Source of the DNA: Candidatus Multivoradales bacterium
GTDB taxonomy: Bacteria > Acidobacteriota > Thermoanaerobaculia > Multivoradales > J023
NCBI GenBank assembly: GCA_965250305.1
Contig: CBDFNS010000023.1
Span: 105,346-169,345 of the forward strand
DNA: 64,000 nucleotides
Direction: 5' to 3'
How positions within the stretch are numbered: position 1 is the stretch's first letter; every line of letters starts with the position of its first letter. The position numbers and the translations under genes were made by a program. Shown here piece after piece: positions 1 to 64,000 of the stretch. Below the pieces are notes generated by a model. That model was not told the DNA's origin. It searched no databases and saw nothing but the letters and a program-made list of their open reading frames with translations.

Positions 1-177
1 TTGGAGGACCTCTCACGTTTGTTCCGCGGGGTGGATATCTACACGCTCGCCGCCTTGGCGCGGACCGTGGATGCGCGCCTGTCTCACGCCAAGGACGAGG
101 CGACCTTGCAACAGATTGCCGTCGCGGTACAGCGCAGGCGACGGATGCTTGGGCGTCCTGACGACGGCCTGGAGTAG
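1..177 (+). CDS. 3' end of an upstream gene running off the window (frame 1, ends TAG 175-177); product unknown
   Basis: Open frame from position 1 translating ...LAALARTVDARLSHAKDEATLQQIAVAVQRRRRMLGRPDDGLE*; GC3-rich codons like the rest of the genome; no recognisable family. Confidence 0.3.
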   Translation: MEDLSRLFRGVDIYTLAALARTVDARLSHAKDEATLQQIAVAVQRRRRMLGRPDDGLE

Positions 178-1251
178 TGGTGTCTCGGCAGGGCGCCGGT
201 GCGCTCGGTTGCCGTAGGCTCTTTGATTTTGGTCCCGTCGTCCGATGAACCCGATGACGCACTTCCATGGGCCGAGTTCGGTCCGTTGGGTGGCGGGACC
301 AGTTTGTTTCGGGCGGGCCGGGCGATCCCCCCTTGTGGTCCCCGGCCTTGGTGTCAGTGACACCTTGAGGCAACGACGATGTTCGCAGCTGCACCCTCCC
401 GCCGCTGCATCGCTTACTCGGGCTTCGTCACCGGGCCACCCTCCTCCCGGCCCGCCCGGATTTGTCGTCACGCGCGAAACCCCAAAGGCCTACAGACCGG
501 CCTCATCAGGCGCGGCCTCATCAGGTACCGGGCAAATATTGGGGAAGAAACAATGACGGGCTTGCGAGCCTCCGGACCGACGTCTTAAAGGGCTCTGATC
601 GGAGGCCTCGAGCACTTGATGGATGGGCAGATCGGGCGGATTCGGTCGTTCATGAACGTTCGAATCCGCGCGAAATCGGCCACTTCTGGCGTCCGCGCAG
701 GCTTCGCCCGCGCGGTGGGTGATCCCACCGTGCGACGACCAACCGGAGCGCCACGCCGCGCGGCTATCCAGGCTCGAGCCGCAGCGGCTCAACGAACGGC
801 AGGGGCGGCGGGAAGCAGTTCTCGGGGAAGGTGATGGCGATGTCTCCCGCTGCGAGCCGCTCGGCGGCGATGCGGTATTCCGCGAGGCAACGAAGACAAT
901 CAGGCGGCACCTGATCGGCCGGGCACAATGAACCGCCAGCTCACCAGCTCATGAGCGCTGAAGATCGGCATTTCACTGGAGCCATGCGACTTACGGCGTT
1001 GTCATTACCTGAGGCGATCGATCCATGAGACAGGCGCTTGTCGCATAGGCGATTTGGGCAGCGACGGTGCGTTGTGCGCACAGAGGAGGCCTTCATTGAC
1101 ACTGCGATAGCAGCTTGTCTAGGATGATATGGCCTTTGTGTTCAACCGTTTGCGGCTCGCGGGGTCGCGAGTGCTTCTGGATTCGAATGTGGTCAGAGGT
1201 GAGCCGATCGAACGAGAAGAATAGACGCTCAATCTGAGGTTCGCTCTAGAA

Positions 1252-1788
1252 ATGGGACTCTTCGATAAAGCATTCGGGAAGAAAGTCGCTGAGGAGATCA
1301 CTCCCTCATGTGACGACGCCTACAACAAACTGCTTAACGATTGCGTGGCCGAGGTCGAAGGGAAGAATCAGAAACTGGCCGATGAGTTCGGGCTCGGAAG
1401 TTTCGAACGATGGGATATTGATCAAGAGATTGGCGAGCTAGTATTCTCCGACAGTGGCGTCCCGAAGCTCGTCTGTTCCGTCACGATGCTTGGGTCGTTC
1501 TCCAATTCGTCAGAGACCTGGATGTGGGGCTGGGCGAATCCATCCTTGCTCGAACCGCTAACACGCGACACCAATGCGCTGAAAGAATATGGAGAACAAA
1601 ACGGAATTGAGGAATTGGTCGTCGAGAAGACTTCAGCAACCGAAGGTGAAGCATGGGCTTTGTCCGCCTTGTCCTGTCGTATCCTCGACGGGTTGGGACT
1701 GTATCGCGGCCCGACAGGAAGCGGTTTCGTGGTCATGATGCTGAAAGGCATCGAACGGAGCGAACAAGGCGATGCACCCAAACCCTGA
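1252..1788 (+). CDS. hypothetical protein (178 aa) in a visibly lower-GC patch
   Basis: Clean ATG ORF; composition about 50% GC versus about 68% around it; no family recognised. Confidence 0.5.
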   Translation: MGLFDKAFGKKVAEEITPSCDDAYNKLLNDCVAEVEGKNQKLADEFGLGSFERWDIDQEIGELVFSDSGVPKLVCSVTMLGSFSNSSETWMWGWANPSLLEPLTRDTNALKEYGEQNGIEELVVEKTSATEGEAWALSALSCRILDGLGLYRGPTGSGFVVMMLKGIERSEQGDAPKP

Positions 1789-2037
1789 CCCGCTGTGGAG
1801 TTGAAAGCTCACACCAACTTCAACCCTAAACTCGCAATCGAAGCTCGCCTCCCGGGCAGGGTTGGGTGATTTTGGTCGTTAGTGCACAATCTGTGGATCC
1901 GCAGCCGACGTCCTGGTGCCGGCGCGTGGTCTCAGCTCGTTTTCACGGCGTCTTTTCGAAGATCTGAGCGCAGCGTACCGCGCCAATGCCTTCGACCTCG
2001 TTGCGAAGGCCCCTCGATTGGATTGGTATTGGGTTGA

Positions 2038-3267
2038 CTACGAGGAGTCGGACGGCAGGCCGATCGTGACACGCAGGTCATCCGGACGGATGTGACGCCG
2101 GATCGCTTCGTCGACTTCCGTGGCGGTTAGAGCGCGCCAGCGTTCAACCACCCAGTTGGGGTCGGAGGGGAGATCGTAGACGGCGGAGTCGGCCAGGTGG
2201 TCTGCCCATTGACGTGCGGTCTCGAGCCGGAAGGGTTGGCTGCCAATCAAGTACGCGCGGGCGTCTTCGAGCTCGCTGGCGGTGAGACCGTGGTCGACCA
2301 GCCGATTCAACTCATCGTGGATCGCCGATTTCACCTTTGGGACCGAGCGGGGAGCGGTGCCGGCGTACACGCTCAATCGGCCGGGATCGTGACCCGCTCC
2401 GGTGGCGGTGCCGACACCGACATCGTAAGCCAAGCCGTCCCTTTCTCGGATCCGGGTTGTCAGCCGGCCGCCCAAGCCACTGCCCGCGCCGAGGGCGACC
2501 GCGACCAGATCGAGCGCGGGCCGATCCGCGTGGGCCCGCGGTACGGTCAAATGGCCAAGGAAAACGTGCGCTTGGTCGCCCGTTCCGAGATCCACCGTTT
2601 GTTCGTCGGGGAACCCTTCAATCGGTAATGCAAGGGGTACCGTGGAGGCTGGCGTTGCTGGTGGCGCCAAGTGGGCAAGACTTCGCTCGAGGTTCTGGCG
2701 AATGCCATCTTCGTCGATGGCGCCGGTCACAACCACCAGGTGCCCGTCGCCGAGCATCCTTCGATGGGCTGTTGCGCACTGCTCGGCGGTGAGTCGCTCG
2801 AGATCTTGGGTGGAGCCGTGTAGAGGGCGGCCGTAGGGATGGGGTTGGTAGAGCTGCTTTGCGAACGCGTAGGCGGTACGGGTATCGGGCTGATCGAAGG
2901 CGCTTTCGAGCTCGGCGGCCGCCTGGAGGCACGCCCACTGACAGCGGTCTTCGGGAAACGAGGGTGTGGTGATCAGCTCGCACAGCCAGGCGAGGGCTTG
3001 GTCGGCGTCGCTGGCCAAGGCATCGACCGAGACACCGATCGACTCGTACGATCCGAATGCCTCGATCGCCATGCCGCGATCTTCGGCATCGCGCGCGATC
3101 TGGCGCCAATCGCGCGACTGTGAGCCCTCGGCCAGCATTCGGCCCGTGACCAAGGATTTGCCAGCATGAGACTCGACGCGGGCGCCCCCCGGCAGCCAAG
3201 CACGCGCGGCGACGATGGGCACGCCTGGCACGTGGCGAACCCGTAGCTGGCGACGGTAGAGCGTCAT
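2038..3267 (-). CDS. M16 family peptidase, non-catalytic/partner subunit (no HxxEH motif)
   Basis: Insulinase-like fold features (..FLGHLTVPRAHADRPALDLVAVALG.., ..AYLIGSQPF..); start ATG 3267 chosen so that it overlaps the stop of the upstream M16 gene (ATGA). Confidence 0.75.
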   Translation of the reverse strand: MTLYRRQLRVRHVPGVPIVAARAWLPGGARVESHAGKSLVTGRMLAEGSQSRDWRQIARDAEDRGMAIEAFGSYESIGVSVDALASDADQALAWLCELITTPSFPEDRCQWACLQAAAELESAFDQPDTRTAYAFAKQLYQPHPYGRPLHGSTQDLERLTAEQCATAHRRMLGDGHLVVVTGAIDEDGIRQNLERSLAHLAPPATPASTVPLALPIEGFPDEQTVDLGTGDQAHVFLGHLTVPRAHADRPALDLVAVALGAGSGLGGRLTTRIRERDGLAYDVGVGTATGAGHDPGRLSVYAGTAPRSVPKVKSAIHDELNRLVDHGLTASELEDARAYLIGSQPFRLETARQWADHLADSAVYDLPSDPNWVVERWRALTATEVDEAIRRHIRPDDLRVTIGLPSDSS

Positions 3268-4541
3268 CGGGCGCTCCGTGGCAAGGACCAACCGATGACC
3301 GCACCGCGCTCTGGCTGCAGGTAGCGCTCGGTGATTTCGTCGAGGTCACGGCGCTCAGCGTCGAGCAAACGCCGCCAGTATCGCTCGGGCTGGCCAAGAT
3401 CAAACAACCCTAAGGCGTAGCAAGCGAGCATGGCCTGTTGATGGACTCGCTCGTGGGCCATGACCCAGTCTGCGAGCAAGATCCGGCGCGCGCGCGCGAT
3501 TTCCTCGGCCGTGGGTGGTGTGGTCGCAAGCGCGGCGAGGCCGTCGAGGACGGCCGCTTCGACCCGTTCGGGCTCGACGCCGGGAAGGGTCTCGAGTGCG
3601 ATCGTCGCGGCGCCGGCGTCGACGGTTTCTTGGACCTCGCACGATACCCAGCTACAGAGCTGGCCCTCGTCGACCAGCGCACGGTGGAGACGGCTGGCAC
3701 GTCCGGCTCCCAATACCGCCAAAACCAAGCGCAGCACGGCTTGGTCCGACGCGCTGGCCGCCGGTGCTGGCAGGGCCAAAAGCATGCGCGCTACCTCGCC
3801 GTGATGCCGTTCGACCCGCACGATGCCGGTGGGGCCGGGGTCGATGGGGGTGACCGCACGGGCCGGCGCTGGGCCGCCGAGGTCGCCAAACGCATGCTCC
3901 ACAAGGCTCAATGCGTTGGGATCAAGATCGCCGGCAAGAACCAATACCGCGTTGGAGGGTCGGTACCAGACGCTGTGGAATGCTCTGAGGGCGGTAGCGT
4001 CTGTGCGTGCCAAGGCCCCTCGGTTGCCGATAACCGGCAGGCCGTACGGATGATCCCGATGGAGGGCAGCGAGCACCGCTTCCTCTAAGGCATCCCACGG
4101 CTCATCCTCGTACATGGCGATCTCTTCCTCGATCACCTGTCTCTCACTGTCGACCTCGGTCGGAATCAGGTTGAGGCCGCGCATGCGACTTGCCTCGATC
4201 TCGAGCGCGGTTTGCCAACGGTCAGCGGCAAACGCAAAGTAGTAAAGCGTGGCGTCATGGCCGGTGAGGGCGTTGTTGGTGCCGCCGAGACGACGCGTGG
4301 TGCGATCGATCTCGCCCGCGGCGTACTCCGGCGTGCCCTTGAACATCATGTGCTCGAGGAAATGAGCCGCACCAGCATGCTCGGCTGGATCGTCCCGTGA
4401 GCCAACCCGGTACAGCAATGCCGTCGTCACCACCGGCGCCTGGGCGTTGTGCACGAGACCGACGGTAAGACCGTTGGCCATGTGCTCGACGCGCACGGGC
4501 GGCAGCACCCGGATCAGGGCGTCGGTACTGAGAGCGGTCAT
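3264..4541 (-). CDS. M16 family zinc peptidase, catalytic subunit (pitrilysin/insulinase-like)
   Basis: Inverted zinc-binding motif HFLEH (..AAHFLEHMMFKGT..) near the N-terminus, which is typical of M16 peptidases. Confidence 0.85.
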   Translation of the reverse strand: MTALSTDALIRVLPPVRVEHMANGLTVGLVHNAQAPVVTTALLYRVGSRDDPAEHAGAAHFLEHMMFKGTPEYAAGEIDRTTRRLGGTNNALTGHDATLYYFAFAADRWQTALEIEASRMRGLNLIPTEVDSERQVIEEEIAMYEDEPWDALEEAVLAALHRDHPYGLPVIGNRGALARTDATALRAFHSVWYRPSNAVLVLAGDLDPNALSLVEHAFGDLGGPAPARAVTPIDPGPTGIVRVERHHGEVARMLLALPAPAASASDQAVLRLVLAVLGAGRASRLHRALVDEGQLCSWVSCEVQETVDAGAATIALETLPGVEPERVEAAVLDGLAALATTPPTAEEIARARRILLADWVMAHERVHQQAMLACYALGLFDLGQPERYWRRLLDAERRDLDEITERYLQPERGAVIGWSLPRSAR

Positions 4542-5395
4542 GCGACCGGTCCGAGCGCGGGTGGCTCGACTCCGGAGGCCTGGCCCGGGCGTGCGAGTCG
4601 GTGCTCGCTCCAGCGCACGAATGCCTCCGCTTGGTTCGACCAGCCGAGTCGTTCAATGGCAATCGAGTGCGCGTCGATTTGTAGCCAGTTGGCAGTGCAG
4701 TGGCCATGCTCGCTGCCGCGGCCGCGACTGGAGGTGGAGGTACCACTGTGGATCAACGGTACCGGTACCCGTCCGCTCGGGTAGTAGGCTTCTGTGGTCG
4801 TGATGAAGGCCTGGTGAAAGTGGCCCGCCAATACGGCATCAACGCGATGTTCGGCAAAGAGGGCGGCCATCTCCACCGCCCGTCCGACGACCCGTCGGTT
4901 GTCGAATCGTGGTGCGGGCACCAGGGGATGGTGGATGACGACGACCTTGGCTTGTTCTGGGCGTGATGCCGCCAGGCGCTGATCGAGCCGGCGCAACTGT
5001 CTTCCCGTTACTCGACCGTCTTTGACCGTCCAGTTGAACGCGGAGTTGACCCCAATCGCCAGAACATGATCGTCGTCGAAGATCGGCTCGAGCTCTTCTG
5101 CGTAGTGGCGTTGATAGGCCCCGTAGGGACTCAAGAGCCGCTCCCAGACGCGATACATGGGGACGTCATGGTTGCCGGGAACGGCCAAGGTTGGCACCCC
5201 GAGTGGGCCCTCGATCGCATCGCAGAAGGTCCGCGCTTCACGAAATTGCTCCGGTTTGGCGCGCTGGGTGAGGTCGCCGGAGATGATCACCAGATGGGGA
5301 CGGCGACGTTCGAGTAGGGCCAAGACACCGGCTGAGACCTCCGGACGATGCCGAGGGCCGAAGTGAATGTCGGAGAGATGAAGAAGCTCGAGCAT
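4538..5395 (-). CDS. calcineurin-like metallophosphoesterase
   Basis: Starts MLELLHLSDIHFG (D-x-H), followed by GDLTQ, GNHD and HHP motifs; the long N-terminal extension in the ORF track is probably non-coding; ATGA overlap with the downstream M16 gene. Confidence 0.8.
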   Translation of the reverse strand: MLELLHLSDIHFGPRHRPEVSAGVLALLERRRPHLVIISGDLTQRAKPEQFREARTFCDAIEGPLGVPTLAVPGNHDVPMYRVWERLLSPYGAYQRHYAEELEPIFDDDHVLAIGVNSAFNWTVKDGRVTGRQLRRLDQRLAASRPEQAKVVVIHHPLVPAPRFDNRRVVGRAVEMAALFAEHRVDAVLAGHFHQAFITTTEAYYPSGRVPVPLIHSGTSTSSRGRGSEHGHCTANWLQIDAHSIAIERLGWSNQAEAFVRWSEHRLARPGQASGVEPPALGPVA

Positions 5396-5522
5396 GGCAG
5401 GCGGGGGGGCAACCTGTTGGTTGGAAGGAGAATATCGGGATCGCGCGGCCCTGGAGAAGTGCCACCGTTGACCGGCGCTCACGGTTCTGTGCGCCGCCGG
5501 GATCCCTTGTTCCGAATGTGGT

Positions 5523-5765
5523 TTATTCGGGTTGGCTACGGCGCCGGTCGAGGACACCCGTAATGTTGCGCGTGACCTCGTCAGCCGCAAAGTTCGTGAC
5601 CGACGAGAACAGGTGAGCGCCGCGGGCGCGGGCGAGCAAGAATCCGACACCAGCGGCGACGATGATCGCGACCTTGGGATAGGCCCGAACCTTGGCCCGC
5701 CAGTCGAGTTCGTCTGGCAGTAGCTCGTCGATGACCCCGTCGGCCCAAACGTGATCGTTACTCAT
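5523..5765 (-). CDS. small membrane protein (80 aa), possibly YqjE-like partner of the DUF883 gene
   Basis: ATG overlaps the upstream stop (ATGAGTAA); one predicted TM helix (KVAIIVAAGVGFLLA). Confidence 0.45.
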   Translation of the reverse strand: MSNDHVWADGVIDELLPDELDWRAKVRAYPKVAIIVAAGVGFLLARARGAHLFSSVTNFAADEVTRNITGVLDRRRSQPE

Positions 5766-6276
5766 CTTCGTACCCCACATCGAAATCGATGTCGTCTCCG
5801 TCGTCGAGCCGGCGGAAGGCCAAGCCGAAGACGAAGCCAGCCAGGGCGGCGATGAGGATGGTCTTGCCGGGGTGGACGCGCACATAGTCCGAGAGGTCAT
5901 CCGCGGCGCCCTCGACGTTGTCCCGCACCTGATCGTAGCCCTCTCGGAGCTGAACCACGGTTTCGTCGTAGCGCTCGCGGGTGGCTCGGCCGGCATGGGC
6001 CGCACGATCGCCGGCTTGGTCGCGCCACTCCTCACCCCGCTCGCGCGCCACGTCCGACGCCGATCGAATGCGGCCGCCAATCGTACCAGCGGCGCCTCGG
6101 AATCGCTCTCGCGCGTCGTTCAGCCGGGTGCGGGCTGCCTCTCGGCCACGCTCCACGACATCGGCCGCTGCGGCGCGGGTGCGATCGATCGAGCGCACGT
6201 TATCCGCGGGTTGGGCCTCGTCGGTGGTGCCGTCAGTGGTGTCGTCGGTGGGTTGGTCGTCGTCGTCGTGGTTCAT
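5758..6276 (-). CDS. DUF883 / YqjD-ElaB-like membrane-anchored protein
   Basis: Acidic N-terminus (MNHDDDDQPTDD...), coiled-coil middle and a C-terminal TM anchor (GKTILIAALAGFVFGLAF); architecture of the ElaB/YqjD family. Confidence 0.6.
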   Translation of the reverse strand: MNHDDDDQPTDDTTDGTTDEAQPADNVRSIDRTRAAAADVVERGREAARTRLNDARERFRGAAGTIGGRIRSASDVARERGEEWRDQAGDRAAHAGRATRERYDETVVQLREGYDQVRDNVEGAADDLSDYVRVHPGKTILIAALAGFVFGLAFRRLDDGDDIDFDVGYEDE

Positions 6277-6382
6277 GGGGGTCCTCCAGATCGCCGAGCA
6301 CGTTATCCTATCGGATACGTGTCTCGCATGACGTGTTGGTTGCGCCGCCGTGGAGTAGTCGAGTTGGTTATCGATCCGGGTT

Positions 6383-7594
6383 ATGGTCAGAGAGATGATG
6401 GACCTGCGCAAGCTTGATTGGGTTGGGGTGGTTCGGCAGGCCTGGGCCAAAGCGCAGAGCGATGATCTGGTTCAACGCAGCGCTGCACTGGCGTTCTTGA
6501 CCATGGTGTCCTTGGTGCCGCTGCTGGCCGCGTTGTCCTATCTGGGGGCACGAGCGTTCAGCGGTGCGCAAGACCAGCTGGTGGCCTTTCTGTGGTCCGT
6601 CTTGCCGTACTCGGAGGCCGCGGTCCAGCGCCAGTTGAGTGGCTTCCTCGAGCAGGCCAAGAGCATACGTGGTTTTGGCTTCCTTGGGTTCTTGGTCACG
6701 TCGCTGTTCGCGTTCATCGCGGTCGAGCGCACCATCAATCGGGTGTGGAACGTCAATCAACAGCGGCCCTTTTCGGTGCGCCTGCGGTCCTTCACGCTGG
6801 TGTTGTTCTGGGGCCCGTTGATGATCGGTGCGGCCTACTCGAGTTTGTTCCTGTTGGGTCGGCATCCGTTCCTGAGACCCTTGGTGCCGTTCACCATCAG
6901 CATGGTCGGCTTGACCGTGCTCTATTGGTTGGTACCGTTTACCAAAGTGCATCTCCGCAATGCTGCGATCGGCGGCCTGACCGCCGCGGTGTTGCTCGAG
7001 ATGCTACGCCAGGGATTTGGTTTTTACATCGGCTGGTTCCAACGTCTATCGATCATCTACGGTAGCTTTGGCTTGGCCTTGTTGTTCATGGCGTCGATCC
7101 AGCTGGTGTGGCTGATCGTGTTGCTCGGCAGTGAGGTCGCCTACTGCGTGCAGCATCGCGCGTTGTTTCTGCATCCGCGCGCCAGCACGGCACGGGTGGA
7201 TGCCAGCTGGCTCGGCCTGGTGGCGTTGGTGGCCATCGTCGACCACTTCAGGGTTGGTAGCCCCATCATGCCGCGGTCACAGCTCTGCGCGGTTTTGCGT
7301 ATGGAGGCGTCGGAGGTCGACGCGGTGGTAGAACCGCTGCTGGTTGCTGGGCGATTGGCGCCGAGTAGTGACGGTGAGGGTTTCCTGCTTGCCTGCGATC
7401 CTTATCAGCTACCGGTCGCTGAGGTGTTGGGCGACTACGACAAGGTGCCGGGGCTGAACCTCGACCGGTTGTCGCCCGACCTCGTCGAGCGTCTTACCAC
7501 GCTGCGCAGCGCCCTCGGCGCTGTCCGGACCGCGCACCTCGGGCCACAAACGGTAGCGGAAATCGTCGCGCCCCCTGAAGTATCCAAGGGGTAG
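6383..7594 (+). CDS. YihY/BrkB (virulence factor BrkB / RNase BN-like) family membrane protein with a C-terminal extension
   Basis: Typical segment AALAFLTMVSLVPLLAALSYL and six TM helices, then a roughly 130-aa soluble tail. Confidence 0.8.
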   Translation: MVREMMDLRKLDWVGVVRQAWAKAQSDDLVQRSAALAFLTMVSLVPLLAALSYLGARAFSGAQDQLVAFLWSVLPYSEAAVQRQLSGFLEQAKSIRGFGFLGFLVTSLFAFIAVERTINRVWNVNQQRPFSVRLRSFTLVLFWGPLMIGAAYSSLFLLGRHPFLRPLVPFTISMVGLTVLYWLVPFTKVHLRNAAIGGLTAAVLLEMLRQGFGFYIGWFQRLSIIYGSFGLALLFMASIQLVWLIVLLGSEVAYCVQHRALFLHPRASTARVDASWLGLVALVAIVDHFRVGSPIMPRSQLCAVLRMEASEVDAVVEPLLVAGRLAPSSDGEGFLLACDPYQLPVAEVLGDYDKVPGLNLDRLSPDLVERLTTLRSALGAVRTAHLGPQTVAEIVAPPEVSKG

Positions 7595-7659
7595 GCTTCA
7601 CACGCCCGGAGCAGGTTGCAATCACTCGGCCGTGCGCCTACAATGCGCAATCCCGCTGT

Positions 7660-7735
7660 GGGGCAGTAGCTCAGTTGGGAGAGCACCACGTTCGCATCGT
7701 GGGGGTCGAGGGTTCGAATCCCTTCTGCTCCACCA
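7660..7735 (+). tRNA. tRNA-Ala (anticodon CGC)
   Basis: 76-nt cloverleaf GGGGCAG...CTGCTCCACCA with the G3:U70 alanine identity pair; anticodon loop TTCGCAT; T-arm GGTTCGAATCC; encoded CCA. Confidence 0.9.
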
Positions 7736-7777
7736 TTTCCTTACCCCCGGACCGCGAGAGTCGGGGCTCGGCAAGCG

Positions 7778-9265
7778 TCAACTTTGGTAGAGACGCAGGA
7801 TGCCGATCAGGCTGCGGGGCGCGTGACTACTGATCCGCCACCTCGGGTCGTCGCCGACGAGGGCCTGGGCCGCTTCACGGGCCGCTGGGGTCGCGGCGAT
7901 GATCATGCCCCGGGCGGCGCTACGGGAAGCGGCCAAGCTCCGCACGATGCCATTGAGGCCACGCGGGATGTCGCCGTCTTGCAGCCAGATCATCACCCCA
8001 CCACAAACCGCGACAATGGTCTCGAGTGGCGCTTGGCGGGGTTCGTTGAGTAGCTGTACGTGCAGTGATAGCTTTCCGAGTTCGCTTGCGAACGAAACGC
8101 TACTCGAGCGATCGGTATCGAGTTCTCCAACCAGTTGTCGCAAACCATCTTGTTGCAGGTAGCCCGGTGAGCTTTGCAAGACGGCCTTGATGGTGGGCCA
8201 CGCTTCCGGGATGGCCACCAGCAGGAACGGCAGTGCTTTGGTTTCGAATCCCGCCTTGCGGGCATTGCCCAACAGCGTCGCCACGGTAAGTTCGAAGACC
8301 ATCGAGGTTGAAATCTCACCGGTGGTCATCACATTGGACGATTCCTGGTCTTGCAATGTGACGAAACCTTGCTCGCGCAGCCATGCCACCGTCAAGCGGG
8401 TGATGTTAGGGGCTTCGGCATGGTCCGTGATCAGATCGTAGATCCGAAGGCCCGGCCGTGATCGCAGGCGCTGCAGCACCCGTGCAACCGCCAAGTCGCC
8501 GAGGTCGTCGGGCACCACGGGTTCGACATCGCTGGTCACTTCCAATTTGGCCCCGGTGGCCGGAATGAACTGGCGACGTTTGCTCAGCTCATCGGCCACC
8601 CAAGCGGCGTCGAATAGGAGCTTGTGAAGCGGGACGGTGCTACCGGTCGGCGCGTCGTCCTCGTCGTTCGATGCCTCGAACCGAAACCGTCCACGTTCCA
8701 TGCTCAGCATCGCCAGCAAGGCATGGTGGTTGCTCAGGCCGCGCCAGCGGGCGGTGCCGAGGTCGCCGCGGATGATCTGCGCTTCTCCCGAGTCTTTCTC
8801 GCTGGTGACCACCAAACGCCCACTTCGACCCATATGGTGAACGTATTGGAGCAACTCAGATAGCGGATGACTCGTGAGGTCGCCCGACAGTGCGGGTGTT
8901 GTTTTGCCATGGGACCCGACGTGTTGATCGACCCGGATTTGCAGCTCGTCGAGATCCACTGGCTTGGCGAGCACGTCGTCAGCGCCGGCACGCAACGCGG
9001 CAATGCGATGGTTCCGCACGTCGCGATCTGGCAACGAGATGATCGGCACGTTGCGGGTCGCGGGGGCGGCGCGCAGGGCACGGATCCCCGCCAACGACGG
9101 CGCCTCATGGGCCATGATCACCAAGTCAAACGTACGCTCGGTGGCGATCTCGACTGCCTGCTTACTGCTCTCCGAGAGCAGTACTTTGTGGCCTGCGACT
9201 TGGAGATAGTCGTCAACCACAGCGGCGAAGACGTGATCGCTCTCGATCAAGATAACGGTGGACAT
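7778..9265 (-). CDS. response-regulator receiver domain followed by a DUF4388 (PATAN-like) domain protein
   Basis: N-terminal REC (phospho-acceptor Asp in DLVIMAH, K in LAKP); middle region matches the DUF4388 pattern (PLSELLQYVHHMGRSGRLVV...GEAQIIRGDL...GRFRFE). Confidence 0.75.
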   Translation of the reverse strand: MSTVILIESDHVFAAVVDDYLQVAGHKVLLSESSKQAVEIATERTFDLVIMAHEAPSLAGIRALRAAPATRNVPIISLPDRDVRNHRIAALRAGADDVLAKPVDLDELQIRVDQHVGSHGKTTPALSGDLTSHPLSELLQYVHHMGRSGRLVVTSEKDSGEAQIIRGDLGTARWRGLSNHHALLAMLSMERGRFRFEASNDEDDAPTGSTVPLHKLLFDAAWVADELSKRRQFIPATGAKLEVTSDVEPVVPDDLGDLAVARVLQRLRSRPGLRIYDLITDHAEAPNITRLTVAWLREQGFVTLQDQESSNVMTTGEISTSMVFELTVATLLGNARKAGFETKALPFLLVAIPEAWPTIKAVLQSSPGYLQQDGLRQLVGELDTDRSSSVSFASELGKLSLHVQLLNEPRQAPLETIVAVCGGVMIWLQDGDIPRGLNGIVRSLAASRSAARGMIIAATPAAREAAQALVGDDPRWRISSHAPRSLIGILRLYQS

Positions 9266-9728
9266 GGTGTCGGCTTACTTATGGTACCTGCAGAGTTTAT
9301 GCGAATGGCGGGTCATTCTATCCGACCCGAGAGCCACACCCTATCCGACCCGAGAGCCACACCCAAAGTCCATCGATGGGAAGTTGCCATCGTGGTAGGC
9401 TCCGCGCCCTTCTCGACCATGGATTCGGGTTCGGTGGCAATGGGCCGAGCAGGGCGAGGAATTTACTTGGCCATGTGCCAAAGAGTGAATCTTTGCCTTC
9501 CGTGTAACGTTTGGTGACTCCAAGCGCCCAACGTGTACATGGGCCGACAATCAAGTGGTCAGGATGCCGTCGTGGTGTCGCGATCGTCTCGTTTGTCCGG
9601 CATTGGATTTTGTCTATTGAATTCGAGCGATGAGAGGGAACAAGGCGCGTGCGGAAGGGTGAATGGTGTTGGATCGTCAACCGTATCCATACCTGAAGCC
9701 TCGCCAGGCTGATGATAAGGAGATTCCC

Positions 9729-10025
9729 ATGTCAAAAGTAACATTACGAATCACACCGAACAGACGTCATCGTTCCGGTAGCGCGGAAGTCCACGAGGCG
9801 CCGGCGGCGATTAGCTTCAATGAGCCAGTTCGGATCCGTCTCGAGGTGCCGGCATCGGCCGTCGAGCCTGTGCGCGACGAGAATGGTGATTTGGTCTACC
9901 GATTTGACGTCGTGCTCGACATGACAGGTGCCTCTGGCAATCCCCTGGATGGGGAGATGACGATCACGGACAAGACGGGTACTCACGCTGACTCCGATGA
10001 TCAGGCCGGACCCAGTGGGCCCTAG
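9729..10025 (+). CDS. small hypothetical protein (about 98 aa) immediately upstream of, and overlapping, the CHAT gene
   Basis: ATG at 9729 preceded by AAGGAG with a 6-nt spacer; no family recognised; lower-GC segment. Confidence 0.5.
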   Translation: MSKVTLRITPNRRHRSGSAEVHEAPAAISFNEPVRIRLEVPASAVEPVRDENGDLVYRFDVVLDMTGASGNPLDGEMTITDKTGTHADSDDQAGPSGP

Positions 10026-12834
10026 GAGTCTTTGGCTTGCAGTCACCTCGATGGTGATGATTGGCATCAGCGGCGCTGTCGCCGATGCCTCTCTTGATTC
10101 CGATGGACTGTCACGATGCTGGGCTCAGGCTGATCATCCGCCGGGAACACGCCGGTTCGCTTCGTGTGTATACGACGTGGCCGCCGCTCGAGGGGCCGGG
10201 AGTCTTGAGTTAATGGGGATGGTACTCGAGAAAACGGGTGCCGACCCATGGTTGATATATCACCGTGCCTTCTTAAGAAGGGATCTCGAATCAAGGAAAG
10301 CGGCGATCGAAGAATTCGAGGTGGCGGCGAATCTGTTCCATTTTCGGAGTGATATGGTGGGTGAGGCCTGGGCTCGATGGGCCCAAGCTTCAGACCTTCG
10401 TTTTATGGGGGCGATAGAGGAATCGAAGACTCAGGTCGGTTTAGCCCGGCAGCTAGCTCAAGCGTCGGGAAGTAGGCGCGCACTTGCTGTAGTTCTGATG
10501 GAGGTGGGTCGACAAGCGATCCGATCCGGAGAGAACCTCCAAGGAGCCTACCGTGATCTCCTCGTTGTGGAGAATGAGACCGTCGACGATGTGGCAATTT
10601 GCAGTGTTCGCTGTAAGGAGACGATCGCTGCTCTTTCATATCAGCTAAGTCATTTAGAGAACAGCCTCGAGAGGTTTCGGGGAGTAGTCAACCAAGCTCG
10701 AGAAGAAGGTACTTCTAACTACGCGCACGCGCGGCTCATGTTCGCAGCCGTTCAGTGTGAATACGACGATCTTGTGAGCCAAGACCCTGAACCTGCTCGG
10801 GTTCGGGCAGTTGAAGAATTTAGGGCCGCACTTCGAGCCGCAAAGGATCATGGTTCTGTTTTCCTACAGTCAAGAAGTCATCAGCTTCTGGGTAGGGTGC
10901 TTGGTGACGATACTGAGGCCGTACTTCACTTTGAGGAGTGCGTCAATCTCGGGCCCGGCTCAGACCGGCGATCGCTGGTTGACTGTCTCAACGGGCTTGC
11001 TATTGATGCTCTTCCTAAGGACCGGAGTCTAGCGTTCGAGATGCGGGAGGCGGCGCTGGCGATCTCCAAAGAGGAGGACGATCCCTGGTTCGATGCGTTT
11101 CTCTGGCATCACGTCATGAAATTCGATTGGCTCGCACTGTCACGTGACAAAGCCATCGCACACTCGCTTCGATCTCTTGAGATCATGGAGTGGCTGAGGG
11201 TACTTCAGCCATCTATCGAAGGGCGCGCGGCAATGTTCTCGGGCTGGACCGATCCGTATCGATCGCTCGTGGGTCGATTGCTCTCGCCCAAATTCGGAAG
11301 GCGTCGTGACGACGATGTGGATTTGGCCTTCAGCGTGGTTGAACGATTGCGTGCACGCGTTCTATTGGATGTATTGACCTCCGCGCAGGCGATGCCAGCG
11401 CCACTTGGCGATGGCGATCCGTTGGAGACGGCTCGGCGCGAGGTGCTGGGTGAAATTGTCGACCTCCAACGCACTCTGTTCGAGACCGGCCTCGATGCCG
11501 ACACACGGGAGGCGCGCCGGGCCGAGCTCGAGCGACTCGAGGCCGAGGCGGCACGCTTGTCTGAGAAGATTGCGAAGGCCCACCCCGATCTCATTGCTCT
11601 CGAACGCCCCGACTTTGCCGGCCTCGACGCGGTGCGTGCGGCGCTGGGCCCCGACGAAGCCTTGCTGTCGTTCCAGATGGCTCGCGACCATGGTCTTTAT
11701 AGCGACTTCCTGGGCGGTTCGTGGCTGATGGTGGTGACCCGCGATGCCGTCGAGGTGGTGGCGTTGCCCGATGGGCGCCAATTGCGGCCGCTGGTGGCGC
11801 TTCATGCCGTGCAACTGGCGGACCGGCGCGAGGACGATCTCGGTTTGGCCCGTGACCTCCATACCCACTTGTTGGATGATGGCTTGGCGCGGCTGCCGTC
11901 GGGCATCGAGCGTTTGATTGTGGTGCCAGACGGGCCCCTGCATTTGTTGCCGTTCTCCTTACTCGCCGACGCGGCGGACGCGCCCCTGGCCAGCCGATAC
12001 CAGATCTCGGTGGTGCCGTCGGCTTCGCTGTGGCTGCGCTGGCGGCAGGCAACACAGCTGCCACGGGCCGAAGGCGCCTTGATCATGGCCGACCCCGAGA
12101 CCCTGGCAACGGCGGACCGACCTGGTGCGGACAATGGTCATCTCCGCAAGACGCCGAGCGAGCCGCCCCTGCCGCCCTTGGCGGGGGCCGAGAAGGAAGG
12201 CCGGGCGGTGGCCCGGTATCTGGGCGCGCCGAGCCGGTTGTTGGTGGGCGCGGCGGCCAGCGAGCGCGCGATCAAGCAGACCGCATTCGGCGAGGTGGGG
12301 CTGTTGCATTTTGCCGCGCACGCCATTGTGGACGAAGAAGAGCCCGACCGCTCGGCGATCATGCTCGCACCCGGTAGCGACGACGAAGACGGCTTGTTGC
12401 AGATGCGTGAGATTGTCGAGCTCGACCTCGACAATCTGGTCGTCGTTCTGTCGGCCTGCAGCAGTGCGGTTGGCCCAGTCTTGCGGGGAGAAGGCGTGAT
12501 GAGCCTGGCGCGTGGATTCTTCCAGGCGGGTGCTCGCGCGGTGGTCGGCAGTCTCTGGCCGCTCGAAGACAAGGAGGCCGCCGCCTTGTTCGATACCTTC
12601 TACCGTCGGCTGGCACGTGGCGATAGTCTCGACGGCGCCTTGCGGATTGCCCAGGAAGAGCGTCGCGGGGCGGGCGCCTCGACCGTGGACTGGGCTGGCG
12701 TCCAAGTGTTTGGTGACGGTGGCTTCGTGCCGTTTCCTGGTGGTCGCACACGAACGACTCCGTCCGCGCTTTTGGCGCTCGGTGCCGTGTTGGTGGTGGC
12801 GCTGTTGATTGTGATGGCGCGGCGCCGGGGCTAG
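9997..12834 (+). CDS. exported TPR-like + CHAT (caspase-like) domain protein with a C-terminal hydrophobic/Arg-rich tail
   Basis: Signal-peptide-like N-terminus (LWLAVTSMVMIGISGAVADA); helical repeat middle; CHAT core with His (GLLHFAAHA) and Cys (VVVLSACSSAVG) dyad; C-terminus VPFPGG...ALLALGAVLVVALLIVMARRRG; alternative start near 10051. Confidence 0.85.
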   Translation: MIRPDPVGPRSLWLAVTSMVMIGISGAVADASLDSDGLSRCWAQADHPPGTRRFASCVYDVAAARGAGSLELMGMVLEKTGADPWLIYHRAFLRRDLESRKAAIEEFEVAANLFHFRSDMVGEAWARWAQASDLRFMGAIEESKTQVGLARQLAQASGSRRALAVVLMEVGRQAIRSGENLQGAYRDLLVVENETVDDVAICSVRCKETIAALSYQLSHLENSLERFRGVVNQAREEGTSNYAHARLMFAAVQCEYDDLVSQDPEPARVRAVEEFRAALRAAKDHGSVFLQSRSHQLLGRVLGDDTEAVLHFEECVNLGPGSDRRSLVDCLNGLAIDALPKDRSLAFEMREAALAISKEEDDPWFDAFLWHHVMKFDWLALSRDKAIAHSLRSLEIMEWLRVLQPSIEGRAAMFSGWTDPYRSLVGRLLSPKFGRRRDDDVDLAFSVVERLRARVLLDVLTSAQAMPAPLGDGDPLETARREVLGEIVDLQRTLFETGLDADTREARRAELERLEAEAARLSEKIAKAHPDLIALERPDFAGLDAVRAALGPDEALLSFQMARDHGLYSDFLGGSWLMVVTRDAVEVVALPDGRQLRPLVALHAVQLADRREDDLGLARDLHTHLLDDGLARLPSGIERLIVVPDGPLHLLPFSLLADAADAPLASRYQISVVPSASLWLRWRQATQLPRAEGALIMADPETLATADRPGADNGHLRKTPSEPPLPPLAGAEKEGRAVARYLGAPSRLLVGAAASERAIKQTAFGEVGLLHFAAHAIVDEEEPDRSAIMLAPGSDDEDGLLQMREIVELDLDNLVVVLSACSSAVGPVLRGEGVMSLARGFFQAGARAVVGSLWPLEDKEAAALFDTFYRRLARGDSLDGALRIAQEERRGAGASTVDWAGVQVFGDGGFVPFPGGRTRTTPSALLALGAVLVVALLIVMARRRG

Positions 12835-14177
12835 CGACCGCCGAAGTACCAACGGAGTTCGATCAGGGCGCTGCGACCATCGGTGTTGGCGGCAAATCCC
12901 GATTGCGCCGCGGCCGGACGGTCCGCCTCGAGGTCGAGCAGCTGAACCCCGAGGCGGACGCTGTTGCGGATCTCCCAAAAGGCAGCCAGGGTCCAGGCGG
13001 TGCCGTCTTCCGTGTTGGTCTCGGCATCGGTGAAATCCTGCTCGACGGTCTCAAAACGGTCATAGCGAACCGTGATCCGGAAGCGGGCGTTGTGCCACGA
13101 CGCCAACAGGTAGCTCGCTTCGATATCGGCCTCAGCGCGGGTGCTACCAAGGATACCCATGCCGGTTTCGCCCGTGAGGAACTCGCCCACTACATCCCAT
13201 CGGGGGCTCGGGTGCCAGGTCACGCCCAGCAGGTCGATCCGCGTGCGCCAAGCGTACTCTCCGCCATGGAGCGCTCGGTCGCCGCGCGTGTCGAGATGGG
13301 TCGCCTGTATGGTCAGGGCTTCGGGTCTGACAAATCGTAGGAAGCCGCCCAATCCTGGACGACCGTCGAGGTCGCTTCCGAACGGCTGGCTTCCGTCGTC
13401 TCTTTGCGCGCGGAAGCCACCGGTGGTGAGCGAGTCCAAGGGCGGCAGGGGAACCACCTCGCCGAGCCCCGTCAGACGGTCGCCAAAGCTCCAGCCACGC
13501 CACGCGAGCAGCGCGCCGCTAGCATCGTTGCCGGCGAAGCCGATCGCACCGATTTGCAGCGAGTCCACCGATCCGAGGGCGAAGGAATAGTCCGCCAATA
13601 GGCCCGTTAACCGCACTTCTTCCGCGATCCAACTGTTGATCGCGGACAGCGTCACGGTGTAGGGCGAGGCCCACGCCGACTCGACGTTTTCCTGCGAAGT
13701 CGGTGGCAAGAAGTAACCCAAGCGCAGGCGAGCGCGGTCCGCATCGCGGAGGGTGGCCTGGCCTTCCACATACACTTCGACCAATCCGAAGCTGTCGCCG
13801 CCATGGTCGCTGGGTTCCGCACGTCCGAAGCCATGAATGTAGGCTAGGAAGTGCTCGTTCGGTTGCCACTCGAGCGCCGCATGGAGCTTGCCGGTGGCGA
13901 TCTCATCTTCGGCTCCGACCGCGTTGGCGCCCAGATCCAACCGACCGAAGCTGCCGGTGAGCCACGAGGCCCGGCTCTCGACGGCCGTGGCCCGCCCGGC
14001 CACGAAGCCGAAGAAGTTGAGTTCCTGCGCCTGCGCCACAGGTGGACTTCCGTAAACGAGCGCCGCCAATCCGCCGAGAAGCAGGGCTCCGATTGCGTGG
14101 TGTGAAGACACCCTCCGATGGCCACGAGATCGACCGTGGGGTGGCTTCGCTCCTTGGGGGATTGTTGACGCTGACAT
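12831..14177 (-). CDS. putative outer-membrane beta-barrel protein
   Basis: Signal peptide (..HHAIGALLLGGLAALVYGSPPVAQAQE), then alternating amphipathic beta-strand pattern rich in G/Y/W/R; start chosen at MSASTIP. Confidence 0.45.
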   Translation of the reverse strand: MSASTIPQGAKPPHGRSRGHRRVSSHHAIGALLLGGLAALVYGSPPVAQAQELNFFGFVAGRATAVESRASWLTGSFGRLDLGANAVGAEDEIATGKLHAALEWQPNEHFLAYIHGFGRAEPSDHGGDSFGLVEVYVEGQATLRDADRARLRLGYFLPPTSQENVESAWASPYTVTLSAINSWIAEEVRLTGLLADYSFALGSVDSLQIGAIGFAGNDASGALLAWRGWSFGDRLTGLGEVVPLPPLDSLTTGGFRAQRDDGSQPFGSDLDGRPGLGGFLRFVRPEALTIQATHLDTRGDRALHGGEYAWRTRIDLLGVTWHPSPRWDVVGEFLTGETGMGILGSTRAEADIEASYLLASWHNARFRITVRYDRFETVEQDFTDAETNTEDGTAWTLAAFWEIRNSVRLGVQLLDLEADRPAAAQSGFAANTDGRSALIELRWYFGGR

Positions 14178-14249
14178 GGTGGTCCGATTCGTCTGGCGGC
14201 ATATGGTGTCGTACATGAGGAGGCGGTTACCACATCGTTCCGAGGGTCC

Positions 14250-15047
14250 TTAGCGCTCTGCCGTTCCGTCTTGGACTTCGATGTTGCGCAGCGTGATCGT
14301 CGAGATGTGCCTCAACGTGGCGGCGTAGGCAGGGGTGATATCGTCCACGGAGAGGCCTTCGCCCTCGGTGCCGAAGTTTTCTTGATCGAAGAACAAGATG
14401 CCGCCTACCCGTCGGTGGTGGGTTGCGCGCCGAAAGCGGATCCCACCGGGATCGCCTTGGTAGGAGTAGGCGAGCTGCGCCACCCGGCCGGTCTCGGGCT
14501 CGAGCCAGTAGACATACTCGTCGTCGGCATCGCTGCTCGAGCCGGCCGTGAACGTGATCTTGACGCGTTGGTAGGTCAGCTCGCCCCACTGTTCGAGTCC
14601 TTGATCTTGTTTCCAGACACTGGGGTCATTAAGTCGGTAGGGGAGGAAGGGGAAGTAGACCCGTGCCATGACCCAATTGCGCAGTGATGATTCGTCGTCG
14701 GGCGCGACGGGCACTGGTTTGCCGTCGCGCCAGCGCTCGACCTGTTCGTTGGTTACTCGCACGGTCCGCTCACCCTCCCGGGCCGTGCCCCGAACCGTGA
14801 GGTCGAATCGGTCCTCATCGACCCGAGCTCGAACGTTGAAGCAACCTCCCTTGGAGCACATCTCCAACGAGGTGTCGGTCGAGCGGTAGCGGTCGCCACC
14901 GTGGTGCTCGATCGCTCGGTCGATGACGTCGAGTCGGTTCGTGGGCGCTGCGCCTTCCACCGTGGCGGCCGTCCAGAGGACGAGACAAGAACACAGTGAG
15001 ATCAGAACGCCCACGTGTAGACCGCCATGAATCCGTAGTTCTTGCAT
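14250..15047 (-). CDS. secreted hypothetical protein
   Basis: Internal start MQELRIHGGLHVGVLISLCSCLVLWTAATVEG gives a good signal peptide; no family recognised. Confidence 0.5.
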   Translation of the reverse strand: MQELRIHGGLHVGVLISLCSCLVLWTAATVEGAAPTNRLDVIDRAIEHHGGDRYRSTDTSLEMCSKGGCFNVRARVDEDRFDLTVRGTAREGERTVRVTNEQVERWRDGKPVPVAPDDESSLRNWVMARVYFPFLPYRLNDPSVWKQDQGLEQWGELTYQRVKITFTAGSSSDADDEYVYWLEPETGRVAQLAYSYQGDPGGIRFRRATHHRRVGGILFFDQENFGTEGEGLSVDDITPAYAATLRHISTITLRNIEVQDGTAER

Positions 15048-15076
15048 GGGCTGCACTCTAACGGTGATCTTCGCTG

Positions 15077-17374
15077 TTGGGTACCGGCTATACTCACCGT
15101 CTCCCTGGAGCATTGGTGGAAAATCATCTGATTCTGGCGTTTTTTGGTGTGGCAGCAATCGGCGTGGTGGCGAGTCTCGCGTTGTTCGACCTCTTCAGGG
15201 CTGAAACCGTGCGCGCTTCGTGGTCCGATTGGCTAAGCTTCGAGCCGGACGAGCTCGGTGGGTACGCACCCCGTACCTTGGTACTCGCGAGCGTGTTGGG
15301 TCTGTTCGTCGAGTTGCTCTTGATTCGGTGGGTTTCGTCCGAGATACGCATCTTTGCGTACTTCAAGAACTTCGTGCTGATCGCTTGCTTTCTCGGTTTC
15401 GGCCTTGGTTTTCACTTGTGCCGGCGGCGAATCAACCTCCTGCCGACGATGGTGCCGCTGGTGTTGCTGTGTCTGCTGGTTCGTCTGCCCTGGGAACCAC
15501 TGCGCGAGCTGGTCGCCCTGTTGCCTTCGTGGATCGGCTCCTTCGCGGAGGTCCATATGTGGGGTGTACCGGCGGTCGATGCGACCGGCGAGGCGCTCGC
15601 AGGTTTGGCAGCGGCGATGGTGATCTCGGTGCCGCTGTTCGCCATGATCGCGCTGGTGTTTGTGCCCTTCGGCCAACTGACGGGCTGGTTGATCGAGCGG
15701 GCCCCCAACGGCATCACCGCCTACTCGATCAACGTGCTGGGGAGCCTCGCCGGCATTCTCCTGTTCACCGGGTTGGCCTTCGCATCGCAACCGCCCGCCG
15801 TTTGGTTTGCCATTGCGGGCGCCTTGTTTGTGGTGTTGTTTTGGCCCAAACCCCGGTTGCGGTGGGCTGTTGTTGTGGTGTTCGGCATCTCCCTCGGGCT
15901 GTTTGCCGTCGGCCGGCCAGGTGAGGGGATCGAGGTCCATTGGTCGCCGTACCAGAAACTTGCCGTACAGCCGCAGGTCGTGGATGGCGAGACCATATCG
16001 TACGCCCTCGAGACCAACGACAGCTGGTATCAGTGGGTGATCGACCTGTCGCCCGTCTTCCTCGCGCGTCACCCAGAGCTTCTCCGCAGCGTGCCGATCG
16101 AGCGCAATGCCTACAACCTGCCCTACCGCTTCGCACCCGCGCCGGGTTCGGTCTTGGTGCTCGGTGCCGGCATGGGCAATGACGTTGCCGCCGCGCTGCG
16201 CAACGATGCCGGACGGGTGACGGCGGTCGAGATTGATCCGACCATCGTCAGGCTCGGCCGGCGATTGCATTTCGAGAAGCCCTATGCCGATCGACGGGTC
16301 ACCGTCGTGGTGGACGACGCGCGCAGCTATATCCAGAACGCGAAGGACCGTTTCGATCTGATCGTTTTCTCGCTGCTCGACTCCCATACTACGGCATCCC
16401 ATTTCTCGAACATCCGCATCGACAACTACGTCTACACCGTCGAAGCGCTGCGGGCCGCGCGCGAGCTATTGGCACCTGATGGGGTGTTTATCGTCAAGTT
16501 CCAGGTCGACCAAACGTGGATCGCCGCCCGTCTCCGTGCGCTGCTCGAAGAGGCGTTCGGCGCCCCGCCGCTCCAATTCGAAGCTGAGGCCACCCACACA
16601 ACCGGCGGCCGTTTCTTCGTCGCGGGTTCGGCGTCACGGATCGCGGCCGCGCGCAGCGATCCAGCGTTCGCCGCGTTCCTCATCGAGCACACCCGCCACG
16701 ACGGGGCGGATGCTGCCACGGGTCGGATTACGCGCACCACCGATGACTGGCCTTACTTCTACCAACACGCGCCGGGCCTACCGGCTGCCGTGCTGGTCAT
16801 CTCGGGCATCCTCGCCATTGTCGTGTGGCTGGCCGTGGGTCGTACGGGTTTGCGGGGTGGCGCAATCCGCTGGCATTTCTTCTTCCTCGGCGCGGGATTC
16901 TTGTTGGTCGAGGCCCAAGCGGTCAGCAAGATGGCGCTTTTGTTCGGCACCACCTGGCTGGTCAACGCGATCGTCATCGCCGGTATTTTGTTGTTGATCG
17001 TGGCTGCCAACCTGCTGGTCGAGAAGGGACCGCGCATACCGGTGAACGTTGCCTATTCTGGCCTCTTCGCTTCGCTTCTCGCGGCATACTTGATTCCCGT
17101 CGACTGGCTGCTGGTGGACGCGGTCGCGCCACGGATCGCCCTCGCGACCCTTGTGCTGTGCACCCCAGTCTTCTTTGCCGGCATCGTCTTCATCACGGGT
17201 TTCGCCCAAGCCGGTTTCCGCGGCGACGCCCTCGGCTCCAACCTCTTTGGTGCCCTGCTCGGTGGCCTGACCGAGAGCATCTCGCTATGGACAGGCCTGC
17301 GGTCCCTCCTCCTCGTCGCCGCCGCGCTCTACGCTCTTTCGTGGTGGGTGCGGCGGAGCGACGTCGAGCGGTAG
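15077..17374 (+). CDS. polytopic membrane protein fused to a spermidine-synthase-like (PABS) methyltransferase-fold domain
   Basis: About 7 N-terminal and 5 C-terminal TM helices flank a soluble domain with GxGxG (VLVLGAGMGNDVAAAL) and acidic DLIVFSLLDSHT motifs, as in aminopropyltransferases. Confidence 0.6.
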   Translation: MGTGYTHRLPGALVENHLILAFFGVAAIGVVASLALFDLFRAETVRASWSDWLSFEPDELGGYAPRTLVLASVLGLFVELLLIRWVSSEIRIFAYFKNFVLIACFLGFGLGFHLCRRRINLLPTMVPLVLLCLLVRLPWEPLRELVALLPSWIGSFAEVHMWGVPAVDATGEALAGLAAAMVISVPLFAMIALVFVPFGQLTGWLIERAPNGITAYSINVLGSLAGILLFTGLAFASQPPAVWFAIAGALFVVLFWPKPRLRWAVVVVFGISLGLFAVGRPGEGIEVHWSPYQKLAVQPQVVDGETISYALETNDSWYQWVIDLSPVFLARHPELLRSVPIERNAYNLPYRFAPAPGSVLVLGAGMGNDVAAALRNDAGRVTAVEIDPTIVRLGRRLHFEKPYADRRVTVVVDDARSYIQNAKDRFDLIVFSLLDSHTTASHFSNIRIDNYVYTVEALRAARELLAPDGVFIVKFQVDQTWIAARLRALLEEAFGAPPLQFEAEATHTTGGRFFVAGSASRIAAARSDPAFAAFLIEHTRHDGADAATGRITRTTDDWPYFYQHAPGLPAAVLVISGILAIVVWLAVGRTGLRGGAIRWHFFFLGAGFLLVEAQAVSKMALLFGTTWLVNAIVIAGILLLIVAANLLVEKGPRIPVNVAYSGLFASLLAAYLIPVDWLLVDAVAPRIALATLVLCTPVFFAGIVFITGFAQAGFRGDALGSNLFGALLGGLTESISLWTGLRSLLLVAAALYALSWWVRRSDVER

Positions 17375-17384
17375 GCGTCCTGCC

Positions 17385-18146
17385 TCAGTGACCGCGCTTG
17401 TTGGACGTTCGCTTGCGCCGCCTGGATTCGGGAGCGCGACGACCCCATGCGTAGACAACGAGGGTCACAGCAAGCAGCGCGGCAATGCCGGTGAACGCGC
17501 GACGGTAAATACTTCGTCGTTGAAGTTGGCCGTCGCAGGCTTCCAGTTGGCGGTCATATAAGGCGGCACGGGCGGCGACCTTTTCGGCGACCTTCAGCAG
17601 CCAAGGCTTGGCGAGATGACTTCCGCGAGCATAGCCGGCGGGCCCTTCGTGATAGGCCAAGTAGAGGTTGTAGGCATCGCTGGTTTCGATCCCCGCCCGT
17701 TGGTGAATTTCCCGTCCATACCAGCCGACAAAATCGGAGACGTCCGGAAAGTGGCGTCGGCTCGCGCGCGGGCCCGCGACACGCCGTTGATAGTCTCGCC
17801 AGGTGCCATCGAGTGCTTGGGCATAGCCATAGGCTGACGAGGGCCGGCGCCAAGGAATCACGCCCCACAGCATCCTGCGTGGTGGTCGCGCTCCCGCTCT
17901 AAAGCTCGACTCTTGGAAGAGGATCGCAAGCTGGACCGCTACTGGGACCTTCCATCGTTTCTCAGACCGCCTCACGCTGCGGTACCAACCCGACTTGTCC
18001 ATCAGGAGGGTGCAGACATCGCCGGATACGCTCGGTGGCGCCTCATGCCAACGAAGGAGCGCGACACCGAAGAGAAGCAGAAAGCCCGTGGCGAGAATCG
18101 GTCCGAGGAATCGAGGGAACCGAGGGAACCGAGGTTGGCGGACCAT
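17385..18146 (-). CDS. membrane-anchored SLT-domain (lytic transglycosylase-like) protein
   Basis: TM anchor after a PRFPRFPRF repeat; catalytic-Glu region LAILFQESSFR and AYGYAQALDGTW resemble SLT family motifs; ATG overlaps the stop of the upstream gene (TGATG). Confidence 0.5.
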   Translation of the reverse strand: MVRQPRFPRFPRFLGPILATGFLLLFGVALLRWHEAPPSVSGDVCTLLMDKSGWYRSVRRSEKRWKVPVAVQLAILFQESSFRAGARPPRRMLWGVIPWRRPSSAYGYAQALDGTWRDYQRRVAGPRASRRHFPDVSDFVGWYGREIHQRAGIETSDAYNLYLAYHEGPAGYARGSHLAKPWLLKVAEKVAARAALYDRQLEACDGQLQRRSIYRRAFTGIAALLAVTLVVYAWGRRAPESRRRKRTSNKRGH

Positions 18147-20068
18147 CACGGAGACGTCGGATTCCGCTCCACCATCAGCAAGCGATCGACCGCCTCGACC
18201 TCGACCGCCTGGTTGGTGCCGTCGGGCCAAGTGACCTCGAGTCCTGTGACGGTGGCGGCCTTGCCCAGGCCAAAGGTCACGGTAGGCTCGGATTGGCTCT
18301 GGTAGCTACGGTTGGGCATGACGGCCCGGCGCTGGCGACGGCCGTCGTCGGTCTCGAGGGTGATCCAGGCGCCGATGGCGTCGATGTTGGGGGCTCGATC
18401 GACCAGGCGGATTCGCAGCCAGTGGTTGGCGAGGGCTTGGTCATTGCGCAACACCAGGGCACGGCGACCAGTTTGGGTCAGGACGACGTCGAGGTCGCCG
18501 TCGCCGTCCAAGTCGGCGGTGGCACTACCGCGTCCCACTACGGCCTGGCCGAGGTCACCGGCGGTGGTCAGATCGACCGGCTCAAACGTTCGGCGGGCTT
18601 CGGGGCCGGCGTTCCAGAACAGCTGTGACGGCTGGGCGTACGTCTGGCTCGGATCGACGGTGTTGATTTCTGTTTCCAGGTGACCATTGGTTTGGATCAG
18701 GTCGAGGCGGCCGTCGAGGTCGTAGTCGAAGAACAGCACACCAAACGACAGGACTGCGCGACTCGATGCGCCAATGCCTTCGGTAATCGCCTCGTCGGCG
18801 TAGAGGGTTCGGTCACCCTGTGCGACGTAGAGGGAGGTCATTTCGTTGGCGAAATTGCCGATCGCGAATCCGAGGTCACCATCGTTGCGCAGGTAGCCCG
18901 CATCGATGCCCATGGCACCGGTGGCCTCACCCTCCCGGCCGTAGGCGATGCCCCATAGTTCGCCCACTTCGTCGAAGGTGATGGCGTTGCCGTTGGTGGT
19001 GGCGGTACGGTTGTGGAACAGGAAGTTCCGAACCGTATCGTTGGCCACGACCAGATCCATCCAGCCGTCGCCATCGACGTCGATGGGTGCGACCGCCAGC
19101 GCCTTGCCGACCGGGACTCCGGAAGCGTTGTTGCGTACGTGCAGCCCGGCTGCTTCTGAGATGTCGGTAAACGCGGGGTTGCCACCCGGAGCATCGAGGT
19201 CGTTGCGATAGAGCGCGCTGAATGAGCCTTGGTAGTTGGCGGGCGGTCCGTAGGCTCGGCCAACGCCGGTCAGTTGGTAGTCGATCTCGAAGTCGATCGC
19301 GCGCGACCAACGGACGTAGTTGCCAACAAAGAGATCGAGGTCGCCGTCGTTGTCGGCATCGAAGAAGGCGCACGAGGTGCTCCAGGCATCGTCGGAGCCT
19401 GCGACACCCGCGGTATCGCTAACATCTTCGAACCGGCCGTGTCGGTTCATCAACAACCGGTTGCTGCCAACCGCGGCGACGAAAACGTCGCGCCAGCCAT
19501 CACCGTCGACATCGGCCGCGGCAACGCCTGTTCCGTAGATCCCAAGGGCCAAGCCGGCTTCGATCGTGGCATCGGTGAATTGCAGGTTGCCCGCGGCGTC
19601 CGTGCCTTGGTTGCGGAAAAAACGGCTGGAGATGTTCTCCGCTCCGGCTGTTGCCGTCCAAGGACGACCGTTGATCAGCAGGATGTCGATGTCGCCGTCG
19701 TTGTCGGCGTCGAATAGGGCGACGCCGCTGCCCATACTTTCGGGCAGCAGCTTGTCGCCGCCTGCCCCGTTCTCGTGTGTGAAGTCGATCCCGGCCGCGG
19801 CACTGATCTCGGTGAAGGTTACGGTGGGTACCGTGGCCTCGGTGGCGGGAACGACGGCCACTGGCGCGGCAGTCTTGATCGTTTGTTCGGGCGTTGCCTC
19901 ATCTGGGCGCCGCATGACCGCAACCACCACCAATACGACCACGGCCAGCGCGACCAGCGCCATCAAAGACCGGCGAACGGCAACGCCGATAACGGCGTCG
20001 TCAGCGTGTGCGAGGTCATCCGAGTGCGCCGGGTTCGACTGGGTTTCTGCTTCCGGTGGGTGGTTCAT
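18146..20068 (-). CDS. CRTAC1-family protein (FG-GAP/VCBS repeats + ASPIC-UnbV C-terminal domain), membrane anchored
   Basis: Repeated FDADNDGDxDL motifs; C-terminal ..LGLGKAATVTGLEVTWPDGT.. UnbV/ASPIC signature; N-terminal TM; start ATG 20068 overlaps the stop of the TPR gene (ATGA). Confidence 0.8.
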   Translation of the reverse strand: MNHPPEAETQSNPAHSDDLAHADDAVIGVAVRRSLMALVALAVVVLVVVAVMRRPDEATPEQTIKTAAPVAVVPATEATVPTVTFTEISAAAGIDFTHENGAGGDKLLPESMGSGVALFDADNDGDIDILLINGRPWTATAGAENISSRFFRNQGTDAAGNLQFTDATIEAGLALGIYGTGVAAADVDGDGWRDVFVAAVGSNRLLMNRHGRFEDVSDTAGVAGSDDAWSTSCAFFDADNDGDLDLFVGNYVRWSRAIDFEIDYQLTGVGRAYGPPANYQGSFSALYRNDLDAPGGNPAFTDISEAAGLHVRNNASGVPVGKALAVAPIDVDGDGWMDLVVANDTVRNFLFHNRTATTNGNAITFDEVGELWGIAYGREGEATGAMGIDAGYLRNDGDLGFAIGNFANEMTSLYVAQGDRTLYADEAITEGIGASSRAVLSFGVLFFDYDLDGRLDLIQTNGHLETEINTVDPSQTYAQPSQLFWNAGPEARRTFEPVDLTTAGDLGQAVVGRGSATADLDGDGDLDVVLTQTGRRALVLRNDQALANHWLRIRLVDRAPNIDAIGAWITLETDDGRRQRRAVMPNRSYQSQSEPTVTFGLGKAATVTGLEVTWPDGTNQAVEVEAVDRLLMVERNPTSP

Positions 20069-21108
20069 GAGCCCGTGCCCGCGTCGCGGCTGCGCATGTT
20101 GCGGGCTGCTTCGGCGGTCTTCAGACGTTCCTGGATCGAACGGAAGAGTGCCTGGCTGCGTCGATGCCACTCGTCGGCCGTGAAGCGATCTGCTGGGGCA
20201 CTGAGTGCCACGACCCCCGAACCGCTGGCTTGGTTCGAGACCTTGACGCGCAAATCACCCCAAATCAAGGCCCAACTCTCGGTGGCTTCGATCGTAGGAT
20301 CGAAGGCCATCTTCTGATCACGAAGCGCGTCGGTCACGGCGTCGATCAGTTGGCGGTCGCCAGTGGCATAGCGGACGGGAAATGCCGCTTGGACCTGATG
20401 CGCACCGGTTGGCGGTTGGTAGGTATCTGTGGTCATGAGTTGTAGGAAGGCATCGAGGTGGAAGAAGCTGAATTTGGCATCGCCCCGAACGCGAAGGCGC
20501 AGGCGCTCGTCGGCGGCGAAGGCTTGTTCCAGGTAGCGGATCATCGGGTCGATGGCGCCGATCAACGCGTAGTTCGAGGCCACCTGGAGGGCTGACTCGC
20601 CGCGACCGGGGTTGAGTGCCAGATAGCGTGAAAAGTGAGCCTCGGCCTCGTCGCGGCGTTGGAGAAACAACAGGACCGCACCCAGATTCAGCTCGTTGTC
20701 GGGGGCGGCTGGGTCGAGTTTCTTGGCCTCGCTCAGGGCTTGATAGGCCGCGTCATAGCGTTCGAATGCCATCTCGGCAGCCGCCAGGTTGAGCCAGCCT
20801 TGGCGCAGGGAAGGGTCCAGCTTCAGGGCTTCGCGCAGGTCGATGACACCAATCTCATGATCGCCGACCATGAAACGCGCCGTGCTGCGCAAGAACAAGG
20901 CGCGGGCGTTCGGCTTCCCTCGCCGCAGGGCGTTGTCGAGCTTCGCCAGGGCCTGCTCCGGGGCGCCACGGTCGAGGAGTTGCTGCGCCTCGTCGAGAAT
21001 GCGTTCGGCCACGGACGCGAGCGATCCCGTTGCCAAAAGGAAGCCCGTCAGCACGATGCCGACGGGTAGGAAAAGACGTTTGGTTTGAGAACGATCGTTG
21101 CGCTTCAT
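20065..21108 (-). CDS. secreted TPR-repeat protein
   Basis: Signal peptide (LFLPVGIVLTGFLLATGSLASVA) and several 34-aa TPR-like repeats (..ALFLRSTARFMVGDHEIGVIDLREALKLDP..). Confidence 0.7.
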   Translation of the reverse strand: MKRNDRSQTKRLFLPVGIVLTGFLLATGSLASVAERILDEAQQLLDRGAPEQALAKLDNALRRGKPNARALFLRSTARFMVGDHEIGVIDLREALKLDPSLRQGWLNLAAAEMAFERYDAAYQALSEAKKLDPAAPDNELNLGAVLLFLQRRDEAEAHFSRYLALNPGRGESALQVASNYALIGAIDPMIRYLEQAFAADERLRLRVRGDAKFSFFHLDAFLQLMTTDTYQPPTGAHQVQAAFPVRYATGDRQLIDAVTDALRDQKMAFDPTIEATESWALIWGDLRVKVSNQASGSGVVALSAPADRFTADEWHRRSQALFRSIQERLKTAEAARNMRSRDAGTGS

Positions 21109-21238
21109 GGATTTCCGCTGGGTTGAGCCGCGAGGTGGATCCGGGGCGTCAAGTATGCCGCACGGCCTGGCGTTTGGCCAGAATGGAGCCGAGCGCGTGT
21201 TGGAAGGTGGTCTGGTGACGACCCAGGTGGCCTTTCGC

Positions 21239-24200
21239 CTACCGCGATGTGCCTACGTCCCCCGTTTCGTCGAGGATTGCCAGGCGTTTGCGGGCCAGCT
21301 CGAAGGTCGATACCGCTGCGTAGGGATCATCGTCCGGTTCGTCGATTCTCCGGTAGTAGGCGCGGGCGGTTTCCAGTAGGCCGTAGGTTTCCGCCGTGCG
21401 GCCGAAGACGAACCAGTCGTCGGAAGTGACCTGCTTGTCGGGCCGTAGTGAGATGGCCTGTTGGACAATTCGATTGGCTTCTACGGGGCGATCCATCTGG
21501 GCGTAGGCGGTTGCCAGGGTATGCAGGGTGGCGTCGCTTTGGTAGCCCTCGAGTCCAGCGCCTTTTTGGGCGAGCGTCAAGGCCTGCTCGGGGTCGGTGT
21601 CTTCGAAAAGAAGGAACCAGGCCCACTGGTTGTAGTCGACGGCTTCCCGGTCGCCCGTGGGAATGGCCTTGAAGGCCGCAATGGCATCGGCGAAGGCGCC
21701 ACGTGATTGGGCGAGAAGTGCCTCGCTACGGGCCGTCGCTGGGTCGTTCGGCAGACGTTTCTTTCGCTGCTCGATCAGTGTCTCAGCGGCGCTCCAGCGC
21801 TCGGCTTGCAACAGTGAGAGCAGTTGGCCCTGGAACACCGTTTCGGAGGTTGGATGGGCTTTCAGCATCGTCGATGCGACAGCTTCGAGCGCTTTGCTGT
21901 CGTCGCTGATGAGGGTGGCCTGCAAGATCGCCAACTGGAGCGCTTCCTGGCGGTTGGTGTCGTCCGTGATCTTGGTCAGCGCCGGTTTCAGGATGGCCAA
22001 CGCCGCTTCGGCGTGGGCGGCGTCGGTCATCAGCGTCGCTGCAGCAACCCGCATATCGTCAGCGGACGCCTCGTCCGTGGTCGGCCACAGTCGGGCGAAG
22101 GGATGGAATCCGAACGGGTCCTCGGTCTGGATTCGGGTGATCGCTTGCTCGGCCCAATCGAGCCATGTGGCGGCCGCGGCGAACTCGCCCGTGTCGATCA
22201 GTCGGATGGCCTCGGTGCCGAGACCTGCCAAGAGTCGATCACCGGCGACCATTTTGGGCTCCCCGTTTCGCATGCCGAAGAACGTGGTCCAGGGCTCGGC
22301 TGATGGGTCGAGCGCTGGTGTCATCTGAATGCGGTACCCGGTCTCGTCGTCACCGTCGATCTCATCGGTGGTGAACGACTGCACACCGATGTCGAAGAAA
22401 ACAGGGTCAGGCAATGCGCCGGGATTGATCGCCGGATCGCCGCGTAGCGTTTCGAGCGCGATTTGTAAGCCGACCTCGGTAGCGTCCCAGGCCGTTGCCA
22501 AGCTCTCGGCAACCAAAGGCCGTGAACGCTCGAGATCGATTGGGTGCCCCATGAGTGAGCCCAGCAAGCTTCGGGCGGTAGACTTCGGGTCGGTGAGATC
22601 GACCTCGAGCTCCTCCGAGCGCTTGACGTTGCCGATGACATCGGCTTGGGCGAAGGTCGCAGCCGGATTTTCGGTGCGACTCGCGGCTCGCCGCAGCACC
22701 TCGCCGGATTGCGGGTAGTGACGCGTGATCAAGAGGTGTTGAGCGACTTGCTGGAGCAGCGCGGGTTGGGCTGCTTGGTTGGCCGACATTTGCTCAACCG
22801 CGCGCAGGGCCGCGGGTACACCGTCTTGCACCGCGATCGCGGTTGCGCGCACGATATTGCGTGTGTCGCTGCTCGGAAACGTCTGGTGTGCATCGGCCAG
22901 CTCAGCCCAGTGGTGGTCGTAGAAGAGTGCGGCCAGGAGTTGAGTGTCGTAGGAAGTGTCTTCACTCTCTTTGCGCAGTCGGCGGTAGATTTCGATCGCA
23001 TCACTGAGATCGGCATCAGCCCCGTATCGTGTGCCGGTACTGTCGTGCTCGAAGGCAACGGCCAGCTCCGTTGCGGCTTCTTCATCGTCCGGTGCGAACT
23101 CGGTGGCTTTTGTCAGGCTGGCGATGGCTGCCTCGCGTTGATAACCCGGACCGAATCGGCGTCCGATGTCGTCGTGTTCGAGGGTGTAGCCGTGAAGCAT
23201 GTGGGCGAACATCGATTCGGGCGCCAGTTCCACTGCTCGTGCGGTTTCCGATTGCGCCAGCTCGCCAAAGCCGGCGGCGAGAAGAACCTGGGCGTAGCGG
23301 ACCCGATGGTCGGGCTGCTCGGGTTCAGCATCGATGAGTTTGCGTGCGCCGCTGATCGCATTTTCGATGCGGCCGGCGGCGAGATCCGCCATGATGGTGT
23401 GATCGAACCAAATGGATGGCAACTCGGCCTGGCCGATCTCATGGAGTCCGCTGCGAAAGGCGGTGATCGCCGCCGCATTGAGTCGCCGGGGTCCGGTATC
23501 GAACACCATTTCGACGTGAACCACACCGTCGTCGTCGGCAAAATAGGCCATGGTGAACGAGCCGGTGCCCAATTCCCATGCCCGGTCGGCTGGCAGGTCC
23601 CGCGGCGTCATGCCGCTGGCGGGCCGGATCGTATAGCGGAGCACGGATCGGTAGGGGTCGTACAGCACCAGGTCCGACTCGCGAGGGTCGATTTCTTCGC
23701 CAAGGTCATCGATCAGAGCGCTTGGAAGATCTTCGAACAAGGTGCCAAATCCGAGTACCACGATGGCCTCGCGAAGGTCGCTCACCACCGAGCCGACGCC
23801 CTCGCCCGCCATCCGTAACGTGAAGGGCTGGTCGAGATCGTCGGGCGGCGACCATTCGACGTCGGTGAGCTCAGCGTCGCTGTAGGTGGTGGCGATGTAG
23901 CTGGCCAAGCCCTCGCGGGTAGATTCCGGCGTCCAGTCACTGGTGACCGTCCGCATGCTCTGTTCCGACGATCCGCGATAGACCGTGGTTTCGATCACGG
24001 AGCCATCGCCGTAACTCGTCAATTGGATCTCGCGATGTTCGATAGTGCCGTTGGCGCTCGACGGGGCAACCGGGGTCCGCTCCAACTCGGTGGCGTTCGT
24101 GTGCACGACCAGGGCGTACCGATCCTGATCGGGAAGGGGTAGCTCACCTGCACGCGCGCCAGGGTGAGTTGGGTCGACCCATACGGGTGATGACCCCATG

Positions 24201-25399
24201 ATCTTGACGATCGCGTGATCGAATCGGCCCAAACCCGGCAAGGTTGGGTCGACGTCGACTCCCGGCCCGGTTAGCAGCAAGGCAACGTTTGCTTCGATGC
24301 CCAAGGCGCGCAACATGGCGACCAACAGCGTTGCCTTGTCCTTGCAGTCGCCGTAACTGCGCTCGAGGGTGGTCGAGGGGGCCGCGGGAATGAGACCGAA
24401 AGCGCCGAGCTCGAGACCGGTGTAGCGCACTTGATCATGAAGGTACGCGAGAACACGCGCGATGGTGTCGGCGGTCGATTCGTCTCGACGCTCGAACCCT
24501 TCGAGAAGCTGCGCCGATTCCGCGTCTGCGAGTAGTTGTTCCACAACCTCATGGTAGGCGCGGGCAACGGAGCCCCAGCTCTCCCCGGTGGCGAACCCTA
24601 CGTGTACCCAGCGAGGCTCGTCCGACGGCCGCCCTTCTTCCCACGGGATCTCATCGGTCATCGAGGGGTGGTCCACGTCGAACACCCACACCACCCGGTC
24701 GTCGTGTTCTTCCTTGGTTGGCGCGAGGTCTTCGGTGCCCCGAACCTCGAAGCGAAAGGGGACGCTTTGCGGGACATCAATCGTCAGTCGTTGGCGTAGT
24801 ACCGGCGAGGTTGACTCGATGTTGATGCGCGAGGACAGTCCTGCGTTGAAGTACGGCTTTTCGTCGTGGACGATTTCTTCAGCCACCACCACGGCACCTT
24901 TGACGACACCAGGGAGCGGGCCCTCGAGAACGAGCTCATCCTCGAAGATGGCGTCTCCTTGGTCACCGTTTGGACGCTCACTCAGGGTCTTGGGATCGAG
25001 TCGATACTCTTTGCCCGCAGGGGTCACAATGCGGTAGCGCAGCTCTGGTCGGCTCTGCATCCAGGGCCGGTAAATTCGGTTGGCTACGCTCCAGTCTTCA
25101 ACCCCTTGTGCAGTGTGAAGGTAAATGACGGCGCGGAACAGGCTCGTCTTGCGGCCGGGCTCGTGGAAGGTCTGGATGTACTCACGCCAAAGATAGACGG
25201 CGTCGGCGTCTTCGACATCGGGGGCAGCCTCGGCGGCAGCGGCCAGCAATGTTGTGGAGTCGACGGCGAAAAGGTCGATGTCCGGCCACGGGACGGTCGG
25301 CTTGTCGGCACCTGTGGAATCACCAGCGGCGACCTGAGGGATCCAGATCAGACCGAGTGCCAGGAGACGAAAAAGAAGAGAAAAATAGTGATGCGTCAA
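21239..25399 (-). CDS. large (1386 aa) DUF3857 / transglutaminase-like cysteine-protease-fold / DUF3858 protein with C-terminal TPR repeats, secreted
   Basis: Transglutaminase-like core SYGDCKDKATLLVAMLRALGIEA; signal peptide THHYFSLLFRLLALGLIWIPQVAAG; start assigned to TTG 25399 because a perfect AGGAGA sits 5 nt upstream (tctcct at 25405-25410); the ATG at 25480 lacks an RBS. Confidence 0.8.
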   Translation of the reverse strand: MTHHYFSLLFRLLALGLIWIPQVAAGDSTGADKPTVPWPDIDLFAVDSTTLLAAAAEAAPDVEDADAVYLWREYIQTFHEPGRKTSLFRAVIYLHTAQGVEDWSVANRIYRPWMQSRPELRYRIVTPAGKEYRLDPKTLSERPNGDQGDAIFEDELVLEGPLPGVVKGAVVVAEEIVHDEKPYFNAGLSSRINIESTSPVLRQRLTIDVPQSVPFRFEVRGTEDLAPTKEEHDDRVVWVFDVDHPSMTDEIPWEEGRPSDEPRWVHVGFATGESWGSVARAYHEVVEQLLADAESAQLLEGFERRDESTADTIARVLAYLHDQVRYTGLELGAFGLIPAAPSTTLERSYGDCKDKATLLVAMLRALGIEANVALLLTGPGVDVDPTLPGLGRFDHAIVKIMGSSPVWVDPTHPGARAGELPLPDQDRYALVVHTNATELERTPVAPSSANGTIEHREIQLTSYGDGSVIETTVYRGSSEQSMRTVTSDWTPESTREGLASYIATTYSDAELTDVEWSPPDDLDQPFTLRMAGEGVGSVVSDLREAIVVLGFGTLFEDLPSALIDDLGEEIDPRESDLVLYDPYRSVLRYTIRPASGMTPRDLPADRAWELGTGSFTMAYFADDDGVVHVEMVFDTGPRRLNAAAITAFRSGLHEIGQAELPSIWFDHTIMADLAAGRIENAISGARKLIDAEPEQPDHRVRYAQVLLAAGFGELAQSETARAVELAPESMFAHMLHGYTLEHDDIGRRFGPGYQREAAIASLTKATEFAPDDEEAATELAVAFEHDSTGTRYGADADLSDAIEIYRRLRKESEDTSYDTQLLAALFYDHHWAELADAHQTFPSSDTRNIVRATAIAVQDGVPAALRAVEQMSANQAAQPALLQQVAQHLLITRHYPQSGEVLRRAASRTENPAATFAQADVIGNVKRSEELEVDLTDPKSTARSLLGSLMGHPIDLERSRPLVAESLATAWDATEVGLQIALETLRGDPAINPGALPDPVFFDIGVQSFTTDEIDGDDETGYRIQMTPALDPSAEPWTTFFGMRNGEPKMVAGDRLLAGLGTEAIRLIDTGEFAAAATWLDWAEQAITRIQTEDPFGFHPFARLWPTTDEASADDMRVAAATLMTDAAHAEAALAILKPALTKITDDTNRQEALQLAILQATLISDDSKALEAVASTMLKAHPTSETVFQGQLLSLLQAERWSAAETLIEQRKKRLPNDPATARSEALLAQSRGAFADAIAAFKAIPTGDREAVDYNQWAWFLLFEDTDPEQALTLAQKGAGLEGYQSDATLHTLATAYAQMDRPVEANRIVQQAISLRPDKQVTSDDWFVFGRTAETYGLLETARAYYRRIDEPDDDPYAAVSTFELARKRLAILDETGDVGTSR

Positions 25400-25545
25400 A
25401 ATGATCTCCTGAGGATTTCGGGAAGAGAAAATCGCCTCGATTATGGTGGAATAGCGTGCTTCTGTCACGATCGGGCGCATAGAGGGTCACGAATCAGGTT
25501 GGCAAAGAGCGTCGCGTTCGGGTCTTCTCGATACTCACCGGTACA

Positions 25546-26643
25546 ATGTCCCGTGTGACGACACCAAGCCCAACACCGACACCGAAGCAAGTCGCCGCCG
25601 AGCTGGGCAACCGGGTTATTGGACAGGAAGAGGCGATCACTGAGATGGCCATCGCCTTGGCCAAGAAACTGGCGGGCCTGACCGTCGGGAATGTTCTGAT
25701 GATTGGCTCGTCCGGCACCGGCAAGACGACCTTGATGCGAGCCGTCGAAGGCTATCTTGGAGAGCATCCGGAGTTGCCGCTGCGGCCGGTCGTGGTGCGG
25801 ATTCACGCCAACGTGTTGGGCGAGGAGGCCGAGCGTGGCCGGCCTGGCGAAGTGGTCTTTGGGCGGTTACTGGATCGTGCTCGGGAACAGCTGGGTGCCC
25901 ATGTCGACCTGGCGACGCTTCTCGACCATGCTGCCAAGGGCATCGTCTTCGTCGACGAGGTCGACAAGATCCGATCTCACGTGGGTGGTCAGGTCAACAC
26001 GGCGGGCATTCGCGCTCAGGAAGCCCTATTGACGGTGATCGAGAACGAGGCCGTACCCTTGACGCTGCCGCCGTGGGCGGGGGGAGAGACCGTGACGGTG
26101 GACTCGAGTGGCTTGCTCTTCGTTTGCGGAGGTGCGTTCGAAGGGCTCTACGACGCCGTCTTCGACCGCGTGACCGTGGGACGCGACCGTGGCGCGCTCA
26201 AACCGGTTACGGTGGTCGAGGGTGGGCGGGTCCAAGAACGACTGGAGTTCCGGCTCGGTGACTGGCTGCGCAACGAAGATCTTTTTGACTACGGCATGAG
26301 TCCTCAGTTCTTGGCTCGCTACGACGCCGTGGTGCTTCTACACGATCTTGCCGTTGACCACTTGGTCAGGATTTTTTTGGAAATACCGGATTCCAGCTTT
26401 CACCAGGCACGTGCGTACTTCGAGAGCCGCGGGACCCGATTGGCGCTTTCGCCTGGTGCGGTGCGACGGATCGCACTCGAAGCCTCGCGGGCTCCACGGC
26501 TCGGCGCGCGCGCCCTAAAGGAGGTCTTTCGAAGGGTCATACGCCCCTACGAGTTCGCGCCCGAAGACCACATGAGCGATACAGGGGCCGTGATGATCGA
26601 TGTTGCGGAGGTCGAAACGGCACTCGGCGCCACGGCCTCCTAA
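25546..26643 (+). CDS. ClpX/HslU-family AAA+ ATPase lacking the N-terminal zinc-binding domain and GYVG pore loop
   Basis: Walker A GSSGTGKTT; Walker B GIVFVDEVDKI; ClpX-like blocks QEALLTVIEN, LLFVCGGAFEGL, sensor-2 region ARALKEV; the GYVG pore loop position reads HANVLGEEAERGRPGEV. Confidence 0.75.
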   Translation: MSRVTTPSPTPTPKQVAAELGNRVIGQEEAITEMAIALAKKLAGLTVGNVLMIGSSGTGKTTLMRAVEGYLGEHPELPLRPVVVRIHANVLGEEAERGRPGEVVFGRLLDRAREQLGAHVDLATLLDHAAKGIVFVDEVDKIRSHVGGQVNTAGIRAQEALLTVIENEAVPLTLPPWAGGETVTVDSSGLLFVCGGAFEGLYDAVFDRVTVGRDRGALKPVTVVEGGRVQERLEFRLGDWLRNEDLFDYGMSPQFLARYDAVVLLHDLAVDHLVRIFLEIPDSSFHQARAYFESRGTRLALSPGAVRRIALEASRAPRLGARALKEVFRRVIRPYEFAPEDHMSDTGAVMIDVAEVETALGATAS

Positions 26644-26671
26644 CATGCGGCAAGCATAAAACCTCGTTGGT

Positions 26672-27544
26672 TTGATGAAATCCCCTCTTCTCCGGCTGTT
26701 GAAACGTTGTCCGCCCCTTTTCAGGCTCTGCAAGTGGTTGCTGTGGGAACGGCACAAACTAAGCGATTGGGCGAGCACGCATCTATTCAAGCGAACGCGT
26801 CGTGTGTCGACCCCGCTCGGCTTCGACATGGTGTCGGGAAGGTTTATCGCCAACCGGATGATGTTGGATGGCACTTTCGAGCCCGAAGAGGTTCGGATCA
26901 TCACGGAGACCTTGCCGGATATTGATGTCTTCGTCGATATTGGGGCGAATATTGGTTATTACGTCTGCATGGCACGTGCGCGCGGCAAGCACGTGGTTGC
27001 GTTTGAGCCTCAACCACAGAATTACAGTCACCTGCTGCAGAATCTCGCCATCAACGGCTGGGCCGACGTTGAAGTGTTTCCATGTGGTCTCGGTGCCGGT
27101 ATCGACGTTGTCGAGTTGTACGGATCGTCGGGCCCTTCAGCGTCGCTGATCAAGGGTTGGGCCGGATACGCATCGGGGTACCGGCAACTGATCCCGGTGA
27201 ATCGCCTCGATAACGTACTGGGCGGACGATTCACGAACAAGCGCTTGTTCATCAAGATCGACGTCGAAGGTTTCGAGTACTTCGTTGTACAGGGTGGGCT
27301 CGAAATCGTGCGGCGCAACCCAAAGCCCGTCTGGCTCATCGAAATATGCTTGAACGAGTTCCACCCTTCGGGGATGAACCCACACTACAAGGACACCTTC
27401 GATCTGTTCTGGCACAACGGCTACCAGATCTTCGCATCCGACGGGGCGGGCACCGAAGTCACACCGGAGATGGTTGACCGTTGGGTCGACGACAATCTCT
27501 GCGATCTCGGCGTGTTCAACTATCTGATCAAGCCTGTAGCATAG
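26672..27544 (+). CDS. FkbM-family SAM-dependent methyltransferase
   Basis: FkbM signature VDIGANIGYY ... IKIDVEGFE; moderately lower GC than neighbours. Confidence 0.75.
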   Translation: MMKSPLLRLLKRCPPLFRLCKWLLWERHKLSDWASTHLFKRTRRVSTPLGFDMVSGRFIANRMMLDGTFEPEEVRIITETLPDIDVFVDIGANIGYYVCMARARGKHVVAFEPQPQNYSHLLQNLAINGWADVEVFPCGLGAGIDVVELYGSSGPSASLIKGWAGYASGYRQLIPVNRLDNVLGGRFTNKRLFIKIDVEGFEYFVVQGGLEIVRRNPKPVWLIEICLNEFHPSGMNPHYKDTFDLFWHNGYQIFASDGAGTEVTPEMVDRWVDDNLCDLGVFNYLIKPVA

Positions 27545-27563
27545 CCGCGGTTTTCACTCGCAG

Positions 27564-28325
27564 TTACCGGAGGGCGCGCTGGGCTACCAAATCGCGGTAT
27601 CGCCGACGACGTTGGCGGCCGTCACGCCAGGACGGGATCGCGCTGGTGGCGCCGAGTAGGATCCAGACGACCAGCCACCAGAGGCCGATCATGGGGCGTT
27701 CGTCGCTCCCCGCCATGGTCATGCGGGCCGAGAAGTAGGTGTGCATGACCGTCGTCGGTACCAGGCCTATGGCCGTCGAAGCCAAGAAGCGAGACGTGCG
27801 TACCCCAGCGAGAGCGGCACCGAAATTGATCAACGCAAACGGGACAGGCAGAAACCGAGTCTGGACCAGTGGCCAGAACCCGCGACGATCGAAGACCCGC
27901 TCGGCCCTACGCAGCCGGGGGCCGGTCAGGTGGGCGACGGCATCACGCCCCAGTAGACGGGCGACAATGAAGCCGGTGATGGCGCCCAAGAAAAGACCAC
28001 CGAGGTTGATCAGTGAGCCCCAAAGGGTGCCAAACACCGCACCGCCGCCGATCACGAGGGGGCTGACGGGCATGCCGATCGGCGCGATCACGGCGTAGGC
28101 AGCGATCAGCAGCAGTGGTGCGTACCAAAGGCCGCGCAAGCGCGAGAGTACGTCCGTAACGTTTTCTTGGGTCAGCTGAGAGGCGATCGGCGGCCAGCGA
28201 AGAAGGAGCAAGCCGCCGACGACGATGGCGAGCAACAACAGGCCACGCACCACATAGCGAAGTGGGAGCGTCCGTAGCGCGGACAACACCCTCTGCAGGC
28301 CGCTACGCGGTTGGTCGATCGTCAA
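27564..28325 (-). CDS. TVP38/TMEM64 (DedA/SNARE-associated) family membrane protein
   Basis: Polytopic membrane protein with a conserved G-rich re-entrant region (PIGMPVSPLVIGGGAVFG) typical of DedA/TVP38. Confidence 0.7.
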   Translation of the reverse strand: MTIDQPRSGLQRVLSALRTLPLRYVVRGLLLLAIVVGGLLLLRWPPIASQLTQENVTDVLSRLRGLWYAPLLLIAAYAVIAPIGMPVSPLVIGGGAVFGTLWGSLINLGGLFLGAITGFIVARLLGRDAVAHLTGPRLRRAERVFDRRGFWPLVQTRFLPVPFALINFGAALAGVRTSRFLASTAIGLVPTTVMHTYFSARMTMAGSDERPMIGLWWLVVWILLGATSAIPSWRDGRQRRRRYRDLVAQRALR

Positions 28326-28582
28326 GTGGGCTCGCCTGGACTGTCGAGGGCCAGGAACTCGCGCAGGTGTTTGGTGAGCGTGGGTAGTGACTCTGGATCC
28401 ATGAAGTTGAGGCGCAGTTCATTGATCACCATGACTTCGGCGTCGAGCCATGCTTGCCAGCAGTCTTGGCAGGACTTGGTGCGGATGTCGGTGCCGAGCC
28501 CGCCGCCGTAGGTCACACCCTCGGCGGGTGGCGCGGTGTTCCCGCAACGGGCGCAGACGATGGCCTGGGAGGAATCGGACAC
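28322..28582 (-). CDS. YggX-like Fe(2+)-trafficking / oxidative-damage protection protein
   Basis: 86 aa; CxxC...C plus W-rich core and VMVINELRLNFMDPE, closely paralleling E. coli YggX (..TMLINEKKLNMMN..). Confidence 0.75.
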   Translation of the reverse strand: MSDSSQAIVCARCGNTAPPAEGVTYGGGLGTDIRTKSCQDCWQAWLDAEVMVINELRLNFMDPESLPTLTKHLREFLALDSPGEPT

Positions 28583-28772
28583 GATGATCTCCTGGTTTGG
28601 GCTATTCGCCGGGCAAGATGATGTTGCTTTTCGCGCGTTCAGCTAGTTCGCGCGGGAATGACACCAGCGCGTAAACCCGCTCACGTTTTTGGGCCGGTCC
28701 GCGGAGCGCCTTGACGGCCTCATCGGGTACGGAACTCTTCGAGCTTGTCGTCGAGCTTGCTCACTGGTTTTC

Positions 28773-29762
28773 CTAGGCTGTTCCCGTGGTCTGTTCCGCG
28801 AGCAGGTTCCGGAAGTATTCGAGGGTCTTGCCCAGGCCTTCATCAAGGGGAACCCGTGGCTCCCAGTCGAGGTACTTTTTGGCGAGAGTGATGTCAGGTT
28901 GACGGGTCTTGGGGTCGTCGACCGGTAGCGGCTTGTGTTCGATCGTGCTCGTGCTTCCCGCAAGATCACGAATGTGCTCAGCGAACTGAAGAATGGTCAT
29001 TTCGTGTGGGTTGCCGATGTTGACCGGCAGCCCGTAGTCGCCCTTCAGCAAGCGATAAATGCCCTCTACAAGGTCGTCGACGTAGCAGAACGAGCGGGTT
29101 TGGTCGCCGTCTCCGAAGACGCTGAGTGGCGTACCGGTCAGGGCCTGCTGCATGAAGGCCGGGACCACACGTCCGTCACGAGGCCGCATGCGAGGGCCGT
29201 AGGTGTTGAAGATCCGAACGATGCGTGTCTCGACCCCATGGACGCGGTGGTAGGCCATGACCATGGCTTCGCCAAAGCGTTTCGCTTCGTCGTAGACACC
29301 GCGCGGACCCACCGGATTGACGTTGCCCCAGTAGGTTTCCGGCTGGGGATGTACCAGTGGGTCGCCGTAGACCTCGGACGTCGATGCCAGCAGGTAACGC
29401 GCCCCCTTGGCTTTGGCCAACCCGAGAGTGTTGTGGGTACCGAGTGAGCCCACCTTGAGCGTTTGGATCGGCAGCTCGAGGTAGTCGATCGGGCTGGCGG
29501 GCGAAGCGAAATGGAGCACGTAGTCCACCGGCCCATCGATCTCGAAGGGAATCGAGACATCGTGCTCGAGAAGGCGGAAGTCATTACGCCCCTCGAGGTG
29601 CGCGATATTGCGGGGACGGCCGGTGATGAAGTTGTCCACACACACCACGCGGTGTCCGCTCTCGAGCAGTTTCTCGCACAAATGAGAGCCAAGGAATCCG
29701 GCTCCGCCGGTTACCACCGCTGTTGGTTGGCGCTCATCGCCCTGATCGTGTGTGGCCATCAA
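28773..29762 (-). CDS. UDP-glucuronate decarboxylase (UDP-xylose synthase)-type NAD-dependent epimerase/dehydratase
   Basis: [11 protein letters not shown] Rossmann motif; YDEAKR catalytic YxxxK; high similarity pattern to UXS/ArnA decarboxylase domain. Confidence 0.85.
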
Positions 29763-31090
29763 CTTTCCCCTTGGTCGCTTGGTTGTCCCTCAGGGCGACC
29801 TACCGAAATGTAGTGGAAGCCTGCGGCTGCCATTTTCTCTGGCTCGTAGATGTTGCGTAGGTCGATTACCAGCCGCTTGGTCAGCAGGCCAGCGAGTCGG
29901 CTCAACTCGAGGTGACGAAACTGGTTCCACTCTGTCGCGATGACCAAAGCATCGGCCCCCGCCGCAGCGTCGTAGGCGTCTTCACAGTACACCACATCAG
30001 GATAGTCATCACGGCAGGCGTCCATCGCTTCGGGATCGTGGGCGCGCACCGTGGCGCCGCCAGCGAGCAGGCCTTCTACGATCGGCAGCGCGGGTGATTC
30101 GCGGATATCATCCGTGTCAGGCTTGAACGACAATCCGAGGACAGCTACGGTTTTTCCATCTAGGGAGCCGAGGGCGCCGCGGATCTTGTCCAGCATGCGG
30201 GCCTTGGTGGCATCGTTGGCCTCCAGAACCGCTTCGATAATGCGGAACGTCAATCCTCGGTCGGTTGCAATCTGGGCGACGGCCCGGGTGTCTTTGGGGA
30301 AGCAAGAGCCACCAAAACCAGGGCCTGGGTGCAAGAACTTGGGTCCGATCCGAGTGTCCAGTCCCATGCCGCGCGCGACCACCTCCACATCGGCCCCGTA
30401 GGCTTCGCACAGCGCCGCGACTTCGTTGATGAACGAGATCTTGGTTGCCAGGAAGCCATTGGACGCGTATTTGATCAGCTCGGCGCTCTCGACGTCCGTA
30501 ATGACGAACGGCACATTGGCGACCCGCAGCGGCGAGTAGATGTCCAGCATCAGCTCGATCGCGCGGGGGTCACGTGTGCCGAGCACCACCCGATCGGGGT
30601 GCAAGAAGTCATCGATCGCCGAACCTTCGCGCAAGAACTCGGGATTCGAGACCACGGCAAAATCTTGGTTGCCTCCTGAGTGCTCGGCAACGATCTCTTC
30701 GACCATTTGACCGGTACCGGTGGGGACCGTGCTCTTGGTCACGATGGCCTTATACCCATTCAGGTGCTGACCGATCGAAGCCGCAACCTGTCGTACGAAA
30801 GTCAGGTCCGCAGAGCCGTCGGGTCGAGGCGGTGTTCCCACCGCGATAAAGACAGCCTGGGCCGCTTCGATCGCGGGGCCGAGGTCGGTGGTGAACTGAA
30901 GCCGGCCGGCTTCCATGTTGCGGTGCACGATGCCCCGCAGCCCCGGCTCGAAGATCGGAATCTCGCCAGCGAGCAGGCGCTCGATCTTGGACTCGTCCTT
31001 GTCGACCCCCGTGACTTCCATGCCGAAATCGGCAAGGCAAGCCCCGGTCACCAGGCCCACGTAGCCGCTACCTACTACACAAATTCTCAT
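29759..31090 (-). CDS. ugd: UDP-glucose 6-dehydrogenase
   Basis: N-terminal GSGYVG Rossmann; catalytic Cys region [10 protein letters not shown]; typical UDPGDH length (443 aa). Confidence 0.9.
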
Positions 31091-31181
31091 CGGGCTGCCC
31101 TATCCGCCGTGCGCGTTTCGCCGTCTCGTCGGTGCGGGCGGGACGTCGTTGATTGGGAATGAAATGCCGCGGCACCGCCGA

Positions 31182-32153
31182 TCAGCGATGCGCTGCGCCT
31201 GCGTGGTTTTCGCGGTACCAAGCGACGAAGCGCTCGAGGCCGCGGCGGATCGGAACCTTGGGCGCGTACCCGAGCAAACGGCCCGCTTTGCGAACGTCGG
31301 CGTAGGTGATCGGGACATCGCCTGGCTGGTCGGGAAGATACTCGATTCGGGGTTCGACGGCAAGCGCAACCGCGAGGGCGTTCACCAGATCCAGCAAGCC
31401 GGTCGTCTCGGCACCGCCGAGATTGAAGATTTCGAATCCGGACGCCAGGTCCAGGGCGGCGACCACGCCGTCGATGATGTCGTCGACGTAGGTGTAGTCA
31501 CGCCGAGAGCTGCCGTCGCCGAATAGCGGAATGCTGGCGCCTCGGGCGAGCGCTTCGGTGAACTTGTGGATGGCCATTTCGGGCCGCTGCCTGGGCCCGA
31601 AAACGGTAAAGAAACGCAAACAGGAAACGCGGAAGTCATAGAGGTGATGGTAGTTGTAGCAGATTAACTCGCCGGTGCGTTTGGTGGTGGCGTAGGGGCT
31701 GATCGGCTGCTCGACAGGGTCGTCTTCGGCGAACGGCACCTTCTTGTTGATGCCATAGACCGAGGATGAAGATCCGAAGATGAAGATGCGCGGTCCGTGG
31801 GCGCGCGCCGCTTCTAGGAGCCTGAGCGTACCGATGCAGTTGACGTCCTCGTACAGGACCGGCTCGCTCAGGCTTGGACGGACGCCAGCGCGGGCCGCGA
31901 GATGAACGACAGCATCGAACCGGCCTTCGCGGAATAAACGGTCGACCAGAGGCTGATCGCGGATGTCGCCTTCGACGAGCTGGTAGCCGGTGTGACCTAG
32001 ATGCAGTTCGACGTTTTCTCGTTTTCGCCGTGGATCGTAGAAGTCGTTGAAGTCGTCGAGCACGGTTACGCGGTCACCACGCTCGAGCAGGCGGGATACG
32101 AGGTGTGAGCCGATGAAACCGGCGCCGCCGGTTACCAAGATATGAGCAGCCAT
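31182..32153 (-). CDS. NAD-dependent nucleotide-sugar epimerase (UDP-glucuronate/UDP-glucose 4-epimerase family)
   Basis: VTGGAGFIGSHL; SSSSVYG; YATTK catalytic motif. Confidence 0.85.
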   Translation of the reverse strand: MAAHILVTGGAGFIGSHLVSRLLERGDRVTVLDDFNDFYDPRRKRENVELHLGHTGYQLVEGDIRDQPLVDRLFREGRFDAVVHLAARAGVRPSLSEPVLYEDVNCIGTLRLLEAARAHGPRIFIFGSSSSVYGINKKVPFAEDDPVEQPISPYATTKRTGELICYNYHHLYDFRVSCLRFFTVFGPRQRPEMAIHKFTEALARGASIPLFGDGSSRRDYTYVDDIIDGVVAALDLASGFEIFNLGGAETTGLLDLVNALAVALAVEPRIEYLPDQPGDVPITYADVRKAGRLLGYAPKVPIRRGLERFVAWYRENHAGAAHR

Positions 32154-32201
32154 TGAGATTCGGATCGCTTCGTCGTATCGCTGGTTGTGGTCTCGGTGCC
32201 C

Positions 32202-33386
32202 TTACGGGTGATCGGGTTCATCCACTCGAGTGGGGTCAGACTTGGCTGGGGGTAAGCCGGAGGTCTCGTCGCGGTACCTTTTCTCGATGCCCTTCTTCTG
32301 CCGATTGCGAATCAACCAGCGAAGCAGTTTCGACTCGTTGACGCCAATAATAACATCGTTCAACGCTTCGTAGACGGATGGGTCTTCCAGCAATTTGGCG
32401 ACGGTCCCGTCACCTTCGCCGAATCGTCTCACTGCATGGTCGAGTCGCTCGAGAAGGCTTTGCAGTTCTTCGGTGATGGCGTTCGCGAACGCCTCGTCGT
32501 TGAGTAGCTTGGGCAGGAGACCGTCACCAGATTCGAATTGCTCGGCAACGCCGTCGAAGCGTGTGGTGGCCGATTCGATGTTGGTCAGGGTTTCCTCGAC
32601 ACGAAGACGTAGGTCCGGATCGTGGAGCAACGCGGCCACCAAGCCCTCGCCCTCTTCGGCCATCGCCAGGATGTTGTCGAAGCGTTCGACCGCTTGGGCC
32701 AGGCGATTCCCCAGTGCTTCGTCGTTGAGCAAGCGCCCGATTGGCCCTTTGCCTTCTTCAATTCCGCGGCCAGCGCGGTCGATGGTGTCGAGCAAGGTCT
32801 GCATGGTTTCCGTGATGCTTGGCTCGCCGGGTTGGCGCGGGCGCATCAGCTCGCCGAGGAGGCCTTGGCCGCTCTCCATGCGGGTCAGGATTTCTCTCAA
32901 GGAAACCGAGATCGAGACGATGTTCTCGACCACGTCTTCACCGGATGCAAGAAGGCGATCGACGTCGGTCGCGGCGGCCGCCTGGATTTCACCGCCGCGT
33001 TCGATTCGCGGCACGTCGGGTGAGCCCGACGTGAGCTCAATGAATTTGTCGCCGAGCAGACCGAGCGTCTTAATCCGGGCTTCTGAGTCGGCGCGAATGC
33101 GCTCGTCGAACCGTTTGTCGACGCTGATGGTGACCTCGAGTCGAGATTCGCCGGGATCCTGGGGTAGCCGGATGCTCCGCACCCGACCGACGTTCACGCC
33201 GTTGAGTTGAACCGGATTGCCGGATTGCAGCCCGGCGACCGTGGGCAAGCGAATTTTGTAGTGGTTTTTTGACTGGAAGAGGTTGTTCTGCTCACCGATG
33301 AGGAAAATTCCCGCGGCCAACACGGCGAGCGCCGCGAGTACGAGCAGACCGACTCGCAAGCTGCCACCTTCATGCTGCATCGTCAA
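32202..33386 (-). CDS. mlaD: MlaD/MCE-domain protein with a long C-terminal coiled-coil extension
   Basis: N-terminal TM + MCE domain (..QLNGVNVGRVRSIRL..), downstream of mlaE-mlaF in the same orientation. Confidence 0.75.
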   Translation of the reverse strand: MTMQHEGGSLRVGLLVLAALAVLAAGIFLIGEQNNLFQSKNHYKIRLPTVAGLQSGNPVQLNGVNVGRVRSIRLPQDPGESRLEVTISVDKRFDERIRADSEARIKTLGLLGDKFIELTSGSPDVPRIERGGEIQAAAATDVDRLLASGEDVVENIVSISVSLREILTRMESGQGLLGELMRPRQPGEPSITETMQTLLDTIDRAGRGIEEGKGPIGRLLNDEALGNRLAQAVERFDNILAMAEEGEGLVAALLHDPDLRLRVEETLTNIESATTRFDGVAEQFESGDGLLPKLLNDEAFANAITEELQSLLERLDHAVRRFGEGDGTVAKLLEDPSVYEALNDVIIGVNESKLLRWLIRNRQKKGIEKRYRDETSGLPPAKSDPTRVDEPDHP

Positions 33387-34167
33387 TCTCCGCTTGGCCG
33401 TTCAAGAACCGCATCAAGACCTCGTCGCCGCTGGTTTTGGCCTCTTCCCAGGTGCCCAAGAACCGAAAGTGGCCTTCTTCCAGGAACCCCAGCCGATCAC
33501 CGACGACCCGTGCTAGCGGTAGATCATGGGTTACCACGACCGACGTCACGCCGAGCCGGCTCTGGGTCCGGCTGATCAGCTGCGCAATGGCCGACGAGGT
33601 TACCGGATCGAGGCCCGTCGTCGGTTCGTCGTAGAGCATCGCCTCGGGCTCGAGTGCCAGAGAACGTGCAAGTGCTACGCGCTTGCGCATGCCGCCGGAC
33701 AGGGAAGAAGGCACTTTGCGCTCGACACCGGGCAGGCGCACGACAGCCAGGCGTTGACGCACGACCTCAGCGATACGATCTTCTTCGAAATCAGTGTGCT
33801 CGCGCAGGGGAAACGCGATGTTCTCGTAGACGTCCATCGAGTCGAATAGGGCGCCACCCTGAAAGAGCATGCCAATCCGGCGGCGTATCGGGTAGAGGGC
33901 CTTTTCGGTCAAAGCGGTGATCTCTTGACCGTCGAAGCGGACGGTACCGGCCTCGGGTCGTTCGAGGCCATTGAGTTGCCTCAGAGTCACGCTCTTGCCG
34001 CATCCCGATCGGCCGAGGATCACCAAACATTCGCCGCGCACCAGATCGAAGTCGAGACCATCGAGAATGGTGCGCGGTCCGTACGACTTGGTCAGTCCAC
34101 GGATCTCGAAGAGCGGCGTCTTTGGTTCATCTCGTGGTTTGGTCATTGCGAGCCCACCCTCAATCAT
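33370..34167 (-). CDS. mlaF: ABC transporter ATP-binding protein MlaF
   Basis: Walker A GRSGCGKS; signature LSGGMRKR; Walker B MLYDEPTTGLD; start may instead be the ATG at 34146. Confidence 0.85.
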   Translation of the reverse strand: MIEGGLAMTKPRDEPKTPLFEIRGLTKSYGPRTILDGLDFDLVRGECLVILGRSGCGKSVTLRQLNGLERPEAGTVRFDGQEITALTEKALYPIRRRIGMLFQGGALFDSMDVYENIAFPLREHTDFEEDRIAEVVRQRLAVVRLPGVERKVPSSLSGGMRKRVALARSLALEPEAMLYDEPTTGLDPVTSSAIAQLISRTQSRLGVTSVVVTHDLPLARVVGDRLGFLEEGHFRFLGTWEEAKTSGDEVLMRFLNGQAEIDDAA

Positions 34168-34931
34168 GGACTCACCATATAGAAGAGCTTGGTCAAGAAG
34201 AAGTCCGAGACCAAGATCATGATGGACGTCAGCACCACGGTGTTGGTGGTGGCGCGGCCGACGCCATCGGCGCCACCCTTCGCGTGAAGGCCGTGGTAGC
34301 AGCCGATGATGGCAATGAAATAACCGAAGAAGAACGACTTCCCGATACCGCTGAAAACATCCTGAACGGTGAGTGCACTCAGTACATCATTGATGTACAG
34401 GCCCGCCGATACATGCAGCTGACCGACCGCAATCACGAGGCCACCCAAGATTCCGAGCACATCGCCGATGATCGTCAGGCAAGGCAGCATGACCAGGGTC
34501 GCAACGAGCTTGGGTGTTACCAGCTTCTTGACCGGATCAGCGGCCATCGAGCGCAAGGCGTCGATCTGTTCTGTAACCTTCATCGTGCCCAGCTCGGCGG
34601 TCATGCCGGCGCCGATGCGGCCACCAACAATCAAGGCCACGAGCACCGGGCCCAACTCACGGGTGAGCGATTTGGAGACCACGGTGCCGATGTAGTATTT
34701 GACCCCCAGCGATGGCAGGCTATAGGCCGTTTGCAGCGCCAAGACCATGCCGGTGAAGATCGTCGTGATGCTGGCAACACCCAGCGAGCGCACACCGATC
34801 TGTTCCATCTGGCGAATCCACATCCCCACCCCATAAGGCGGCCGCACGGTGGCGACGAAGGCCTGCACCGTCAACGTGCTCAGCGCGCCAGCCTTGCGCG
34901 CGGCGTTCTCCAGCCCGGCGAACAGTCTCAT
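34164..34931 (-). CDS. mlaE: ABC transporter permease MlaE
   Basis: MlaE/TTG2B family pattern, 5 TM helices; stop overlaps the mlaF start (ATGA). Confidence 0.85.
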   Translation of the reverse strand: MRLFAGLENAARKAGALSTLTVQAFVATVRPPYGVGMWIRQMEQIGVRSLGVASITTIFTGMVLALQTAYSLPSLGVKYYIGTVVSKSLTRELGPVLVALIVGGRIGAGMTAELGTMKVTEQIDALRSMAADPVKKLVTPKLVATLVMLPCLTIIGDVLGILGGLVIAVGQLHVSAGLYINDVLSALTVQDVFSGIGKSFFFGYFIAIIGCYHGLHAKGGADGVGRATTNTVVLTSIMILVSDFFLTKLFYMVSP

Positions 34932-34943
34932 GCCTTCAAGGGC

Positions 34944-35354
34944 TCAGGACCGAATGGGCCACCAGAAGGCAGCATGGGCTGTAGCGAACGTCAGGTCGGC
35001 GATGCCCAGAGGAATGAGTCCCGCCAGATCAGGCCGGCCGTTGAAGGTGGCGAAGAGAAGGACCAGCCCGCCCAACCCGCGTCCGAGAATCGCAATGACG
35101 ATGTTGCCGCGATAGCTCACCGGGTCATAGGCCGCGAGGAGGTAGCAAGCCGCGAGCATGCTGAGCAGAATCGCGATCAGCCACAAGTAGTACCGCTCGC
35201 CTGGCTGCGGCAGTCCGAGTAGGTGCTCGGGAAGGCGCGGCGCCAGGACCATGACGACCGCGAAAATTAAATCGTATAGGGCGCCAGCGATCAGGCTGAT
35301 GCGCAACAGACGAAGAAAAGTCGCGTGTCGAGGGTGGGGGCCGGTTCGGGGCAT
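34944..35354 (-). CDS. hypothetical polytopic membrane protein
   Basis: 4 predicted TM helices; first gene of the mla-containing minus-strand cluster; no family recognised. Confidence 0.4.
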   Translation of the reverse strand: MPRTGPHPRHATFLRLLRISLIAGALYDLIFAVVMVLAPRLPEHLLGLPQPGERYYLWLIAILLSMLAACYLLAAYDPVSYRGNIVIAILGRGLGGLVLLFATFNGRPDLAGLIPLGIADLTFATAHAAFWWPIRS

Positions 35355-35456
35355 TGTAGATTCTTACCACATCGGTCCCGAGACAAGTGCATCCGAATCG
35401 GGTTTCGTTCACGGATGCACTCATCTCGGGACAGGTGACTGACCATCGAAAGTCTG

Positions 35457-36965
35457 TCAAGAAGAAGGGCAAGACGCGATGCAGGCGTTGAATGCCGCAC
35501 GACACTGAATGCTGCATTCTGGTGTGAAGTTACAACTTGGGCGGCAGGCGTTCAGGGCTGTCCTGCAGGTGTCAATGCAGGCTTCGCGCGGCGTTAGGGC
35601 TGGACAGGACGCTGGAGAGGCGATGTCGTAGCATTGTTGATACTGGCCCGTATCAGAGTGGTTGCTGGCCAGGGTGACGCCCGAGAGGGACACCATGCCG
35701 CCGTAGTTGTGGTTCGAGTAACCGCCACCCAAACTAACGGATGTGTTGTTCTTGATCCAACCACCTGTGGCGTCCGTTGTTCCACCGCTGTTGTGAAGAC
35801 CGCCGCCGAGGTAGCCCTGGTTGCCTTCGATTCGGGTGTCCACCAGATTCAGCGTTGTGTAATTGGTCAGACCGCCGCCGAAGCCACCAGCGAAGGAAAA
35901 GATATTGTCCTTGACCCGGCTGCGCAGGATGTGGAGTGAGCCGACGTTGAGGATCGCGCCGCCGTACAGCCCGGTATTGCCGGCCACGACCACCTCTTCG
36001 AGGGTCAAGTCGCCCGAGTTGAAAATGCCGCTGCCGGTGTTGCCGTCACCGCCGGTGATCGTAAGGTGTGCGAGGGTAACGGGGCTGCCGTGGATGTTGA
36101 AGACATTGGCCGCGCCGCCGCCGTCGATCCAGGTCCGGTTGACGCCCGCGCCCCGCAAGGTCAGCTCGTGGTCGAGGGTCAGAGGGCCGGGGTAGCTCCC
36201 CGGGCCGATGTCGAGCACGGTTCCGGGCGCGGCGGCCGTGATCGCGGCCTGGAGGTCGTTTTGAGGGCAACCGGACGCGCAGACGTCCCATGTCGTGCCC
36301 GCGTCACGGTAAGCAGCAACCGTGGGAGCGTTGTTGTTGAATACCGGTCCGTACTGCGTCGGGTTGTCGGTCTGGCCGTGGTTGAGACCCATCAGGTGCT
36401 GAAGCTCGTGGTGAAAGGTCGTGTAGCTGTGGCTGCGGACCACCGCGAACGCCCAGTCTTCCAGAACCGGCTGGTCGGGTGTCGAGGTCAAACCCAATTC
36501 GCCGTTGGTGAATGCGACCCCTAGAACGCCGCTCTCGGAGATGGTTTTTCCGATGAACAACACCACCAGGTCGGCGGCAACCGCCTCGCGGGCCGCGAAG
36601 ACGTCATCGAGGCGACCGTCGTCGGGGTTGCGCAGCATGTAGCGCATCGCTGGCATGGTGTTGATCGCTTCATCTTCCCAGTTGGTTTGGAAGAAATGGG
36701 GCCGCAGCTCGACCTCGATCCCATACTGAGCGTAGGTGCCATGAATCACATTGATCCGCGAGCGGACTCTACTTTCGAGCTCGTTGGCATCGCCGTTGTA
36801 TGGGTATCGGTCGATGGCTTCCTGGGTATAGGCAAAGAGAACGTCGATCGGGGTCGTTGCGAAGGCTGCGAGGGCGTTCGTGAACAGGGCAATCGTGGCA
36901 ACGAGGATCAGCGGGGTGCGTGTGGTGTGTGTGGTGTGTGTGGTGTGTGTGGTGCGAAGGGTCAT
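35457..36965 (-). CDS. secreted zinc metalloprotease (HExxHxxGxxH) fused to a parallel beta-helix domain and a Cys-rich C-terminal tail
   Basis: Signal peptide after a THTTHTTHTT tract; HHELQHLMGLNHG metzincin-like motif; repeated G-rich beta-helix-like turns (GGDGNTGSGIFNSGDL, GNTGLYGGAILNVG); 12 Cys in the last 70 aa. Confidence 0.65.
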   Translation of the reverse strand: MTLRTTHTTHTTHTTRTPLILVATIALFTNALAAFATTPIDVLFAYTQEAIDRYPYNGDANELESRVRSRINVIHGTYAQYGIEVELRPHFFQTNWEDEAINTMPAMRYMLRNPDDGRLDDVFAAREAVAADLVVLFIGKTISESGVLGVAFTNGELGLTSTPDQPVLEDWAFAVVRSHSYTTFHHELQHLMGLNHGQTDNPTQYGPVFNNNAPTVAAYRDAGTTWDVCASGCPQNDLQAAITAAAPGTVLDIGPGSYPGPLTLDHELTLRGAGVNRTWIDGGGAANVFNIHGSPVTLAHLTITGGDGNTGSGIFNSGDLTLEEVVVAGNTGLYGGAILNVGSLHILRSRVKDNIFSFAGGFGGGLTNYTTLNLVDTRIEGNQGYLGGGLHNSGGTTDATGGWIKNNTSVSLGGGYSNHNYGGMVSLSGVTLASNHSDTGQYQQCYDIASPASCPALTPREACIDTCRTALNACRPSCNFTPECSIQCRAAFNACIASCPSS

Positions 36966-37319
36966 GGGTCGTCTCCTGGACGTATGGGTGGGTTGGTCGG
37001 ACTCGGCTCGTTGTGACCGCCGCGCGGGGTGCCTTGCCGCTTCGTCCGGTTGCCGCGTGGTCCGGAACTGGCGGGTGTGCATTCGGTGGCATCTTCGGCG
37101 TCGGTGACTCGACGTCCTTCAGCAGACCAGGAGACGGGGTGAGAAGGCCTCTAGGAAGACTCTGGGAGATGTTTGGAATCGGTGTGGGCGCGTTTGGATT
37201 TTGCGCAACATGTTGCAAAGAATGGGGAAGCACTCTTCGGAACTGTTTGGTCGCGGCTTCATCTTGACGCCGTCATGACAGCCAGGTAGGGTCCTGGGTG
37301 ATACTGGACAGGTTGGCGA

Positions 37320-38111
37320 ATGACGGCCGACAAGAATCACCGAAACCAACCCTCCGCGCTTCTGACCGCGTTTGCGACGGTTTTCGGACAAACGACCTTG
37401 GTCGTGGCGACCATCGTCTGTGGCCTGGCGTCCAGCATCCTGGGTTGGCTACCGCCGCGCGGCAACTGGACCTTCTGGCTGGGCAAGGTCTGGTCTTGGC
37501 TGCTGCTCTGGAGTGGCTTGATTCGGGTCCGGACGCGCTTCGCGGTCCCGCTCGATGCCGCACAAAGTTACGTGTTTCTTGCCAACCACCAGAGCTTGTA
37601 TGACATCCCAGCGTTGATTGCCAGTTTGCCGGGCCAAACGCGATTCTTGGCCAAACGCAGCCTGTTTCGCATTCCAATCTTTGGCTGGGCCTTGGCCGCG
37701 GGCGGTTTCGTGCCGGTGGATCGTGGAGACCGCAAGCGTGCCCGCGAGACCTTTGCTGTCGCCCTCGAACGGTTGCGGCAAGGCCGATCGATCGCGATTT
37801 TTCCGGAAGAAACGCGCTCGCTCGATGGTCGTCTCCTGCCCTTCAAACGTGGCGGGATCCTGTTGGCCTTGCGCAGCGGCTTTCCAATCATCCCGGTGGC
37901 GATTCGGGGCACAATGGCGATCCAGCCGAAGACGAGTTTCGTGATCCGTCCCGGTACGGCGGAGGTGAGCTTTGGCGCTCCGATTGCCACCGAGGAATTG
38001 ACCGTGCGAGATCGATCGGCACTCGAGTCACAAGTTCGCGGTGCAATCGAAGCGATGTTGGATCCCGCGTCACGCGACGCTTCTGCGGTACCCGCGGCCC
38101 AAGTCGGTTGA
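37320..38111 (+). CDS. plsC: 1-acyl-sn-glycerol-3-phosphate acyltransferase
   Basis: HX4D motif NHQSLYD, FPEETRS and PIIPVAI blocks. Confidence 0.85.
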   Translation: MTADKNHRNQPSALLTAFATVFGQTTLVVATIVCGLASSILGWLPPRGNWTFWLGKVWSWLLLWSGLIRVRTRFAVPLDAAQSYVFLANHQSLYDIPALIASLPGQTRFLAKRSLFRIPIFGWALAAGGFVPVDRGDRKRARETFAVALERLRQGRSIAIFPEETRSLDGRLLPFKRGGILLALRSGFPIIPVAIRGTMAIQPKTSFVIRPGTAEVSFGAPIATEELTVRDRSALESQVRGAIEAMLDPASRDASAVPAAQVG

Positions 38112-39247
38112 TTCAGTGTATTCTCGCCGCGACGCTTCGACGGGCCACGACTCTTTACGGAATGCCACCAATGCAAGATCTCGAATCGCGCGTCTGGGAC
38201 GCGCTCAAGACCATTCGCTATCCCGGCATGAGTCGGGACATCGTGTCGTTCGGTTTCGTGCGCACGGTGGCAATCGACGGTCGCTCGGCGAGCGTGATGC
38301 TCGAAATGTCCACGCACAACCCCGAGGCCGCGGAGCAGGTGCGTGACGCCGTCGCACAGGCGGTTGGTGGTCTCGATGGTGTCGAGCAGGTCGACGTGAA
38401 GATGAACGTGCAGCGGCCGGCCCAGTCGCCGGCGCAAAAGGCGGTTGCCCGTGACGCGAGCCTGATCCCCGAAGTTCGGCATGTGGTGGCCGTGGCTTCG
38501 GGCAAGGGCGGGGTTGGCAAGTCGACCGTGGCTTCGAACCTGGCGGTGCGTTTGGCGCAGTTGGGGCACCGGGTCGGTTTGCTCGACGCTGATATCTACG
38601 GGCCGTCGGTGCCCACGATGTTTGGGATCGACGAGCGGCCGCGGGTTGAAGGCAACAGGATGCTGCCCTTTGAACGCTATGGCATTTCGTTGATGTCGTT
38701 GGGTTTTGTCCTGGAGGCCGACACGCCGGTTGTATGGCGCGGACCGATGGTGATGCGGGCACTGGAGCAACTGCTCGGCGATGTCGCCTGGGGCGCGCTC
38801 GACTATCTGATCGTCGATTTGCCGCCAGGAACCGGTGATGCACAGCTGACCTTGACCCAGAAGGTGCCGCTTTCGGGGGCGGTGATCGTCACCACGCCGC
38901 AAGATGTCGCGTTGATCGATGCCCGCAAGGGCCTGGCGATGTTTCGCAAGGTCAACGTGCCGGTGATTGGCATCATCGAGAACATGTCGGGGTTCTGCTG
39001 CCCGAGCTGCGGCACCACCACGGACATCTTCAAGTCTGGCGGGGGGCAACGCATTTCCGAGGTGCTCGGCAGTGCCTTTTTGGGGCGAATTCCATTGGAT
39101 CCTGCAATCGTGGCGGGTGGTGATGACGGGGTGCCGATTGTTGTGTCCGCGCCGGATGGCCCCCATGCCGATGCGTTCCTTCGCGTTGCCGAATCGGTGC
39201 AGACCGAGGTCGCCAAACGTGCCGCGCCAAAGCTGACCATTGCCTAA
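38108..39247 (+). CDS. apbC: Mrp/ApbC/NBP35-family Fe-S cluster carrier ATPase
   Basis: Deviant Walker A ASGKGGVGKST; CxxC (CPSCG) motif; N-terminal DUF59-like domain; true start may be the ATG at 38162. Confidence 0.85.
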   Translation: MIQCILAATLRRATTLYGMPPMQDLESRVWDALKTIRYPGMSRDIVSFGFVRTVAIDGRSASVMLEMSTHNPEAAEQVRDAVAQAVGGLDGVEQVDVKMNVQRPAQSPAQKAVARDASLIPEVRHVVAVASGKGGVGKSTVASNLAVRLAQLGHRVGLLDADIYGPSVPTMFGIDERPRVEGNRMLPFERYGISLMSLGFVLEADTPVVWRGPMVMRALEQLLGDVAWGALDYLIVDLPPGTGDAQLTLTQKVPLSGAVIVTTPQDVALIDARKGLAMFRKVNVPVIGIIENMSGFCCPSCGTTTDIFKSGGGQRISEVLGSAFLGRIPLDPAIVAGGDDGVPIVVSAPDGPHADAFLRVAESVQTEVAKRAAPKLTIA

Positions 39248-39272
39248 TTCGTCCCCAACACCTCGTTGAATC

Positions 39273-39956
39273 ATGGCTGTTGCGGTCATCGCAGATTCCC
39301 ATTTGGGTGGCCCGGGCGGCACTGCTGGACCGTTGATTGCCCAGTTGGATGCGCTGCCCGGCCAGGGTTGCGAACAGCTGATTCTCTTGGGTGATATTTT
39401 TCACGTGTGGGTTGGTGATCGTCGATTCGAAACCGATGAGGTTCGCGCGTTGGTTCCTGCGCTCGAACGTCTTCGGGCAGCGGGTGTCGCTATTGATTAC
39501 GTTGAAGGCAACCGGGACTTCTTCTTGGCCGACGGTCCGTATGCGCGGCTGTTTGACCAGGTCGCAACCGAGGTTGCGGTCACGGTCGACGGGGTTCGCT
39601 ACTTGGCTGTGCATGGTGATGGACTCAATGACCGGGATCGCCAGTATCTGTTTTGGCGCTGGCTCTCGAAGAGTGCGCTCAGCCGTTTTCTGATCAGGCG
39701 GCTGCCCGGAAGCCTGGCCCAGCGCCTGGTGCGGGGGACCGAAGCCAGGCTCGGACGAACCAACTTCAAGCACAAGATGCAAATCCCGGAGGCGCCCATT
39801 CGGCGCTATGGCGCGGCGCGGTTGGCCGAAGGGCACGATGTGTTGTTGTTGGGGCACTTTCATGCGCCCCACCGCTGGTCGCTGGCGTCGGGTGGCGAAG
39901 TCCACCTGCTCGATGCGTGGTTCAACAGCCGTAAGGTGGAGTGGCTCGGGCGGTGA
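39273..39956 (+). CDS. lpxH: UDP-2,3-diacylglucosamine diphosphatase (LpxH)-like metallophosphoesterase
   Basis: IADSHLG, LGDIFHVWVGD, GNRDF, HGD motifs parallel LpxH. Confidence 0.65.
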   Translation: MAVAVIADSHLGGPGGTAGPLIAQLDALPGQGCEQLILLGDIFHVWVGDRRFETDEVRALVPALERLRAAGVAIDYVEGNRDFFLADGPYARLFDQVATEVAVTVDGVRYLAVHGDGLNDRDRQYLFWRWLSKSALSRFLIRRLPGSLAQRLVRGTEARLGRTNFKHKMQIPEAPIRRYGAARLAEGHDVLLLGHFHAPHRWSLASGGEVHLLDAWFNSRKVEWLGR

Positions 39957-40188
39957 ACTGTACGCCTTTGATTCCGCAAGAGGTCTGGCCTCACCGTATG
40001 GCATGGTGATGTCGTCGCAGTTGCCGTCATGTCGGACGGGCTAGTTCGTTCGCCCGATCGCTTATCGAGGATGCTGAATATGACAAGATTGTTACAGTTT
40101 CGGAGAAGCAGTTTGGCCAGAGAGCCAGGCCGAGTTGGTGGTTGCGTTTGCGGCCAGCAATTGGTTTTGCGCAATCGGGAAGCACGTC

Positions 40189-41481
40189 ATGGTGGCTGAG
40201 AGTTTTGCAGTGCCAGCAGGGAAGGTGGCGCGCGGTACCGTGGCTGTTCCTGGCTCCAAGAGCATGACCCAGCGATACTTGAACTTGGCCTTGATCGGAC
40301 GTGCCCCGCTGGTCATACGGCGTCCGTTGCTCTCCGAGGATCCAAGACTTTTTCTCGACGCCTTGGGCGCTGTGGGTTTTGACGTGACGATCACGTCTGA
40401 TTCCGTGGTGCGCTTGGTGCCGGGGCCGGTGCCAGCGTCGGCGCGGATCTTTTGCGGCAACGGTGGCACCATGTTTCGTTTCTTGACCGCGGCACTGACG
40501 ACGGTGCCGGGCTCGTGGCGGCTGGACGGCGTTCCGCGCCTTCGAGAGCGACCGGTTACGCCGCTGGTTGCGGCGGTGCGACGTTTGGGAGCCAACATCG
40601 ATTGCCCGGAGCAACCGGGTCACGCGCCACTACAGATTCGCGGCGGTACGCTCGAAGGCGGTGTGACCGAGCTTGATGCCGGGGCATCGAGCCAGTACCT
40701 TTCGGCTTTGCTCATGGCAGCGTTGGCGGCCGCCGTTCCCACCGAAGTGATGGTTCGCACGCTCACCTCGGCACCGTATGTCGGGCTTACGTTGGCAGCG
40801 ATCGAACGTTTTGGTGGCGCCGTAGCTGTGGATCTTCGTGAAGACGGTAGCCGTTGCTATCGGGTTGTGCCGGCTAGGCTCGATGCAGGCGAAGTCGTGG
40901 TGGAGGGTGACTACTCGGCGGCGGCCTATCCTGCGGCCGCCGCTGCGCTCACCGGTGGCCCGGTGCGAATTCGCGGTCTCGAGCGCGGCTCTCGCCAGGG
41001 AGATCGACAATTCCTCGACCTGTTGGAAGACATGGGTGCTCGTGTGCGGTGGGAGGGCGACGAGCCGGTGATCGAAGCGGGTAGCCTCAACGCGGTTGAT
41101 ATCGACCTCTCGTCCATGCCGGACCAGGTACCGACCCTCGCGGCACTGGCGCCGTTCGCGCGTGGAACAACGAGGATTCGCAATGTTGCACACCTGCGGA
41201 TCAAAGAATCGGATCGCATCTTTGCCATGGCCGAGGAGCTTCGGAAAGCCGGTGCCGCCGTCAGCGAACATGCGGATGGTCTCGAGGTTGAGGGTTGCTG
41301 GGCCAAGACCGCACCGCCGACTTCGCCGGTCGTGATCAATACCCACGGTGATCACCGCATCGCCATGGCCATGGCGCTGGTAGGCCTTCGCCGACCGGGC
41401 TTGACCATTTCGAACCCGGATGTGGTCGCGAAGTCCTATCCTGATTTCTGGAACGATCTGGAGCAACTCCTCGTTGTATGA
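40189..41481 (+). CDS. aroA: 3-phosphoshikimate 1-carboxyvinyltransferase (EPSP synthase)
   Basis: Full-length EPSP synthase pattern (LPGSKS, ..GNGGT.., RIKESDRI, HGDHRIAMA); start ATG 40189 (MVAESF) is preferred over the upstream TTG of the ORF track. Confidence 0.9.
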   Translation: MVAESFAVPAGKVARGTVAVPGSKSMTQRYLNLALIGRAPLVIRRPLLSEDPRLFLDALGAVGFDVTITSDSVVRLVPGPVPASARIFCGNGGTMFRFLTAALTTVPGSWRLDGVPRLRERPVTPLVAAVRRLGANIDCPEQPGHAPLQIRGGTLEGGVTELDAGASSQYLSALLMAALAAAVPTEVMVRTLTSAPYVGLTLAAIERFGGAVAVDLREDGSRCYRVVPARLDAGEVVVEGDYSAAAYPAAAAALTGGPVRIRGLERGSRQGDRQFLDLLEDMGARVRWEGDEPVIEAGSLNAVDIDLSSMPDQVPTLAALAPFARGTTRIRNVAHLRIKESDRIFAMAEELRKAGAAVSEHADGLEVEGCWAKTAPPTSPVVINTHGDHRIAMAMALVGLRRPGLTISNPDVVAKSYPDFWNDLEQLLVV

Positions 41482-41655
41482 CCGGTGTGCGGGGTCCGGG
41501 CTCTCTTGCTTACCAGCGACGGTGACCACCAGCGGCGGTGACAATCTCATCACCTCGGTGATTGGGTCCGCAATCTGGCATCTGTGATTAAACCCAGTAC
41601 AGCTTCCCTGCGTCTAACGACTTAGTACATCCACCAACGGTCCCAGGGAGTCACC

Positions 41656-44115
41656 ATGAACCGTACCGAGATGAGGCACATGTTGCGCCGGCTGGCGCAC
41701 CGCCCCGGTTTCACCGCCGCTGCCATTTCGACCCTCGCACTCGGTATCGGCGCGACGGTTGCGATTTTTGCCGTCGTCTATGGTGTGCTCGTTCGGCCGC
41801 TGCCCTTTGCCGACACCGCGCGGTTGGTGGGCTTGTGGCACAGCGCCCCAGGCCTCGGATTCGACCAACTGAACCAGTCGTACGGCACCTACGCCCTGTA
41901 CCGAGACCGTTCCCAGACGCTCACGGATATCGCCCTTTACGATGTCGAGCCCTTCAACGTCGCCGGCACGGGCACACCGGAACGGCTGATCGGCACCCGA
42001 GCGACGGCATCGCTGTTCTCGGTGCTCGGCGTCAACCCAGCGGCCGGCCGGACTTTCAACGCCGAGGAAGACCATATGGGCGGACCGGATGTCGTGGTGC
42101 TCGGCCACGCGTTCTGGCACCGGCGATTCGGCGGCGCGGAGGATGCGATCGGTGCCGTGCTGACGATCGATGGCAAGCCTTGGGAAGTGATCGGGGTCAT
42201 GCCCGAGGGCTTCACCTTCCCGACCGAGGAAGTCGAGATCTGGGTACCACACCCAATCGACCCGAAAGAGCTTGCCGATGTGAATTTCAGCTACGACGTG
42301 GTTGCGCGCCTCGAGCCCGGCATCACGGTGGCCCAGGCGAGCGCCGAATTGGCCGCGCTGCTGCCCGAATTGCCCGCCGCCTACCCGGGGGCGCTCAGCG
42401 CGCAAATGCTCGAGCAAAGCGGCATGACCGCTTTCGCCAACCCGCTGCGCGATGATCAAGTGGGCGACGTTCGACGTCTACTATGGGTGCTACTCGCCGC
42501 CGTTGGCTTCGTGCTGTTGATCGCCTGTGCCAACGTCGCAAACCTGCTGCTCGTGCGGACCGAAGGCCGACACCAAGAGTTCGCGATTCGCGCCGCCCTG
42601 GGTGCCAGCCGCGGTCGACTGGCGCGCGGTTTGATCGGTGAGAGCTTCTTCCTGGCCGCGGTCGCCGGCACATTGGGCTTGGGCCTGGCGTGGCTCGGCA
42701 TTGGCGGCTTGCGGCTGCTCGATCCTGGCAACCTGCCGCGGCTGCACGATATTCGCATCGACGGGCCGGTGTGGTGGTTCACGCTCGCGGTTTCGGCTGC
42801 CGCCGGCTTGGCCTTCGGTGTGTTCCCCTCGCTTCGGCTGGGACATCGACTTCTCGAGGGCGGTCTGGCGGAGGGTGGCCGGGCCGGCATGACCGGGCGC
42901 AGCAGCCAACGCCTAAGGGGTGTTCTCGTGGTGACTCAGATGGCACTCGCTCTGGTTCTCTTGTTCAGCTCGGCCTTAATGTTGCGCACGTTCCAGGCTC
43001 TGCGGGGCGTCGACCCCGGCTTCGACCTCACGTCGGTCTTGACCCTACGCTTGAGCCTGCATGGCGAGCGCTACAGTGAGCCCGAGGCACGCGCACGCTT
43101 CTGGACCCGGCTGGTGGACGCCGCACGCGATCTGCCCGGCGCCGCCAACGCGGCAACCGTGCTCAACCTGCCGCTGACCGATGGCGACACCAACCCTGGG
43201 TACATCATCGAAGACTTCCCGCCGCAGCCGGACGATCCGCCGCTCGTGGCGCGGCAGAACTTCGTCACCGACGGGTACTTCGAGACCCTCGGCATTCCCA
43301 TTCTCAGTGGCCGGAGCATCGAGCGCCGCGACATCGATCAGCGCGCGCCGGCCGTGGTCGTGAGCGCTGCGTTCGCACGCCGCTTCTGGGGCGAATCGGA
43401 TCCACTCGGCAAACGGCTCAAGCGCGGCTTGCCGACGGATCAACGCGCGCCCTGGTACGACGTGGTTGGGGTCGCCGGCGACGTGCGAGACGACGATTTG
43501 AGCGGGGAGCCGGTCGAAATGGTCTACTTTCCGTTGCTGAGCCAAGAGGGCGATAGCAGCGGCTGGACTGCCTCGACCATGAGCCTGGCGGTGCGTGGCG
43601 GCGGTGCCGATCCATCGCACTTCGCACCGGCGTTGCGCGACTTGGTACGGCACACCGATCCGGAATTGCCGGTGATCCGGATGCGTACCACCGCCGAGAT
43701 CGCCCGCAACGCCATGGCGCGCACGACATTCACCATGACCTTACTGGCCGTGGCGTCGGCAATCGCCCTCGTGCTAGGCAGTGTCGGCGTGTATAGCGTG
43801 TTGGCGCATAGCGTAGCGCAGCGAACACGGGAAATCGGCGTGCGCCTGGCGCTCGGCGCGGGCCCGGGCCGGGTGCTCCGCCTGCTCTTCGGTGAAGGCA
43901 TGCGTCTGGTGTCGATCGGAATCGTGATCGGCCTGGTCGGGGCCATCGCCGTTGGCCGCGTACTTGCTTCGCTGCTGTTCGGGGTCACGGCGAGGGACCC
44001 CATGAGCCTTGCCTTCGTCGTCGCACTCTTGGCGTTGGTGGCCGCGGTCGCGTCGTGGGTGCCGGCCCGCCGTGCCGCACGCATCGCACCCACCGAGGCC
44101 TTGCGTCATCAATAG
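41656..44115 (+). CDS. FtsX-like ABC permease of the ADOP (duplicated orphan permease) family
   Basis: Hallmark N-terminus ..LRRLAHRPGFTAAAISTLALGIGATVAIFAVV..RPLPF..; two MacB-periplasmic + FtsX 4-TM modules; no adjacent ATPase; AGGGAG RBS 5 nt before ATG. Confidence 0.85.
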   Translation: MNRTEMRHMLRRLAHRPGFTAAAISTLALGIGATVAIFAVVYGVLVRPLPFADTARLVGLWHSAPGLGFDQLNQSYGTYALYRDRSQTLTDIALYDVEPFNVAGTGTPERLIGTRATASLFSVLGVNPAAGRTFNAEEDHMGGPDVVVLGHAFWHRRFGGAEDAIGAVLTIDGKPWEVIGVMPEGFTFPTEEVEIWVPHPIDPKELADVNFSYDVVARLEPGITVAQASAELAALLPELPAAYPGALSAQMLEQSGMTAFANPLRDDQVGDVRRLLWVLLAAVGFVLLIACANVANLLLVRTEGRHQEFAIRAALGASRGRLARGLIGESFFLAAVAGTLGLGLAWLGIGGLRLLDPGNLPRLHDIRIDGPVWWFTLAVSAAAGLAFGVFPSLRLGHRLLEGGLAEGGRAGMTGRSSQRLRGVLVVTQMALALVLLFSSALMLRTFQALRGVDPGFDLTSVLTLRLSLHGERYSEPEARARFWTRLVDAARDLPGAANAATVLNLPLTDGDTNPGYIIEDFPPQPDDPPLVARQNFVTDGYFETLGIPILSGRSIERRDIDQRAPAVVVSAAFARRFWGESDPLGKRLKRGLPTDQRAPWYDVVGVAGDVRDDDLSGEPVEMVYFPLLSQEGDSSGWTASTMSLAVRGGGADPSHFAPALRDLVRHTDPELPVIRMRTTAEIARNAMARTTFTMTLLAVASAIALVLGSVGVYSVLAHSVAQRTREIGVRLALGAGPGRVLRLLFGEGMRLVSIGIVIGLVGAIAVGRVLASLLFGVTARDPMSLAFVVALLALVAAVASWVPARRAARIAPTEALRHQ

Positions 44116-44148
44116 GCACTTGGTGCGCGCCCAAGCGTTTCCTCGAGA

Positions 44149-44421
44149 ATGCCAAATATGACAAGATTGTTACAGTTTCGGAACATCGAAAAAGAACCTA
44201 GAGAGGGCCAGGCCGAATCGGTGGCTGCGTTTGCGGCCAGCACTTCAACCTGTGCAATGGGGGAGCACGTCATGGTGGCTGAGGAATCGGATCGCATCTT
44301 TGCCATGGCCATGGCGCTGGTAGGCCTTCGCTGGCTGGGCATGACCATTTCAAACCCGGATGTGGTCGCGAAATCCTATCCTGATTCTTGGCACAATCTG
44401 CAGCAACTTCTCGTCGTATGA
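44149..44421 (+). pseudogene. decayed partial duplicate of aroA (leader + first 4 codons fused in-frame to two short 3' segments, 90-aa ORF)
   Basis: 44139-44285 is about 85% identical to 40061-40200. It continues with the aroA segment ESDRIFAMA (as at 41206-41233) and then MAMALVGLR...LLVV* (as at 41370-41481). The internal junction lies at a GCCATGGCC direct repeat. Confidence 0.6.
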
Positions 44422-47400
44422 CCAGTGTGCGGGAGGTCGCCCTGGAGCATTCGGCGCTGGTCGCCGAACCCGGTGGGGTGCCACTTGCGCAAGCACGATT
44501 GACGGATCAACAGCGGTTGGCGGCCGTGCTCCAGGCAGCGGCGGTGCGCGCTCACCTCGATCATGGTGGCCTGACGCTACGGGACGGATGGGGATGTGGT
44601 CGTTGGCATGCCGATGGGCGGCTCAGCGTTCAGCGCGTCGTGCCTGGTCCCGCCAACGAGTACGCCCAGGTGGCCCTAAGCCGCCTGATTCGGTTGCTGT
44701 TTCGCACCGAGATGGTTGCCGGGCGCGGAATGGCTCGAAGGGCCGCCCGCAGGCTGCTCGAGCGATGGGGTCAGTTGGTAGCGGCCGAACCCGCGGACCG
44801 GGCGGTTGCCGACGTCCTGGAGCTGGCGCCTTTTCTTTGGCAGCCTGCATTTGCCGTGGCACGGAAGGGCTTGGCGGCGCGACACGGTGCGTCCGGATTG
44901 TGGGTGGCTGGGCCGGGACGAAGCCGGCGCCGGTTGCTGGTGCCGGCCCATGATTTGGGCTCCTTGCAGACGTTGCTCGCCTCGGATGACGCCCATTCGG
45001 TTTGGTCCGGCGTGGGTGAGCCTGCAGAAGATCCCCATGACCTCCTGGCCCGCGGGCGTTACCAACAGGCACTGATTGCTTGGGAGCAGCGACCTCCGCG
45101 TGGCACGCGGTCGCGACTGGCGTGCGGGGAGGCAGCCATTGCAATGGGGCGGTATGTACACGCGCTCGAATCCCTGCGTGAGGTCCGTGGTGTGCGCGCT
45201 CGGATCCTGCGTGCACGCGCGCAGGTGGGTCTCAATGAGCTCAAGGCCGCGCGCGCGACCCTCGAACGCCTCGGAAGAGCGAACCTGACCGGGCCTGAAA
45301 CGGTTCAGGCCGCGGAAGTTGCCGTGCGGGTTGCAGGCAACCTAGGACGTCCCCAAGCGGCCGATCCGTGGGTCGCCCGTGCACGGGCGTCCGCTCGCGG
45401 TCCGTGGGCTTTGCGCGCGCGCGTCTTGGCCGCGCTGGCGGCCTGGGATCAGCGCGATTTCGTCGCCTCGAATGTCCATCTGGAAGCTTCACGAAAGGCG
45501 TCCGACGAGCCCAATCTGGCTTGGCGTTGGCATCATGCTCGGGCGCTGTGCGCCCAGAGCGAACAAAACGGTATCGAGGTCATCGAGCATGAGGCGCTCG
45601 CCCTGCGCCATGAGCGGCGCAGGCTGAGTCGCGCCTGGGCTGGGCGACTGTGGAACGGTATCGGCCACGGTCGGGTCATGATCGACGATCTTCCGGGTGC
45701 CGAGCGTGCGTTTCGGCATGCATACCACCTTCTGCGTCGTTGTGACGGACCCGCTGCACTGGCGCTTGCAGCGCCCAATCTGGCCGAGACCCAGATGCGC
45801 CGTGGTCGTTTGAGTGGGGTCGCTGGCATCCTCGAGACCTCGGTGGCCAACAATCGCAACGCTGGCAATGTCCGGGCCCTGTTCTTCGATCTCGTGCTGT
45901 GGATGCGATTTGAACTCGCGCATGGTCGTATGGCCGCAGCGATTGGTTGGTACGACGAGGTCCGGACATTGCTCGATAGCCGACCCGATGCCGGCGATGC
46001 CTCCATACCCGCCGTCATGATGGCCCGCGCCCAGGGGTGGTTGGGGCGTGCCGCGTCCGCGCGTTCTTTTCTTGACTCGGGTGGCACAAAGGCATTGGTC
46101 GAACTCGAGCCGGAGGAGCGGCCCGCGGTCCTGGCCTTGGCAGGACAGATGGATGAAAGTGAGCGTTGGGCTCACGGAACCCCCTGGGCGGCATTATGGA
46201 AAGCGCTTGCAGTGGGCCGGGCGCCGTCGCCGCGTGTCTGGGAGCTGCTCGAAAGTCTGGAGCCCTATCGTGCTGCACGGCTGGTCTTCGACTGCGAGGC
46301 CGCTCGTCCCGGAACCGTACCGGCGCATCGGATCGTACGTGCGGTTGCGGACCTGCGGGCCGCCGGTGCTGAGGGTTTGGCTGAAAGACTCGAAGGACGC
46401 TCCTTGAGTCCTTGGTTGGCAATCGAACAGTTTTTGGGCCGGGCGCCCTCAGACGGATTGGAGGAAATGGGTGCCCTGTTAGAACGAACGGGTCATTCCG
46501 GCGCCGAGATCATTTTTGTGCCGACTGGAGATCGTGAGCAAGGTCCACGAATTGTCGTTGCAGGTGTGGGTGGTCCGAAGAGCCTTGTTGCAACCGTTGC
46601 CGAAGGTGAGATTCGTCTGCGTGCGAAGCGGCTTGATCCGATGCTACGTGGATTGTTTTCGATCATTCGTCGGCACCTCGAACCAAGGGCCCGACCCGTG
46701 GCGAAGCAGGTGCCTGTTACATCAGAGTCAGGGATTCTCGGTGAAAGTGAAGTGCTCGCCCAGGCACTGAACCGGCTTCGGCGACTGGCGGTGCTCGAGC
46801 TTCCGATGCTAATTCTGGGTGAGAGTGGTACCGGGAAAGAGCTTGCAGCGCGCTTGGTACATCGAAGCAGTCCTCGGGCAGGCGAGCTGTTCGTTGCGGT
46901 GAACTGTGCTGCGCTTCCCGAAAACTTAATTTTGTCGGAGCTTTTTGGTCACGTTCGAGGTGCGTTTACTGGGGCTGATCGCGACCGGGCCGGATTCTTC
47001 GAGTCGGCGCGTGGTGGTAGCGTTTTTCTTGATGAGATCGGCGACCTGCCACTCTACGCTCAAGGGATGTTACTTCGCGTCTTGCAAGAGAGCGAAATAC
47101 GTCGGGTGGGTGAAAGTCACAGCCGTCGGGTTGATGTTCGGATCGTGGCGGCGACCCACCGGGATCTTTCCGCGATGGTCAAGGAAGGGTCGTTTCGCGA
47201 AGACCTGCTCTTTCGGCTAAAAGTTGCCTCTGTCGAGTTGCCACCACTGCGTGATCGCGGTGATGATGTATTTCTGTTGGCTGAACACTTCCTGCGTCGT
47301 CAGGCAGGTGGCCGTACGCTTCGATTGAGCAAGTCGGCACGACAGCGCCTTGGCCAGCATACGTGGCCAGGGAACGTGAGAGAGTTGGTCAATGTATTGG

Positions 47401-47642
47401 CCGTCGCGGCGGCGTTGAGTGATGACGAAGTTGTTTCCGCGGCCAGTCTCGACCTTCCGGCCGCTGCGAACCGGTCATCGGAAGGGTTCTATCATCAAGA
47501 AGTGGAATCCTTGCGGCGGCGCTTGATCGAACGAGCGCTCGATTGGACGGGGGGCAATCGGGCGGCCGCCGCACGCCGACTCGGACTCAGTCGGCAGGCG
47601 CTCTCCTACCTTGTTCGACAGTTGGGTATTTCGCGGCCATAG
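44418..47642 (+). CDS. sigma-54-dependent transcriptional activator (AAA+ sigma-54 interaction domain + Fis-type HTH) with a roughly 750-aa N-terminal helical/TPR-like domain
   Basis: GESGTGKE Walker A, GAFTGA sigma-54 contact motif, ESE..RVG arginine finger region, C-terminal AAARRLGLSRQALSYLVRQLGI HTH; start ATG 44418 overlaps the relic stop (ATGA). Confidence 0.85.
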   Translation: MTSVREVALEHSALVAEPGGVPLAQARLTDQQRLAAVLQAAAVRAHLDHGGLTLRDGWGCGRWHADGRLSVQRVVPGPANEYAQVALSRLIRLLFRTEMVAGRGMARRAARRLLERWGQLVAAEPADRAVADVLELAPFLWQPAFAVARKGLAARHGASGLWVAGPGRSRRRLLVPAHDLGSLQTLLASDDAHSVWSGVGEPAEDPHDLLARGRYQQALIAWEQRPPRGTRSRLACGEAAIAMGRYVHALESLREVRGVRARILRARAQVGLNELKAARATLERLGRANLTGPETVQAAEVAVRVAGNLGRPQAADPWVARARASARGPWALRARVLAALAAWDQRDFVASNVHLEASRKASDEPNLAWRWHHARALCAQSEQNGIEVIEHEALALRHERRRLSRAWAGRLWNGIGHGRVMIDDLPGAERAFRHAYHLLRRCDGPAALALAAPNLAETQMRRGRLSGVAGILETSVANNRNAGNVRALFFDLVLWMRFELAHGRMAAAIGWYDEVRTLLDSRPDAGDASIPAVMMARAQGWLGRAASARSFLDSGGTKALVELEPEERPAVLALAGQMDESERWAHGTPWAALWKALAVGRAPSPRVWELLESLEPYRAARLVFDCEAARPGTVPAHRIVRAVADLRAAGAEGLAERLEGRSLSPWLAIEQFLGRAPSDGLEEMGALLERTGHSGAEIIFVPTGDREQGPRIVVAGVGGPKSLVATVAEGEIRLRAKRLDPMLRGLFSIIRRHLEPRARPVAKQVPVTSESGILGESEVLAQALNRLRRLAVLELPMLILGESGTGKELAARLVHRSSPRAGELFVAVNCAALPENLILSELFGHVRGAFTGADRDRAGFFESARGGSVFLDEIGDLPLYAQGMLLRVLQESEIRRVGESHSRRVDVRIVAATHRDLSAMVKEGSFREDLLFRLKVASVELPPLRDRGDDVFLLAEHFLRRQAGGRTLRLSKSARQRLGQHTWPGNVRELVNVLAVAAALSDDEVVSAASLDLPAAANRSSEGFYHQEVESLRRRLIERALDWTGGNRAAAARRLGLSRQALSYLVRQLGISRP

Positions 47643-47811
47643 GCTTCGGCCTCCAGGAATGGGGTTAGCTTGCAAGGGCGAGGCATTCCTCGCTCACGGC
47701 CGCAAGACGAGTCTTCGTGCTCGATCAGCTTCGTGAGCGATTCAACCAATGTTTGGCCGCGTGGGGGTACCCCAACAGCATCGATGAGCGTTTGGAGCGT
47801 AAGGCCATTGC

Positions 47812-47840
47812 TTGACTTCTCCCTTGGAGTGAAATAAACA
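47812..47840 (+). promoter_or_regulatory. candidate sigma-70-type promoter for the tandem-HTH gene
   Basis: TTGACT (47812-47817) - 17 nt - TAAACA (47835-47840), 46 nt upstream of ATG 47886; by-eye match only. Confidence 0.25.
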
Positions 47841-47885
47841 TAGCCTTTCGAACTTTGTACATTGAGCAGTGACGGAGGTATTTTC

Positions 47886-48608
47886 ATGGCGAGAAAGAAG
47901 TCAACGAAGCGCGCGGCTGGTCCCAAGGCGCTTCTCACACTGACGGAAGTATCCAAGCGGACCGGCATCTCGATGCCGACTCTGCAGCGATACAAGAAGC
48001 TCTTCCAGGCACGGATTCCATCGGTGGGAAGTGGTCGATCACAGCGATACAAGCCTGAGGCGCTCGACATCTTCCGCCAGCTGAAGGAAGAGAACATCAA
48101 GAAACGCGGACGGCCGCGCAAGATCGCGTCAGCCACGCCGGCGCCCAAACCAAGACGGGTTGTTCGTGCGAAGAAGGTCACCGCACCTGCGAGCCCAAAG
48201 AAGAAGGCGCCGGTCAAGCGCGGTGGCTTGCTGACGCTGACGGAGATTGGTTCGCGGACCGGGATCTCGTATCCAACGCTCCTCCGGTATGTGAAGAATC
48301 ACATCGAACAGATACCTCACGTTGGTGAGGGCCGGACGCGGCGATACCGGGCAACGGCCGTGAAGGTTTTCGAGAAGCTTCGCGCCAAGAGTCCACGGGG
48401 ACGCGCGGCGGCCACGCCCAAACGTAAGCCAGGCCGGCCTCCGGGCCGCCCGCCCGCCACGGGTGCGAAACCCGTTGCCGCGACAAGAGATGCTGGGCTT
48501 GGCGCGCGAGTGAGGTCACTCGAAGCCTCCCATGCTCGGTTGATCAAGGCCATCGAGCGTTTGGAGAAGGCCGTCAAGCAGCCGGTGCGATTGGTTGTGA
48601 AAAGCTAG
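47886..48608 (+). CDS. DNA-binding protein with two tandem MerR/excisionase-like HTH modules separated and followed by AT-hook / Lys-Pro-rich linkers
   Basis: Internal repeat LLTLTEVSKRTGISMPTLQRYKK.../LLTLTEIGSRTGISYPTLLRYVK...; AT-hooks KKRGRPRK and KRKPGRPPGRPP; GGAGG RBS 7 nt upstream of ATG 47886. Confidence 0.6.
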   Translation: MARKKSTKRAAGPKALLTLTEVSKRTGISMPTLQRYKKLFQARIPSVGSGRSQRYKPEALDIFRQLKEENIKKRGRPRKIASATPAPKPRRVVRAKKVTAPASPKKKAPVKRGGLLTLTEIGSRTGISYPTLLRYVKNHIEQIPHVGEGRTRRYRATAVKVFEKLRAKSPRGRAAATPKRKPGRPPGRPPATGAKPVAATRDAGLGARVRSLEASHARLIKAIERLEKAVKQPVRLVVKS

Positions 48609-48662
48609 CGACGCTCCGCCTCAGACCGACGAGCGATGTACTCGCTGCGATGGCCGAACGGA

Positions 48663-48806
48663 AATCCCCCTCGATCCCCCTTTAAGAAAGGGGGAGGGAA
48701 TCCCCCTCGATCCCCCTTTAAGAAAGGGGGAGGGAATCCCCCTCGATCCCCCTTTAAGAAAGGGGGAGGGAATCCCCCTCGATCCCCCTTTAAGAAAGGG
48801 GGAGGG
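48663..48806. repeat. four perfect tandem copies of a 36-bp palindromic unit (AATCCCCCTCGATCCCCCTTTAAGAAAGGGGGAGGG) plus a degenerate fifth copy to about 48870
   Basis: Read directly; each unit contains the hairpin CCCCCTTT-AAG-AAAGGGGG; lies in the convergent intergenic region between the HTH gene and thiL. Confidence 0.85.
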
Positions 48807-48957
48807 CCGGACCCCGCAACCCGTCTTTCCCCCCTTTTCTAAAGGGGGGCCAGGGGGGATTTTCTGCCAGGCAAGCTTAGCATTCAATATCTGGCTCATC
48901 TGTAAAGATGTTGGTGGTTCTAGTGACCTAGCACCAAAAGCGGCTGGGTTCGTCTTG

Positions 48958-49959
48958 TTAGAAGCTCCGCCTCGGCGGGGCTTTTGATGCATCGAGATGG
49001 TCCCAGCCCCGATCCGGTAAGGTTTCGATCATGGTGCCCTTGCGCACCTGAATCTTGCGGTTCTCGCTCAGGGCGCCGATCCGGTGACACTTCCACTCCG
49101 ATGGTGGTTGGATCTCGGGCGGTAGTGAGAATAACAGAACGTAATCCTCGCCGCCAAAGAGCTGTTGTGATTGTAGATCCATTGCCAAGGCCGTCGCGAG
49201 CGCTTGGCCACCCTTCGAGGTCGGCAACGCTGCTACATCGATTTGGGCGCCTACTCTGCTGGCGCGGCAAAGGCGATGAAGGTCTCTTGCCAAGCCGTCG
49301 GAGAGGTCGATGGCTGCGCCGGAAGATGTACAGCTCGACAGCCATCGGCCAAGGCCAAGTTGGGGCGATGGCAACAACTGTCGCCGTACCGCACTTCGTG
49401 CCGCTTGGGTCAGAGATCGTGGATCCTCGAAGGAGCCTGGCAGGCTCACCCTACTGCCCTCCAGCGCGGCGCCTCGGCGCAGCAATTGGAGACCCAACGC
49501 TGCTTCACCCAGGGTGCCGCCGAGCCAGAGGTGGTGTCCAGGCTGCCCACCCTTCCGCCGAAGCCATCGGCCATCGGGACGTCGGCCGAGAAGTGTTAGG
49601 CTGGCGCTGAAAGTCGGCTGGGTGGCGAGGTCACCGCCCGCGATGCGCAGGTCGTGGTGGCGAGCGTCTTTTGCGATGGCGCGGAAGAACCGTCGATGAT
49701 CGTAGTAGTCCGGTGCCGCGAGGGCAAGAAATCCGACGGTCGGTTCAGCGCCCATCGCCGCAAGGTCGCTGAGGTTGACAGCCAACAGCCGGCGGGCGGC
49801 GATGGCGGGATCCACATCCAAAGGTAAGTGGACGCCCTCGATTTGTTGGTCAACCGTGACCGCCCAAGCTTCGGATTCGAGCACAGCGGCATCGTCGCCG
49901 ATAGCCGCACCTCCTGGAAGGGATCCCCGCAGCCACCGTACGAGGGTGTTCTCGTCCAT
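48958..49959 (-). CDS. thiL: thiamine-monophosphate kinase
   Basis: AIGDDAAVL ... LAVNLSDLAAMGAEP AIR-synthase-related fold motifs. Confidence 0.8.
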   Translation of the reverse strand: MDENTLVRWLRGSLPGGAAIGDDAAVLESEAWAVTVDQQIEGVHLPLDVDPAIAARRLLAVNLSDLAAMGAEPTVGFLALAAPDYYDHRRFFRAIAKDARHHDLRIAGGDLATQPTFSASLTLLGRRPDGRWLRRKGGQPGHHLWLGGTLGEAALGLQLLRRGAALEGSRVSLPGSFEDPRSLTQAARSAVRRQLLPSPQLGLGRWLSSCTSSGAAIDLSDGLARDLHRLCRASRVGAQIDVAALPTSKGGQALATALAMDLQSQQLFGGEDYVLLFSLPPEIQPPSEWKCHRIGALSENRKIQVRKGTMIETLPDRGWDHLDASKAPPRRSF

Positions 49960-49973
49960 CGGGACACCGCGGG

Positions 49974-52310
49974 CTAGCGCAACGCCAGCTCAACCACTTC
50001 GTCCATATGCTCGACCGGACGGAAGGTGAGCCTGCGTCGCAAGCCGGAAGGGAGCTCAGGGAGATCACGCTCGTTGCGGCTGGGGATAATGACGGTGGTG
50101 ATACCCGCGGTCAGCGCAGCGAGGGCTTTCTCCTTCAGGCCGCCAATGGGCAACACCGCTCCGCGGAGGGTGATCTCGCCGGTCATGGCAAGGGTGTGAT
50201 TGATGGGGCGATCGGTTACCGCGGAGAGCACAGCGGTCGCGATGGTGATGCCCGCCGACGGACCGTCCTTGGGGACGGCCCCGGCCGGGGCATGAATATG
50301 AAAGTCGCGTTCGTTGAAGATGGCGGATTCAAGACCGTTTCGTTCCGCAAAGCCGCGGGCATAGGTCATGGCAGCCTGCGCCGACTCCTGCATGACATCA
50401 CCCAGCTTGCCAGTCAAGCGCAATTTTCCTTTGCCCAAGACGGTCGACACTTCGATTATCATCAACTCGCCGCCATGGGCCGTCCAGGCTAGACCGGTTG
50501 CGACCCCAACGCGATCCTGATCCAGCAGTCCCTCGTCCTCGTGTTGGGCAACCCCGAGTAGTTTGACGACTTGTTTGGGGCCGACGACCCTTCGCTTGGG
50601 TCCCTTTTCGACCACGGTGATGGCCGTCTTACGGCACAGCGCCGCGATCGATCGCTCGAGGTTGCGGAGCCCGCTTTCGCGGGTGTAGCCACGGATAAGG
50701 GTCTTGAGGCCGCGCTCGGTCAGGTGCAGATGCTCGTCCTCGAGGCCGTGTGCGCCGCGCTGTTTGGGAAGCAGATGGCGTCGAGCGATCGCGCGCTTCT
50801 CATCTTCCGTATAGCCACTCAGCCGGAGGACCTCCATGCGATCGAGAAATGCCGGCTGAATCGGATCGAGCTGGTTGGCCGTGGTGATGAAAAGGACCTG
50901 CGAAAGATCGTATGGAAGGCCGAGGTAATGGTCGCGGAAGCTGACGTTCTGTTCTGGGTCGAGCACTTCGAGCAAGGCAGAGGAAGGGTCGCCACGGTAG
51001 TCAGCGCCGATCTTGTCGATCTCGTCGAGCATGAATACTGGGTTGCTCGAGCCGGCTTGGTGAATGCCCTGAATGATCCGTCCGGGCATGGCGCCGACGT
51101 ACGTCCGACGGTGGCCACGAATCTCGGCCTCGTCCCGTACGCCGCCGAGTGAGACGCGCACAAACGCTCGGCCGAGCGCGCGGGCGATCGACCGTCCGAG
51201 TGACGTCTTGCCGACGCCAGGTGGGCCCACGAAACAAAGAATGGGGGCGCGGGCGTCGGACTTGAGCTGGCGCACCGCCAACAGCTCGATCATGCGCTGC
51301 TTGATGTTCTTGAGGCCGTAGTGATCTGCATCGAGCACGGCGCGGGCGCGGGCGAGGTCGAGGTCGTCTTCGCTCAGATTGCCCCAGGGGAGTCCGATCA
51401 GCCAGTCGAGAAACGTACGGATGACCGTCGTCTCGGCGCTGTCCGGGTGGCTGCGCTCGAGGCGTTTGATCTGCTTCTCGAGTTCCTCACAGGCTTCTTC
51501 CGGCAACTTCTTCTCGGTTGCTTTGCGCCGGTACTCTTCGACCTCGGTTTGCAGCTCGTCGCCTTCGCCGAGTTCGTCTTGGATGGTTCGCAGCTGCTGG
51601 CGGAGAAAATACTCGCGCTGCGACCGATCGAGCTCGGTTCGTGCCTGGTTGGCGATGTCCTGTTGAAGACTCAGGACATGCACTTCGCGTTCCAGGTGGT
51701 CGCAAACCGCGGTGAGGCGTGCGATCGGGTCACCCATTTCGAGCAACGTCTGCGCTTCATCGACTTCGAGATCGAGGTTGCTTGCCGCCAGGTCAGCCAG
51801 ACGGCCCGGATCCTCGAGATTGGCGGCGATCACCACCACTTCTGGTGAGATGGTGCGTCCGAGATGGACCGCACGCTCGAGCCGGTCGACAACCGTTCGG
51901 GCAAGTGCCTCGAGCTCGTCGGTACTGGGGGGTGTCGGCAGCGTGGGGATCGGTGACACGTTCGCTTCAAGAAAGGGCTCGGTTTGGCCGATATGATCCA
52001 CTCGAATCCGAGTTAGCCCTTGGACCAAGATTCGGGTCCGACCATCGGGAAGCTTGAGCATCCGCATGATGGACGCTGCGATGCCGACTTCGAAGAGATC
52101 CTTGGGCCCCGGGTCGTCAACATCCGGATTACGCTGGCCCACCAGCGCCACCATCCGCTCTTCGGCCAGCGCGTGATCGATGGCAGCGGTTCCGACGTCG
52201 GGTCCCACCGAGAGCGGCGTAATGGCGAACGGAAAGATCACCGCATCGCGTAACGGCAAGACGGGAAGAATGTCGGGGAGGATCAGGTCTTCGAGCGCAG
52301 GATCATTCAT
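49974..52310 (-). CDS. lon: ATP-dependent protease Lon (endopeptidase La)
   Basis: LON N-domain, AAA+ (GPPGVGKTS, Walker B FMLDEIDK), catalytic Ser in PKDGPSAGI; start ATG 52310 (MNDPALEDL...) avoids overlap with nrdR. Confidence 0.9.
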   Translation of the reverse strand: MNDPALEDLILPDILPVLPLRDAVIFPFAITPLSVGPDVGTAAIDHALAEERMVALVGQRNPDVDDPGPKDLFEVGIAASIMRMLKLPDGRTRILVQGLTRIRVDHIGQTEPFLEANVSPIPTLPTPPSTDELEALARTVVDRLERAVHLGRTISPEVVVIAANLEDPGRLADLAASNLDLEVDEAQTLLEMGDPIARLTAVCDHLEREVHVLSLQQDIANQARTELDRSQREYFLRQQLRTIQDELGEGDELQTEVEEYRRKATEKKLPEEACEELEKQIKRLERSHPDSAETTVIRTFLDWLIGLPWGNLSEDDLDLARARAVLDADHYGLKNIKQRMIELLAVRQLKSDARAPILCFVGPPGVGKTSLGRSIARALGRAFVRVSLGGVRDEAEIRGHRRTYVGAMPGRIIQGIHQAGSSNPVFMLDEIDKIGADYRGDPSSALLEVLDPEQNVSFRDHYLGLPYDLSQVLFITTANQLDPIQPAFLDRMEVLRLSGYTEDEKRAIARRHLLPKQRGAHGLEDEHLHLTERGLKTLIRGYTRESGLRNLERSIAALCRKTAITVVEKGPKRRVVGPKQVVKLLGVAQHEDEGLLDQDRVGVATGLAWTAHGGELMIIEVSTVLGKGKLRLTGKLGDVMQESAQAAMTYARGFAERNGLESAIFNERDFHIHAPAGAVPKDGPSAGITIATAVLSAVTDRPINHTLAMTGEITLRGAVLPIGGLKEKALAALTAGITTVIIPSRNERDLPELPSGLRRRLTFRPVEHMDEVVELALR

Positions 52311-52356
52311 CGATCGATTGTCCGTAATCGGCACCAGCACAGGGCCGGCACCGCGC

Positions 52357-52830
52357 TCAAGTGTCGTCGCCCGATTCGGGCTCGGCCAAGAGGCTCTGTA
52401 CTTCTTCGACAAATGCGCCGAGATCTTCGAACCGCCGATACACCGAAGCGAAGCGTACGTAGGCCACCGGGTCGAGCTCGCGCAAGCGGTCCATGATCAG
52501 ATTGCCGATCTCACGGGTTGAGATTTCCCGCTCTTCCTTCTGGTGCAACCGCCGTTCGATGCCGCCCACCAGATCTTCGAGTGTCTTGAGCGGAATGGGT
52601 CGCTTCTCACAGGCCCGAAGAACGCCACCCAGGAGCTTGGCGTGATCGAATTCTTCCCGTCGGCCATTCGCCTTGACTACCATATAGGGGATGCTCTCGA
52701 TCTGCTCGTAGGATGTGAACCTGCGTTTGCAGTCGAGGCATTCTCGTCGCCGACGGATCGTGGCGCCTTCACGGCTTTCACGAGAATCGACGACACGATC
52801 CCGGTTGACCGAACAGAACGGGCATTTCAT
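52357..52830 (-). CDS. nrdR: transcriptional repressor NrdR
   Basis: MKCPFCS...CLDC zinc ribbon + ATP-cone. Confidence 0.9.
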   Translation of the reverse strand: MKCPFCSVNRDRVVDSRESREGATIRRRRECLDCKRRFTSYEQIESIPYMVVKANGRREEFDHAKLLGGVLRACEKRPIPLKTLEDLVGGIERRLHQKEEREISTREIGNLIMDRLRELDPVAYVRFASVYRRFEDLGAFVEEVQSLLAEPESGDDT

Positions 52831-52848
52831 GATGTTGGTGGTCGGCGT

Positions 52849-54126
52849 CTAAGGCTTTCCGGAGCCTTCGAGCGCAATCTCGAGATGGAGCAGGATTTGC
52901 CGCAACGCGTCGGCGTTGTCGATGTCGACGATCAACTCGTGCGCGCGATCGAGAAGCTGATGGTTGGCGTCCTCGGCAGTCAACGACAAGACAAGTCGCT
53001 GGGTACGAGCTAGATCTTGCGGGCTGAACCCGACGCGCAGCTCGCGGCTGATCTTGGCAATCCCGCTGGTGGCAGGCACCGGCACGCGCGCTGTCGCTGG
53101 CTTCCGGCGCATGGTTTGCTCACGGATCTTTTCCAACTCCGCAAGCGCGTCGAGTCCGGAAGAGCGTCGGGGCCGCGCGGGACGTGGCGCGACGGGCTTT
53201 GGTTTGGACTCACGGTTCGGTGGTGTTTCTGCCTCCGCTTGCTCGGGGTTGAAACTCGGCGTTGGCTTTGATGGGCTTGCAACAGTTTCCGGGGGCGCAG
53301 CCGCAGGTTCGGGCGACTTGGTCTCCTTCGTTGGCCTGTCGGCGGGTGGGGTCTTCGCCGGGCTCTGACCGTTGGCCTCGTCCGGTGGGGTCTTGGCCTG
53401 TTTGACCTCGTTCGGCGGCGGCGTCTCGGTCGCTTTGGTAGCCGGTTTGGGTGCCGCCGACCTGGCACTGGCCGCACGATCGCCGCGAAGCGCCATGGAC
53501 TGGCTCCGTGGACCCATCGGACCTTCGGGGCGGCCGCGGGTCAGGCGCTTCTTCAACGCCATCAGGGTGAGTTTAGAGATGAGCTTGAGGGTCTCGAAGA
53601 CACCGGTGCCCGTAATCGCGGAACTCTTCGCCGACGCCCACTTGCGGGTGTTGAGCGCTTGCTCGAGCTCCTCGACCGTACAAATACCCGGCAGGTCTCG
53701 TTTGTTGTACTGAAGGACCAGTGGCACGGTGTCCAGGGAAAGACCGATTTCTGCCAGGTTGTCCTCGAGGTTCTGGAACGAGTCGATGTTCGCTTGCAGC
53801 ATGGGACGCTGCGAATCCGCGACGAACACCACACCGTCGACACCCTTGAGCACTAGCTTGCGGGTGGTGTTGTAGAACACCTGGCCCGGCACCGTATAGA
53901 GCTGAATTCTGGTGCTGAAGCCCGCGATCGTTCCGACATCGATCGGCAAGAGGTCGAAGAAGAGCGTACGGTCGGTCTCGGTGGCGAGCGAGACCATTTC
54001 TCCTCGAGACTCGTTGGCGGTGTGCTCGAAGATGTACTGAAGATTGGTGGTCTTCCCGCACAGCCCAGGTCCGTAGTAGACGACCTTGGCCGCCATTTGC
54101 ATGGTGCTGTAGTTGAAGAAGACCAT
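52849..54126 (-). CDS. MglA-like Ras-family small GTPase fused to a 230-aa low-complexity and globular C-terminal extension
   Basis: First 195 aa align residue-for-residue with M. xanthus MglA (MVFFNYS.. vs MSFINYS..; GPGLCGKTTNLQYI; TVPGQ; YNKRD); followed by a Pro/Ala/Lys/Thr-rich linker and a roughly 90-aa conserved-looking tail. Confidence 0.8.
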   Translation of the reverse strand: MVFFNYSTMQMAAKVVYYGPGLCGKTTNLQYIFEHTANESRGEMVSLATETDRTLFFDLLPIDVGTIAGFSTRIQLYTVPGQVFYNTTRKLVLKGVDGVVFVADSQRPMLQANIDSFQNLEDNLAEIGLSLDTVPLVLQYNKRDLPGICTVEELEQALNTRKWASAKSSAITGTGVFETLKLISKLTLMALKKRLTRGRPEGPMGPRSQSMALRGDRAASARSAAPKPATKATETPPPNEVKQAKTPPDEANGQSPAKTPPADRPTKETKSPEPAAAPPETVASPSKPTPSFNPEQAEAETPPNRESKPKPVAPRPARPRRSSGLDALAELEKIREQTMRRKPATARVPVPATSGIAKISRELRVGFSPQDLARTQRLVLSLTAEDANHQLLDRAHELIVDIDNADALRQILLHLEIALEGSGKP

Positions 54127-54523
54127 CGGTTCCCGCGTGCGCGCCTGGTCGGGGAGGGGTCGGGAAGCATAGCATTGGCTCTTGGGGTGGTCAAGAAATG
54201 GTGTGTGTTTTCCAACGCCACTCGCCCAGCAGGCTGGGCCGCATAACCTCTGGTGTTGTTGGGTTTAGGAGTGGCCGCGCCCAAACGTGGTCCAAGAGCG
54301 GAGATGACCTGGTCGTCGCTTGTGTGTCGGCGTTCGAACGCCCCGAGAAATCGCGTCGCCCGCGCCATCACAACGGGGTAGAATGGGCTCGGCTGGCGAT
54401 TCCCGCCGGCTGCTGCACGGGGTCTGCAGGCGACGGGGGGACGTCACCTGTCGGTGCTCGGGTCGTCAGGGAGCCTGGCACCCTGGGGGCCGTAATGACG
54501 TAGCGTGTCGATCGGAGAGCGAA

Positions 54524-55600
54524 GTGGGTTCACGAATTTGCGGCACGGCGGCCTCCACCTTCGAGGCACTCGGTACACGGGATCGAGAGATCCTGACCGA
54601 CGTGATCCAAACCTATGTCACCAGCGGGCGTCCGGTAAGTTCGCGGGCGGTTTCCAAGCACCGACGGCACAAGCTCTCGGCAGCCACCATCCGCAATGTC
54701 ATGTCGGATCTGGAGGAGGCGGGACTGCTGTTGCAGCCCCACACCTCGGCTGGCCGTGTGCCCACGGAAGCGGCCTACCGGCTCTATGTCGAATGCTTGA
54801 TGGAACAGCAGTGTCTTTCGGTTGAAGAGCGTCGCTACATCGAAGAGAACCTACGGCAAGCCGGTAGTGACGGCGATGGCTTGATGACCGCCGCCAGTGA
54901 GCTGCTCTCCGAGTTGTCGCACCAAGTAGGGGTGGTGCTCAAGCCGGCGGTCGAGGAAACCGTTTTGAAGGCGATCGACTTCGTTCTCTTGAGCGAGAAA
55001 CGGGTCCTGTGCGTCGTGGTGTCAACGGCCGCCTTTATCGATAACGTGGTGATCGAATCGGATGAGTTGCTGACACGCGAAGATCTGCAGCGCATCAGCA
55101 ACTACATGAACGATAACTTCGTGGGTTTGACCCTGCCGGCGATTCGAGAACGGCTCTTGGGTCTGATGGCACGGGAGCGATCTGATGTGGACCAACAATT
55201 GGCGCGCACCATCGATCTTGCCCGCAAGGCCGTATCGCGAACCGAAACGACCTCGGTCTTGGTGCGCGGTGCTCGCGGCCTTCTCGACCAGCCCGAGCTT
55301 TCGGACGTCAACCGTGTCCAGCGCATGCTGGACACCTTTGCCGACAAGGCCCGGATGGTCAGCCTGCTCAACGAGTGCTTGACCAATGACGGTGTCCGTG
55401 TCTTCATTGGTGCCGACAGCGAGCTGACGTCTGAGCTGGAATTTAGTTTGGTCGCGACCTGTTACGGTATCGAGCGCCATACCCTGGGGACCGTTGGGAT
55501 TCTGGGGCCATCACGTATGGAGTACGCGCGGATCGTATCGCTCGTTCATTTTCTTGGACACACCTTGAGCGATACGCTCGCGGTCACCACCAAAGCCTAG
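54524..55600 (+). CDS. hrcA: heat-inducible transcription repressor HrcA
   Basis: N-terminal winged HTH (..REILTDVIQTYVTSGRPVSSRAV..) and HrcA C-terminal domain; GTG start 54524 with GGAGAG 4 nt upstream; the longer ORF-track N-terminus is unlikely. Confidence 0.8.
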   Translation: MGSRICGTAASTFEALGTRDREILTDVIQTYVTSGRPVSSRAVSKHRRHKLSAATIRNVMSDLEEAGLLLQPHTSAGRVPTEAAYRLYVECLMEQQCLSVEERRYIEENLRQAGSDGDGLMTAASELLSELSHQVGVVLKPAVEETVLKAIDFVLLSEKRVLCVVVSTAAFIDNVVIESDELLTREDLQRISNYMNDNFVGLTLPAIRERLLGLMARERSDVDQQLARTIDLARKAVSRTETTSVLVRGARGLLDQPELSDVNRVQRMLDTFADKARMVSLLNECLTNDGVRVFIGADSELTSELEFSLVATCYGIERHTLGTVGILGPSRMEYARIVSLVHFLGHTLSDTLAVTTKA

Positions 55601-55649
55601 CCTTTCGACTGCCTACGGTAGACAATAGAACGTTCGGAGCACGGGACTC

Positions 55650-56276
55650 ATGTCAGAGAACTCAGAATCCGCCCCCGAGGCACTCGACGATGCGTTCGAG
55701 CTTGATCTCGACACCCCTACGACTCTCGACGAGGCACTGGAGGACGCGGTAGCCGCGACCGAGGCCTCCGAAGCGGCTGAAGGTGAAGACGACGCCGAGG
55801 ATGACCGCGTGGCCGTCTTGGAACGCGCGCTGGCGGAGGCCCAAGAACGTCAGATGCGAACCCTCGCCGACTTCGAGAATTTTCGCAAACGGACCGAGCG
55901 CGAAAAACGGGACCTGCGTCGTTACGCGGTGATGGACCCGTTGCGGTCATTTCTCGAAGTGATGGACAACGTCCACCGCGCCATGGGGGCATCAGGTAGT
56001 GCAGAAGATCTCAAACTGGGACTCGATTTGACGGTTCGCAGTCTCGAGAAAATGTTGGCCAAGCTGGGCATCGAAGAAGTTCCTTCGGTTGGTGCCGCGT
56101 TCGATCCAACCGTGCACGAGGCCGTTTCGCGCGAAGAGTCCGCTGACATATCGGAGCCAACGGTGGTCGCCGAGATGCAAAAGGGCTACACCCTTCACGA
56201 CCGGTTGCTGCGGCCGGCAATGGTCTCCGTAGCCATGCCGGCGCCTGGGGCCAGCCCGACGGTCGACAACGCATGA
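55650..56276 (+). CDS. grpE: nucleotide exchange factor GrpE
   Basis: RTLADFENFRKRTEREK and C-terminal beta-domain. Confidence 0.9.
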   Translation: MSENSESAPEALDDAFELDLDTPTTLDEALEDAVAATEASEAAEGEDDAEDDRVAVLERALAEAQERQMRTLADFENFRKRTEREKRDLRRYAVMDPLRSFLEVMDNVHRAMGASGSAEDLKLGLDLTVRSLEKMLAKLGIEEVPSVGAAFDPTVHEAVSREESADISEPTVVAEMQKGYTLHDRLLRPAMVSVAMPAPGASPTVDNA

Positions 56277-56305
56277 TGTTCGCGCAACTGCCTGAGGCTT
56301 CCTAG

Positions 56306-58132
56306 ATGAGTAAAGTCCTGGGCATTGACCTCGGCACCACCAATAGCTGCGTGGCGGTGGTTGAGGCGTTGGCGCCCAAGGTGCTTTCCAATCGGGAAGG
56401 CAGCCGTACGACACCGTCCATTGTTGCGTTCGCCGAGGATGGTGATCGGTTGGTAGGGCAGATCGCCAAGCGTCAGGCCGTTACCAATCCGCAGAACACG
56501 ATCTACGCCGCCAAGCGGCTGATCGGTCGAAAATTCGAGGACCCGGCGGTTCAAGAAGCGCAGACCATGCTGCCGTACGTCCTCGCCGCGGCGCCCAATG
56601 GCGATATTCGAGTTGAAGTGCGGGAGCGCGTGTTCAGTCCGCAGGAGATCTCGGCGTTTGTCCTCGCGGACATGAAGTCGTTCGCGGAGGAGTCGCTCGG
56701 TGAGGTGGTTACGGAAGCGATCATCACCGTACCGGCTTATTTTGACGACTCACAGCGCCAGGCGACCAAAGATGCCGGCAAGATCGCGGGCCTCGAAGTA
56801 CTTCGGATCATCAACGAGCCCACCGCCGCCGCGCTCGCCTACGGCTTTGAGAAAGAAGAAGAAGACAAGACGATTGTGGTGTTCGATCTTGGTGGTGGCA
56901 CGTTTGATGTGTCGATTCTCGAGCTGTCCAAGGGCATTTTCGAGGTTCGGAGCACCGCTGGCGACAGCCACCTGGGTGGTGAGGACTTCGATCGCCAAAT
57001 CATGGAGTGGCTGATCGCCGAGTTCGACAAGGAATACCAAATCGACCTGCGCGACGATCGGATGGCGCTACAGCGACTCAAGGAATCCGCCGAGCGCGCC
57101 AAGTGCGAGCTGTCGACCGCCGAAGAAGTGGAAATCAACCTGCCGTTCATTTCCGCCAATGACTCAGGGCCGTTGCACCTCGCCCGGACGCTCACTCGGA
57201 CCCGTTTCGAGGACTTGGTCGACGAGTTGGTCAAGCGCACCGAAGGCCCGTGCTTCGAGGCACTCAATGGTGCCGACATGGACCCCAGCGAGGTCGACGA
57301 GGTGCTGTTGGTGGGTGGCCAAACGCGGTCTCCAATCGTGGCTCAGGCGGTCCAGCGGATTTTCAGCCGACCGGCCAACCGAGAGATCAATCCTGACGAA
57401 GTGGTGGCAATGGGCGCCGCCATTCAAGCCGGGATCTTGCGCGGTGACATCAAGGATGTGGTGCTGTTGGACATCACACCGCTCTCGATCGGTATCGAAA
57501 CCCAGGGCGGTCTCTTCACTCCCTTGATTAGCCGCAATGCAACGATCCCGACCAAGAACACACAGATCTTCACGACGGTTATCGACAACCAAGACATCGT
57601 CGAGATTCATGTGTTGCAAGGTGAACGTGAGATCGCCACCGAAAACCGTTCGTTGGGACGATTCGAGCTCGTTGGCATTCCGTCAGCACCGCGGGGTACG
57701 CCGCAGATCGAAGTGACCTTTGCCATCGACTCCAACGGCATCGTCAACGTTTCGGCCCGCGACTTGGCGACCAACCAGCAGCAGAGCATCGAGGTAAATC
57801 CGTCGAGTGGTCTGTCGACCGCCGAGGTCGACCGTATGGTGAAGGAGGCCCAAACTTACGCTGACCAAGATGCCGAGCGGCGTGAGATTCGCCGCATCAA
57901 GAATCGTGTGGAAGGTCTTATCTACAGCAACGAGCGGGTGTTTGAGCAGTACAGCGGTGGCATGGACGAGGCCCGGCGCAAGGCGACCAATCAAGCGTTG
58001 CTGCGGGCGCGCATGGCCCTCAGCGAGAGCGATCGGGATGACCTCGAAGCGGCCGTCTACGACCTCAACGCGGTGTCTATGACGCTGTCGAAGATCATGC
58101 TCGAGGCCACGGGCGACGACAAGAACAAGTAG
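56306..58132 (+). CDS. dnaK: molecular chaperone DnaK (Hsp70)
   Basis: IDLGTTNS, DLGGGTFD, EVLLVGG motifs throughout. Confidence 0.95.
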   Translation: MSKVLGIDLGTTNSCVAVVEALAPKVLSNREGSRTTPSIVAFAEDGDRLVGQIAKRQAVTNPQNTIYAAKRLIGRKFEDPAVQEAQTMLPYVLAAAPNGDIRVEVRERVFSPQEISAFVLADMKSFAEESLGEVVTEAIITVPAYFDDSQRQATKDAGKIAGLEVLRIINEPTAAALAYGFEKEEEDKTIVVFDLGGGTFDVSILELSKGIFEVRSTAGDSHLGGEDFDRQIMEWLIAEFDKEYQIDLRDDRMALQRLKESAERAKCELSTAEEVEINLPFISANDSGPLHLARTLTRTRFEDLVDELVKRTEGPCFEALNGADMDPSEVDEVLLVGGQTRSPIVAQAVQRIFSRPANREINPDEVVAMGAAIQAGILRGDIKDVVLLDITPLSIGIETQGGLFTPLISRNATIPTKNTQIFTTVIDNQDIVEIHVLQGEREIATENRSLGRFELVGIPSAPRGTPQIEVTFAIDSNGIVNVSARDLATNQQQSIEVNPSSGLSTAEVDRMVKEAQTYADQDAERREIRRIKNRVEGLIYSNERVFEQYSGGMDEARRKATNQALLRARMALSESDRDDLEAAVYDLNAVSMTLSKIMLEATGDDKNK

Positions 58133-58180
58133 CGTGAATCGCCCGCAGCGGGCAATCGGAAGGGATCGGAACCGTACCCA

Positions 58181-59287
58181 ATGAGCAAACGAGATTACTA
58201 CGAGGTCTTGGGCGTCGCCCGGGATGTTGCCGAGAAAGACATCAAGTCGGCCTATCGGAAGCTGGCGATCAAATACCACCCGGACCGCAATCCCGATGAT
58301 GCGAGTGCGGAAGAGAAGTTCAAGGAAGCAGCGGAGGCTTATGCGGTGATCTCCGACCCCGAGAAGCGAGCGCGCTACGACCGGTTCGGTCACCAAGCGG
58401 CAGCCAGCGGTGGCTTTGACCCCAACGCATTCTCGGATTTCTCGGACATTCTCGGTGACTTGTTTGGCTTTGGGGATGTCTTTGGCGGTCGCCGTCGTGG
58501 AGCACGGGGTGTTCCCGGTGCCGATCTGCGCTACGAGCTCTCGATGACCTTCGAAGAAGCGGCATTCGGCACCAAGACCACGATCAAGTTTCCACGACTG
58601 GAAACCTGCGAAACGTGTACCGGGTCGGGCAGCTCCGATGGCAAGCTGAATCCCTGTGGCACCTGCGGTGGTCAGGGGCAGGTGCGGTATACCCAAGGTT
58701 TCTTCAGCGTCGCGCGACCGTGTCCACAGTGCCACGGGGAAGGGCAGGTGGTTCAGGACCCGTGCAAGGCCTGTAAAGGCGAAGGGCGGACGGAGACGAA
58801 CCGCCAGCTCGACGTTACCGTTCCTTCCGGGGTCGACAACGGCTTGCGGTTGCGCCTGCGAGGCGAAGGTGAGCATGGACGGCGGGGCGGGCCGCCAGGC
58901 GATCTCGACGTACTGCTGCGGGTCGCGCCCCATGAACGGCTCGAGCGCGATGGCGCCGACGTTCTCGACCAACAAGCCTTGGCTTACCCTCAACTGGTGC
59001 TCGGTACGTCCTTGGAGATCGAGACCTTGCATGGTGTCGAGCAGTTGCGGATCCCCGCTGGAACCCAGAGCGGTCACACTTTCCGCTTGCGGGGTAAGGG
59101 GATCGACAAGCTGAGCCACGACGGCCGCGGTGATCACGTGGTGCATGTGGTGCTGCACGTACCGAAACCCAAGGACCTCGATGACGCTCAGATCGAGCAG
59201 TTGCGGGCGATGGCTGAGCTCGAAGGCCTGCAGGTGGGCATCGGCGGCAGTAGGGTGATCGACAAGGTCAAGGGGCTGTTTCATTGA
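58181..59287 (+). CDS. dnaJ: molecular chaperone DnaJ
   Basis: J-domain with HPD (YHPDRN), G/F region, four CxxCxGxG zinc-finger repeats. Confidence 0.9.
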   Translation: MSKRDYYEVLGVARDVAEKDIKSAYRKLAIKYHPDRNPDDASAEEKFKEAAEAYAVISDPEKRARYDRFGHQAAASGGFDPNAFSDFSDILGDLFGFGDVFGGRRRGARGVPGADLRYELSMTFEEAAFGTKTTIKFPRLETCETCTGSGSSDGKLNPCGTCGGQGQVRYTQGFFSVARPCPQCHGEGQVVQDPCKACKGEGRTETNRQLDVTVPSGVDNGLRLRLRGEGEHGRRGGPPGDLDVLLRVAPHERLERDGADVLDQQALAYPQLVLGTSLEIETLHGVEQLRIPAGTQSGHTFRLRGKGIDKLSHDGRGDHVVHVVLHVPKPKDLDDAQIEQLRAMAELEGLQVGIGGSRVIDKVKGLFH

Positions 59288-60798
59288 GCACGCGCTCGGT
59301 GAGTTCGAGCACCGATTTCGAGCAACGACTCGCCAGCCTGTGGGGCGAGCTCTCGGATCTATCCCGGGCTTCGAACTTGCTGGAGTGGGACCAGGAAACC
59401 CATATGCCGGGCAAGGGCCTCGAGGGTCGCGGTGCGGTTCTGGGAACCCTCGCTGGTCTGCACCACCGCCTGCTTGTCGCGCCGGAGCTCTCGGACGCGC
59501 TCGACGCCTGTGCGGAGGTCGCGCAGCCGGGTAGTCGGTTGGCCGCGCAGGTTGCCCGCGCTCGGCACTCTGTCGACCGTGCGGTGCGGGTCGACGAGGC
59601 GTTGGCGCGGTCGTTGGCCTTGGCGCAGAGCCGCGGAACGTCCGCCTGGCAGGCGGCACGGGCGGCGAACGACTTCGAAGCTTTCACGCCCGCCTTGACC
59701 GAGTTGCTAAGCCTCAAGCGTGAGCAAGCAGCGGCGATTCGGCCCAACGGCGGTGCCTACGACGCGATGCTCGACGGCTTCGAGCCCGGCGCCACGGAGG
59801 CGTGGTTGGAACCGCTTTTCGAGCGGCTCGAAGGGACCTTGGCACCGCGGGTGCGCGCGTTGACGGCACGGTCTGCCGTGGACGAATCACCGGCACTTGG
59901 TTCCTTTCCAGCCGCCGCCCAAGCCGCCTTCGGTCGCCAAATGGCGACCGCGATCGGATTTGATTTCGAAGCCGGGCGCTTGGACGAAACTGCGCATCCA
60001 TTTTGTGTCGGTGTTAATCCTGGCGATGTTCGACTTACCTGGCGCTGGTACGAAGAGGACTTCAGGCCTGGGCTTTTTGGAATATTGCACGAAGCTGGCC
60101 ACGGGCTGTACGAGCAAGGTTTGCCCACCGATCAACAGCGATTGCCGATCGGCGGAGCGGTGTCACTCGGGATCCACGAGTCCCAATCGAGACTGTGGGA
60201 GAACCACGTAGGCCGGAGCCGAGGATTCTGGCAGTGGGCCAAACCCCATTTTGAGCGCGCGTTCCCGGCCGCGGGTCCGCTCGACGTCGACGCGCTGTGG
60301 CCGGCATTGCATACGGCCAAGCCGACGTTTATTCGCGTCGATGCCGATGAGGCCACCTACAACCTTCATGTGGCGATCCGGTTCGGTCTCGAGCGGCGGC
60401 TGTTTTCCGGTGAGCTCGAAGTGCCGGATTTGCCGGCTGTGTGGGACGAGGCGTACGGGTCGTTGTTGGGGATCCGGCCCTCGGGTCCAGCCGAGGGCGT
60501 TCTTCAGGATATCCACTGGGCGCACGGCCTATTCGGGTACTTCCCGACCTACACCCTGGGTACGATGGCCGCGGCACAGCTGTTCTCCGCTGCATCACGC
60601 GATCTCGGCGATCTCGATGCTGCTTTTGCGGCCGGCGATTTTCATCCATTGCTGGACTGGTTGCGCACCAACATCCATGTCCATGGCGCTCGGTTTGGGG
60701 CGCCCGAACTCATCGAGCGTGCGACCGGCCAGCCGTTGACCGCCGACCATCTTGTCGACTATTTAAAAGAAACCACCGAGCGGGCCTATCCGGCGTGA
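59284..60798 (+). CDS. M32-family (Taq-type) metallocarboxypeptidase
   Basis: HEAGHGLYEQG zinc motif, DIHWAHGLFGYFPTYTLG, IRVDADE blocks. Confidence 0.85.
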   Translation: MSTRSVSSSTDFEQRLASLWGELSDLSRASNLLEWDQETHMPGKGLEGRGAVLGTLAGLHHRLLVAPELSDALDACAEVAQPGSRLAAQVARARHSVDRAVRVDEALARSLALAQSRGTSAWQAARAANDFEAFTPALTELLSLKREQAAAIRPNGGAYDAMLDGFEPGATEAWLEPLFERLEGTLAPRVRALTARSAVDESPALGSFPAAAQAAFGRQMATAIGFDFEAGRLDETAHPFCVGVNPGDVRLTWRWYEEDFRPGLFGILHEAGHGLYEQGLPTDQQRLPIGGAVSLGIHESQSRLWENHVGRSRGFWQWAKPHFERAFPAAGPLDVDALWPALHTAKPTFIRVDADEATYNLHVAIRFGLERRLFSGELEVPDLPAVWDEAYGSLLGIRPSGPAEGVLQDIHWAHGLFGYFPTYTLGTMAAAQLFSAASRDLGDLDAAFAAGDFHPLLDWLRTNIHVHGARFGAPELIERATGQPLTADHLVDYLKETTERAYPA

Positions 60799-60807
60799 CC
60801 GCTTGAC

Positions 60808-61614
60808 GTGCCCGACGCGTTTGGTCCCTCGATCCGACCCATGATCGTTGCCGTCGTAAACCGCAAAGGAGGGGTGGGAAAGACCACAACCTGCGTCAAC
60901 CTCGCCGCGGCGTTGGCGAAACGCGGCAAGCGGGTCCTGATCGTCGATCTCGATCCCAACGCGAGCGCTGCGCTTTCGATGGGTCTCAATCGCTGGCAGT
61001 TCGTTCCGGGTGCCGCCGACTTGCTGCTGCATGGCAAGAGCTTGGCTGAGTGTACCCGTGCGTCGCGGGTTGACGGCATTGATGTAGTGCCGGCCACCGT
61101 CGACCTTTCGAGCGTCGAGTCGGAGCTGGCTGGGGTCGCGCGCGGTGAGCAGCGGTTGGCGAAGACGCTGCGGGGCATCCATGGCTACGACTTCGTCATG
61201 ATCGACAGTCCGGCGGGTTTCGGGCTCTTGACCCGCAACGCCCTGGCCGCCGCGGATGGCTATTTGGTGCCATCGGTACCGCATTTCCTGGCCCTCGAGG
61301 GCCTCGATCAGCTTTTTGAGGCAGTCGACCGGCTCCGCGACCGCTGCCGCAGCCAAACCCGCTTGATCGGCATTGTGGTGACGCTGGCGGACTATCGAGC
61401 GAAGATGACGCGCCAAAGCATTGAGGCTTTGAGACGGCGCTACGGTCGCCGTGTGTTCGCTATTGAGATTCGGGTCAACACCAGTCTCGCCGAGGCGCCC
61501 GCTTTCGGCCAGACGATCTTGGACTACGCGCCGAGAGCGACCGGGGCGCAGGCCTACGAGCTTCTGGCCGACGAGTTCTTGATGCGTTGCAGCGGCATTG
61601 CTGAAGGCGCATAA
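60808..61614 (+). CDS. ParA/MinD-family P-loop ATPase
   Basis: Deviant Walker A NRKGGVGKTT; true start probably MIVAVVN at 60841. Confidence 0.8.
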   Translation: MPDAFGPSIRPMIVAVVNRKGGVGKTTTCVNLAAALAKRGKRVLIVDLDPNASAALSMGLNRWQFVPGAADLLLHGKSLAECTRASRVDGIDVVPATVDLSSVESELAGVARGEQRLAKTLRGIHGYDFVMIDSPAGFGLLTRNALAAADGYLVPSVPHFLALEGLDQLFEAVDRLRDRCRSQTRLIGIVVTLADYRAKMTRQSIEALRRRYGRRVFAIEIRVNTSLAEAPAFGQTILDYAPRATGAQAYELLADEFLMRCSGIAEGA

Positions 61615-61633
61615 CTCGCACGAGACCTTGGCT

Positions 61634-62502
61634 TCAAGCTGTGTTTTCGTGTCTGATCAGACTCTTGTCCCTGACGGCGAAAAGTGCGCGGTTCTCGGCT
61701 CGTCGCACTTGATCCACGGCCTTGCCGAGGTGCATGGCAACGTGGAACTTGTCGAATGCGATCTTCTCGTTGGCGTCGGGAAGAGCGGCTAAAGTGTCCG
61801 ATATGTACGGTCCCCACATGTCCATGGCGACGCTCTCGATCTGACCCAATTCGCCTTCGCTGAAGCTGTCGTAGTAGGCGCCAAGGGCTCCCTTCTTGTG
61901 GCCATCGGTGACGTATTGGACGCATCCGGTCTCCAGATCCGCGACCACCGTCACGTATTCATGCCGCTTCTGGAACGACGTCTCGTCAACGCCTATCCGC
62001 CGAGGCACTTTCAAATCACGACGTGCAAGCCCACGCCGGACCGCACGCTCCATCACCCCACTCACCTGGTCCCAAGTGACGTCGAGCTGCCGCGCCACGG
62101 CTGAGATCGTCGCTTCCTGGAGCCAGTCGATGATCAACGCTTCAAAAGCGCAGTGAAGCCCGAACCTGGATCCGACCACGGAACGCTCATCGTCTTGACC
62201 CCGTGCTCCGGGCAACGAACCCGTGGGACATCGGCGACCAGAATCGTCTTGTACTGGCAGGTCGGGAGGTGCCGCCACCGGCGCCAACGGCTGTCGTACC
62301 GACTGCTCGCCTCTCCACATTCAGGGCACGACAAAGCTTGCTCGCGCCCATGCTCGACAAAAACCTCCACCTCGCCATCACCAAGCCGGAGGGATACGTC
62401 CGTCACCTTCCAAGGCGCTGAAACGCCAAGGATCTGCCCATATAGGTCGGTATCTCGCATTCACCGAGCCTACACCGACCCACCATCTCTCCTGAAGAGC
62501 CA
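61634..62502 (-). mobile_element. ISL3-family insertion sequence remnant: left inverted repeat + frameshifted, C-terminally truncated transposase
   Basis: Transposase N-terminus with a CPECG zinc finger (62134-62460) continues in another frame (61634-62320; ..VDETSFQKRHEYVTVVADLETG..) and stops short of a full ISL3 transposase. On the minus strand the element begins GGCTCTTCAGG at 62502, matching the ISL3 terminal repeat. The right end is missing (abuts parA). Confidence 0.7.
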
Positions 62503-62708
62503 TTCATTGCTCCTTCGTGCTGCTTCGCAATGCCTCGAGGTCTCGCAGTCGGTAGGGCGCGGAATCGCTCTCGGGTCCGCTGGCAAGAGTCTTGCTGAGT
62601 CTCCTAGGCATGAGACACTTCGCTACAATCAATGCTACGCCTCCTCTCCGGGCAGTCCTCAGGCGGCCAGGGCATCCCGTGAGAACCAGCTCCTTCTTTC
62701 TGAAGACA

Positions 62709-63092
62709 ATGGTCCCGATCACGGCGCTGCTCCTTTTCGGCGGCTGCATGTCATCATCTCTAGCGCCACCAGAACTCTCACCTGCGGCTTGCACGCTTGA
62801 CGATCGACTGCCAGGGAAGTGGAAAAGTGATCGCCAGAGCCAAGTGGGCAACGCCCACATGACATTCATTCTCAATTGTGACTGCTCCTACGCGTCCCGA
62901 AATCGCTTGCCTTTCATGAGCATTCGGGAGAAGGGCGCGTACTGGATAGAGGATGGCGTGATCCTCTTCTCTCGAGCCACCGGAGAGATCACGGAATGGC
63001 CCTATACCTTTGAAGACGGAGATCTCATCCTCGAAGAGAGCCCTACCGAACGTCATACATATGATCGAAAATCAGCATACGAATGCTTTTGA
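62709..63092 (+). CDS. hypothetical lipoprotein in a low-GC patch
   Basis: Signal peptide with lipobox MVPITALLLFGG-C; about 50% GC; no family recognised. Confidence 0.45.
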   Translation: MVPITALLLFGGCMSSSLAPPELSPAACTLDDRLPGKWKSDRQSQVGNAHMTFILNCDCSYASRNRLPFMSIREKGAYWIEDGVILFSRATGEITEWPYTFEDGDLILEESPTERHTYDRKSAYECF

Positions 63093-63230
63093 GTGCGGCC
63101 GGAGCACTGCAATGCCTAACAATCATTGCAGCGGACAATGCCACCCGCTTCGCGGCCGGACCAACAAACGCACGCCGTCGAGCACGGACGACCCAGGTGC
63201 ATTCGTGGCCACGATCCAAGGCCGAAACCA

Positions 63231-63542
63231 CTACTCCACCCGACGTCCCCGTTTGATCACCAAGTCAACATCTTGCAACAAGGCCACGTGTCGTAGCACG
63301 TCGCCTCGAACCGCAATGATGTCGGCGACCTTTCCCTCGGCAATCGTTCCCACCTCGTCCTCGACGCCCATGGCCACCGCTGGCCAGTAGGTCGCTGACT
63401 TGATCGCCTGCATCGGCTCGATGCCGAACTTGTGGACCCAGGTCTCGATTTCTCGCCAGGTGGCGTCGCTGTGAAAAACCCCCGGTACGCCACTGTCGGT
63501 ACCGATCAACAACACCACCCCGCTTTCGCGAAGCTGGGCCAT
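63231..63542 (-). pseudogene. C-terminal fragment of an amidohydrolase-family protein, with a 16-bp tandem duplication just upstream
   Basis: Translation LLIGTDSGV...GKVADIIAV.GD matches only the last 100 aa of metal-dependent amidohydrolases; the tandem 16-mer GTGCGGCCTTCTTCA(G/T) at 63548-63579 shifts the frame relative to an upstream ATG. Confidence 0.5.
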
Positions 63543-64000
63543 CTTGCGTGCGGCCTTCTTCAGGTGCGGCCTTCTTCATGTGCCGCACATTGGAGGCTGT
63601 CCCGTCAAGAGGCAAACCTCACCTGAGCGGTCTTTTGCGGCCGCAATCGGGATCGGCTCCCAAGATCGGTTGTCGAGATCACGCATCCTGGACTTCATTG
63701 GTTGCGGTGTCGCTCTTTCGGAAAGCGCACCAGCCACACATCGGGATCAAGGCGTAGCGATCGATATCGCTTTGCCCCTGGCGAGTTCTCGCCCCAGAAG
63801 ATCTTTGGTTCCAGGCCGCGTCCAAGGGATTGGACAGTCGCATGGATGGTCACCGAATGGTGATTCCCGCACAAAGGTGGCTCACGGACTGGGCGCGTTC
63901 TTTGAACCGATCATCAAGCGCGCGGCGGTGTCTCCAATCAGGCAAATGGCTTGTGTAGCCCAGCACGTAACATGGTTGACACCGCCGCGCCAAATCAGCG

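Follow-up and report, generated by a model that had tools for sequence, protein, structure and literature searches.

The 64-kb stretch of DNA analysed here (the window) carries on its forward strand a gene for a 945-aa protein (9997..12834) which, judged by its modelled fold and its catalytic dyad, is a genuine caspase-like (CHAT) protease with predicted activity. On balance we favour the reading that it is a type-I membrane protein with a TPR-like solenoid and a CHAT domain, that its family was ancestrally linked to anti-sigma factors and that the copy in the window is paired with a 98-aa protein instead. The assignment of the 945-aa protein draws on its ORF, Pfam, alignments, AlphaFold2 and Foldseek, that of the small gene (9729..10025, +) on its ORF, its coding score and the comparison with a homologue. 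The small ORF starts with an ATG at 9729, 6 nt behind the Shine-Dalgarno sequence AAGGAG (9714..9719, +), which was read from the sequence and is kept in the related locus L026. Its stop codon TAG (10023-10025) is reached 29 nt into the 945-aa ORF, and the ORF coordinates give a 29-nt overlap (9997..10025, +) with the CHAT ORF in the +1 frame; L026 is similar. Both ORFs are present as reported in the preliminary description of this DNA, which had a 98-aa ORF with a good ribosome-binding site overlapping the CHAT ORF.

Domains and predicted topology of the 945-aa protein

Pfam matched the CHAT model PF12770 to aa 617-907 with 208.6 bits (E = 1.8e-61, cutoff 24). Pfam, the invariant dyad, the structural model and the fold search place the caspase-fold domain at aa 554-907 (11656..12717, +). 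The catalytic residues are His775 in the motif HFAAHA (12319-12321) and Cys821 in the motif LSAC (12457-12459), both invariant in alignments of 4 and of 50 sequences, and the earlier reading of a CHAT protease with an intact His/Cys dyad is confirmed. AlphaFold2 modelled the 945-aa protein with a pLDDT of 83.9 and a pTM of 0.85. A Foldseek search with this model returned DdvA at the top (8rot_A, E = 4e-14), followed by Csx29 (6e-14) and separase (4e-12), and DdvA (8rot_B) was also found on the sequence level with a profile of the family (E = 1.7e-25), being the best CHAT-domain sequence match in the PDB. For aa 35-534 (10099..11598, +), AlphaFold2, Foldseek and homology to the N-domain of the family point to a TPR-like alpha-solenoid: the predicted secondary structure contains ~26 paired helices, and the region matches the TPR parts of DdvA, Csx29 and LGN. 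Pfam did not detect a TPR repeat in the 945-aa protein. The TPR region proposed before is upheld by the helical pairs of the model and the TPR-CHAT matches in Foldseek, but not by Pfam.

The N-terminus, MIRPDPVGPRSLWLAVTSMVMIGISGAVA/DA, has sequence features resembling those of a Sec signal peptide, predicted at aa 1-29 (AVA/DA; 9997..10083, +), and the CHAT ORF might also start at the GTG at 10015. A hydrophobic N-terminus is found in essentially all full-length family members, in agreement with the Sec-type signal peptide described before; one relative, P0002 (L003), was called without its N-terminal half and signal peptide. In the AlphaFold2 model aa 1-35 have a pLDDT below 50. The family alignment revealed a C-x14-17-C pair after the signal peptide across the CHAT family, in the window protein C41 and C57 (10117..10167, +), which probably form a periplasmic disulfide. 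An automated search flagged this pair in 19 of 19 N-termini but chose the wrong Cys in L010 and L026; on inspection the conserved pair was clear in L026 and less certain in L010. Export had been regarded as unusual for a CHAT protein, but Acidobacteriota commonly have exported CHAT proteases, which makes export of the 945-aa protein ordinary: signal-peptide-like N-termini were present in 49 of 74 CHAT relatives, and a periplasmic TPR-CHAT domain has already been solved in the anti-sigma factor DdvA of Myxococcus (PMC11506125).

The C-terminal tail reads VPFPGG-RTRTTPS-ALLALGAVLVVALLIVMA-RRRG. Its juxtamembrane motif VPFPGG (12727..12744, +) corresponds to the family consensus GDGxxVP[LFVM]PGG[RK], with V911, P912 and P914 invariant in 19 tails. 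Hydropathy, AlphaFold2 and family conservation identify a C-terminal transmembrane helix (aa 924-941) with the RRRG cytoplasmic tail behind it (12766..12831, +); Kyte-Doolittle hydropathy averages 3.03 over 18 aa, and AlphaFold2 places a helix at aa 922-944. VPxPGG, transmembrane helix and basic tail are kept in ~20 homologues of 32-49% identity. The hydrophobic helix and the Arg cluster after it had thus been seen correctly; the spacer after VPFPGG, given before as 9 aa, is a polar stretch of 7 aa, and in the family consensus 5-12 aa follow VP[LFVM]PGG[RK]. Since the signal peptide is combined with a C-terminal transmembrane helix and a cytoplasmic stub, most of the protein would be in the periplasm, and the protein is probably exported and tethered to the inner membrane via its C-terminal helix, a topology based on heuristics and conservation (signal peptide, Cys pair and positive-inside tail). 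The polypeptide would comprise a cleavable Sec signal peptide, a disulfide Cys pair, the solenoid, the CHAT domain, a VPxPGG linker, one transmembrane helix and a basic cytoplasmic stub, by which the protease domain may be held close to the inner membrane, ~15 residues away from its outer face.

Alternatively, the tail could be a new exosortase-type (PEP-CTERM-like) signal, with a transpeptidase cutting near VPFPGG and attaching the protease to, or releasing it at, the cell surface. A signal peptide, a C-terminal transmembrane helix and a basic cluster are indeed all present in the sequence, and the combination of a signal peptide at the N-terminus with a motif, hydrophobic helix and Arg cluster at the C-terminus is the layout of all such signals, including PEP-CTERM (TIGR02595 etc.). 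Exosortases are common in Acidobacteriota, and the conservation of VPxPGG exceeds the apparent need of a plain anchor. However, none of the sorting-domain HMMs of NCBIfam matched the full protein, and the tail alone gave no PEP-CTERM match at E<=10, its best match being LPXTG_anchor with 13.6 bits, below the cutoff of 15.9. No Pro-Glu-Pro abuts the helix, the motif being parted from it by a spacer of 7-12 aa. Sorting tags are typically borne by many unrelated proteins, whereas this tail was confined to CHAT-family ORFs in 371 kb (window and 26 loci). Further, Pfam detected no exosortase, rhombosortase or sortase domain among the ~43 larger ORFs of the window, and no sortase-like gene recurs beside 20 related loci. 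The exosortase reading of the preliminary description found no support in these searches and is regarded as improbable, and we prefer to read the tail as a membrane anchor peculiar to this family rather than a shared sorting tag. Much more remote still is the idea of a cytoplasmic or defence-type CHAT effector like Craspase Csx29 or the CBASS/gasdermin-associated proteases. The TPR-CHAT fold and the dyad are common to the window protein, Csx29 of the type III-E Craspase and separase (Foldseek E 1e-11 to 1e-14), and the catalytic region gave weak PADLOC BovA matches, but the Csx29 model NF041237 reached 12.5 bits against a cutoff of 300, and no cas, CBASS or gasdermin genes were found by Pfam among the ~43 larger ORFs of the window, where the neighbours are ordinary chromosomal genes. 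Csx29 and separase are both cytoplasmic and partnered by Cas7-11/Csx30 or securin, genes for which are missing here, whereas the window protein is predicted to be exported and membrane-anchored, and its signal peptide, Cys pair and C-terminal anchor are conserved. A connection with known defence systems was not found.

Sigma-factor neighbourhoods and likeness to DdvA

The same architecture of signal peptide, Cys pair, helical repeats, CHAT domain, 'GDGxxVPxPGG', transmembrane helix and basic tail is shared by ~20 relatives, mostly from Thermoanaerobaculia MAGs; the family is also found in other Acidobacteriota. In 9 of 20 loci, genes encoding an ECF sigma factor (Sigma70_r2 + r4_2) and a zf-HC2 anti-sigma factor are located directly upstream on the same strand. 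These ECF-linked loci are scattered over several branches of the family tree, most of them deep, and the window protein groups beside an ECF-linked member. Fused zf-HC2-TPR-CHAT proteins also occur among the relatives (P0062 and, by its N-terminus, P0051). In the window, neither an ECF sigma nor an anti-sigma gene was found near the CHAT gene, and the 945-aa protein gave no zf-HC2 match.

Since the CHAT gene comes third after ECF sigma and anti-sigma genes in about half of the loci, the family resembles a split DdvA, and this linkage suggests a signalling protease. DdvA, the best structural match, has in common with the window protein a TPR-solenoid and a CHAT domain with a His-Cys dyad in the periplasm (a location predicted here), but sequence identity in the structural alignment is ~16%. 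DdvA bears an N-terminal, cytoplasmic zinc-finger anti-sigma domain, which the window protein lacks, and instead of the N-terminal transmembrane helix of DdvA the window protein has a predicted cleavable signal peptide and an anchor at the C-terminus. The relatives encode their anti-sigma factor separately, as a protein with a small periplasmic domain of its own, and the window copy has no sigma/anti-sigma neighbours at all. CHAT proteins have also been noted in the context of group ECF54, which is described as lacking an anti-sigma factor (PMC8999054). The genomic linkage of CHAT and ECF sigma genes in the relatives is similar to these neighbourhoods but differs by the zf-HC2 anti-sigma gene, which sits between the sigma and CHAT genes.

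The ancestral role would most likely be that of a membrane-tethered periplasmic sensor/protease that cleaves the anti-sigma factor, or gates its cleavage, and such cleavage would be a site-1-type proteolysis ahead of RseP; this role is extrapolated from relatives at only 32-49% identity. For DdvA, CHAT-mediated site-1 cleavage has been proposed (PMC11506125), and it is still a hypothesis because sensor, protease and substrate reside in one polypeptide. A natural split version with a separate anti-sigma factor and a separate membrane-anchored TPR-CHAT protein, if true, makes the site-1 hypothesis directly testable in trans, with ~20 examples at hand.

The overlapping 98-aa gene and its leader

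The small ORF has a coding score of 0.077 bits/codon, compared to -0.18 for the 95th percentile of wrong frames. An exhaustive HMMER search with the small protein yielded one homologue, P0076 (51% identity, 98 aa), besides weak matches to Ig-like repeats, which amounts to two loci in total among ~15 billion proteins. Comparison with L026 gave dN = 0.40, dS = 1.56 and dN/dS = 0.25; the small ORF is a real gene under purifying selection. The ORF list would allow its extension to an ATG at 9663 (120 aa), but the 98-aa form is the conserved one because the upstream ATG in L026 is out of frame and runs into a TGA. AlphaFold2 modelled the small protein as all-beta with low confidence (pLDDT 57); it is beta-rich and has an acidic C-terminal tail ending in GPSGP. 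Neither a signal peptide nor a hydrophobic segment was found in it, and it is predicted to be cytoplasmic. It would, therefore, be in another compartment than the exported protease domain and is not expected to interact directly with the periplasmic domains.

In L026 the arrangement of the two genes is the same, the overlap there being 29-41 nt according to the ATG chosen, and the five GPSGP codons of the two loci differ at third positions only. The 29-nt overlap is likely a translational-coupling site. The small ORF is absent from ~20 other family loci; of the protease/small-protein pair postulated in the preliminary description, the small gene is real, and the overlapping arrangement is kept in one other locus, L026. 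Upstream of the small ORF lies a conserved non-coding leader (9610..9728, +), 83% identical (100/121 nt) to positions 1-121 of L026, whereas identity falls to 61% in the CDS beside it and to 42% at the third codon positions of this CDS. The leader contains a Shine-Dalgarno-like GGAAGGG followed by the ATG at 9663; it had no Rfam match, and its RNA folding z-scores were +0.2 and +0.85. For now, the small overlapping gene and the conserved leader are rare curiosities rather than a system.

The small protein might be a securin-like partner, i.e. a pseudo-substrate inhibitor, chaperone or substrate made in fixed ratio to the protease via translational coupling. Separase, a structural relative of the CHAT protein, is under securin control, overlap and gene order are kept in the sole other locus with the small gene, and purifying selection acts on the small protein, including the GPSGP within the overlap. 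Yet a protein with neither signal peptide nor hydrophobic segment would have to meet a protease domain predicted to be periplasmic, the small gene is missing beside ~20 other family members, and hhalign detected no similarity to the periplasmic domain of the anti-sigma factor that holds the same position in the relatives (probability 0.5%), so we regard such a partner as rather unlikely. A programmed +1 frameshift that fuses the small ORF to the CHAT ORF, turning the 'signal peptide' into an internal anchor and giving a DdvA-like topology, would agree with the +1 relation and the overlap kept in both loci and with relatives such as P0062 that have N-terminal cytoplasmic domains fused to TPR-CHAT. 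But the GPSGP end and the stop codon are kept through synonymous changes, which argues for normal termination of translation there; further, a slippery motif was not identified, and the two loci have overlaps of different length, which makes the frameshift very improbable.

Under the preferred reading of an anchored TPR-CHAT protein paired with the small protein, the window copy would have lost its sigma/anti-sigma neighbours, and the CHAT gene would be co-transcribed, and probably translationally coupled, with the gene of the 98-aa beta-rich, predicted-cytoplasmic protein. A more far-reaching version is offered tentatively and as somewhat doubtful: the family as a whole may be a split DdvA, a C-terminally anchored, signal-sensing site-1 protease that acts in trans on a separately encoded zinc-finger anti-sigma factor, and the lineage of the window may have been rewired from sigma/anti-sigma factors to the coupled 98-aa protein and the conserved leader. 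Such a rewiring, if true, would mean that a membrane-tethered caspase-like protease is controlled or used in a manner not described before.

Base composition of the 5' segment

The GC3 of the CHAT gene is 0.47-0.57 across 9997-11200, compared to 0.74-0.83 in the CHAT half. The control set, 251 windows each 150 codons long and drawn from 38 other genes of this DNA, had a mean GC3 of 0.734 (sd 0.058, minimum 0.513). The drop in the 5' segment is real and larger than chance, as the lower GC of this part reported before already indicated, and the anomalously low GC3 covers the 5' part of the solenoid up to ~11300. It had been taken as a sign of a mosaic or acquired N-terminal module; since tblastn relates the N-terminal half to the family's N-domain (E values as low as 6e-20), however, this half is not foreign, and only its composition is odd.

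A C-terminally anchored TPR-CHAT family

The CHAT gene (9997-12834, + strand) encodes a protein of 945 aa which matched the Pfam CHAT family over residues 617-907 (208.6 bits, E = 1.8e-61). His775 (in HFAAHA) and Cys821 (in LSAC) were invariant in alignments of 4 and of 50 sequences, confirming the CHAT domain that had been read from the DNA in the preliminary description, with its His/Cys dyad. Of the TPR region described along with it, Pfam found no repeat in the 945-aa protein, but the AlphaFold2 model (pLDDT 83.9, pTM 0.85) revealed approximately 26 paired helices (aa 35-534), followed by an alpha/beta CHAT domain (aa 554-906), a short linker of low confidence and a terminal helix (aa 922-944). 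A Foldseek search of the PDB with this model gave as top match DdvA (8rot_A, E = 4e-14), a Myxococcus anti-sigma factor with a periplasmic TPR-CHAT region, followed by Csx29, the TPR-CHAT protein of type III-E Craspases, and separases. The helical part thus resembles TPR-CHAT proteins in fold. With phmmer, the 945-aa protein found no matches in the PDB; a match by sequence required a family profile instead of the single protein. Judged from its sequence and fold, the protein appears to be a genuine TPR-CHAT protease with an intact catalytic dyad. Membership in a defence system was considered and rejected, PADLOC giving only weak BovA matches on the catalytic region.

Among 5.8 billion protein clusters, the closest relatives were P0001 (922 aa, 38% identity) and P0002 (42%), neither of them close, and the remaining matches lay chiefly over the CHAT domain. 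When one genome of each species was scanned, about 20 family loci with 32-49% identity were found, nearly all from metagenome-assembled genomes (MAGs) of Thermoanaerobaculia or other Acidobacteriota. The DNA of the window is likewise acidobacterial, as its DnaK has 77-84% identity to the best named matches. Members with complete ends share a common architecture: the N-terminus is hydrophobic and resembles a signal peptide, in most cases with an AXA site; a C-x14-17-C pair follows after 10-15 residues; then come a helical domain, a CHAT domain ending in WAGxVVLGDG and a C-terminus composed of xxVP[LFVM]PGG[RK], 5-12 variable, often Trp-rich residues, a hydrophobic helix of ~18-20 residues and an Arg/Lys cluster. 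A type-I topology, in which most of the protein would lie in the periplasm, is indicated by the conserved Cys pair as well as by the positive-inside tail; the TPR-CHAT protease of the window is, therefore, probably periplasmic. In several MAGs the anchored CHAT gene has tandem paralogues (8001-10769 and 11299-14091 in L001; also in L005 and L016). In five family loci a gene for a small DUF2784 membrane protein follows directly and convergently on the - strand (L001 14036-14431, L004 5678-6154, L006 8739-9107, L008 11093-11461 and L014 1572-1946).

Export, which had been put forward as an oddity of this CHAT protein, turned out to be ordinary: 49 of the 74 CHAT relatives among the database matches have signal-peptide-like N-termini, and a periplasmic TPR-CHAT domain has already been solved in DdvA (PMC11506125). 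What distinguishes the subfamily is the C-terminal anchor, present in only 3 of the 74. In the window protein the tail reads VPFPGG-RTRTTPS-ALLALGAVLVVALLIVMA-RRRG, the spacer behind VPFPGG being 7 residues long and not 9 as counted before. Its earlier comparison with a PEP-CTERM sorting signal found no support, since no NCBIfam sorting-domain model scored above cutoff with the full protein or the tail alone, the tail lacks a PEP motif and has a spacer between motif and helix, and in 371 kb (the window and all fetched loci) every ORF with VPxP(G), a transmembrane helix and a basic cluster at its end belonged to this CHAT family. Exosortase, rhombosortase and sortase domains were absent from the ~43 larger ORFs of the window, and neighbour clustering of 20 loci gave no recurrent sortase-like gene. 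A search of 5.8 billion proteins with a tail profile returned a single 44-aa fragment, but was insensitive, as known family members were not recovered. The most fitting reading of the tail is a membrane anchor specific to the family, whose juxtamembrane motif is conserved; a dedicated, unlinked sorting enzyme is improbable. The anchor places the window protein in a C-terminally anchored subfamily that had not been described before and is kin to the periplasmic module of DdvA.

ECF sigma and anti-sigma genes in related loci

In 9 of 20 loci (L009, L010, L013, L015 and L017-L021), neighbour clustering revealed genes for an ECF sigma factor and a zf-HC2 anti-sigma factor directly upstream of the CHAT gene and in its orientation. 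Measured from the CHAT match, the pair lies ~1-2 kb upstream in all nine, of which eight yielded the sigma gene itself. The sigma factors carry Sigma70_r2 and r4_2 domains; the anti-sigma factors have a zf-HC2 motif (HxxxCxxC), one transmembrane helix and a conserved periplasmic domain of ~100 aa for which Pfam gave no match. The window CHAT gene has no ECF sigma/anti-sigma neighbours. Because the linked loci are spread over several branches of the family tree, most of them deep, and the window protein groups weakly with a linked member, the tree suggests that the ECF linkage is ancestral to the family.

The occurrence of CHAT genes in the vicinity of ECF sigma factor genes is known (PMC8999054), and the reported range of DdvA-like proteins is confined to Myxococcota and a single Comamonas species (PMC11506125). 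Fused zf-HC2-TPR-CHAT proteins were also present among the relatives found here (P0062 and the N-terminus of P0051), from Thermoanaerobaculia and other metagenomic bacteria. Whereas anti-sigma factor and TPR-CHAT are one polypeptide in DdvA, they are encoded by separate genes in the linked relatives. For DdvA it has been proposed that the periplasmic CHAT domain clips a juxtamembrane linker in trans, as the site-1 step before RseP (PMC11506125). By analogy, a CHAT domain that a C-terminal anchor keeps ~15 residues from the membrane, as in this family, would be in a good position to process the periplasmic linker of a separate anti-sigma factor. This "split DdvA" operon type in the relatives makes CHAT-mediated cleavage of an anti-sigma factor testable in trans and is the most useful outcome of the analysis.

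The overlapping small ORF and its leader

The small ORF upstream of the CHAT gene is best called at 9729-10025 (98 aa). The good ribosome-binding site and the stop codon inside the CHAT reading frame noted in the preliminary description were both found, AAGGAG lying 6 nt before the ATG and the TAG 29 nt inside the CHAT gene, which is in the +1 frame. An extension to the ATG at 9663 is not conserved; in L026, the sole other locus with the small ORF, that ATG lies in another frame, which is closed by a TGA. The composition of the small ORF is coding-like, with a score of 0.077 bits/codon that equals the 5th percentile for chunks of real genes and is well above the range for wrong frames. HMMER, run exhaustively against 1.84 billion representatives, returned the protein itself, one homologue (P0076, 98 aa, 51% identity) and weak matches to Ig-like repeats (He_PIG / Big_9) in two giant proteins; the two small-protein clusters have a single member each. 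P0076 is encoded on the 575-bp contig L026, where the following ORF overlaps by 29-41 nt, again in the +1 frame. Its product has a signal peptide and the sequence DDCW...FAECVYD and is, therefore, homologous to the N-terminus of the window CHAT protein. Between window and L026 the small ORF has dN = 0.40, dS = 1.56 and dN/dS = 0.25, and its five C-terminal GPSGP codons, located in the overlap, differ only at third positions, which argues that the small ORF is a real gene and the overlapping pair conserved. Conservation was seen only in these two loci: tblastn gave no match to the small ORF in 25 loci, the ORF is absent from the ~20 other family loci, and a scan of JGI metagenomes with the small-protein alignment found no further copies.

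The pair is thus real, albeit rare, and translational coupling of the two genes is plausible. The suggested partnership of their products is less likely: the small protein has no signal peptide, and topology does not support its physical association with a periplasmic protease. It could be assigned to no family, and its AlphaFold2 model is all-beta and of low confidence (pLDDT 57, judged too low for a fold search). In other loci, the periplasmic domain of the anti-sigma factor is encoded at the position of the small ORF; a remnant of that domain was rejected as its origin (hhalign probability 0.5%, nothing in Pfam).

The leader upstream of the small ORF (9610-9728) is 83% identical to L026 1-121 over ~120 nt and includes a perfect 26-nt core, whereas synonymous sites of the adjoining gene are saturated between the two. 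It holds an SD-like GGAAGGG followed by an ATG which in L026 opens a 16-codon uORF and in the window is continuous, in frame, with the small ORF. Rfam gave no match to the leader, folding energies were no better than those of shuffled sequence, no convincing promoter pattern was found in it, and it had no sigma-70-like or ECF-like pattern in common with the regions upstream of the sigma genes. A scan with a 20-nt core found no other copies. The sequence comparison implies a putative function at the nucleotide level, e.g. as operator, leader peptide or RNA site.

Base composition and neighbourhood of the window genes

The low GC content of the 5' segment is real: GC is 0.52-0.58 from ~9400 to 11200 and 0.64-0.72 downstream. 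Over its first ~400 codons, the CHAT gene has an in-frame GC3 of 0.47-0.57, vs 0.74-0.83 in the CHAT half; the background, taken from 38 other window genes as 251 windows of 150 codons, is 0.734 +/- 0.058 and never falls below 0.513. The small ORF (GC3 0.63) and the leader (GC 0.52) have the same character. An acquired N-terminal module, as first supposed, does not explain it; the N-half is not foreign since it is homologous to the N-domain of its own family (tblastn E down to 6e-20, 24-31% identity). The extreme low GC3 would reflect either a stretch acquired by recombination with a relative of lower GC or codon selection that is relaxed locally. GC3 rises gradually in the window gene, from ~10900 to 11350, and the relatives have a much weaker trend: in 11 of 13 genes GC3 is lower in the N-half than in the C-half, by up to 0.12.

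Upstream of the pair are genes for a divergent DUF4388 response regulator and BrkB; downstream of the CHAT gene are a convergent 461-aa ORF and genes for a DUF6503 protein and a membrane spermine-synthase-like protein. No synteny with the family loci was seen for any of the five. The 730-bp divergent intergenic region between the response regulator gene and the small ORF contains a perfect 23-bp tandem duplication (9318-9363, CTATCCGACCCGAGAGCCACACC x2). The 461-aa ORF (12831-14216, - strand), whose stop codon overlaps that of the CHAT gene by 4 nt, had no match in Pfam, NCBIfam or PADLOC; it has a signal-peptide-like N-terminus and normal GC3 (0.755), and its product may be an outer-membrane beta-barrel. 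The spermine-synthase-like gene (15077-17374, + strand) encodes a 765-aa polytopic membrane protein with a spermine/spermidine-synthase-like methyltransferase domain, which matched PADLOC "mad2" (E = 7e-16), probably via the shared methyltransferase fold. Near the end of the window, an ISL3-family transposase fragment (61634-62320, - strand) adjoins the hrcA-grpE-dnaK-dnaJ operon (54320-59287) and an M32 carboxypeptidase gene.

Follow-up and report, generated by a model that had tools for sequence, protein, structure and literature searches.

The window analysed here, a stretch of 64,000 nucleotides from a Candidatus Multivoradales bacterium, carries four co-directional minus-strand genes that encode, in order, a giant DUF3857/transglutaminase-like protein, a TPR protein, a CRTAC1-family protein and a lytic-transglycosylase-like SLT_4 protein (Table 1). 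Read from the sequence, the TPR and CRTAC1 genes meet in an ATGA overlap (20068-20065) and the CRTAC1 and SLT_4 genes in a TGATG (18148-18144), with no Shine-Dalgarno sequence of its own before the SLT_4 start; the only gap, of 130 bp, lies between the giant and TPR genes. All of these coordinates, as given in the original prediction, were reproduced, and the translational coupling it had proposed for the cluster is borne out by stop/start overlaps for the last three genes. The 4-nt TPR/CRTAC1 overlap is also present in two relatives (loci L082 and L168), so it is no chance feature. Hydropathy, which we used for the topology of all four proteins, and Pfam domains together support a set of products predicted to lie outside the cytoplasm, as had been anticipated.

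Table 1 Features of the locus, in coordinates of the window.
Feature	Position	Strand	Description
SLT_4 gene and protein	17385..18146	-	253 aa; lytic-transglycosylase-like; N- and C-terminal transmembrane segments; start overlaps CRTAC1 stop
CRTAC1-family gene and protein	18146..20068	-	640 aa; cytoplasmic tail (DDAVIG..RRS), transmembrane anchor, FG-GAP calcium-blade beta-propeller, ASPIC/UnbV domain; start overlaps TPR stop
TPR gene and protein	20065..21108	-	347 aa; haem-free, exported; signal/anchor, 4-5 TPRs, conserved non-TPR C-terminal domain
Intergenic region	21109..21238	-	130 bp; TPR-nearest ~80 bp (21109-21188) conserved with L082
Giant gene (ORF)	21239..25480	-	In-frame TTG at 25399-25397, giving 1386 aa
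Giant protein (from TTG)	21239..25399	-	Secreted; DUF3857/transglutaminase-like/DUF3858-like head, then ~720-aa TPR-like solenoid
Promoter candidate GTGACA-17-CATAAT	25440..25468	-	Sigma-70-like, 10/12 matches; within annotated N-terminal extension
ClpX-like AAA+ gene	25546..26643	+	Divergent from the cluster; no zinc-finger domain; possible associated component

The giant protein bears a Sec-type signal peptide by hydropathy and belongs to a family with more than 790 full-length homologues of roughly 1370-1400 aa at 32-39% identity. Pfam places DUF3857 at residues 82-244 (89.5 bits against a cut-off of 24.6) and Transglut_core (PF01841) at residues 299-374 (35.6 bits, cut-off 23), and gives weak TPR matches. 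Of the domains originally predicted for the four proteins, all were found by Pfam except DUF3858, which has no match in residues 400-700 of the giant protein even at E ≤ 1 and was recovered instead by a fold match. When residues 1-660 were modelled with AlphaFold (pLDDT 89.3), the best PDB match was 3KD4 (BDI_1141 of Parabacteroides distasonis, a ‘putative protease’), which the model matches over all three domains (Foldseek E 2.3e-30, 603 aligned columns, TM 0.71 when normalised to the 505-aa target), and the profile of the giant family reaches the same structure at E 7.4e-9. Plain sequence searches of the PDB matched neither the giant head alone nor SLT_4, so profile and fold searches were needed. 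3KD4, itself a putative enzyme with a DUF3857-transglutaminase core-DUF3858 architecture, has the same three-domain head of a beta-sandwich, a papain/transglutaminase-like core and a second beta-sandwich, but the two share only 14% identity, and the giant protein differs further in its long C-terminal TPR-like solenoid and its Acidobacteriota-like host.

The Cys-His-Asp triad, which the original prediction had singled out for checking, is intact: Cys352, the sole cysteine of the protein, His395 and Asp409 are invariant in alignments of 32 and 40 homologues. In the model, a helix has Cys352 at its N-terminus, a strand (395-400) begins with His395, and Asp409 comes directly after the strand that succeeds it (406-408); an invariant triad with the cysteine at a helix N-terminus and the histidine and aspartate on two adjacent strands is common to the transglutaminase-like superfamily (PF01841). 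Judged from alignments and model, the enzyme head looks functional. Microbial members of this superfamily were reportedly predicted to be cysteine proteases by Makarova, Aravind and Koonin in 1999; the combination of a secreted DUF3857 head and a long TPR tail is not known from any characterised PF01841 member.

Public annotation starts the giant gene at ATG 25480 (1413 aa), whereas the original prediction favoured TTG 25399, a start that is plausible, not proven. An AGGAGA Shine-Dalgarno sequence lies 5 nt upstream of the TTG (25410-25405, minus strand), and no purine-rich stretch was read upstream of the ATG. GC3 is 59% in the 27-codon extension between the two starts as against 73% for the giant gene, and the sigma-70-like promoter candidate falls within that extension; it is the sole scan hit in 9 kb, where 1.4 are expected by chance, and so is not statistically significant, although its position upstream of the TTG is suggestive. 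Alignment of giant homologues does not discriminate between the two starts because their N-termini are variable. The public annotation probably mis-starts this gene.

The TPR protein matches several TPR families in Pfam, has an N-terminal signal or anchor predicted by hydropathy and contains no cysteine. Its orthologues are 73% (L082), 55% (L168) and 53% (L165) identical, and the family of such short TPR proteins is small, with 62 representatives at E ≤ 1e-30 among 1.84 billion.

The CRTAC1-family protein contains FG-GAP_3 in four stretches (92.2 bits) and UnbV_ASPIC (74.9 bits against a cut-off of 23.4), preceded by a transmembrane anchor at residues 25-57 with an N-in orientation by hydropathy. 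It has thousands of homologues at 55-74% identity, and those that are 58-60% identical to it bear the NCBI name ‘CRTAC1 family protein’. Six aspartate clusters are invariant among the orthologues (for example, D120/122/124/126/128 and D519/521/523-G524-D525), the calcium-blade motif being defined as of the Dx[DN]xDG type (PMC3123361). Equally invariant is the cytoplasmic N-terminal motif ahead of the transmembrane segment. The calcium-blade propeller and C-terminal ASPIC/UnbV domain are shared with the CRTAC1/ASPIC/UnbV family typified by vertebrate cartilage acidic protein 1, from which the window protein differs by its cytoplasmic motif, its anchor and its operon partner, a TPR protein. Vertebrate CRTAC1 has an EGF-like domain; a Pfam scan found none in the window protein.

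The SLT_4 profile is matched at 227.2 bits (cut-off 27). Among 46 sequences, at least 90% retain E79 and all have S80, C45 and C204, and in the model (pLDDT 89.3) the Glu79-Ser80 motif closes helix 69-80. The 49 best PDB matches of this model are lytic transglycosylases (probability 0.92-1.0), the fold matches themselves being weak (best E 2.3e-3, TM 0.4-0.5). The goose-lysozyme-like helical fold of family-1 lytic transglycosylases (Slt70, MltE, MltF and phiKZ gp144) may be shared by SLT_4, which, like them, has Glu-Ser at a helix end, but SLT_4 is a separate Pfam family with a conserved Cys45/Cys204 pair, and membrane segments at both termini together with a polybasic tail are features of SLT_4 in this clade. 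On conservation and modelled structure, this enzyme, too, looks functional.

To place the cluster in evolutionary context, we compared it with related loci, calling ORFs in those of high GC with a GC3-weighted picker. The four genes occur together in the window only. The closest relative, L082, retains a divergent AAA+ gene followed by TPR-CRTAC1-SLT_4 (TPR 73%, CRTAC1 74% and SLT_4 62% identical to the window) and has no giant gene, while L168 has the AAA+ gene and TPR-CRTAC1 and neither of the others. Three other lineages have the giant gene on the downstream side of CRTAC1: L165/L085, which are syntenic with the window over more than ten shared genes, have the order TPR-CRTAC1-giant; L084 has CRTAC1-giant with a 4-nt overlap, and L088 the same pair across a 41-bp gap. 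The dedicated, co-conserved four-gene machine of the original prediction is therefore not upheld: two of its four genes, giant and SLT_4, are not co-conserved in relatives, the giant gene being missing from L082 and L168 and SLT_4 being shared with L082 alone. The conserved unit, as gene order shows it, is the TPR-CRTAC1 pair, and the giant gene and SLT_4 are variable add-ons.

The giant gene adjoins CRTAC1 in three different arrangements, which suggests a genuine, though looser, functional link between them. In species genomes, where the giant sequence alone recovered no loci and an alignment query was used instead, no gene recurs as a conserved neighbour of the giant family across 80 genomes; CRTAC1 lies within 10 kb of the giant gene in 2 of the 80 loci at a threshold of 1e-5 and in 3 at 1e-3, and in the two that were inspected (L001 and L074) it is non-adjacent and on the opposite strand. 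All CRTAC1-linked giants fall within one 15-leaf clade of a 122-leaf tree, their partners belong to two separate CRTAC1 clades, and the close giant relatives P0002, P0029 and P0023 show no such link. Between syntenic loci the giant proteins are only 34% identical, the background level of the family, compared to 53-70% for neighbouring genes. Insertion of the giant gene by a mobile element was rejected, as it has no flanking direct or inverted repeats and its GC content is not anomalous. The wider conserved neighbourhood holds UDP-sugar enzymes, MlaDEF and a DedA/VTT protein, which likewise serve the envelope. None of the four proteins belongs to a family in PADLOC, which was consulted for anti-phage defence systems.

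The gap upstream of the TPR gene bears on how the cluster might be transcribed. Its TPR-nearest portion matches the sequence that immediately precedes TPR in L082 at 63 of 85 alignment columns (74%), and since L082 keeps this sequence while lacking the giant gene, the TPR-CRTAC1-SLT_4 trio probably has a promoter of its own, most likely within these conserved ~80 bp. A weak candidate, TGGCCA-N17-CATACT (8/12 matches), lies there and was not flagged by the promoter scan. The gap holds no terminator or riboswitch-like element and its RNA structure is not unusual (z = 0.30), so read-through from the giant gene into the trio may also occur.

Elsewhere, CRTAC1 keeps different company. Among the co-directional CRTAC1 neighbours in 80 metagenome loci, 52 on the upstream and 21 on the downstream side fall into one TPR-related cluster, and L106 and L149 encode TPR-FG-GAP-ASPIC fusion proteins. 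Most CRTAC1 orthologues are paired with a pentahaem cytochrome-TPR protein of roughly 950 aa, whereas the window clade has a haem-free TPR protein instead. In these pairs (L086-L164, L166 and L167), for which the literature searched yielded no description, CRTAC1 belongs to the same orthologue group as in the window (50-65% identity) and the TPR-containing partner is, as here, co-directional and immediately upstream, often within a few bases. The cytochrome partner carries transmembrane helices at its N-terminus, and its CxxCH motifs number exactly five in each of 35 cases; the window TPR protein, far shorter and cysteine-free, resembles it only by generic TPR similarity (hhalign probability 18%), and the idea that it is a truncated form of this partner is unsupported.

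The reading we favour, with about even confidence, is that a widespread two-gene envelope module (TPR plus anchored CRTAC1) has been elaborated here in a lineage-specific way, into a coupled trio likely served by its own promoter and a separately promoted accessory, the giant gene. Counting against it are the rarity of the giant-CRTAC1 link, the adjacency of SLT_4 to CRTAC1 in just two related genomes and an internal promoter deduced from conservation only.

The strongest competitor, which we consider unlikely although it deserves serious weight, is that there is no functional link at all: the giant gene and SLT_4 would be unrelated envelope genes brought beside TPR-CRTAC1 by local rearrangement, and their overlaps a product of compact packing. 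Giant homologues are usually stand-alone genes, and their identity across syntenic loci does not rise above background. SLT_4 homologues form a large, mostly lipoprotein family in unrelated contexts; one at 57% identity stands alone, and SLT_4 directly follows CRTAC1 only in the window and L082. The locus has also taken up other insertions, such as an FkbM methyltransferase relative to L165. Against this reading, immediate co-directional adjacency of the giant gene and a CRTAC1 orthologue recurs in three arrangements and two CRTAC1 clades, including the overlap in L084, and the SLT_4 start, which overlaps the CRTAC1 stop, has no Shine-Dalgarno sequence of its own.

Less probable still is a single four-gene operon whose sole promoter precedes the giant gene and which encodes one dedicated envelope-remodelling or adhesion machine that needs all four proteins. 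Co-directional genes with two overlapping junctions and a single gap, the lack in that gap of a terminator-like site or unusual RNA structure and the shared extracytoplasmic destination would all fit such an operon. It is hard to reconcile, however, with a combination confined to the window, with relatives that dispense with the giant gene (L082, which keeps the sequence directly before TPR) or with both it and SLT_4 (L168), with the downstream position of the giant gene relative to CRTAC1 in L165/L085, L084 and L088, or with a giant family that has no conserved neighbours in 80 genomes.

A broader proposal, to which we give similarly little credence, places the CRTAC1 propeller at the fixed centre of a periplasmic module that is widespread but undescribed and whose partners can be exchanged: a membrane pentahaem cytochrome-TPR protein in most lineages and, here, the haem-free TPR protein, a ClpX-like ATPase, and the giant protein and/or SLT_4. 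If true, the window would represent a partner swap in which the propeller platform is coupled either to electron transfer or to protein and peptidoglycan processing, and this would offer a first handle on the role of bacterial CRTAC1 homologues.

The ATPase in question matches PDB ClpX at 1.6e-25 and NCBIfam ClpX with 122.8 bits, under the 359-bit cut-off; the alignment begins at around model position 58, the zinc-finger region being absent, and the protein has one cysteine. Operons that pair AAA+ and transglutaminase proteins are known in the MoxR-DUF58-TgpA type, which we considered as an analogue and set aside because the window AAA+ is ClpX-like. The gene is adjacent and divergent to TPR-CRTAC1 in L082, L165/L085 and L168 as well, with differing outer flanks, and at 70-79% identity is the best conserved of the block; an invariant cytoplasmic motif ahead of the CRTAC1 transmembrane segment would give it a target. 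The real conserved system could then be AAA+ with TPR-CRTAC1, a ClpX-like unfoldase acting on the CRTAC1 cytoplasmic tail (quality control, extraction or regulated turnover) and the giant gene and SLT_4 being incidental, but this is the least probable of the readings: the association is limited to one narrow clade and absent from the other 79 CRTAC1 loci, and so may reflect no more than synteny, the vicinity holds no ClpP-like partner, and the motif is also kept in orthologues that have no AAA+ neighbour.

Under the favoured reading of a TPR-CRTAC1 module with accessories, folds and gene context together suggest how the four proteins might work. TPR, CRTAC1 and SLT_4 form one translationally coupled unit, and the giant gene, with its TTG start, own Shine-Dalgarno sequence and promoter-like site, would be a separate accessory that may read through into the trio; the activity of all four products would be extracytoplasmic. 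From its inner-membrane anchor, the CRTAC1 propeller could serve as a Ca2+-dependent binding platform with the TPR protein as its periplasmic adaptor, a physical interaction that the TPR-propeller fusion proteins of other bacteria support. The giant protein would be a Sec-exported Cys-His-Asp enzyme of papain/transglutaminase fold, either a protease or a transamidase, whose solenoid may recruit substrates or dock onto the module, and SLT_4 a membrane-tethered lytic transglycosylase that opens peptidoglycan locally around a large assembly. Overall, the system might process or cross-link proteins of the envelope or matrix. A search of the literature on DUF3857, ASPIC/UnbV, bacterial CRTAC1 and transglutaminase-like periplasmic proteins yielded nothing functional.

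All four families are catalogued and functionally blank in bacteria, even though that of CRTAC1 has thousands of homologues and a vertebrate namesake. Future work is better directed at TPR-CRTAC1, whether or not accessories are present, than at a fixed four-gene machine. If the links are real, the locus and its relatives provide a comparative framework, in which the propeller stays constant while its TPR, cytochrome and enzyme partners are exchanged, and from which initial experimental work on these families could be planned in the abundant but poorly studied Acidobacteriota.

The four minus-strand genes lie exactly as originally predicted: an ATGA overlap (20068-20065) joins the TPR gene to the CRTAC1-like gene, a TGATG overlap (18148-18144) joins the latter to the SLT_4 gene, and the only gap, of 130 bp (21109-21238), separates the TPR gene from the giant gene. 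The set is flanked by a divergent AAA+ gene and by a convergent gene for a 765-aa spermidine-synthase-like methyltransferase (plus strand), whose stop lies just 10 bp from that of SLT_4 (17374-17385), leaving no room for separate terminators.

Coordinates of features in the window and at compared loci (L-numbers).
Feature	Location	Strand	Details
Giant gene	21239..25480 as called mechanically	-	ORF call; in-frame TTG 25399 gives 1386 aa
TPR gene	20065..21108	-	ORF call; 347 aa
CRTAC1-like gene	18146..20068	-	ORF call; 640 aa
SLT_4 gene	17385..18146	-	ORF call; 253 aa
Sigma-70-like site	25468-25440		GTGACA-17-CATAAT
Terminator-like hairpin	21044-21066	-	10-bp, GC-rich, with T-rich run; TPR gene codons 15-22
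AAA+ gene	25546-26643	+	ClpX-like
FkbM-type methyltransferase gene	26672-27544	+	between AAA+ and VTT/DedA genes
Envelope gene block	27564-34931	-	VTT/DedA, small Iron_traffic-like ORF, epimerase, UDP-glucose dehydrogenase, epimerase, MlaD, ABC ATPase (MlaF-like by position), MlaE
CHAT-domain (caspase-like) protein gene	9997-12834	+	945 aa; weak PADLOC BovA matches
ORF beside CHAT gene	12831-14216	-	461 aa; no match in Pfam or NCBIfam
TPR + FG-GAP propeller + ASPIC fusion	L106:2939-6433
TPR + FG-GAP propeller fusion	L149:10351-13635
Five-CxxCH TPR partner	L086-L164, L166:7099-9933, L167:7090-9942		e.g. L086:7093-9981

The predicted domain content was largely recovered with Pfam, which matched DUF3857, Transglut_core and, weakly, TPR in the giant protein, TPR families in the second, FG-GAP_3 in four stretches plus UnbV_ASPIC in the third and SLT_4 (227 bits) in the fourth; only DUF3858 was not detected at the sequence level. 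By hydropathy, the giant protein appears to carry a Sec-type signal peptide, the TPR protein either a signal or an anchor, the CRTAC1-like protein an N-in transmembrane anchor and the SLT_4 protein membrane segments at both termini.

The AlphaFold model of giant residues 1-660 is confident (pLDDT 89.3, pTM 0.87), and far ahead of its other PDB matches is 3KD4 (E 2.3e-30), a DUF3857-transglutaminase-DUF3858 'putative protease' that the head of the giant matches in fold and that its sequence profile also finds. The transglutaminase triad appears intact: Cys352, the sole cysteine among 1386 residues, His395 and Asp409 are invariant in homologue alignments and occupy canonical helix-N-terminus and adjacent-strand positions in the predicted model. 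For SLT_4 (model pLDDT 89.3), the 49 best PDB matches are all family-1 lytic transglycosylases, albeit weak (best E 2.3e-3), and the family conserves Glu79-Ser80 as well as the pair Cys45/Cys204. Residues 213-253 form an extra C-terminal transmembrane segment and polybasic tail in the window's clade, whereas many other family members carry an N-terminal lipoprotein signal instead.

The proposal that the four genes encode one machine stood only in part. The giant protein has a family of full-length homologues (32-39% identity), most of which bear the name 'DUF3857 domain-containing protein' and come from members of Thermoanaerobaculia or other Acidobacteriota. Within 10 kb of the giant gene, the 80 species genomes surveyed have neither TPR nor SLT_4 homologues and have CRTAC1 in just two loci, non-adjacently; of 82 loci, at most 7 share any one neighbour family. 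In the closest relative's locus (L082; NCBI GCA_041156705.1), gene order and the TPR/CRTAC1 overlap match the window (TPR 73%, CRTAC1 74% and SLT_4 62% identity), but the giant gene is absent and the divergent AAA+ gene starts directly upstream of TPR. This is not a conserved four-gene unit.

Bases 1-91 of L082 align to window positions 25600-25528 and bases 133-230 to 21183-21095, on either side of the giant gene, which is therefore an insertion/deletion difference between the two loci. The roughly 80 bp nearest TPR are 74% identical, the same level as coding identity, and these alignments indicate that the gap carries ancestral sequence upstream of the TPR-CRTAC1-SLT_4 trio; in L082 its counterpart falls within the one region that could hold the promoter of the operon there. 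The 130-bp gap showed neither a terminator nor structured RNA, so transcription of the trio may include read-through from the giant gene besides initiation at an internal promoter. The terminator-like hairpin inside the TPR gene is probably due to chance, because by eye L082 has a different sequence at this point. The giant gene lacks flanking repeats, and the locus shows no association with a mobile element.

The giant gene was predicted to start at TTG 25399 rather than ATG 25480. AGGAGA lies 5 nt before the TTG, no Shine-Dalgarno sequence precedes the ATG, and GC3 of the intervening 27-codon extension is 59% versus 73% for the gene. Homologues group around 1370-1400 aa in length, but variation at their N-termini is too great to discriminate between the two, and the public gene call (P0001, 1413 aa) uses the ATG; we regard the TTG start as likely, if unproven. 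The sigma-70-like site within the putative extension is the sole match in 9 kb, a region where about 1.4 are expected by chance, and is thus suggestive by position alone.

The AAA+ protein, ClpX-like without the zinc finger and scoring far under the ClpX cut-off, is encoded divergently to TPR-CRTAC1 throughout the window's clade (L082, L165/L085, L168; 70-79% identity). In L168 the AAA+ (79%) and TPR-CRTAC1 genes stand alone. L165, identical to L085 in this region, is a true syntenic locus with MlaEFD, two epimerases, UDP-glucose dehydrogenase, a small Iron_traffic protein, VTT/DedA, AAA+ (70%), TPR (53%) and CRTAC1 (62%), after which comes a giant gene (34%). The order of the window's envelope block is conserved with L165, from which the FkbM-type methyltransferase gene, another local insertion, is absent. 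Elsewhere, L084 has a 4-nt overlap between CRTAC1 (59%) and a giant gene (37%), and in L088 the most similar giant gene (39%) lies 41 bp downstream of CRTAC1 (59%). In distance-based neighbour-joining trees, weak at such divergence, all CRTAC1-linked giants fall within one 15-leaf clade of 122, which includes the unlinked P0002, P0029 and P0023, and giant-linked CRTAC1 genes split over two separate clades. That the two genes adjoin in three arrangements favours a loose functional link and is no argument for a fixed operon.

CRTAC1 orthologues are very numerous, and among 80 metagenome loci co-directional partners from one TPR-related cluster lie upstream in 52 and downstream in 21. Fusion proteins at L106 and L149 link the two families encoded separately in the window. 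The usual upstream partner (~950 aa) combines N-terminal transmembrane helices, a Cytochrome_C554-like region and C-terminal TPRs, and has exactly five CxxCH motifs in each of 35 cases, an arrangement suggesting that most bacterial CRTAC1 homologues play a redox-linked role. One paper places CRTAC1-family genes between hydrazine-synthase-like haem subunits; the literature searched held no description of the five-CxxCH TPR/CRTAC1 pair. The partner in the window's clade is, in contrast, Cys-free, with a conserved non-TPR C-terminal domain, and is one of a small family with 62 representatives at E ≤ 1e-30; no descent from the cytochrome partner is detectable. The CRTAC1-like protein carries six invariant Asp-rich calcium-blade motifs and, just before its membrane anchor, a cytoplasmic DDAVIG..RRS motif (residues 17-35) invariant across 40 orthologues.

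A defence system was rejected, with no PADLOC families for the four proteins, and no functional literature on these families in bacteria was found in that searched. We infer a mechanism in which the membrane-anchored Ca2+ propeller and TPR adaptor would form a platform, the giant would act as an exported Cys-His-Asp protease or transamidase whose TPR solenoid brings in substrates or docks it to that platform, and SLT_4 would locally open peptidoglycan. The locus is a variant of a widespread, unstudied TPR-CRTAC1 module, with a haem-free TPR partner and transglutaminase-fold and SLT_4 accessories, and partner swapping across lineages is the most useful comparative lead.

Follow-up and report, generated by a model that had tools for sequence, protein, structure and literature searches.

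The window, by which we mean the whole 64-kb stretch of DNA analysed, encodes an AAA+ ATPase that has descended from the ClpX lineage and is no longer a ClpX. Within the ClpX motor family, the protein falls into an acidobacterial branch that is well conserved and has not been described before. Across the 244 aligned members of this branch, the ATPase residues are kept in all and the ClpX-specific elements in none. We consider it rather likely that the protein is a ring ATPase which derives from ClpX, works independently of ClpP and has specialised axial loops without aromatic residues. The gene, its motifs and its neighbours are located in Table 1.

Table 1. Positions, in the window, of the AAA+ gene, its sequence elements and the surrounding features
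Feature	Position	Strand	Basis or remark
TPR protein gene (347 aa)	20065..21108	-	Pfam; same variable module as the giant gene
Giant DUF3857 + transglutaminase-core + TPR protein gene	21239..25399	-	Pfam; probable TTG start at 25399
Divergent intergenic region, 146 bp	25400..25545	.	GC 0.52
Sigma-70-like promoter match GTGACA-17-CATAAT	25440..25468	-	Towards the transglutaminase gene; consensus match only
ClpX-derived AAA+ ATPase gene	25546..26643	+	365 aa ORF
Walker A, G54-SSGTGK-T61	25705..25728	+	K60 and T61 invariant in 244/244 family members
Pore-1-equivalent segment, A88-NVLGEEAERGRP-G101	25807..25848	+	Alignments; charged, non-aromatic
Walker B, I133-VFVDEVD-K141	25942..25968	+	D137 and E138 invariant in 244/244
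RKH-loop-equivalent, residues 170-184 (VPLTLPPWAGGETVT)	26053..26097	+	Alignment, subfamily consensus
IGF-loop-equivalent, residues 210-236	26173..26253	+	Alignments, AF2 model; without [ILVM]G[FL]
Arginine finger R258 (= ClpX R307)	26317..26319	+	Invariant in 244/244
Sensor-2 R322 in GAR motif (= ClpX R370)	26509..26511	+	Invariant in 244/244
FkbM-family methyltransferase gene, 290 aa	26672..27544	+	28 bp 3' of the AAA+ gene

Fold, nucleotide site and family of the AAA+ protein

The protein is composed of the large and small ClpX-type AAA+ subdomains only, without an N-terminal domain. Its best NCBIfam match is the ClpX model PRK05342, and a sequence search of the PDB retrieves ClpX at E=1.6e-25. 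The bit scores lie far below the ClpX equivalog cut-offs (122.8 vs 359 bits for PRK05342 and 99.4 vs 370.75 bits for TIGR00382), and the identity to ClpX is ~28%. In the AF2 model (pLDDT 91.3) the chain adopts the two-subdomain HCLR-clade fold of canonical E. coli ClpX (PDB 6WRF/8ET3), and ClpX accounts for all of the top 50 Foldseek matches in the PDB (TM 0.75). Both proteins contain the Walker A and B motifs, the arginine finger and the sensor-2 motif GAR(G/A)L, and the EDL..(F/Y)G(L/M).P(E/Q)F block is conserved in both. HslU belongs to the same clade, and its profile TIGR00390 gives a significant match on the small domain (60.7 bits), yet this match is below the cut-off of 362 and weaker than that to ClpX. 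Moreover, the HslU traits are missing, namely GYVG and an insertion of I-domain size, the whole protein comprising 365 residues. The assignment to the ClpX/HslU clade made in the sequence-only reading therefore holds, with ClpX as the closer relative.

The features that define an HCLR-clade AAA+ module (Walker A/B, arginine finger and sensor-2) are all present, and the Walker and sensor residues, which the same reading had described as kept, do not vary within the family. From these residues the protein is predicted to be a catalytically competent ATPase, and it probably forms a hexamer.

The clade comprises at least 244 sequences, which derive chiefly from Thermoanaerobaculia/Acidobacteriota MAGs, and 121 of the 244 sequences in the family alignment constitute subfamily A, to which the window's protein belongs. 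Homologues in many Thermoanaerobaculia MAGs are 72-79% identical to it, and in the NJ tree the family forms a branch of its own. A scan of genome contigs was dominated by canonical ClpX, with at least seven family loci among the matches listed. One family member (P0135) possesses a C-terminal fusion to a xylose-isomerase-like TIM barrel; as a single case, this fusion partner was dropped as a functional clue. The NCBI name of the window's protein is just 'AAA family ATPase', whereas many homologues carry the automatic JGI name 'ATP-dependent Clp protease ATP-binding subunit ClpX'. We found no dedicated family model for the clade and no publication specific to it, the sole relevant system in the literature being M. 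xanthus ClpX3, in agreement with the earlier view that ATPases of this type are poorly characterised. The PADLOC defence models gave marginal P-loop matches only (best DolB, E=4e-5, over ~60 residues). As these matches are marginal and the gene context is of a housekeeping kind, a role as an anti-phage defence component was rejected.

Loss of the ClpX-specific elements

Where ClpX has ...TEAGYVGED..., the AAA+ protein contains the pore-1-equivalent segment, in which the stretch equivalent to GYVG reads ANVLGEEAERGRPG. HMMER and MAFFT align GYVG to A95-E96-R97-G98 or one residue off. Residues 88-104 include no F, Y or W, so a misalignment is unable to restore an aromatic pore loop; this explanation was ruled out, as HMMER, MAFFT and the 244-sequence alignment concur and no aromatic residue is located within +/-8 residues. 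The absence extends to the whole family, with an aromatic residue at the ClpX Y153 column in 0/244 members and F/Y/W within the 11 columns of the pore-1 loop in 0/121 subfamily-A sequences. In subfamily A the conservation of the segment (0.91) exceeds the mean of the protein (0.81), and the segment carries the loop motif EEAERGRPG. In the AF2 model the segment forms a helix (residues 88-96) followed by a loop (97-101). The corresponding loop of subfamily B holds M-E-F, and those of further subfamilies are S/T/Q-rich. By homology with ClpX, the loops of the AAA+ protein would line the pore. In addition, its pore-2 loop is four residues shorter than that of ClpX.

The other elements specific to ClpX are lost as well, namely the RKH loop of the pore entrance, the IGF tripeptide through which ClpP is docked and the zinc-ribbon domain for adaptors and substrates. 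The RKH-loop-equivalent is shortened and without R-K-H, and it contains LPPWAGG, a form of the LPxWAGG conserved across subfamily A. The R228/K229 columns are gaps in the AAA+ protein and in about half of the family, and the H230 column is a gap in 244/244 members. In place of the IGF loop the AF2 model has a predicted beta-hairpin (strands 220-225 and 228-233). The pattern [ILVM]G[FLYWM] occurs nowhere in the whole protein, and [ILVM]G[FL] is found in the IGF region of 0/244 members. At the N-terminus, the AAA+ module begins at about residue 13 and the protein has a single Cys (C194); with one Cys and only ~12 residues ahead of the module, there is no C4 zinc ribbon. Consistently, the protein gives no zf-C4_ClpX Pfam match, and CxxC is absent from the first 70 residues in 244/244 members. 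Furthermore, the clade carries three insertions of its own: one follows the Walker A helix, one precedes Walker B and one precedes EDLF. The canonical and ClpX3-type outgroup sequences all retain AGY[VYIK]G together with an IGF-like motif.

The missing zinc ribbon and GYVG loop proposed from the sequence alone are thus borne out, and the accompanying expectation that the protein would not act as a canonical unfoldase for ClpP is supported. The loss of the IGF tripeptide and of the RKH loop goes beyond what that reading had noted.

Gene neighbourhood and the question of a protease partner

Canonical clpX resides in a tig-clpP-clpX operon, whereas the AAA+ gene lies outside any such operon. A tblastn search with E. 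coli ClpP, which also addressed whether the gene stands beside clpP in relatives, detected no clpP in the window, nor in the 8 kb on either side at the family loci L001-L020; the same search located clpP adjoining canonical clpX in L022-L052 and L092. Among the called genes annotated with Pfam at the inspected family loci, none was an hslV. A universally conserved neighbour, sought across subfamilies, was not found either. Directly upstream of the AAA+ gene is fabH in L004-L007, L014 and L015, and an M29 aminopeptidase gene, translationally coupled or within ~100 bp, in L008, L012 and L098. In L094 and L096 the AAA+ gene has a 4-nt overlap with a zf-CDGSH gene, and in L010 the gene 15 bp upstream encodes a Zn-ribbon protein that matches Trypsin_2 weakly. 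Still other gene contexts are observed at L010, L018-L020 and L100. Altogether, the clade genes are located in housekeeping neighbourhoods without a conserved protease partner.

In the window, the giant divergent gene scores above the Pfam cut-offs for DUF3857 (89.4 bits) and Transglut_core (35.5 bits), with TPR at the C-terminal end, and its translation contains the Cys/His/Asp motifs YGDCKD, FDHAIV and VWVDPT. Its longest ORF starts at ATG 25480, and the alternative TTG 25399 has AGGAG-N6 ahead. This Shine-Dalgarno-preceded start and the sigma-70-like site (one found vs 0.6 expected by chance) support the 146-bp divergent region recognised earlier. The N-terminus of the transglutaminase resembles a signal peptide, which suggests that the protein is exported; the ATPase has no such N-terminus. 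In L001-L003, L016 and L017 (4 distinct loci, one syntenic lineage) a homologue of the TPR gene runs divergently from the AAA+ gene, and a homologue of the DUF3857 gene occurs, among relatives, in L001/L002 only.

On the other side, the FkbM protein is above the cut-offs of Methyltransf_21 (68.8 vs 22.7 bits) and TIGR01444 (81.5 vs 37.7 bits). None of the 20 related loci contains an FkbM homologue, and the slot is occupied elsewhere by toxin-antitoxin genes; the gene is a genome-specific insertion. Its lower GC, remarked on earlier, is confirmed for the gene as a whole (0.556 vs 0.621 for the window), although GC3 is similar (0.708 vs about 0.72-0.78). The tie to both neighbours that the sequence-only reading had implied does not stand, as the TPR/DUF3857 module is found in some Thermoanaerobaculia relatives only and FkbM here only. 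Coupling to FkbM was rejected because a homologue is missing from every related locus. Coupling to the transglutaminase is unsupported, given that DUF3857 is restricted to the window and L001/L002, the gene order varies and the transglutaminase looks exported. We infer that local insertion brought the transglutaminase, TPR and FkbM genes next to the AAA+ gene and that they are not functional partners.

The recurring adjacency to peptidase-fold genes (M29, trypsin-like and transglutaminase-like) could nevertheless reflect a protease partnership. The AAA+ protein would then be the ATPase part of a new two-part ATP-dependent protease and activate or feed the adjoining peptidase, namely the transglutaminase-fold Cys protease here and the M29 or Zn-ribbon/trypsin-like protein in other subfamilies. 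Peptidase-fold genes adjoin the AAA+ gene in three contexts (M29 in L008, L012 and L098; Zn-ribbon/Trypsin_2 in L010; DUF3857/transglutaminase in the window and L001), but these are three unrelated peptidase families, none of them chambered or ring-forming. The M29 loci constitute one synteny block and thus a single evolutionary observation, and the upstream gene at most subfamily-A loci is fabH instead of a peptidase gene. Together with the missing IGF-like docking motif and the signal-peptide-like N-terminus, which suggests export of the transglutaminase and has no counterpart on the ATPase, this makes such a protease unlikely.

Proposed function and comparison with known systems

As the gripping and ClpP-docking features are all lost, the protein probably has a different job than ClpX. 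It would act as a stand-alone ATP-driven remodeller, without ClpP. The charged axial loop EEAERGRPG, selectively maintained in subfamily A, would engage a particular client or partner and would not thread generic polypeptides. In this the protein would be comparable to enhancer-binding AAA+ proteins, whose GAFTGA loop contacts sigma-54, and to ClpX homologues active in ClpP-independent cofactor insertion. Yeast Mcx1/mitochondrial ClpX activates ALA synthase independently of ClpP via cofactor insertion, and it provides a precedent for a ClpX-type ring that remodels one specific client without ClpP. Mcx1 retains the aromatic pore loops and performs partial threading.

Two further systems resemble the AAA+ protein in what has been lost. 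Torsin ATPases are HCLR-related AAA+ proteins without aromatic pore loops and therefore with a non-canonical mechanism; they are eukaryotic, reside in the ER lumen and receive their arginine finger from LAP1/LULL1 (PMC5425593, PMC4999309), whereas the AAA+ protein has its own invariant arginine finger. M. xanthus ClpX3 (MXAN_2743) is an orphan ClpX paralogue without zinc-binding domain or RKH motif and isolated from clpP; it is non-essential, has a heat-stress phenotype and shares 43.5% identity with E. coli ClpX (PMC11423568). ClpX3 demonstrates that ClpX paralogues without the zinc domain do exist, and the AAA+ protein likewise is without zinc domain and RKH and located away from clpP. However, ClpX3-type sequences (L035 from Myxococcota and L066 from Thermoanaerobaculia) keep GYYG and I/VGF and cluster with canonical ClpX, whereas the window's clade is without both motifs and forms a separate branch.

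The M-E-F of the subfamily B loop speaks against a general loss of threading: polypeptides may still be threaded across the clade, and the divergence may be confined to subfamily A. In a stronger version of our proposal, these ring ATPases are a ClpX-derived clade, not described before, that no longer threads polypeptides and uses a charged lineage-specific loop on one dedicated client, for example in enzyme maturation, cofactor/metal loading or disassembly of a specific complex. The metal-linked companions seen by subfamily (CDGSH Fe-S, zinc-ribbon, M29 metallo-aminopeptidase and the fused xylose-isomerase-like TIM barrel) are weak hints of a dedicated client, and we regard this version as tentative and rather improbable.

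No established mechanism of gripping substrates is available to AAA+ rings whose pore-1 position is not hydrophobic, and thus the AAA+ protein could be regulatory instead. Its target as a 'pseudo-unfoldase' paralogue would be a canonical ClpX-type ATPase, or the adaptors of that ATPase, which it would cap, titrate or join in a mixed assembly. The loss of the gripping and ClpP-docking elements and the retention of the ring-interface residues (arginine finger and sensor-2) are in line with this role, and the L066 Thermoanaerobaculia genome holds at least one further gene of ClpX type, whose product has GYYG and VGF. We regard it as improbable, however: E138, R258 and R322 are fully invariant, which argues for an autonomous ATPase, the charged loop is strongly constrained, and mixed rings are unlikely because of the 28% identity to ClpX and the clade-specific insertions at or near the subunit surface.

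Alternatively, the ring might be a motor on a non-protein polymer, such as a nucleic acid or an anionic polymer, and contact it via the Arg-rich axial loop R97-G-R99. The pore-1 position of subfamily A is basic instead of aromatic, and ring ATPases that translocate nucleic acids typically have basic pore loops. The same loop nevertheless contains four Glu and is therefore net acidic, its chemistry differs in other subfamilies (MEF, or S/T/Q-rich), and a nucleic-acid-binding domain or neighbours of DNA/RNA metabolism are not consistently present. With no HCLR-clade precedent known to us, such a motor is very improbable. Finally, that the protein is the organism's ordinary ClpX has hardly any probability: ClpX tops every library and lends its name to the JGI annotations, but the idea is refuted by the wide margin to the equivalog cut-offs, the missing zinc-binding domain, GYVG, RKH and IGF, and a context without adjacent clpP.

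The clade exposes a systematic annotation error, in which hundreds of its genes are called 'ClpX' by JGI. The practical impact is limited for now. All members known so far come from uncultured Acidobacteriota and related MAGs, and the clade has no predicted client. Should the non-threading mechanism prove true, the protein would be the first among bacterial HCLR-clade AAA+ proteins for which one has been shown. ClpX is the textbook model of how AAA+ proteins grip and thread substrates through aromatic pore loops, and the clade represents a natural experiment on this model: a ClpX ring whose ATP site persists although paddle, entry loop, adaptor domain and the loop for docking the protease are gone.

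ClpX ancestry, invariant ATP site and lost ClpX elements

In Pfam, the AAA+ protein contains only generic AAA/AAA_2 domains. Its top NCBIfam match is ClpX (PRK05342, 122.8 bits, model positions 58-400 of 418), which lies far below the equivalog cut-off of 359, and the match to HslU is weaker (60.7 bits). A PDB sequence search likewise retrieves ClpX (E=1.6e-25, residues 8-354). The AlphaFold2 model, built from a 27-sequence family alignment, is confident (mean pLDDT 91.3, pTM 0.87), and every one of its top 50 Foldseek hits in the PDB is a ClpX chain (TM up to 0.75). Fold and ancestry are therefore of the ClpX type.

The ATP site is intact. When E. coli ClpX is aligned with 244 members of the family, residues K60, D137/E138, R258 (arginine finger) and R322 (sensor-2), equivalent to ClpX K125, D184/E185, R307 and R370, are invariant in 244/244, in agreement with the sequence-only reading that the Walker A/B and sensor motifs are retained. 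Four ClpX-specific functional elements are lost throughout the clade. Two of them, the zinc-binding domain and the GYVG pore-1 loop for substrate grip, had already been described as missing from the window protein, and both absences are borne out. The window protein has a single Cys, and none of the 244 members has a CxxC within its first 70 residues. No member carries an aromatic residue in the Y153 column, which is occupied by E, R, S, Q, T or A, and no F/Y/W occurs in the 11-column pore-1 window of subfamily A, the window protein's type (n=121). Beyond that earlier observation, the RKH (pore entrance) and IGF (ClpP docking) elements are also missing. The alignment is gapped at the RKH columns and shows gaps or Arg at those of IGF, the tripeptide [ILVM]G[FL] being absent from the IGF region of all 244 members and from the entire window protein. 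All canonical and ClpX3-type sequences from the same scan retain AGY[VYIK]G together with an IGF-like motif. In the AlphaFold2 model, a short helix (88-96) and a loop (97-101) are predicted at the pore-1 position, and a β-hairpin (220-233) at the position of the IGF loop. Having failed six of the seven tests for ClpX membership, the protein ought not to be classified as ClpX, which it resembles in its working only at the level of a nucleotide-driven ring.

Subfamilies of the clade

Over 1,700 relatives were retrieved in the initial database search; the top 120 share 71-87% identity and, where named, belong to Thermoanaerobaculia/Acidobacteriota MAGs. Searching the 50%-identity cluster representatives exhaustively yielded a small number of distant members (37-51% identity), below which scores fall to canonical ClpX at ~110 bits; a profile search enlarged this distant set. 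Three groups were defined by the pore-1 segment, which reads HANVLGEEAERGRPGE in subfamily A, NANLLVD(S/A)ER(M/L)EFQP in subfamily B, and is heterogeneous in group C (for example, NANVVADxxS/T-rich). In an unbootstrapped, midpoint-rooted NJ tree, the three groups form one clade, distinct from both canonical ClpX and the ClpX3-like sequences without the zinc-binding domain. Among 32 subfamily A sequences thinned to <85% identity, the pore-1-equivalent segment has a conservation of 0.91, versus a protein average of 0.81, which argues for function and not decay. The replacement loop is under strong purifying selection, and the AAA+ gene is a family member, not a decayed copy.

Pfam, NCBIfam and PADLOC hold no model specific to the clade; NCBI names its members 'AAA family ATPase', and JGI mislabels them 'ClpX'. 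One family protein (P0135, 716 aa) is extended at its N-terminus by a Cys-rich region and carries, C-terminal to its family-type AAA+ module, a TIM barrel resembling xylose isomerase (AP_endonuc_2, 102 bits). This architecture may reflect either a genuine fusion or an error in gene calling.

Genomic neighbourhoods

Features of the window and of related loci
Feature	Locus	Position	Strand	Remarks
CHAT-domain (caspase-like) protein	window	9997-12834	+	945 aa
SLT_4 transglycosylase	window	17385-18230	-
FG-GAP/ASPIC-UnbV repeat protein	window	18146-20170	-
Giant transglutaminase, longest ORF	window	21239-25480	-	DUF3857, transglutaminase core, C-terminal TPRs (Pfam)
Divergent intergenic region	window	25400-25545		146 bp, GC 0.52
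Sigma-70-like site	window	25468-25440	-	GTGACA-17-CATAAT
AAA+ ATPase	window	25546-26643	+	ORF, 365 aa
FkbM-family methyltransferase	window	26672-27544	+	290 aa; Methyltransf_21 68.8 bits, TIGR01444 81.5 bits
Lon protease, canonical	window	49974-52412	-
hrcA...dnaK heat-shock region	window	54320-58132	+
M32 carboxypeptidase	window	59284-60798	+
ORF without Pfam match	L007	7727-7948	+	73 aa, between fabH and AAA+ gene
M29 aminopeptidase	L008	6784-8001		adjoins subfamily B AAA+
M29 aminopeptidase	L012	6711-7895		adjoins subfamily B AAA+
M29 aminopeptidase	L098	4751-5935		adjoins subfamily B AAA+
zf-CDGSH	L094	7762-8004
zf-CDGSH	L096	7753-8004
zf-CDGSH	L097	4833-5084
Orphan ClpX	L066	8001-8927		Thermoanaerobaculia MAG SMAG_U3424
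Orphan ClpX	L035	8001-8954		Myxococcota MAG
ClpX-like gene	L037	8001-9008		Haloferula luteola

The giant transglutaminase gene lies upstream of the AAA+ gene in divergent orientation. Its longest ORF, starting at ATG 25480, is overextended by 27 codons, and the sigma-70-like site falls within this overextended part. The alternative start TTG 25399 is preceded by an AGGAG Shine-Dalgarno sequence with a 6-nt spacer and gives a signal-peptide-like N-terminus, THHYFSLLFRLLALGLIWIPQVAAG. Because of this start and the promoter-like site, the model with a divergent intergenic region is preferred, as the sequence-only reading had proposed. The FkbM gene follows the AAA+ gene on the same strand after 28 bases; its GC is indeed below that of the window (0.556 vs 0.621), but GC at its third codon positions is unremarkable.

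In Thermoanaerobaculia, the ancestral order is folE, a GWxTD-domain gene, fabH and AAA+ on one strand. Six loci (L004-L007, L014, L015) show this arrangement, fabH and AAA+ either overlapping or lying ~12 bp apart. Beyond the AAA+ gene come a variable slot and then opposite-strand genes (DedA/VTT, YggX, UDP-glucuronate decarboxylase, UDP-glucose dehydrogenase and Mla genes). In both L016 and L017, fabH and AAA+ are separated by the insertion of a divergent TPR gene. The window and L001-L002 have a DUF3857/transglutaminase gene besides the TPR gene, and L003, a 2-kb fragment, has the TPR gene only. The window lacks folE, GWxTD and fabH; a secreted/accessory-rich stretch with the CHAT, FG-GAP and SLT_4 genes, upstream of the TPR/transglutaminase pair, takes the place of this block. 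A functional link of the ATPase to the transglutaminase and FkbM genes is not upheld: none of the related loci has a counterpart of FkbM, whose slot is occupied by toxin-antitoxin genes in L001, L004 and L005, and the transglutaminase varies in presence and order (the TPR gene adjoins AAA+ in L001, the transglutaminase in the window). The neighbours of the window's AAA+ gene look incidental.

In subfamily B, the AAA+ gene is directly downstream of an M29 aminopeptidase (AmpS/PepS-type) gene, with a stop/start overlap in L008 and gaps of 65-105 bp in L012 and L098, within a conserved block of ADH, M29, AAA+, FHA/sigma-54 activator, S66 peptidase and RecG. Although the bin of L012 bears the label Methylomirabilota, the locus has the same Thermoanaerobaculales synteny, so that the label may be wrong. 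In part of group C, the start of the AAA+ gene shares 4 nt with a small zf-CDGSH gene (2Fe-2S type), and CarD_C, pgpA, ribF and truD genes follow. The overlap recurs in at least two genomes with differing upstream contexts, which suggests a conserved two-gene operon in this CDGSH-linked subfamily. Elsewhere, the AAA+ gene follows a Zn-ribbon/trypsin-like gene (L010) or an outer-membrane efflux gene (L100), or precedes ftsY (L018).

Partners and proposed mode of action

A tblastn search found no ClpP homologue either in the window or up to 8 kb away from family loci L001-L020, and the same search finds clpP beside canonical clpX in outgroup loci. Within the window, neither clpX nor clpP adjoins lon. 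The lack of a nearby clpP and the four missing elements support the earlier view that the protein would not be expected to serve as a canonical partner of ClpP. Peptidase-fold genes do adjoin family AAA+ genes in three contexts, as expected if the ATPase were part of a novel ATP-dependent protease; however, these peptidases are mutually unrelated and not chambered, and the window's transglutaminase has a signal-peptide-like N-terminus, so this explanation is rated minor. The clade has no conserved protease or other partner.

The AAA+ protein would instead hydrolyse ATP and act without ClpP, as a ring, since its arginine finger acts in trans. It probably works on a specific client via specialised loops and not by generic threading. 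A regulatory pseudo-unfoldase and a motor on a non-protein polymer are minor alternatives to such a client-specific ATPase.

Canonical ClpX is one of the closest characterised relatives of the clade, and yeast mitochondrial ClpX is a relative that works independently of ClpP. For AAA+ proteins that lack aromatic pore loops there is a precedent in the torsins (PMC5425593), which, unlike the window's clade, have no arginine finger of their own. The ClpX-like gene of L037 is a further non-canonical ClpX variant, with pore-1 AGYKG (Lys for a hydrophobic residue), MGF present and no CxxC upstream. The orphan paralogue ClpX3 of M. xanthus lacks the zinc-binding domain as well as the RKH motif and has a heat-stress phenotype (PMC11423568). 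The orphan ClpX of L066 and L035 corresponds to this type: it shares ~45% identity with E. coli ClpX, lacks the zinc-binding domain and has no clpP nearby. It still has GYYG and I/VGF, whereas the window's clade has neither. At least one Thermoanaerobaculia genome (L066) therefore has a gene closer to ClpX besides those of the window's clade.

Follow-up and report, generated by a model that had tools for sequence, protein, structure and literature searches.

A duplicated aroA unit around an ADOP permease gene, with a short aroA relic overlapping the start of a sigma-54 activator

Genes and features of the locus

The stretch of DNA analysed here (the window, 64 kb) comes from an uncultured acidobacterium. 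Within it an intact aroA, an ADOP permease gene, a short relic of aroA and the gene for a sigma-54-dependent activator follow one another (Table 1). The product of aroA is an EPSP synthase by TIGR01356, scoring 383.8 bits against a cutoff of 287.25 over model positions 1-413 of 415.

The permease matches TIGR03434 with 874.4 bits (cutoff 622.3) over model positions 4-802 of 803, and MacB_PCD and FtsX each match it in two stretches, which is the duplicated architecture. It is an orphan: no ABC ATPase gene adjoins it, with aroA on its upstream side and the relic, then the activator, on its downstream side. No paralogue was found in the window.

The activator is a sigma-54 enhancer-binding protein, with PF00158 at an E value of 9e-65 accompanied by AAA_lid_14 and HTH_8, and its homologues are full-length at 57-44% identity. 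We leave its subfamily unnamed because every NCBIfam equivalog falls short of its cutoff, NorR scoring best (318 bits versus 476).

Table 1. Coordinates of features at the locus, in window positions
Feature	Position	Strand	Remarks
Leader of intact aroA (copy 1)	40065..40188	+	80% identical to 44143-44271
Leader core TATGACAAGAT, candidate extended -10 element (TGnCAnnnT)	40079..40089	+	110 nt upstream of aroA ATG; conserved across leaders
Intact aroA, EPSP synthase, 430 aa	40189..41481	+	PF00275, E 1e-99 over 6-417/417
Displaced copy of activator start (ATGACCGGTGTGCGGGGTC; MTGVR...)	41478..41497	+	Right end of duplicated unit 1; aligns with 44418-44440
Inserted segment, about 2.65 kb	41498..44142	+	Between the two unit copies
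ADOP permease gene, 819 aa	41656-44115	+	The insert extends about 158 nt beyond its 5′ end and no more than 27 nt beyond its 3′ end
Relic leader (copy 2)	44143..44271	+	BLASTN and alignment to aroA leader
Core TATGACAAGAT in relic leader	44157-44167	+	Identical to core of copy 1
Relic Shine-Dalgarno (SD) GGGGGAG	about 44259-44265	+	Anti-SD pairing -8.4 kcal/mol
Stretch identical to aroA, 68 nt	44264..44331	+	String identity; from pieces 40181-40200, 41206-41232 and 41371-41391
Relic mini-ORF, 49 codons: MVAE, ESDRIFAMA, last 36 aroA codons and TGA	44272..44421	+	150 nt, in frame
Sigma-54-dependent activator, 1074 aa, intact	44418..47642	+	PF00158, AAA_lid_14, HTH_8; without its own SD

The duplicated unit and the permease between its copies

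The original prediction described a repeat of the aroA leader and MVAE codons at 44139-44285, a jump from there to the codons ESDRIFAMA and on to the 3′ end and stop of aroA, and a copy of the activator start behind the intact aroA. From these it proposed that an aroA plus activator-start unit had been duplicated, with the ADOP permease between the copies. A BLASTN comparison of 44100-44460 against 39950-41650 bears out each element, resolving the relic (44143-44433) into three significant collinear plus-strand blocks. Block 1 aligns 44143-44283 with 40065-40200 at 113 of 141 positions with 4 gaps (E 3e-25), an identity of 80% when gapped instead of the roughly 85% first given; its ungapped sub-blocks reach 93% over 40 nt and 84% over 82 nt. 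Block 2 (44284-44310, codons ESDRIFAMA) equals 41206-41232 at 27 of 27 positions (E 3e-10), and block 3 aligns 44302-44433 with 41362-41493 at 118 of 132, or 89% (E 3e-45). The repeat stands as predicted; the start codons are amended to 40189 for aroA, 44272 for the aroA-type ATG of the relic and 44418 for the activator. No further copy of the aroA unit occurs in the window.

The left edge of the leader homology falls between about 40043 and 40065. At the other end, past the stop of the intact aroA, ATGACCGGTGTGCGG repeats ATGACCAGTGTGCGG of the activator, and by about 41497 no homology is left. We take ATGACCGGTGTGCGGGGTC to be native to the activator because an activator N-terminus of the form MxxVR also occurs in the nearest relative, L007. 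The duplicated unit is 1.43 kb long and runs from the leader through aroA into the activator, of which it includes the first 5-6 codons; its copies lie in direct orientation.

Whether aroA is normally followed by the sigma-54 regulator, a question raised with the prediction, is answered by relatives in the affirmative: the two genes adjoin in four independent lineages with gaps of -8 to +10 nt (L004, -4; L008, +4; L010, -8; L014, +10), and P0180 is a gene call in which they are fused. The genes downstream of the pair (HTH, AIRS and Lon) are conserved in L004/5/6, L008/9, L010 and L014, and the window retains the same genes. Orthologues of the permease, at 77, 74 and 69% identity, sit in three other unrelated contexts, with homology confined to the coding sequence, and the GC content of the permease gene (0.666; GC3 0.798) is the highest of the 40 genes in the window. 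The three collinear blocks, the abutting genes in relatives and the placement of ADOP orthologues elsewhere together indicate that duplication of the unit left its copies on either side of a permease gene new to the locus. By this comparative evidence the permease is a newcomer between two copies of the unit, apparently foreign, that split an old two-gene operon of aroA and the sigma-54 regulator.

In L007, aroA is separated from the activator by 420 nt, and a mini-ORF of 21 codons, SD-led (-9.4) and with an ATGA overlap, stands in front of the activator. It is preceded by aroA-tail sequence (14 of 18 matches at a fixed position, P 4e-5). The spacer contains no detectable remnant of a permease or of the aroA body, and a leader-like 21-mer of L007 is not significant alone (P 0.11). 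The rearrangement had been called recent; with aroA already separated in L007, the separation may instead be older or recurrent.

Expression signals and deletions in the relic

The two window copies and L004 have the leader core without any change, L010 and L008 each depart from it by one mismatch, and L014 and L007 carry variants; T-G-n-C-A-n-n-n-T is invariant in the six leaders. The aroA leader is homologous to the aroA leaders of L004 (shuffle P 0.001) and L010 (P 0.016). Read as an extended -10 element, the core is a candidate promoter element, with C at position -12 where T is usual; a sigma-70 consensus scan requiring a -35 box found no promoter. That relatives conserve the core ahead of their aroA operon supports a role as a putative promoter or operator, in line with the suggestion that the conserved leader carries the promoter or 5′ UTR. 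A structured leader RNA, also raised at that time, does not emerge: Rfam gives no relevant match at E values up to 1 in 39900-44500, and the leader does not fold significantly more stably than its shuffles (z -0.1 to -0.9). Sigma-54 promoters (TGGCAC-N5-TTGCW, up to 2 mismatches) are absent from 39957-40188, 41482-41655 and 44116-44417; the motif at this threshold has 32 matches in the window versus 28.5 expected. No plus-strand intrinsic terminator is predicted between aroA, the permease and the relic, and read-through transcription could therefore make a promoter in the relic unnecessary.

The predicted in-frame ORF of 90 aa (44149..44421), with its TGA over the activator ATG, is present and has no Pfam match. 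As a translated unit we set it aside as improbable: the ATGs at its beginning have no SD and are located within the promoter-like core or before it. The likely translated unit is the SD-led 49-codon ORF. Assuming a generic anti-SD sequence for all duplex energies, the SD in front of its ATG is stronger than those of all 40 window genes; two substitutions in the relic (GGGAAG to GGGGGAG) have made it stronger than that of aroA itself. By descent this ORF is an aroA fragment, which cannot be an enzyme because 381 of the 430 codons are missing, and it scores 22.4 bits with the EPSP synthase model (cutoff 287.25), over positions 375-413 only.

The activator start has the weakest anti-SD pairing of the 40 genes (+1.2 kcal/mol, with the same generic anti-SD), as expected of the downstream gene in a coupled pair. 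The relic stop and the activator start overlap as ATGA in GTATGACC (44416-44423), with TGA at 44419-44421 and ATG at 44418-44420. Experiments with E. coli and Haloferax found that termination-reinitiation needs no more of the upstream gene than its final 15 nt, and that it is almost lost when the two genes are about 20 nt apart (PMC10666635). The activator may depend on coupling to a translated mini-ORF. Weak SDs are common in this genome, however (median -3.0), so SD-independent initiation must be common as well, and a missing SD is no proof of such dependence.

Relative to aroA, the relic has lost 1005 nt at the junction of the first two blocks (A/B) and 138 nt at that of the last two (B/C), each a multiple of three; the chance that both would be in frame under neutrality is 1/9, which is weak evidence. 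Deletion mediated by microhomology, as proposed, fits B/C, where blocks 2 and 3 overlap by 9 nt (GCCATGGCC), and does not fit the larger A/B deletion, which has 0 nt. All 7 amino-acid differences between the relic and the window aroA fall in the last 29 codons. At five of them (R402, P403, F420, D423 and E425) aroA keeps the outgroup-conserved residue, so the change occurred in the relic. When the same codons are compared, the relic shares 91% identity with the aroA of the window and 66% with that of L007, and it therefore derives from the aroA of the window lineage.

Identity between the copies is a mosaic. The 68-nt run without mismatch covers both deletion junctions (permutation P 1.35e-4), while its flanks are 79% and 86% identical (Fisher test P 6e-5). 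This difference implies that the gene body was homogenised with, or re-copied from, aroA recently, and the position of the run over both junctions argues for deletions younger than the divergence of the flanks; a downstream copy that simply decayed, as first supposed, is contradicted. A second perfect stretch, 28 nt in the region of the leader core, lies beside leader sequence with indels and about 80% identity.

Proposed history, alternatives and known systems

In the history we propose, aroA and the large sigma-54 activator shared an operon behind the conserved leader, the stop codon of the first gene adjoining or overlapping the start of the second. In the lineage of the window the 1.43-kb unit would have been duplicated with a single foreign ADOP permease gene exactly between the copies; this would have taken either a single complex rearrangement (template switching or Campbell-type integration) or a tandem duplication that later received the insertion. 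The upstream copy would have stayed the working aroA. The downstream copy would have kept a body identical to aroA, or been re-copied from it, until recently, and then lost its 381 codons by the two in-frame deletions. What survived is just what expression of the activator would require: the promoter-like leader core, a strong ribosome binding site, the start codon of aroA, a short open frame and the aroA stop overlapping the activator ATG. The relic would then serve as an expression adapter, starting transcription downstream of the permease and handing ribosomes from the 49-codon ORF to the SD-less activator start by termination-reinitiation. We give this explanation as a whole, duplication and adapter together, a probability of about 0.5. 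A bolder form of it, which we put forward tentatively, adds that the adapter is selectively maintained with expression of the activator as its sole function, that the same solution either arose or persisted in the lineages of the window and L007 once the two genes had come apart, and that the centre of the relic was rebuilt recently, with the intact aroA as template, by multi-jump repair that made both in-frame junctions at once.

A serious alternative, possible though we would not bet on it, is that the relic is a neutral pseudogene remnant, with the activator transcribed by read-through from the promoter of aroA, of the permease or of both, and initiated de novo independently of an SD. It would then be coincidence that the frame is open, that both deletions keep it and that the SD is strong. 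The tail substitutions are compatible with neutrality (6 synonymous to 7 non-synonymous, P 0.08), including the five that lose an outgroup-conserved AroA residue, and a frame like this would stay open after 13 substitutions 68% of the time. The 1/9 chance for the deletions, the lack of a predicted plus-strand terminator upstream of the relic and the common weak SDs accord with it too. Less easily accommodated are the perfectly kept core beside a diverged leader, its conservation across lineages, the contrast between an SD that became stronger than that of aroA and an activator SD that is the weakest of 40, the intact stop-start overlap and the analogous SD-led mini-ORF in L007.

Another alternative concerns timing only and would fit either functional view: an ancient duplication in the common ancestor of the window and L007, with the relic kept young by gene conversion from aroA and the permease arriving later. 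The separated genes of L007, with an aroA tail and mini-ORF in front of its activator, speak for it, and the mosaic of flanks at about 80-86% around a 100% centre is what conversion would produce. We nevertheless consider it unlikely. Even the "old" flanks, at 79-86%, are far closer to the window aroA unit than L007 is; the L007 spacer yields no detectable permease or aroA body, and the leader-like match of L007 is not significant; and an intact donor converting the relic across its junctions would have put the missing DNA back instead of leaving the junctions in place.

An assembly artefact, chimera or collapsed or expanded repeat comes to mind for a metagenome-derived contig of 580 kb, but is highly improbable, since the copies are only about 85% identical with specific deletions that assemblers do not create, the unit/insert junction shares fewer than 10 nt (not enough for a k-mer join), the gene order on both sides is that of relatives, and composition is continuous on both sides except for the permease.

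Returning to the adapter explanation, its closest known counterpart is termination-reinitiation at 4-nt ATGA overlaps (Huber et al. 2023, PMC10666635), with which it shares the strand arrangement, the overlapping TGA and ATG, and a downstream start without an SD; in that study a short 3′ piece of the upstream gene was sufficient so long as translating ribosomes reached the overlap. Unlike those pairs, the upstream "gene" here is a 49-codon remnant in an uncultured acidobacterium, and coupling is our reading of it. Upstream or leader ORFs that control regulators likewise place a short SD-led ORF over the start of a regulatory gene. Here, in contrast, there is no sign of stalling or attenuation, no significant RNA structure and no Rfam match, and the peptide is an aroA fragment.

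As in segmental or tandem duplication followed by pseudogenisation, there are two direct 1.43-kb copies, one intact and the other stripped of most coding sequence and of outgroup-conserved residues. Here, in contrast, the joint is occupied exactly by a foreign gene, the losing copy keeps just its regulatory and translational signals, and identity forms a mosaic of two ages in place of uniform decay. Complex duplication-insertion rearrangements are attributed to replicative template switching (FoSTeS/MMBIR), with short templated patches at repair junctions. The locus resembles these in that unrelated DNA separates the duplicated copies, that a 27-nt patch between two breakpoints would have been copied from a template close by, and that one junction has 9 nt of microhomology; it differs in that the other junction has none and that it is known from one sequence.

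The permease itself is an ordinary member of its family (TIGR03434, Acidobacterial duplicated orphan permease; 874 bits against 622), with the duplicated MacB_PCD and FtsX and no adjoining ABC ATPase; what stands out is its mobility as a single gene, with orthologues in three neighbourhoods. We regard the case as operon repair by duplication, instructive and not fundamentally new: known mechanisms appear in a neat natural configuration.

Architecture of the locus and its ancestral order

The duplication of the aroA unit reported in the original prediction is real and lies far beyond chance. BLASTN of 44100-44460 against 39950-41650 returned three collinear plus-strand blocks, and a repeat search of the sequence gave the same repeat families. 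Within the window, no further copy of the unit was found. The predicted coordinates were good to within a base or two; the identity of the leaders, put at about 85%, is 80% when gaps are counted.

Features of the aroA locus, in window coordinates
Feature	Position	Matching position	Support
Leader of intact aroA	40065-40188		
Leader core, first copy	40079-40089	44157-44167	
EPSP synthase (aroA), full length	40189-41481		PF00275 E 1e-99; TIGR01356 384 bits vs 287 cutoff
Tandem 15-mers	41512-41542		
ADOP permease	41656-44115		TIGR03434 874 bits vs 622 cutoff
Relic	44143-44433		
Repeat block 1	44143-44283	40065-40200	113/141 identical, 4 gaps, E 3e-25
Repeat block 2	44284-44310	41206-41232	27/27 identical, E 3e-10
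Repeat block 3	44302-44433	41362-41493	118/132 identical, E 3e-45
Leader core, relic copy	44157-44167	40079-40089	
49-codon ORF	44272-44421		
TGGCAC in relic	44389-44394		
Sigma-54 activator, 1074 aa	44418-47642		
tRNA-Lys(CTT) gene	48755-48831 (-)		

The TGA of the relic (44419-44421) overlaps the activator ATG (44418-44420). The stop of intact aroA is followed by ATGACCGGTGTGCGG, a repeat of the first five activator codons, and the right end of the duplicated unit falls inside activator codon 6. Because the MxxVR N-terminus of the window activator is shared by that of L007, the closest genome examined, this fragment is a displaced piece of the activator, as had been proposed.

The locus comes from a 580-kb metagenomic contig; the names carried by homologues point to an acidobacterium resembling Thermoanaerobaculia. 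Exact-protein look-ups of window genes, the AroA representative P0001 included, gave no match, and no close genome was present in the collections searched; the relatives that AroA picked up in a contig scan were all distant, with identities of 42% or less. Metagenome scans with the N-terminal 760 aa of the activator, and with an alignment of the window and L007 N-termini, found no relatives.

Comparison with related loci, suggested with the original prediction, showed that aroA is normally followed by the sigma-54 regulator. In four independent relatives (AroA 63-67% identical) aroA directly precedes the orthologous activator, with a 4-nt overlap (L004/L005/L006), a 4-nt gap (L008/L009), an 8-nt overlap (L010) or a 10-nt gap (L014). 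Each has a MerR-like HTH gene, an AIRS-domain gene and lon downstream, as does the window. In another relative, aroA and the activator are read as one ORF: the 1606-aa metagenomic protein P0180 has EPSP-synthase and sigma-54 activator domains, and could be a true fusion or the result of a lost stop codon. The adjacency in relatives and this fusion call place leader-aroA-activator as the ancestral state.

The block aroA / activator / MerR-like HTH / AIRS-domain / Lon is conserved across acidobacterial contigs (window 40189-52412, L004, L008, L010 and L014), with NrdR also in L004 and L010, and would translationally tie a shikimate-pathway gene to a sigma-54 regulator. Its activator, of about 1070 aa with a long unique N-terminus, scores below every NCBIfam equivalog cutoff. 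The tRNA-Lys(CTT) gene of the window lies between the HTH and AIRS genes. tRNA genes are common integration sites; nothing mobile was seen at this one.

The permease is a newcomer at the locus, as shown by orthologues in unrelated neighbourhoods and by its GC and GC3, the highest of the 40 window genes. Its orthologues, at 77, 74 and 69% identity, nearly all have a length of 819 aa. They form one group, with a member of 819 aa on each of three contigs (L011, L012 and L013) whose neighbourhoods are unrelated and where homology is confined to the CDS; each time a single gene is found, without conserved flanks. This distribution suggests that these orphan ADOP permease genes move as single-gene units. 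The 5′ flank of the window permease is not conserved with the flanks of its orthologues. Two tandem 15-mers in this flank, ACCAGCGACGGTGAC and ACCAGCGGCGGTGAC at a spacing of 16, arrived with the permease and are a candidate operator for it.

Anatomy and age of the relic

Counted from its aroA-type ATG at 44272, the relic has exactly 49 codons, comprising MVAE, ESDRIFAMA, the last 36 aroA codons and TGA. It differs from aroA by two deletions, one of 1005 nt (40201-41205) without microhomology and one of 138 nt across a 9-nt repeat, GCCATGGCC; both are multiples of three. Aligned to the concatenated aroA pieces, it shows 45 differences in 294 columns (84.7% identity). These are unevenly spread: a 68-nt run, 44264-44331, has none and spans both deletion junctions (permutation P = 1.35e-4). 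By direct comparison this run is three exact aroA pieces of 20, 27 and 21 nt. Its two flanks differ from aroA at 13 of 62 and 14 of 102 positions, which gives identities of 79% and 86% (post hoc Fisher P = 6e-5).

Uniform decay of one old copy does not produce a mosaic of this kind. On one reading, the second copy kept an aroA body that matched the intact gene, or was converted by it, until just before the deletions. On another, a repair event with template jumps copied the centre anew from intact aroA, and the 27-nt middle block would then have arisen together with the two junctions. A third reading, selection at the nucleotide level on the first 20 codons, is less likely. Under all three, the deletions are young relative to the flanks. 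The suggestion that the copy decayed by microhomology-mediated deletions thus fits the 138-nt deletion and not the 1005-nt one, and the mosaic speaks against simple decay.

Over the codons that it retains, the relic shares 91% identity with window aroA and only 66% with L007 aroA, and it carries window-specific states; it thus derives from the gene of the window lineage, by copying or by conversion, later than the split from L007. It differs from window aroA at seven amino acids. At five of them (R402, P403, F420, D423 and E425) aroA has the outgroup-conserved residue, so that the change occurred in the relic; the other two, 405 and 422, are variable among outgroups. The tail has 6 synonymous and 7 non-synonymous substitutions, and its dN/dS of about 0.35, not significantly different from neutrality (P = 0.08), cannot discriminate constraint from neutrality. 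The expected chance that the ORF would still be open after these 13 substitutions is 68%. The only family match is to the aroA C-terminus, at 22 bits. With outgroup-conserved residues changed and no match beyond that C-terminus, an AroA-like or other function of the peptide was rejected; as a protein the relic is dead.

We put the probability at about 0.9 for the following joint history: an ancestral aroA-activator operon, a duplication of leader, aroA and activator start flanking a new ADOP gene, and deletion in frame, at a recent date, of the body of the second aroA. The duplication and insertion could be one event, by template switching or by a circular intermediate integrated by homologous recombination, either of which would put the insert between direct repeats. 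With two events, the insertion would have had to hit a target just tens of nucleotides wide.

Putative expression signals before the activator

An 11-nt core, TATGACAAGAT, lies in both leaders inside a 28-nt stretch identical between the copies, while the neighbouring leader has indels. The exact 11-mer occurs in L004, and L008 and L010 each have it with one mismatch; L004 and L010 share the block ATTCCAAAGAATCTCTGAGTATGACAAG despite different upstream genes. The core is recognisable in L014 (TATGGCAGAAT) and before the L007 activator (TGTGCCAAGAT). The operon's first gene always lies 67-232 nt downstream of it, and its invariant positions are T-G-n-C-A-n-n-n-T. The leaders of L004 (P = 0.001) and L010 (P = 0.016) were supported by shuffle tests as homologues of the window leader. 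The leader-like 21-mer of L007 alone had no such support (P = 0.11), and weak L007 matches to the A/B junction of the relic, that of the 1005-nt deletion, and to the segment after aroA fell short of significance (P = 0.32 and 0.42) and were set aside.

From its sequence, the core may be an extended -10 element, atypical in having C at -12. No promoter emerged from a sigma-70 consensus scan requiring a -35 box, and terminator-like sites occurred about as often as expected by chance. In L004 (6480-6492) a metallophosphoesterase CDS runs through the core, its stop inside TATGACAAGATGA; in the window (39954-40089) the orthologous gene stops about 120 nt before the core. Conservation of the core whether coding or non-coding argues for a function at the DNA or RNA level. 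In L008, 3.9 repeats (98% identity) of an 18-nt unit, TTGGATGGAAACACTGCC, occupy 3484-3553, immediately upstream of the core; L009 has them too. They may be an array of binding sites for a regulator, and have no counterpart in the window.

Rfam and structure prediction, also proposed for the leader, were negative. On 39900-44500 Rfam matched nothing but a chance miRNA inside the permease, so a known RNA leader was rejected, as was a structured one, the folds of both leaders being no more stable than shuffles. Both copies share a 7-bp hairpin (GGTTGCG/GCGGCC) without statistical support. A sigma-54 promoter search was at chance level, with no site in the relevant spacers, and the permease and relic were rejected as direct sigma-54 targets. 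Substitutions in the relic (aroA TTCTGGAACGATCTGGAG to TCTTGGCACAATCTGCAG) give rise, 24 nt ahead of the activator ATG, to TGGCAC, which is the -24 box of sigma-54 promoters. The outcome of the search led to its rejection as a promoter; with no GC at the -12 spacing, it is probably coincidental.

Pairing energies for Shine-Dalgarno (SD) sequences assume a generic anti-SD. The activator ATG has the weakest pairing of the 40 window genes (+1.2 kcal/mol). The SD of the relic ATG, GGGGGAG (-8.4), is stronger than that of any of them, that of aroA itself (GGGAAG, -4.3) included. The 90-aa ORF originally described would start at ATG 44149, a codon without an SD (+0.3) and located 5′ of the putative -10; the 49-codon ORF is thus the plausible translated unit. 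Across overlaps of 4 nt, translation is coupled by termination-reinitiation; coupling is almost lost when the genes are about 20 nt apart, and 15 nt from the end of the upstream gene are enough, provided that ribosomes reading them enter the overlap (Huber et al., PMC10666635). The relic keeps every part needed.

The relic may persist as the source of a promoter and of a coupling ORF for an activator that lacks an SD, a proposal from sequence features to which we give an even chance. Its main rival, somewhat less probable, is a neutral remnant, with the activator expressed by read-through transcription and SD-independent initiation: no terminators are predicted, weak SDs are common, and the substitutions in the relic look neutral.

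L007 bears on the proposed role. Its aroA ends 420 nt upstream of its activator, and the 18 nt before the activator ATG match the window aroA tail at 14/18 (fixed position, P = 4e-5). A 21-codon ORF with a strong SD (-9.4) ends there in the same ATGA overlap, an arrangement analogous to the relic. No significant permease or AroA remnant was found in the 420-nt spacer, and a permease insertion common to L007 and the window was rejected. The two loci may reflect one old event, later homogenised, or two independent events; the far greater similarity of the relic to window aroA than to L007 aroA favours independence or conversion. That the window arrangement is an assembly artefact is very unlikely.

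Significance and relation to known systems

If the relic is functional, the locus is a clean natural example of an operon that outlives a foreign gene inserted into it: with the upstream gene duplicated, the downstream one retains a promoter and its translational coupling, after which the superfluous coding body is pared back in frame. Some pseudogene fragments beside intact genes would then be load-bearing expression elements, which matters for annotation and for the interpretation of small ORFs. If the relic is neutral, this is a well-resolved case of duplication, insertion and decay. The locus is also a natural test bed for termination-reinitiation outside model organisms, and its identity mosaic a datable record of duplication, homogenisation and deletion.

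Segmental duplication, pseudogenisation, ATGA coupling and orphan ADOP genes are all known ingredients. Their configuration is the unusual feature: here a housekeeping gene has been cut in frame to its expression signals before a regulator once coupled to it, with an identity mosaic of two ages.
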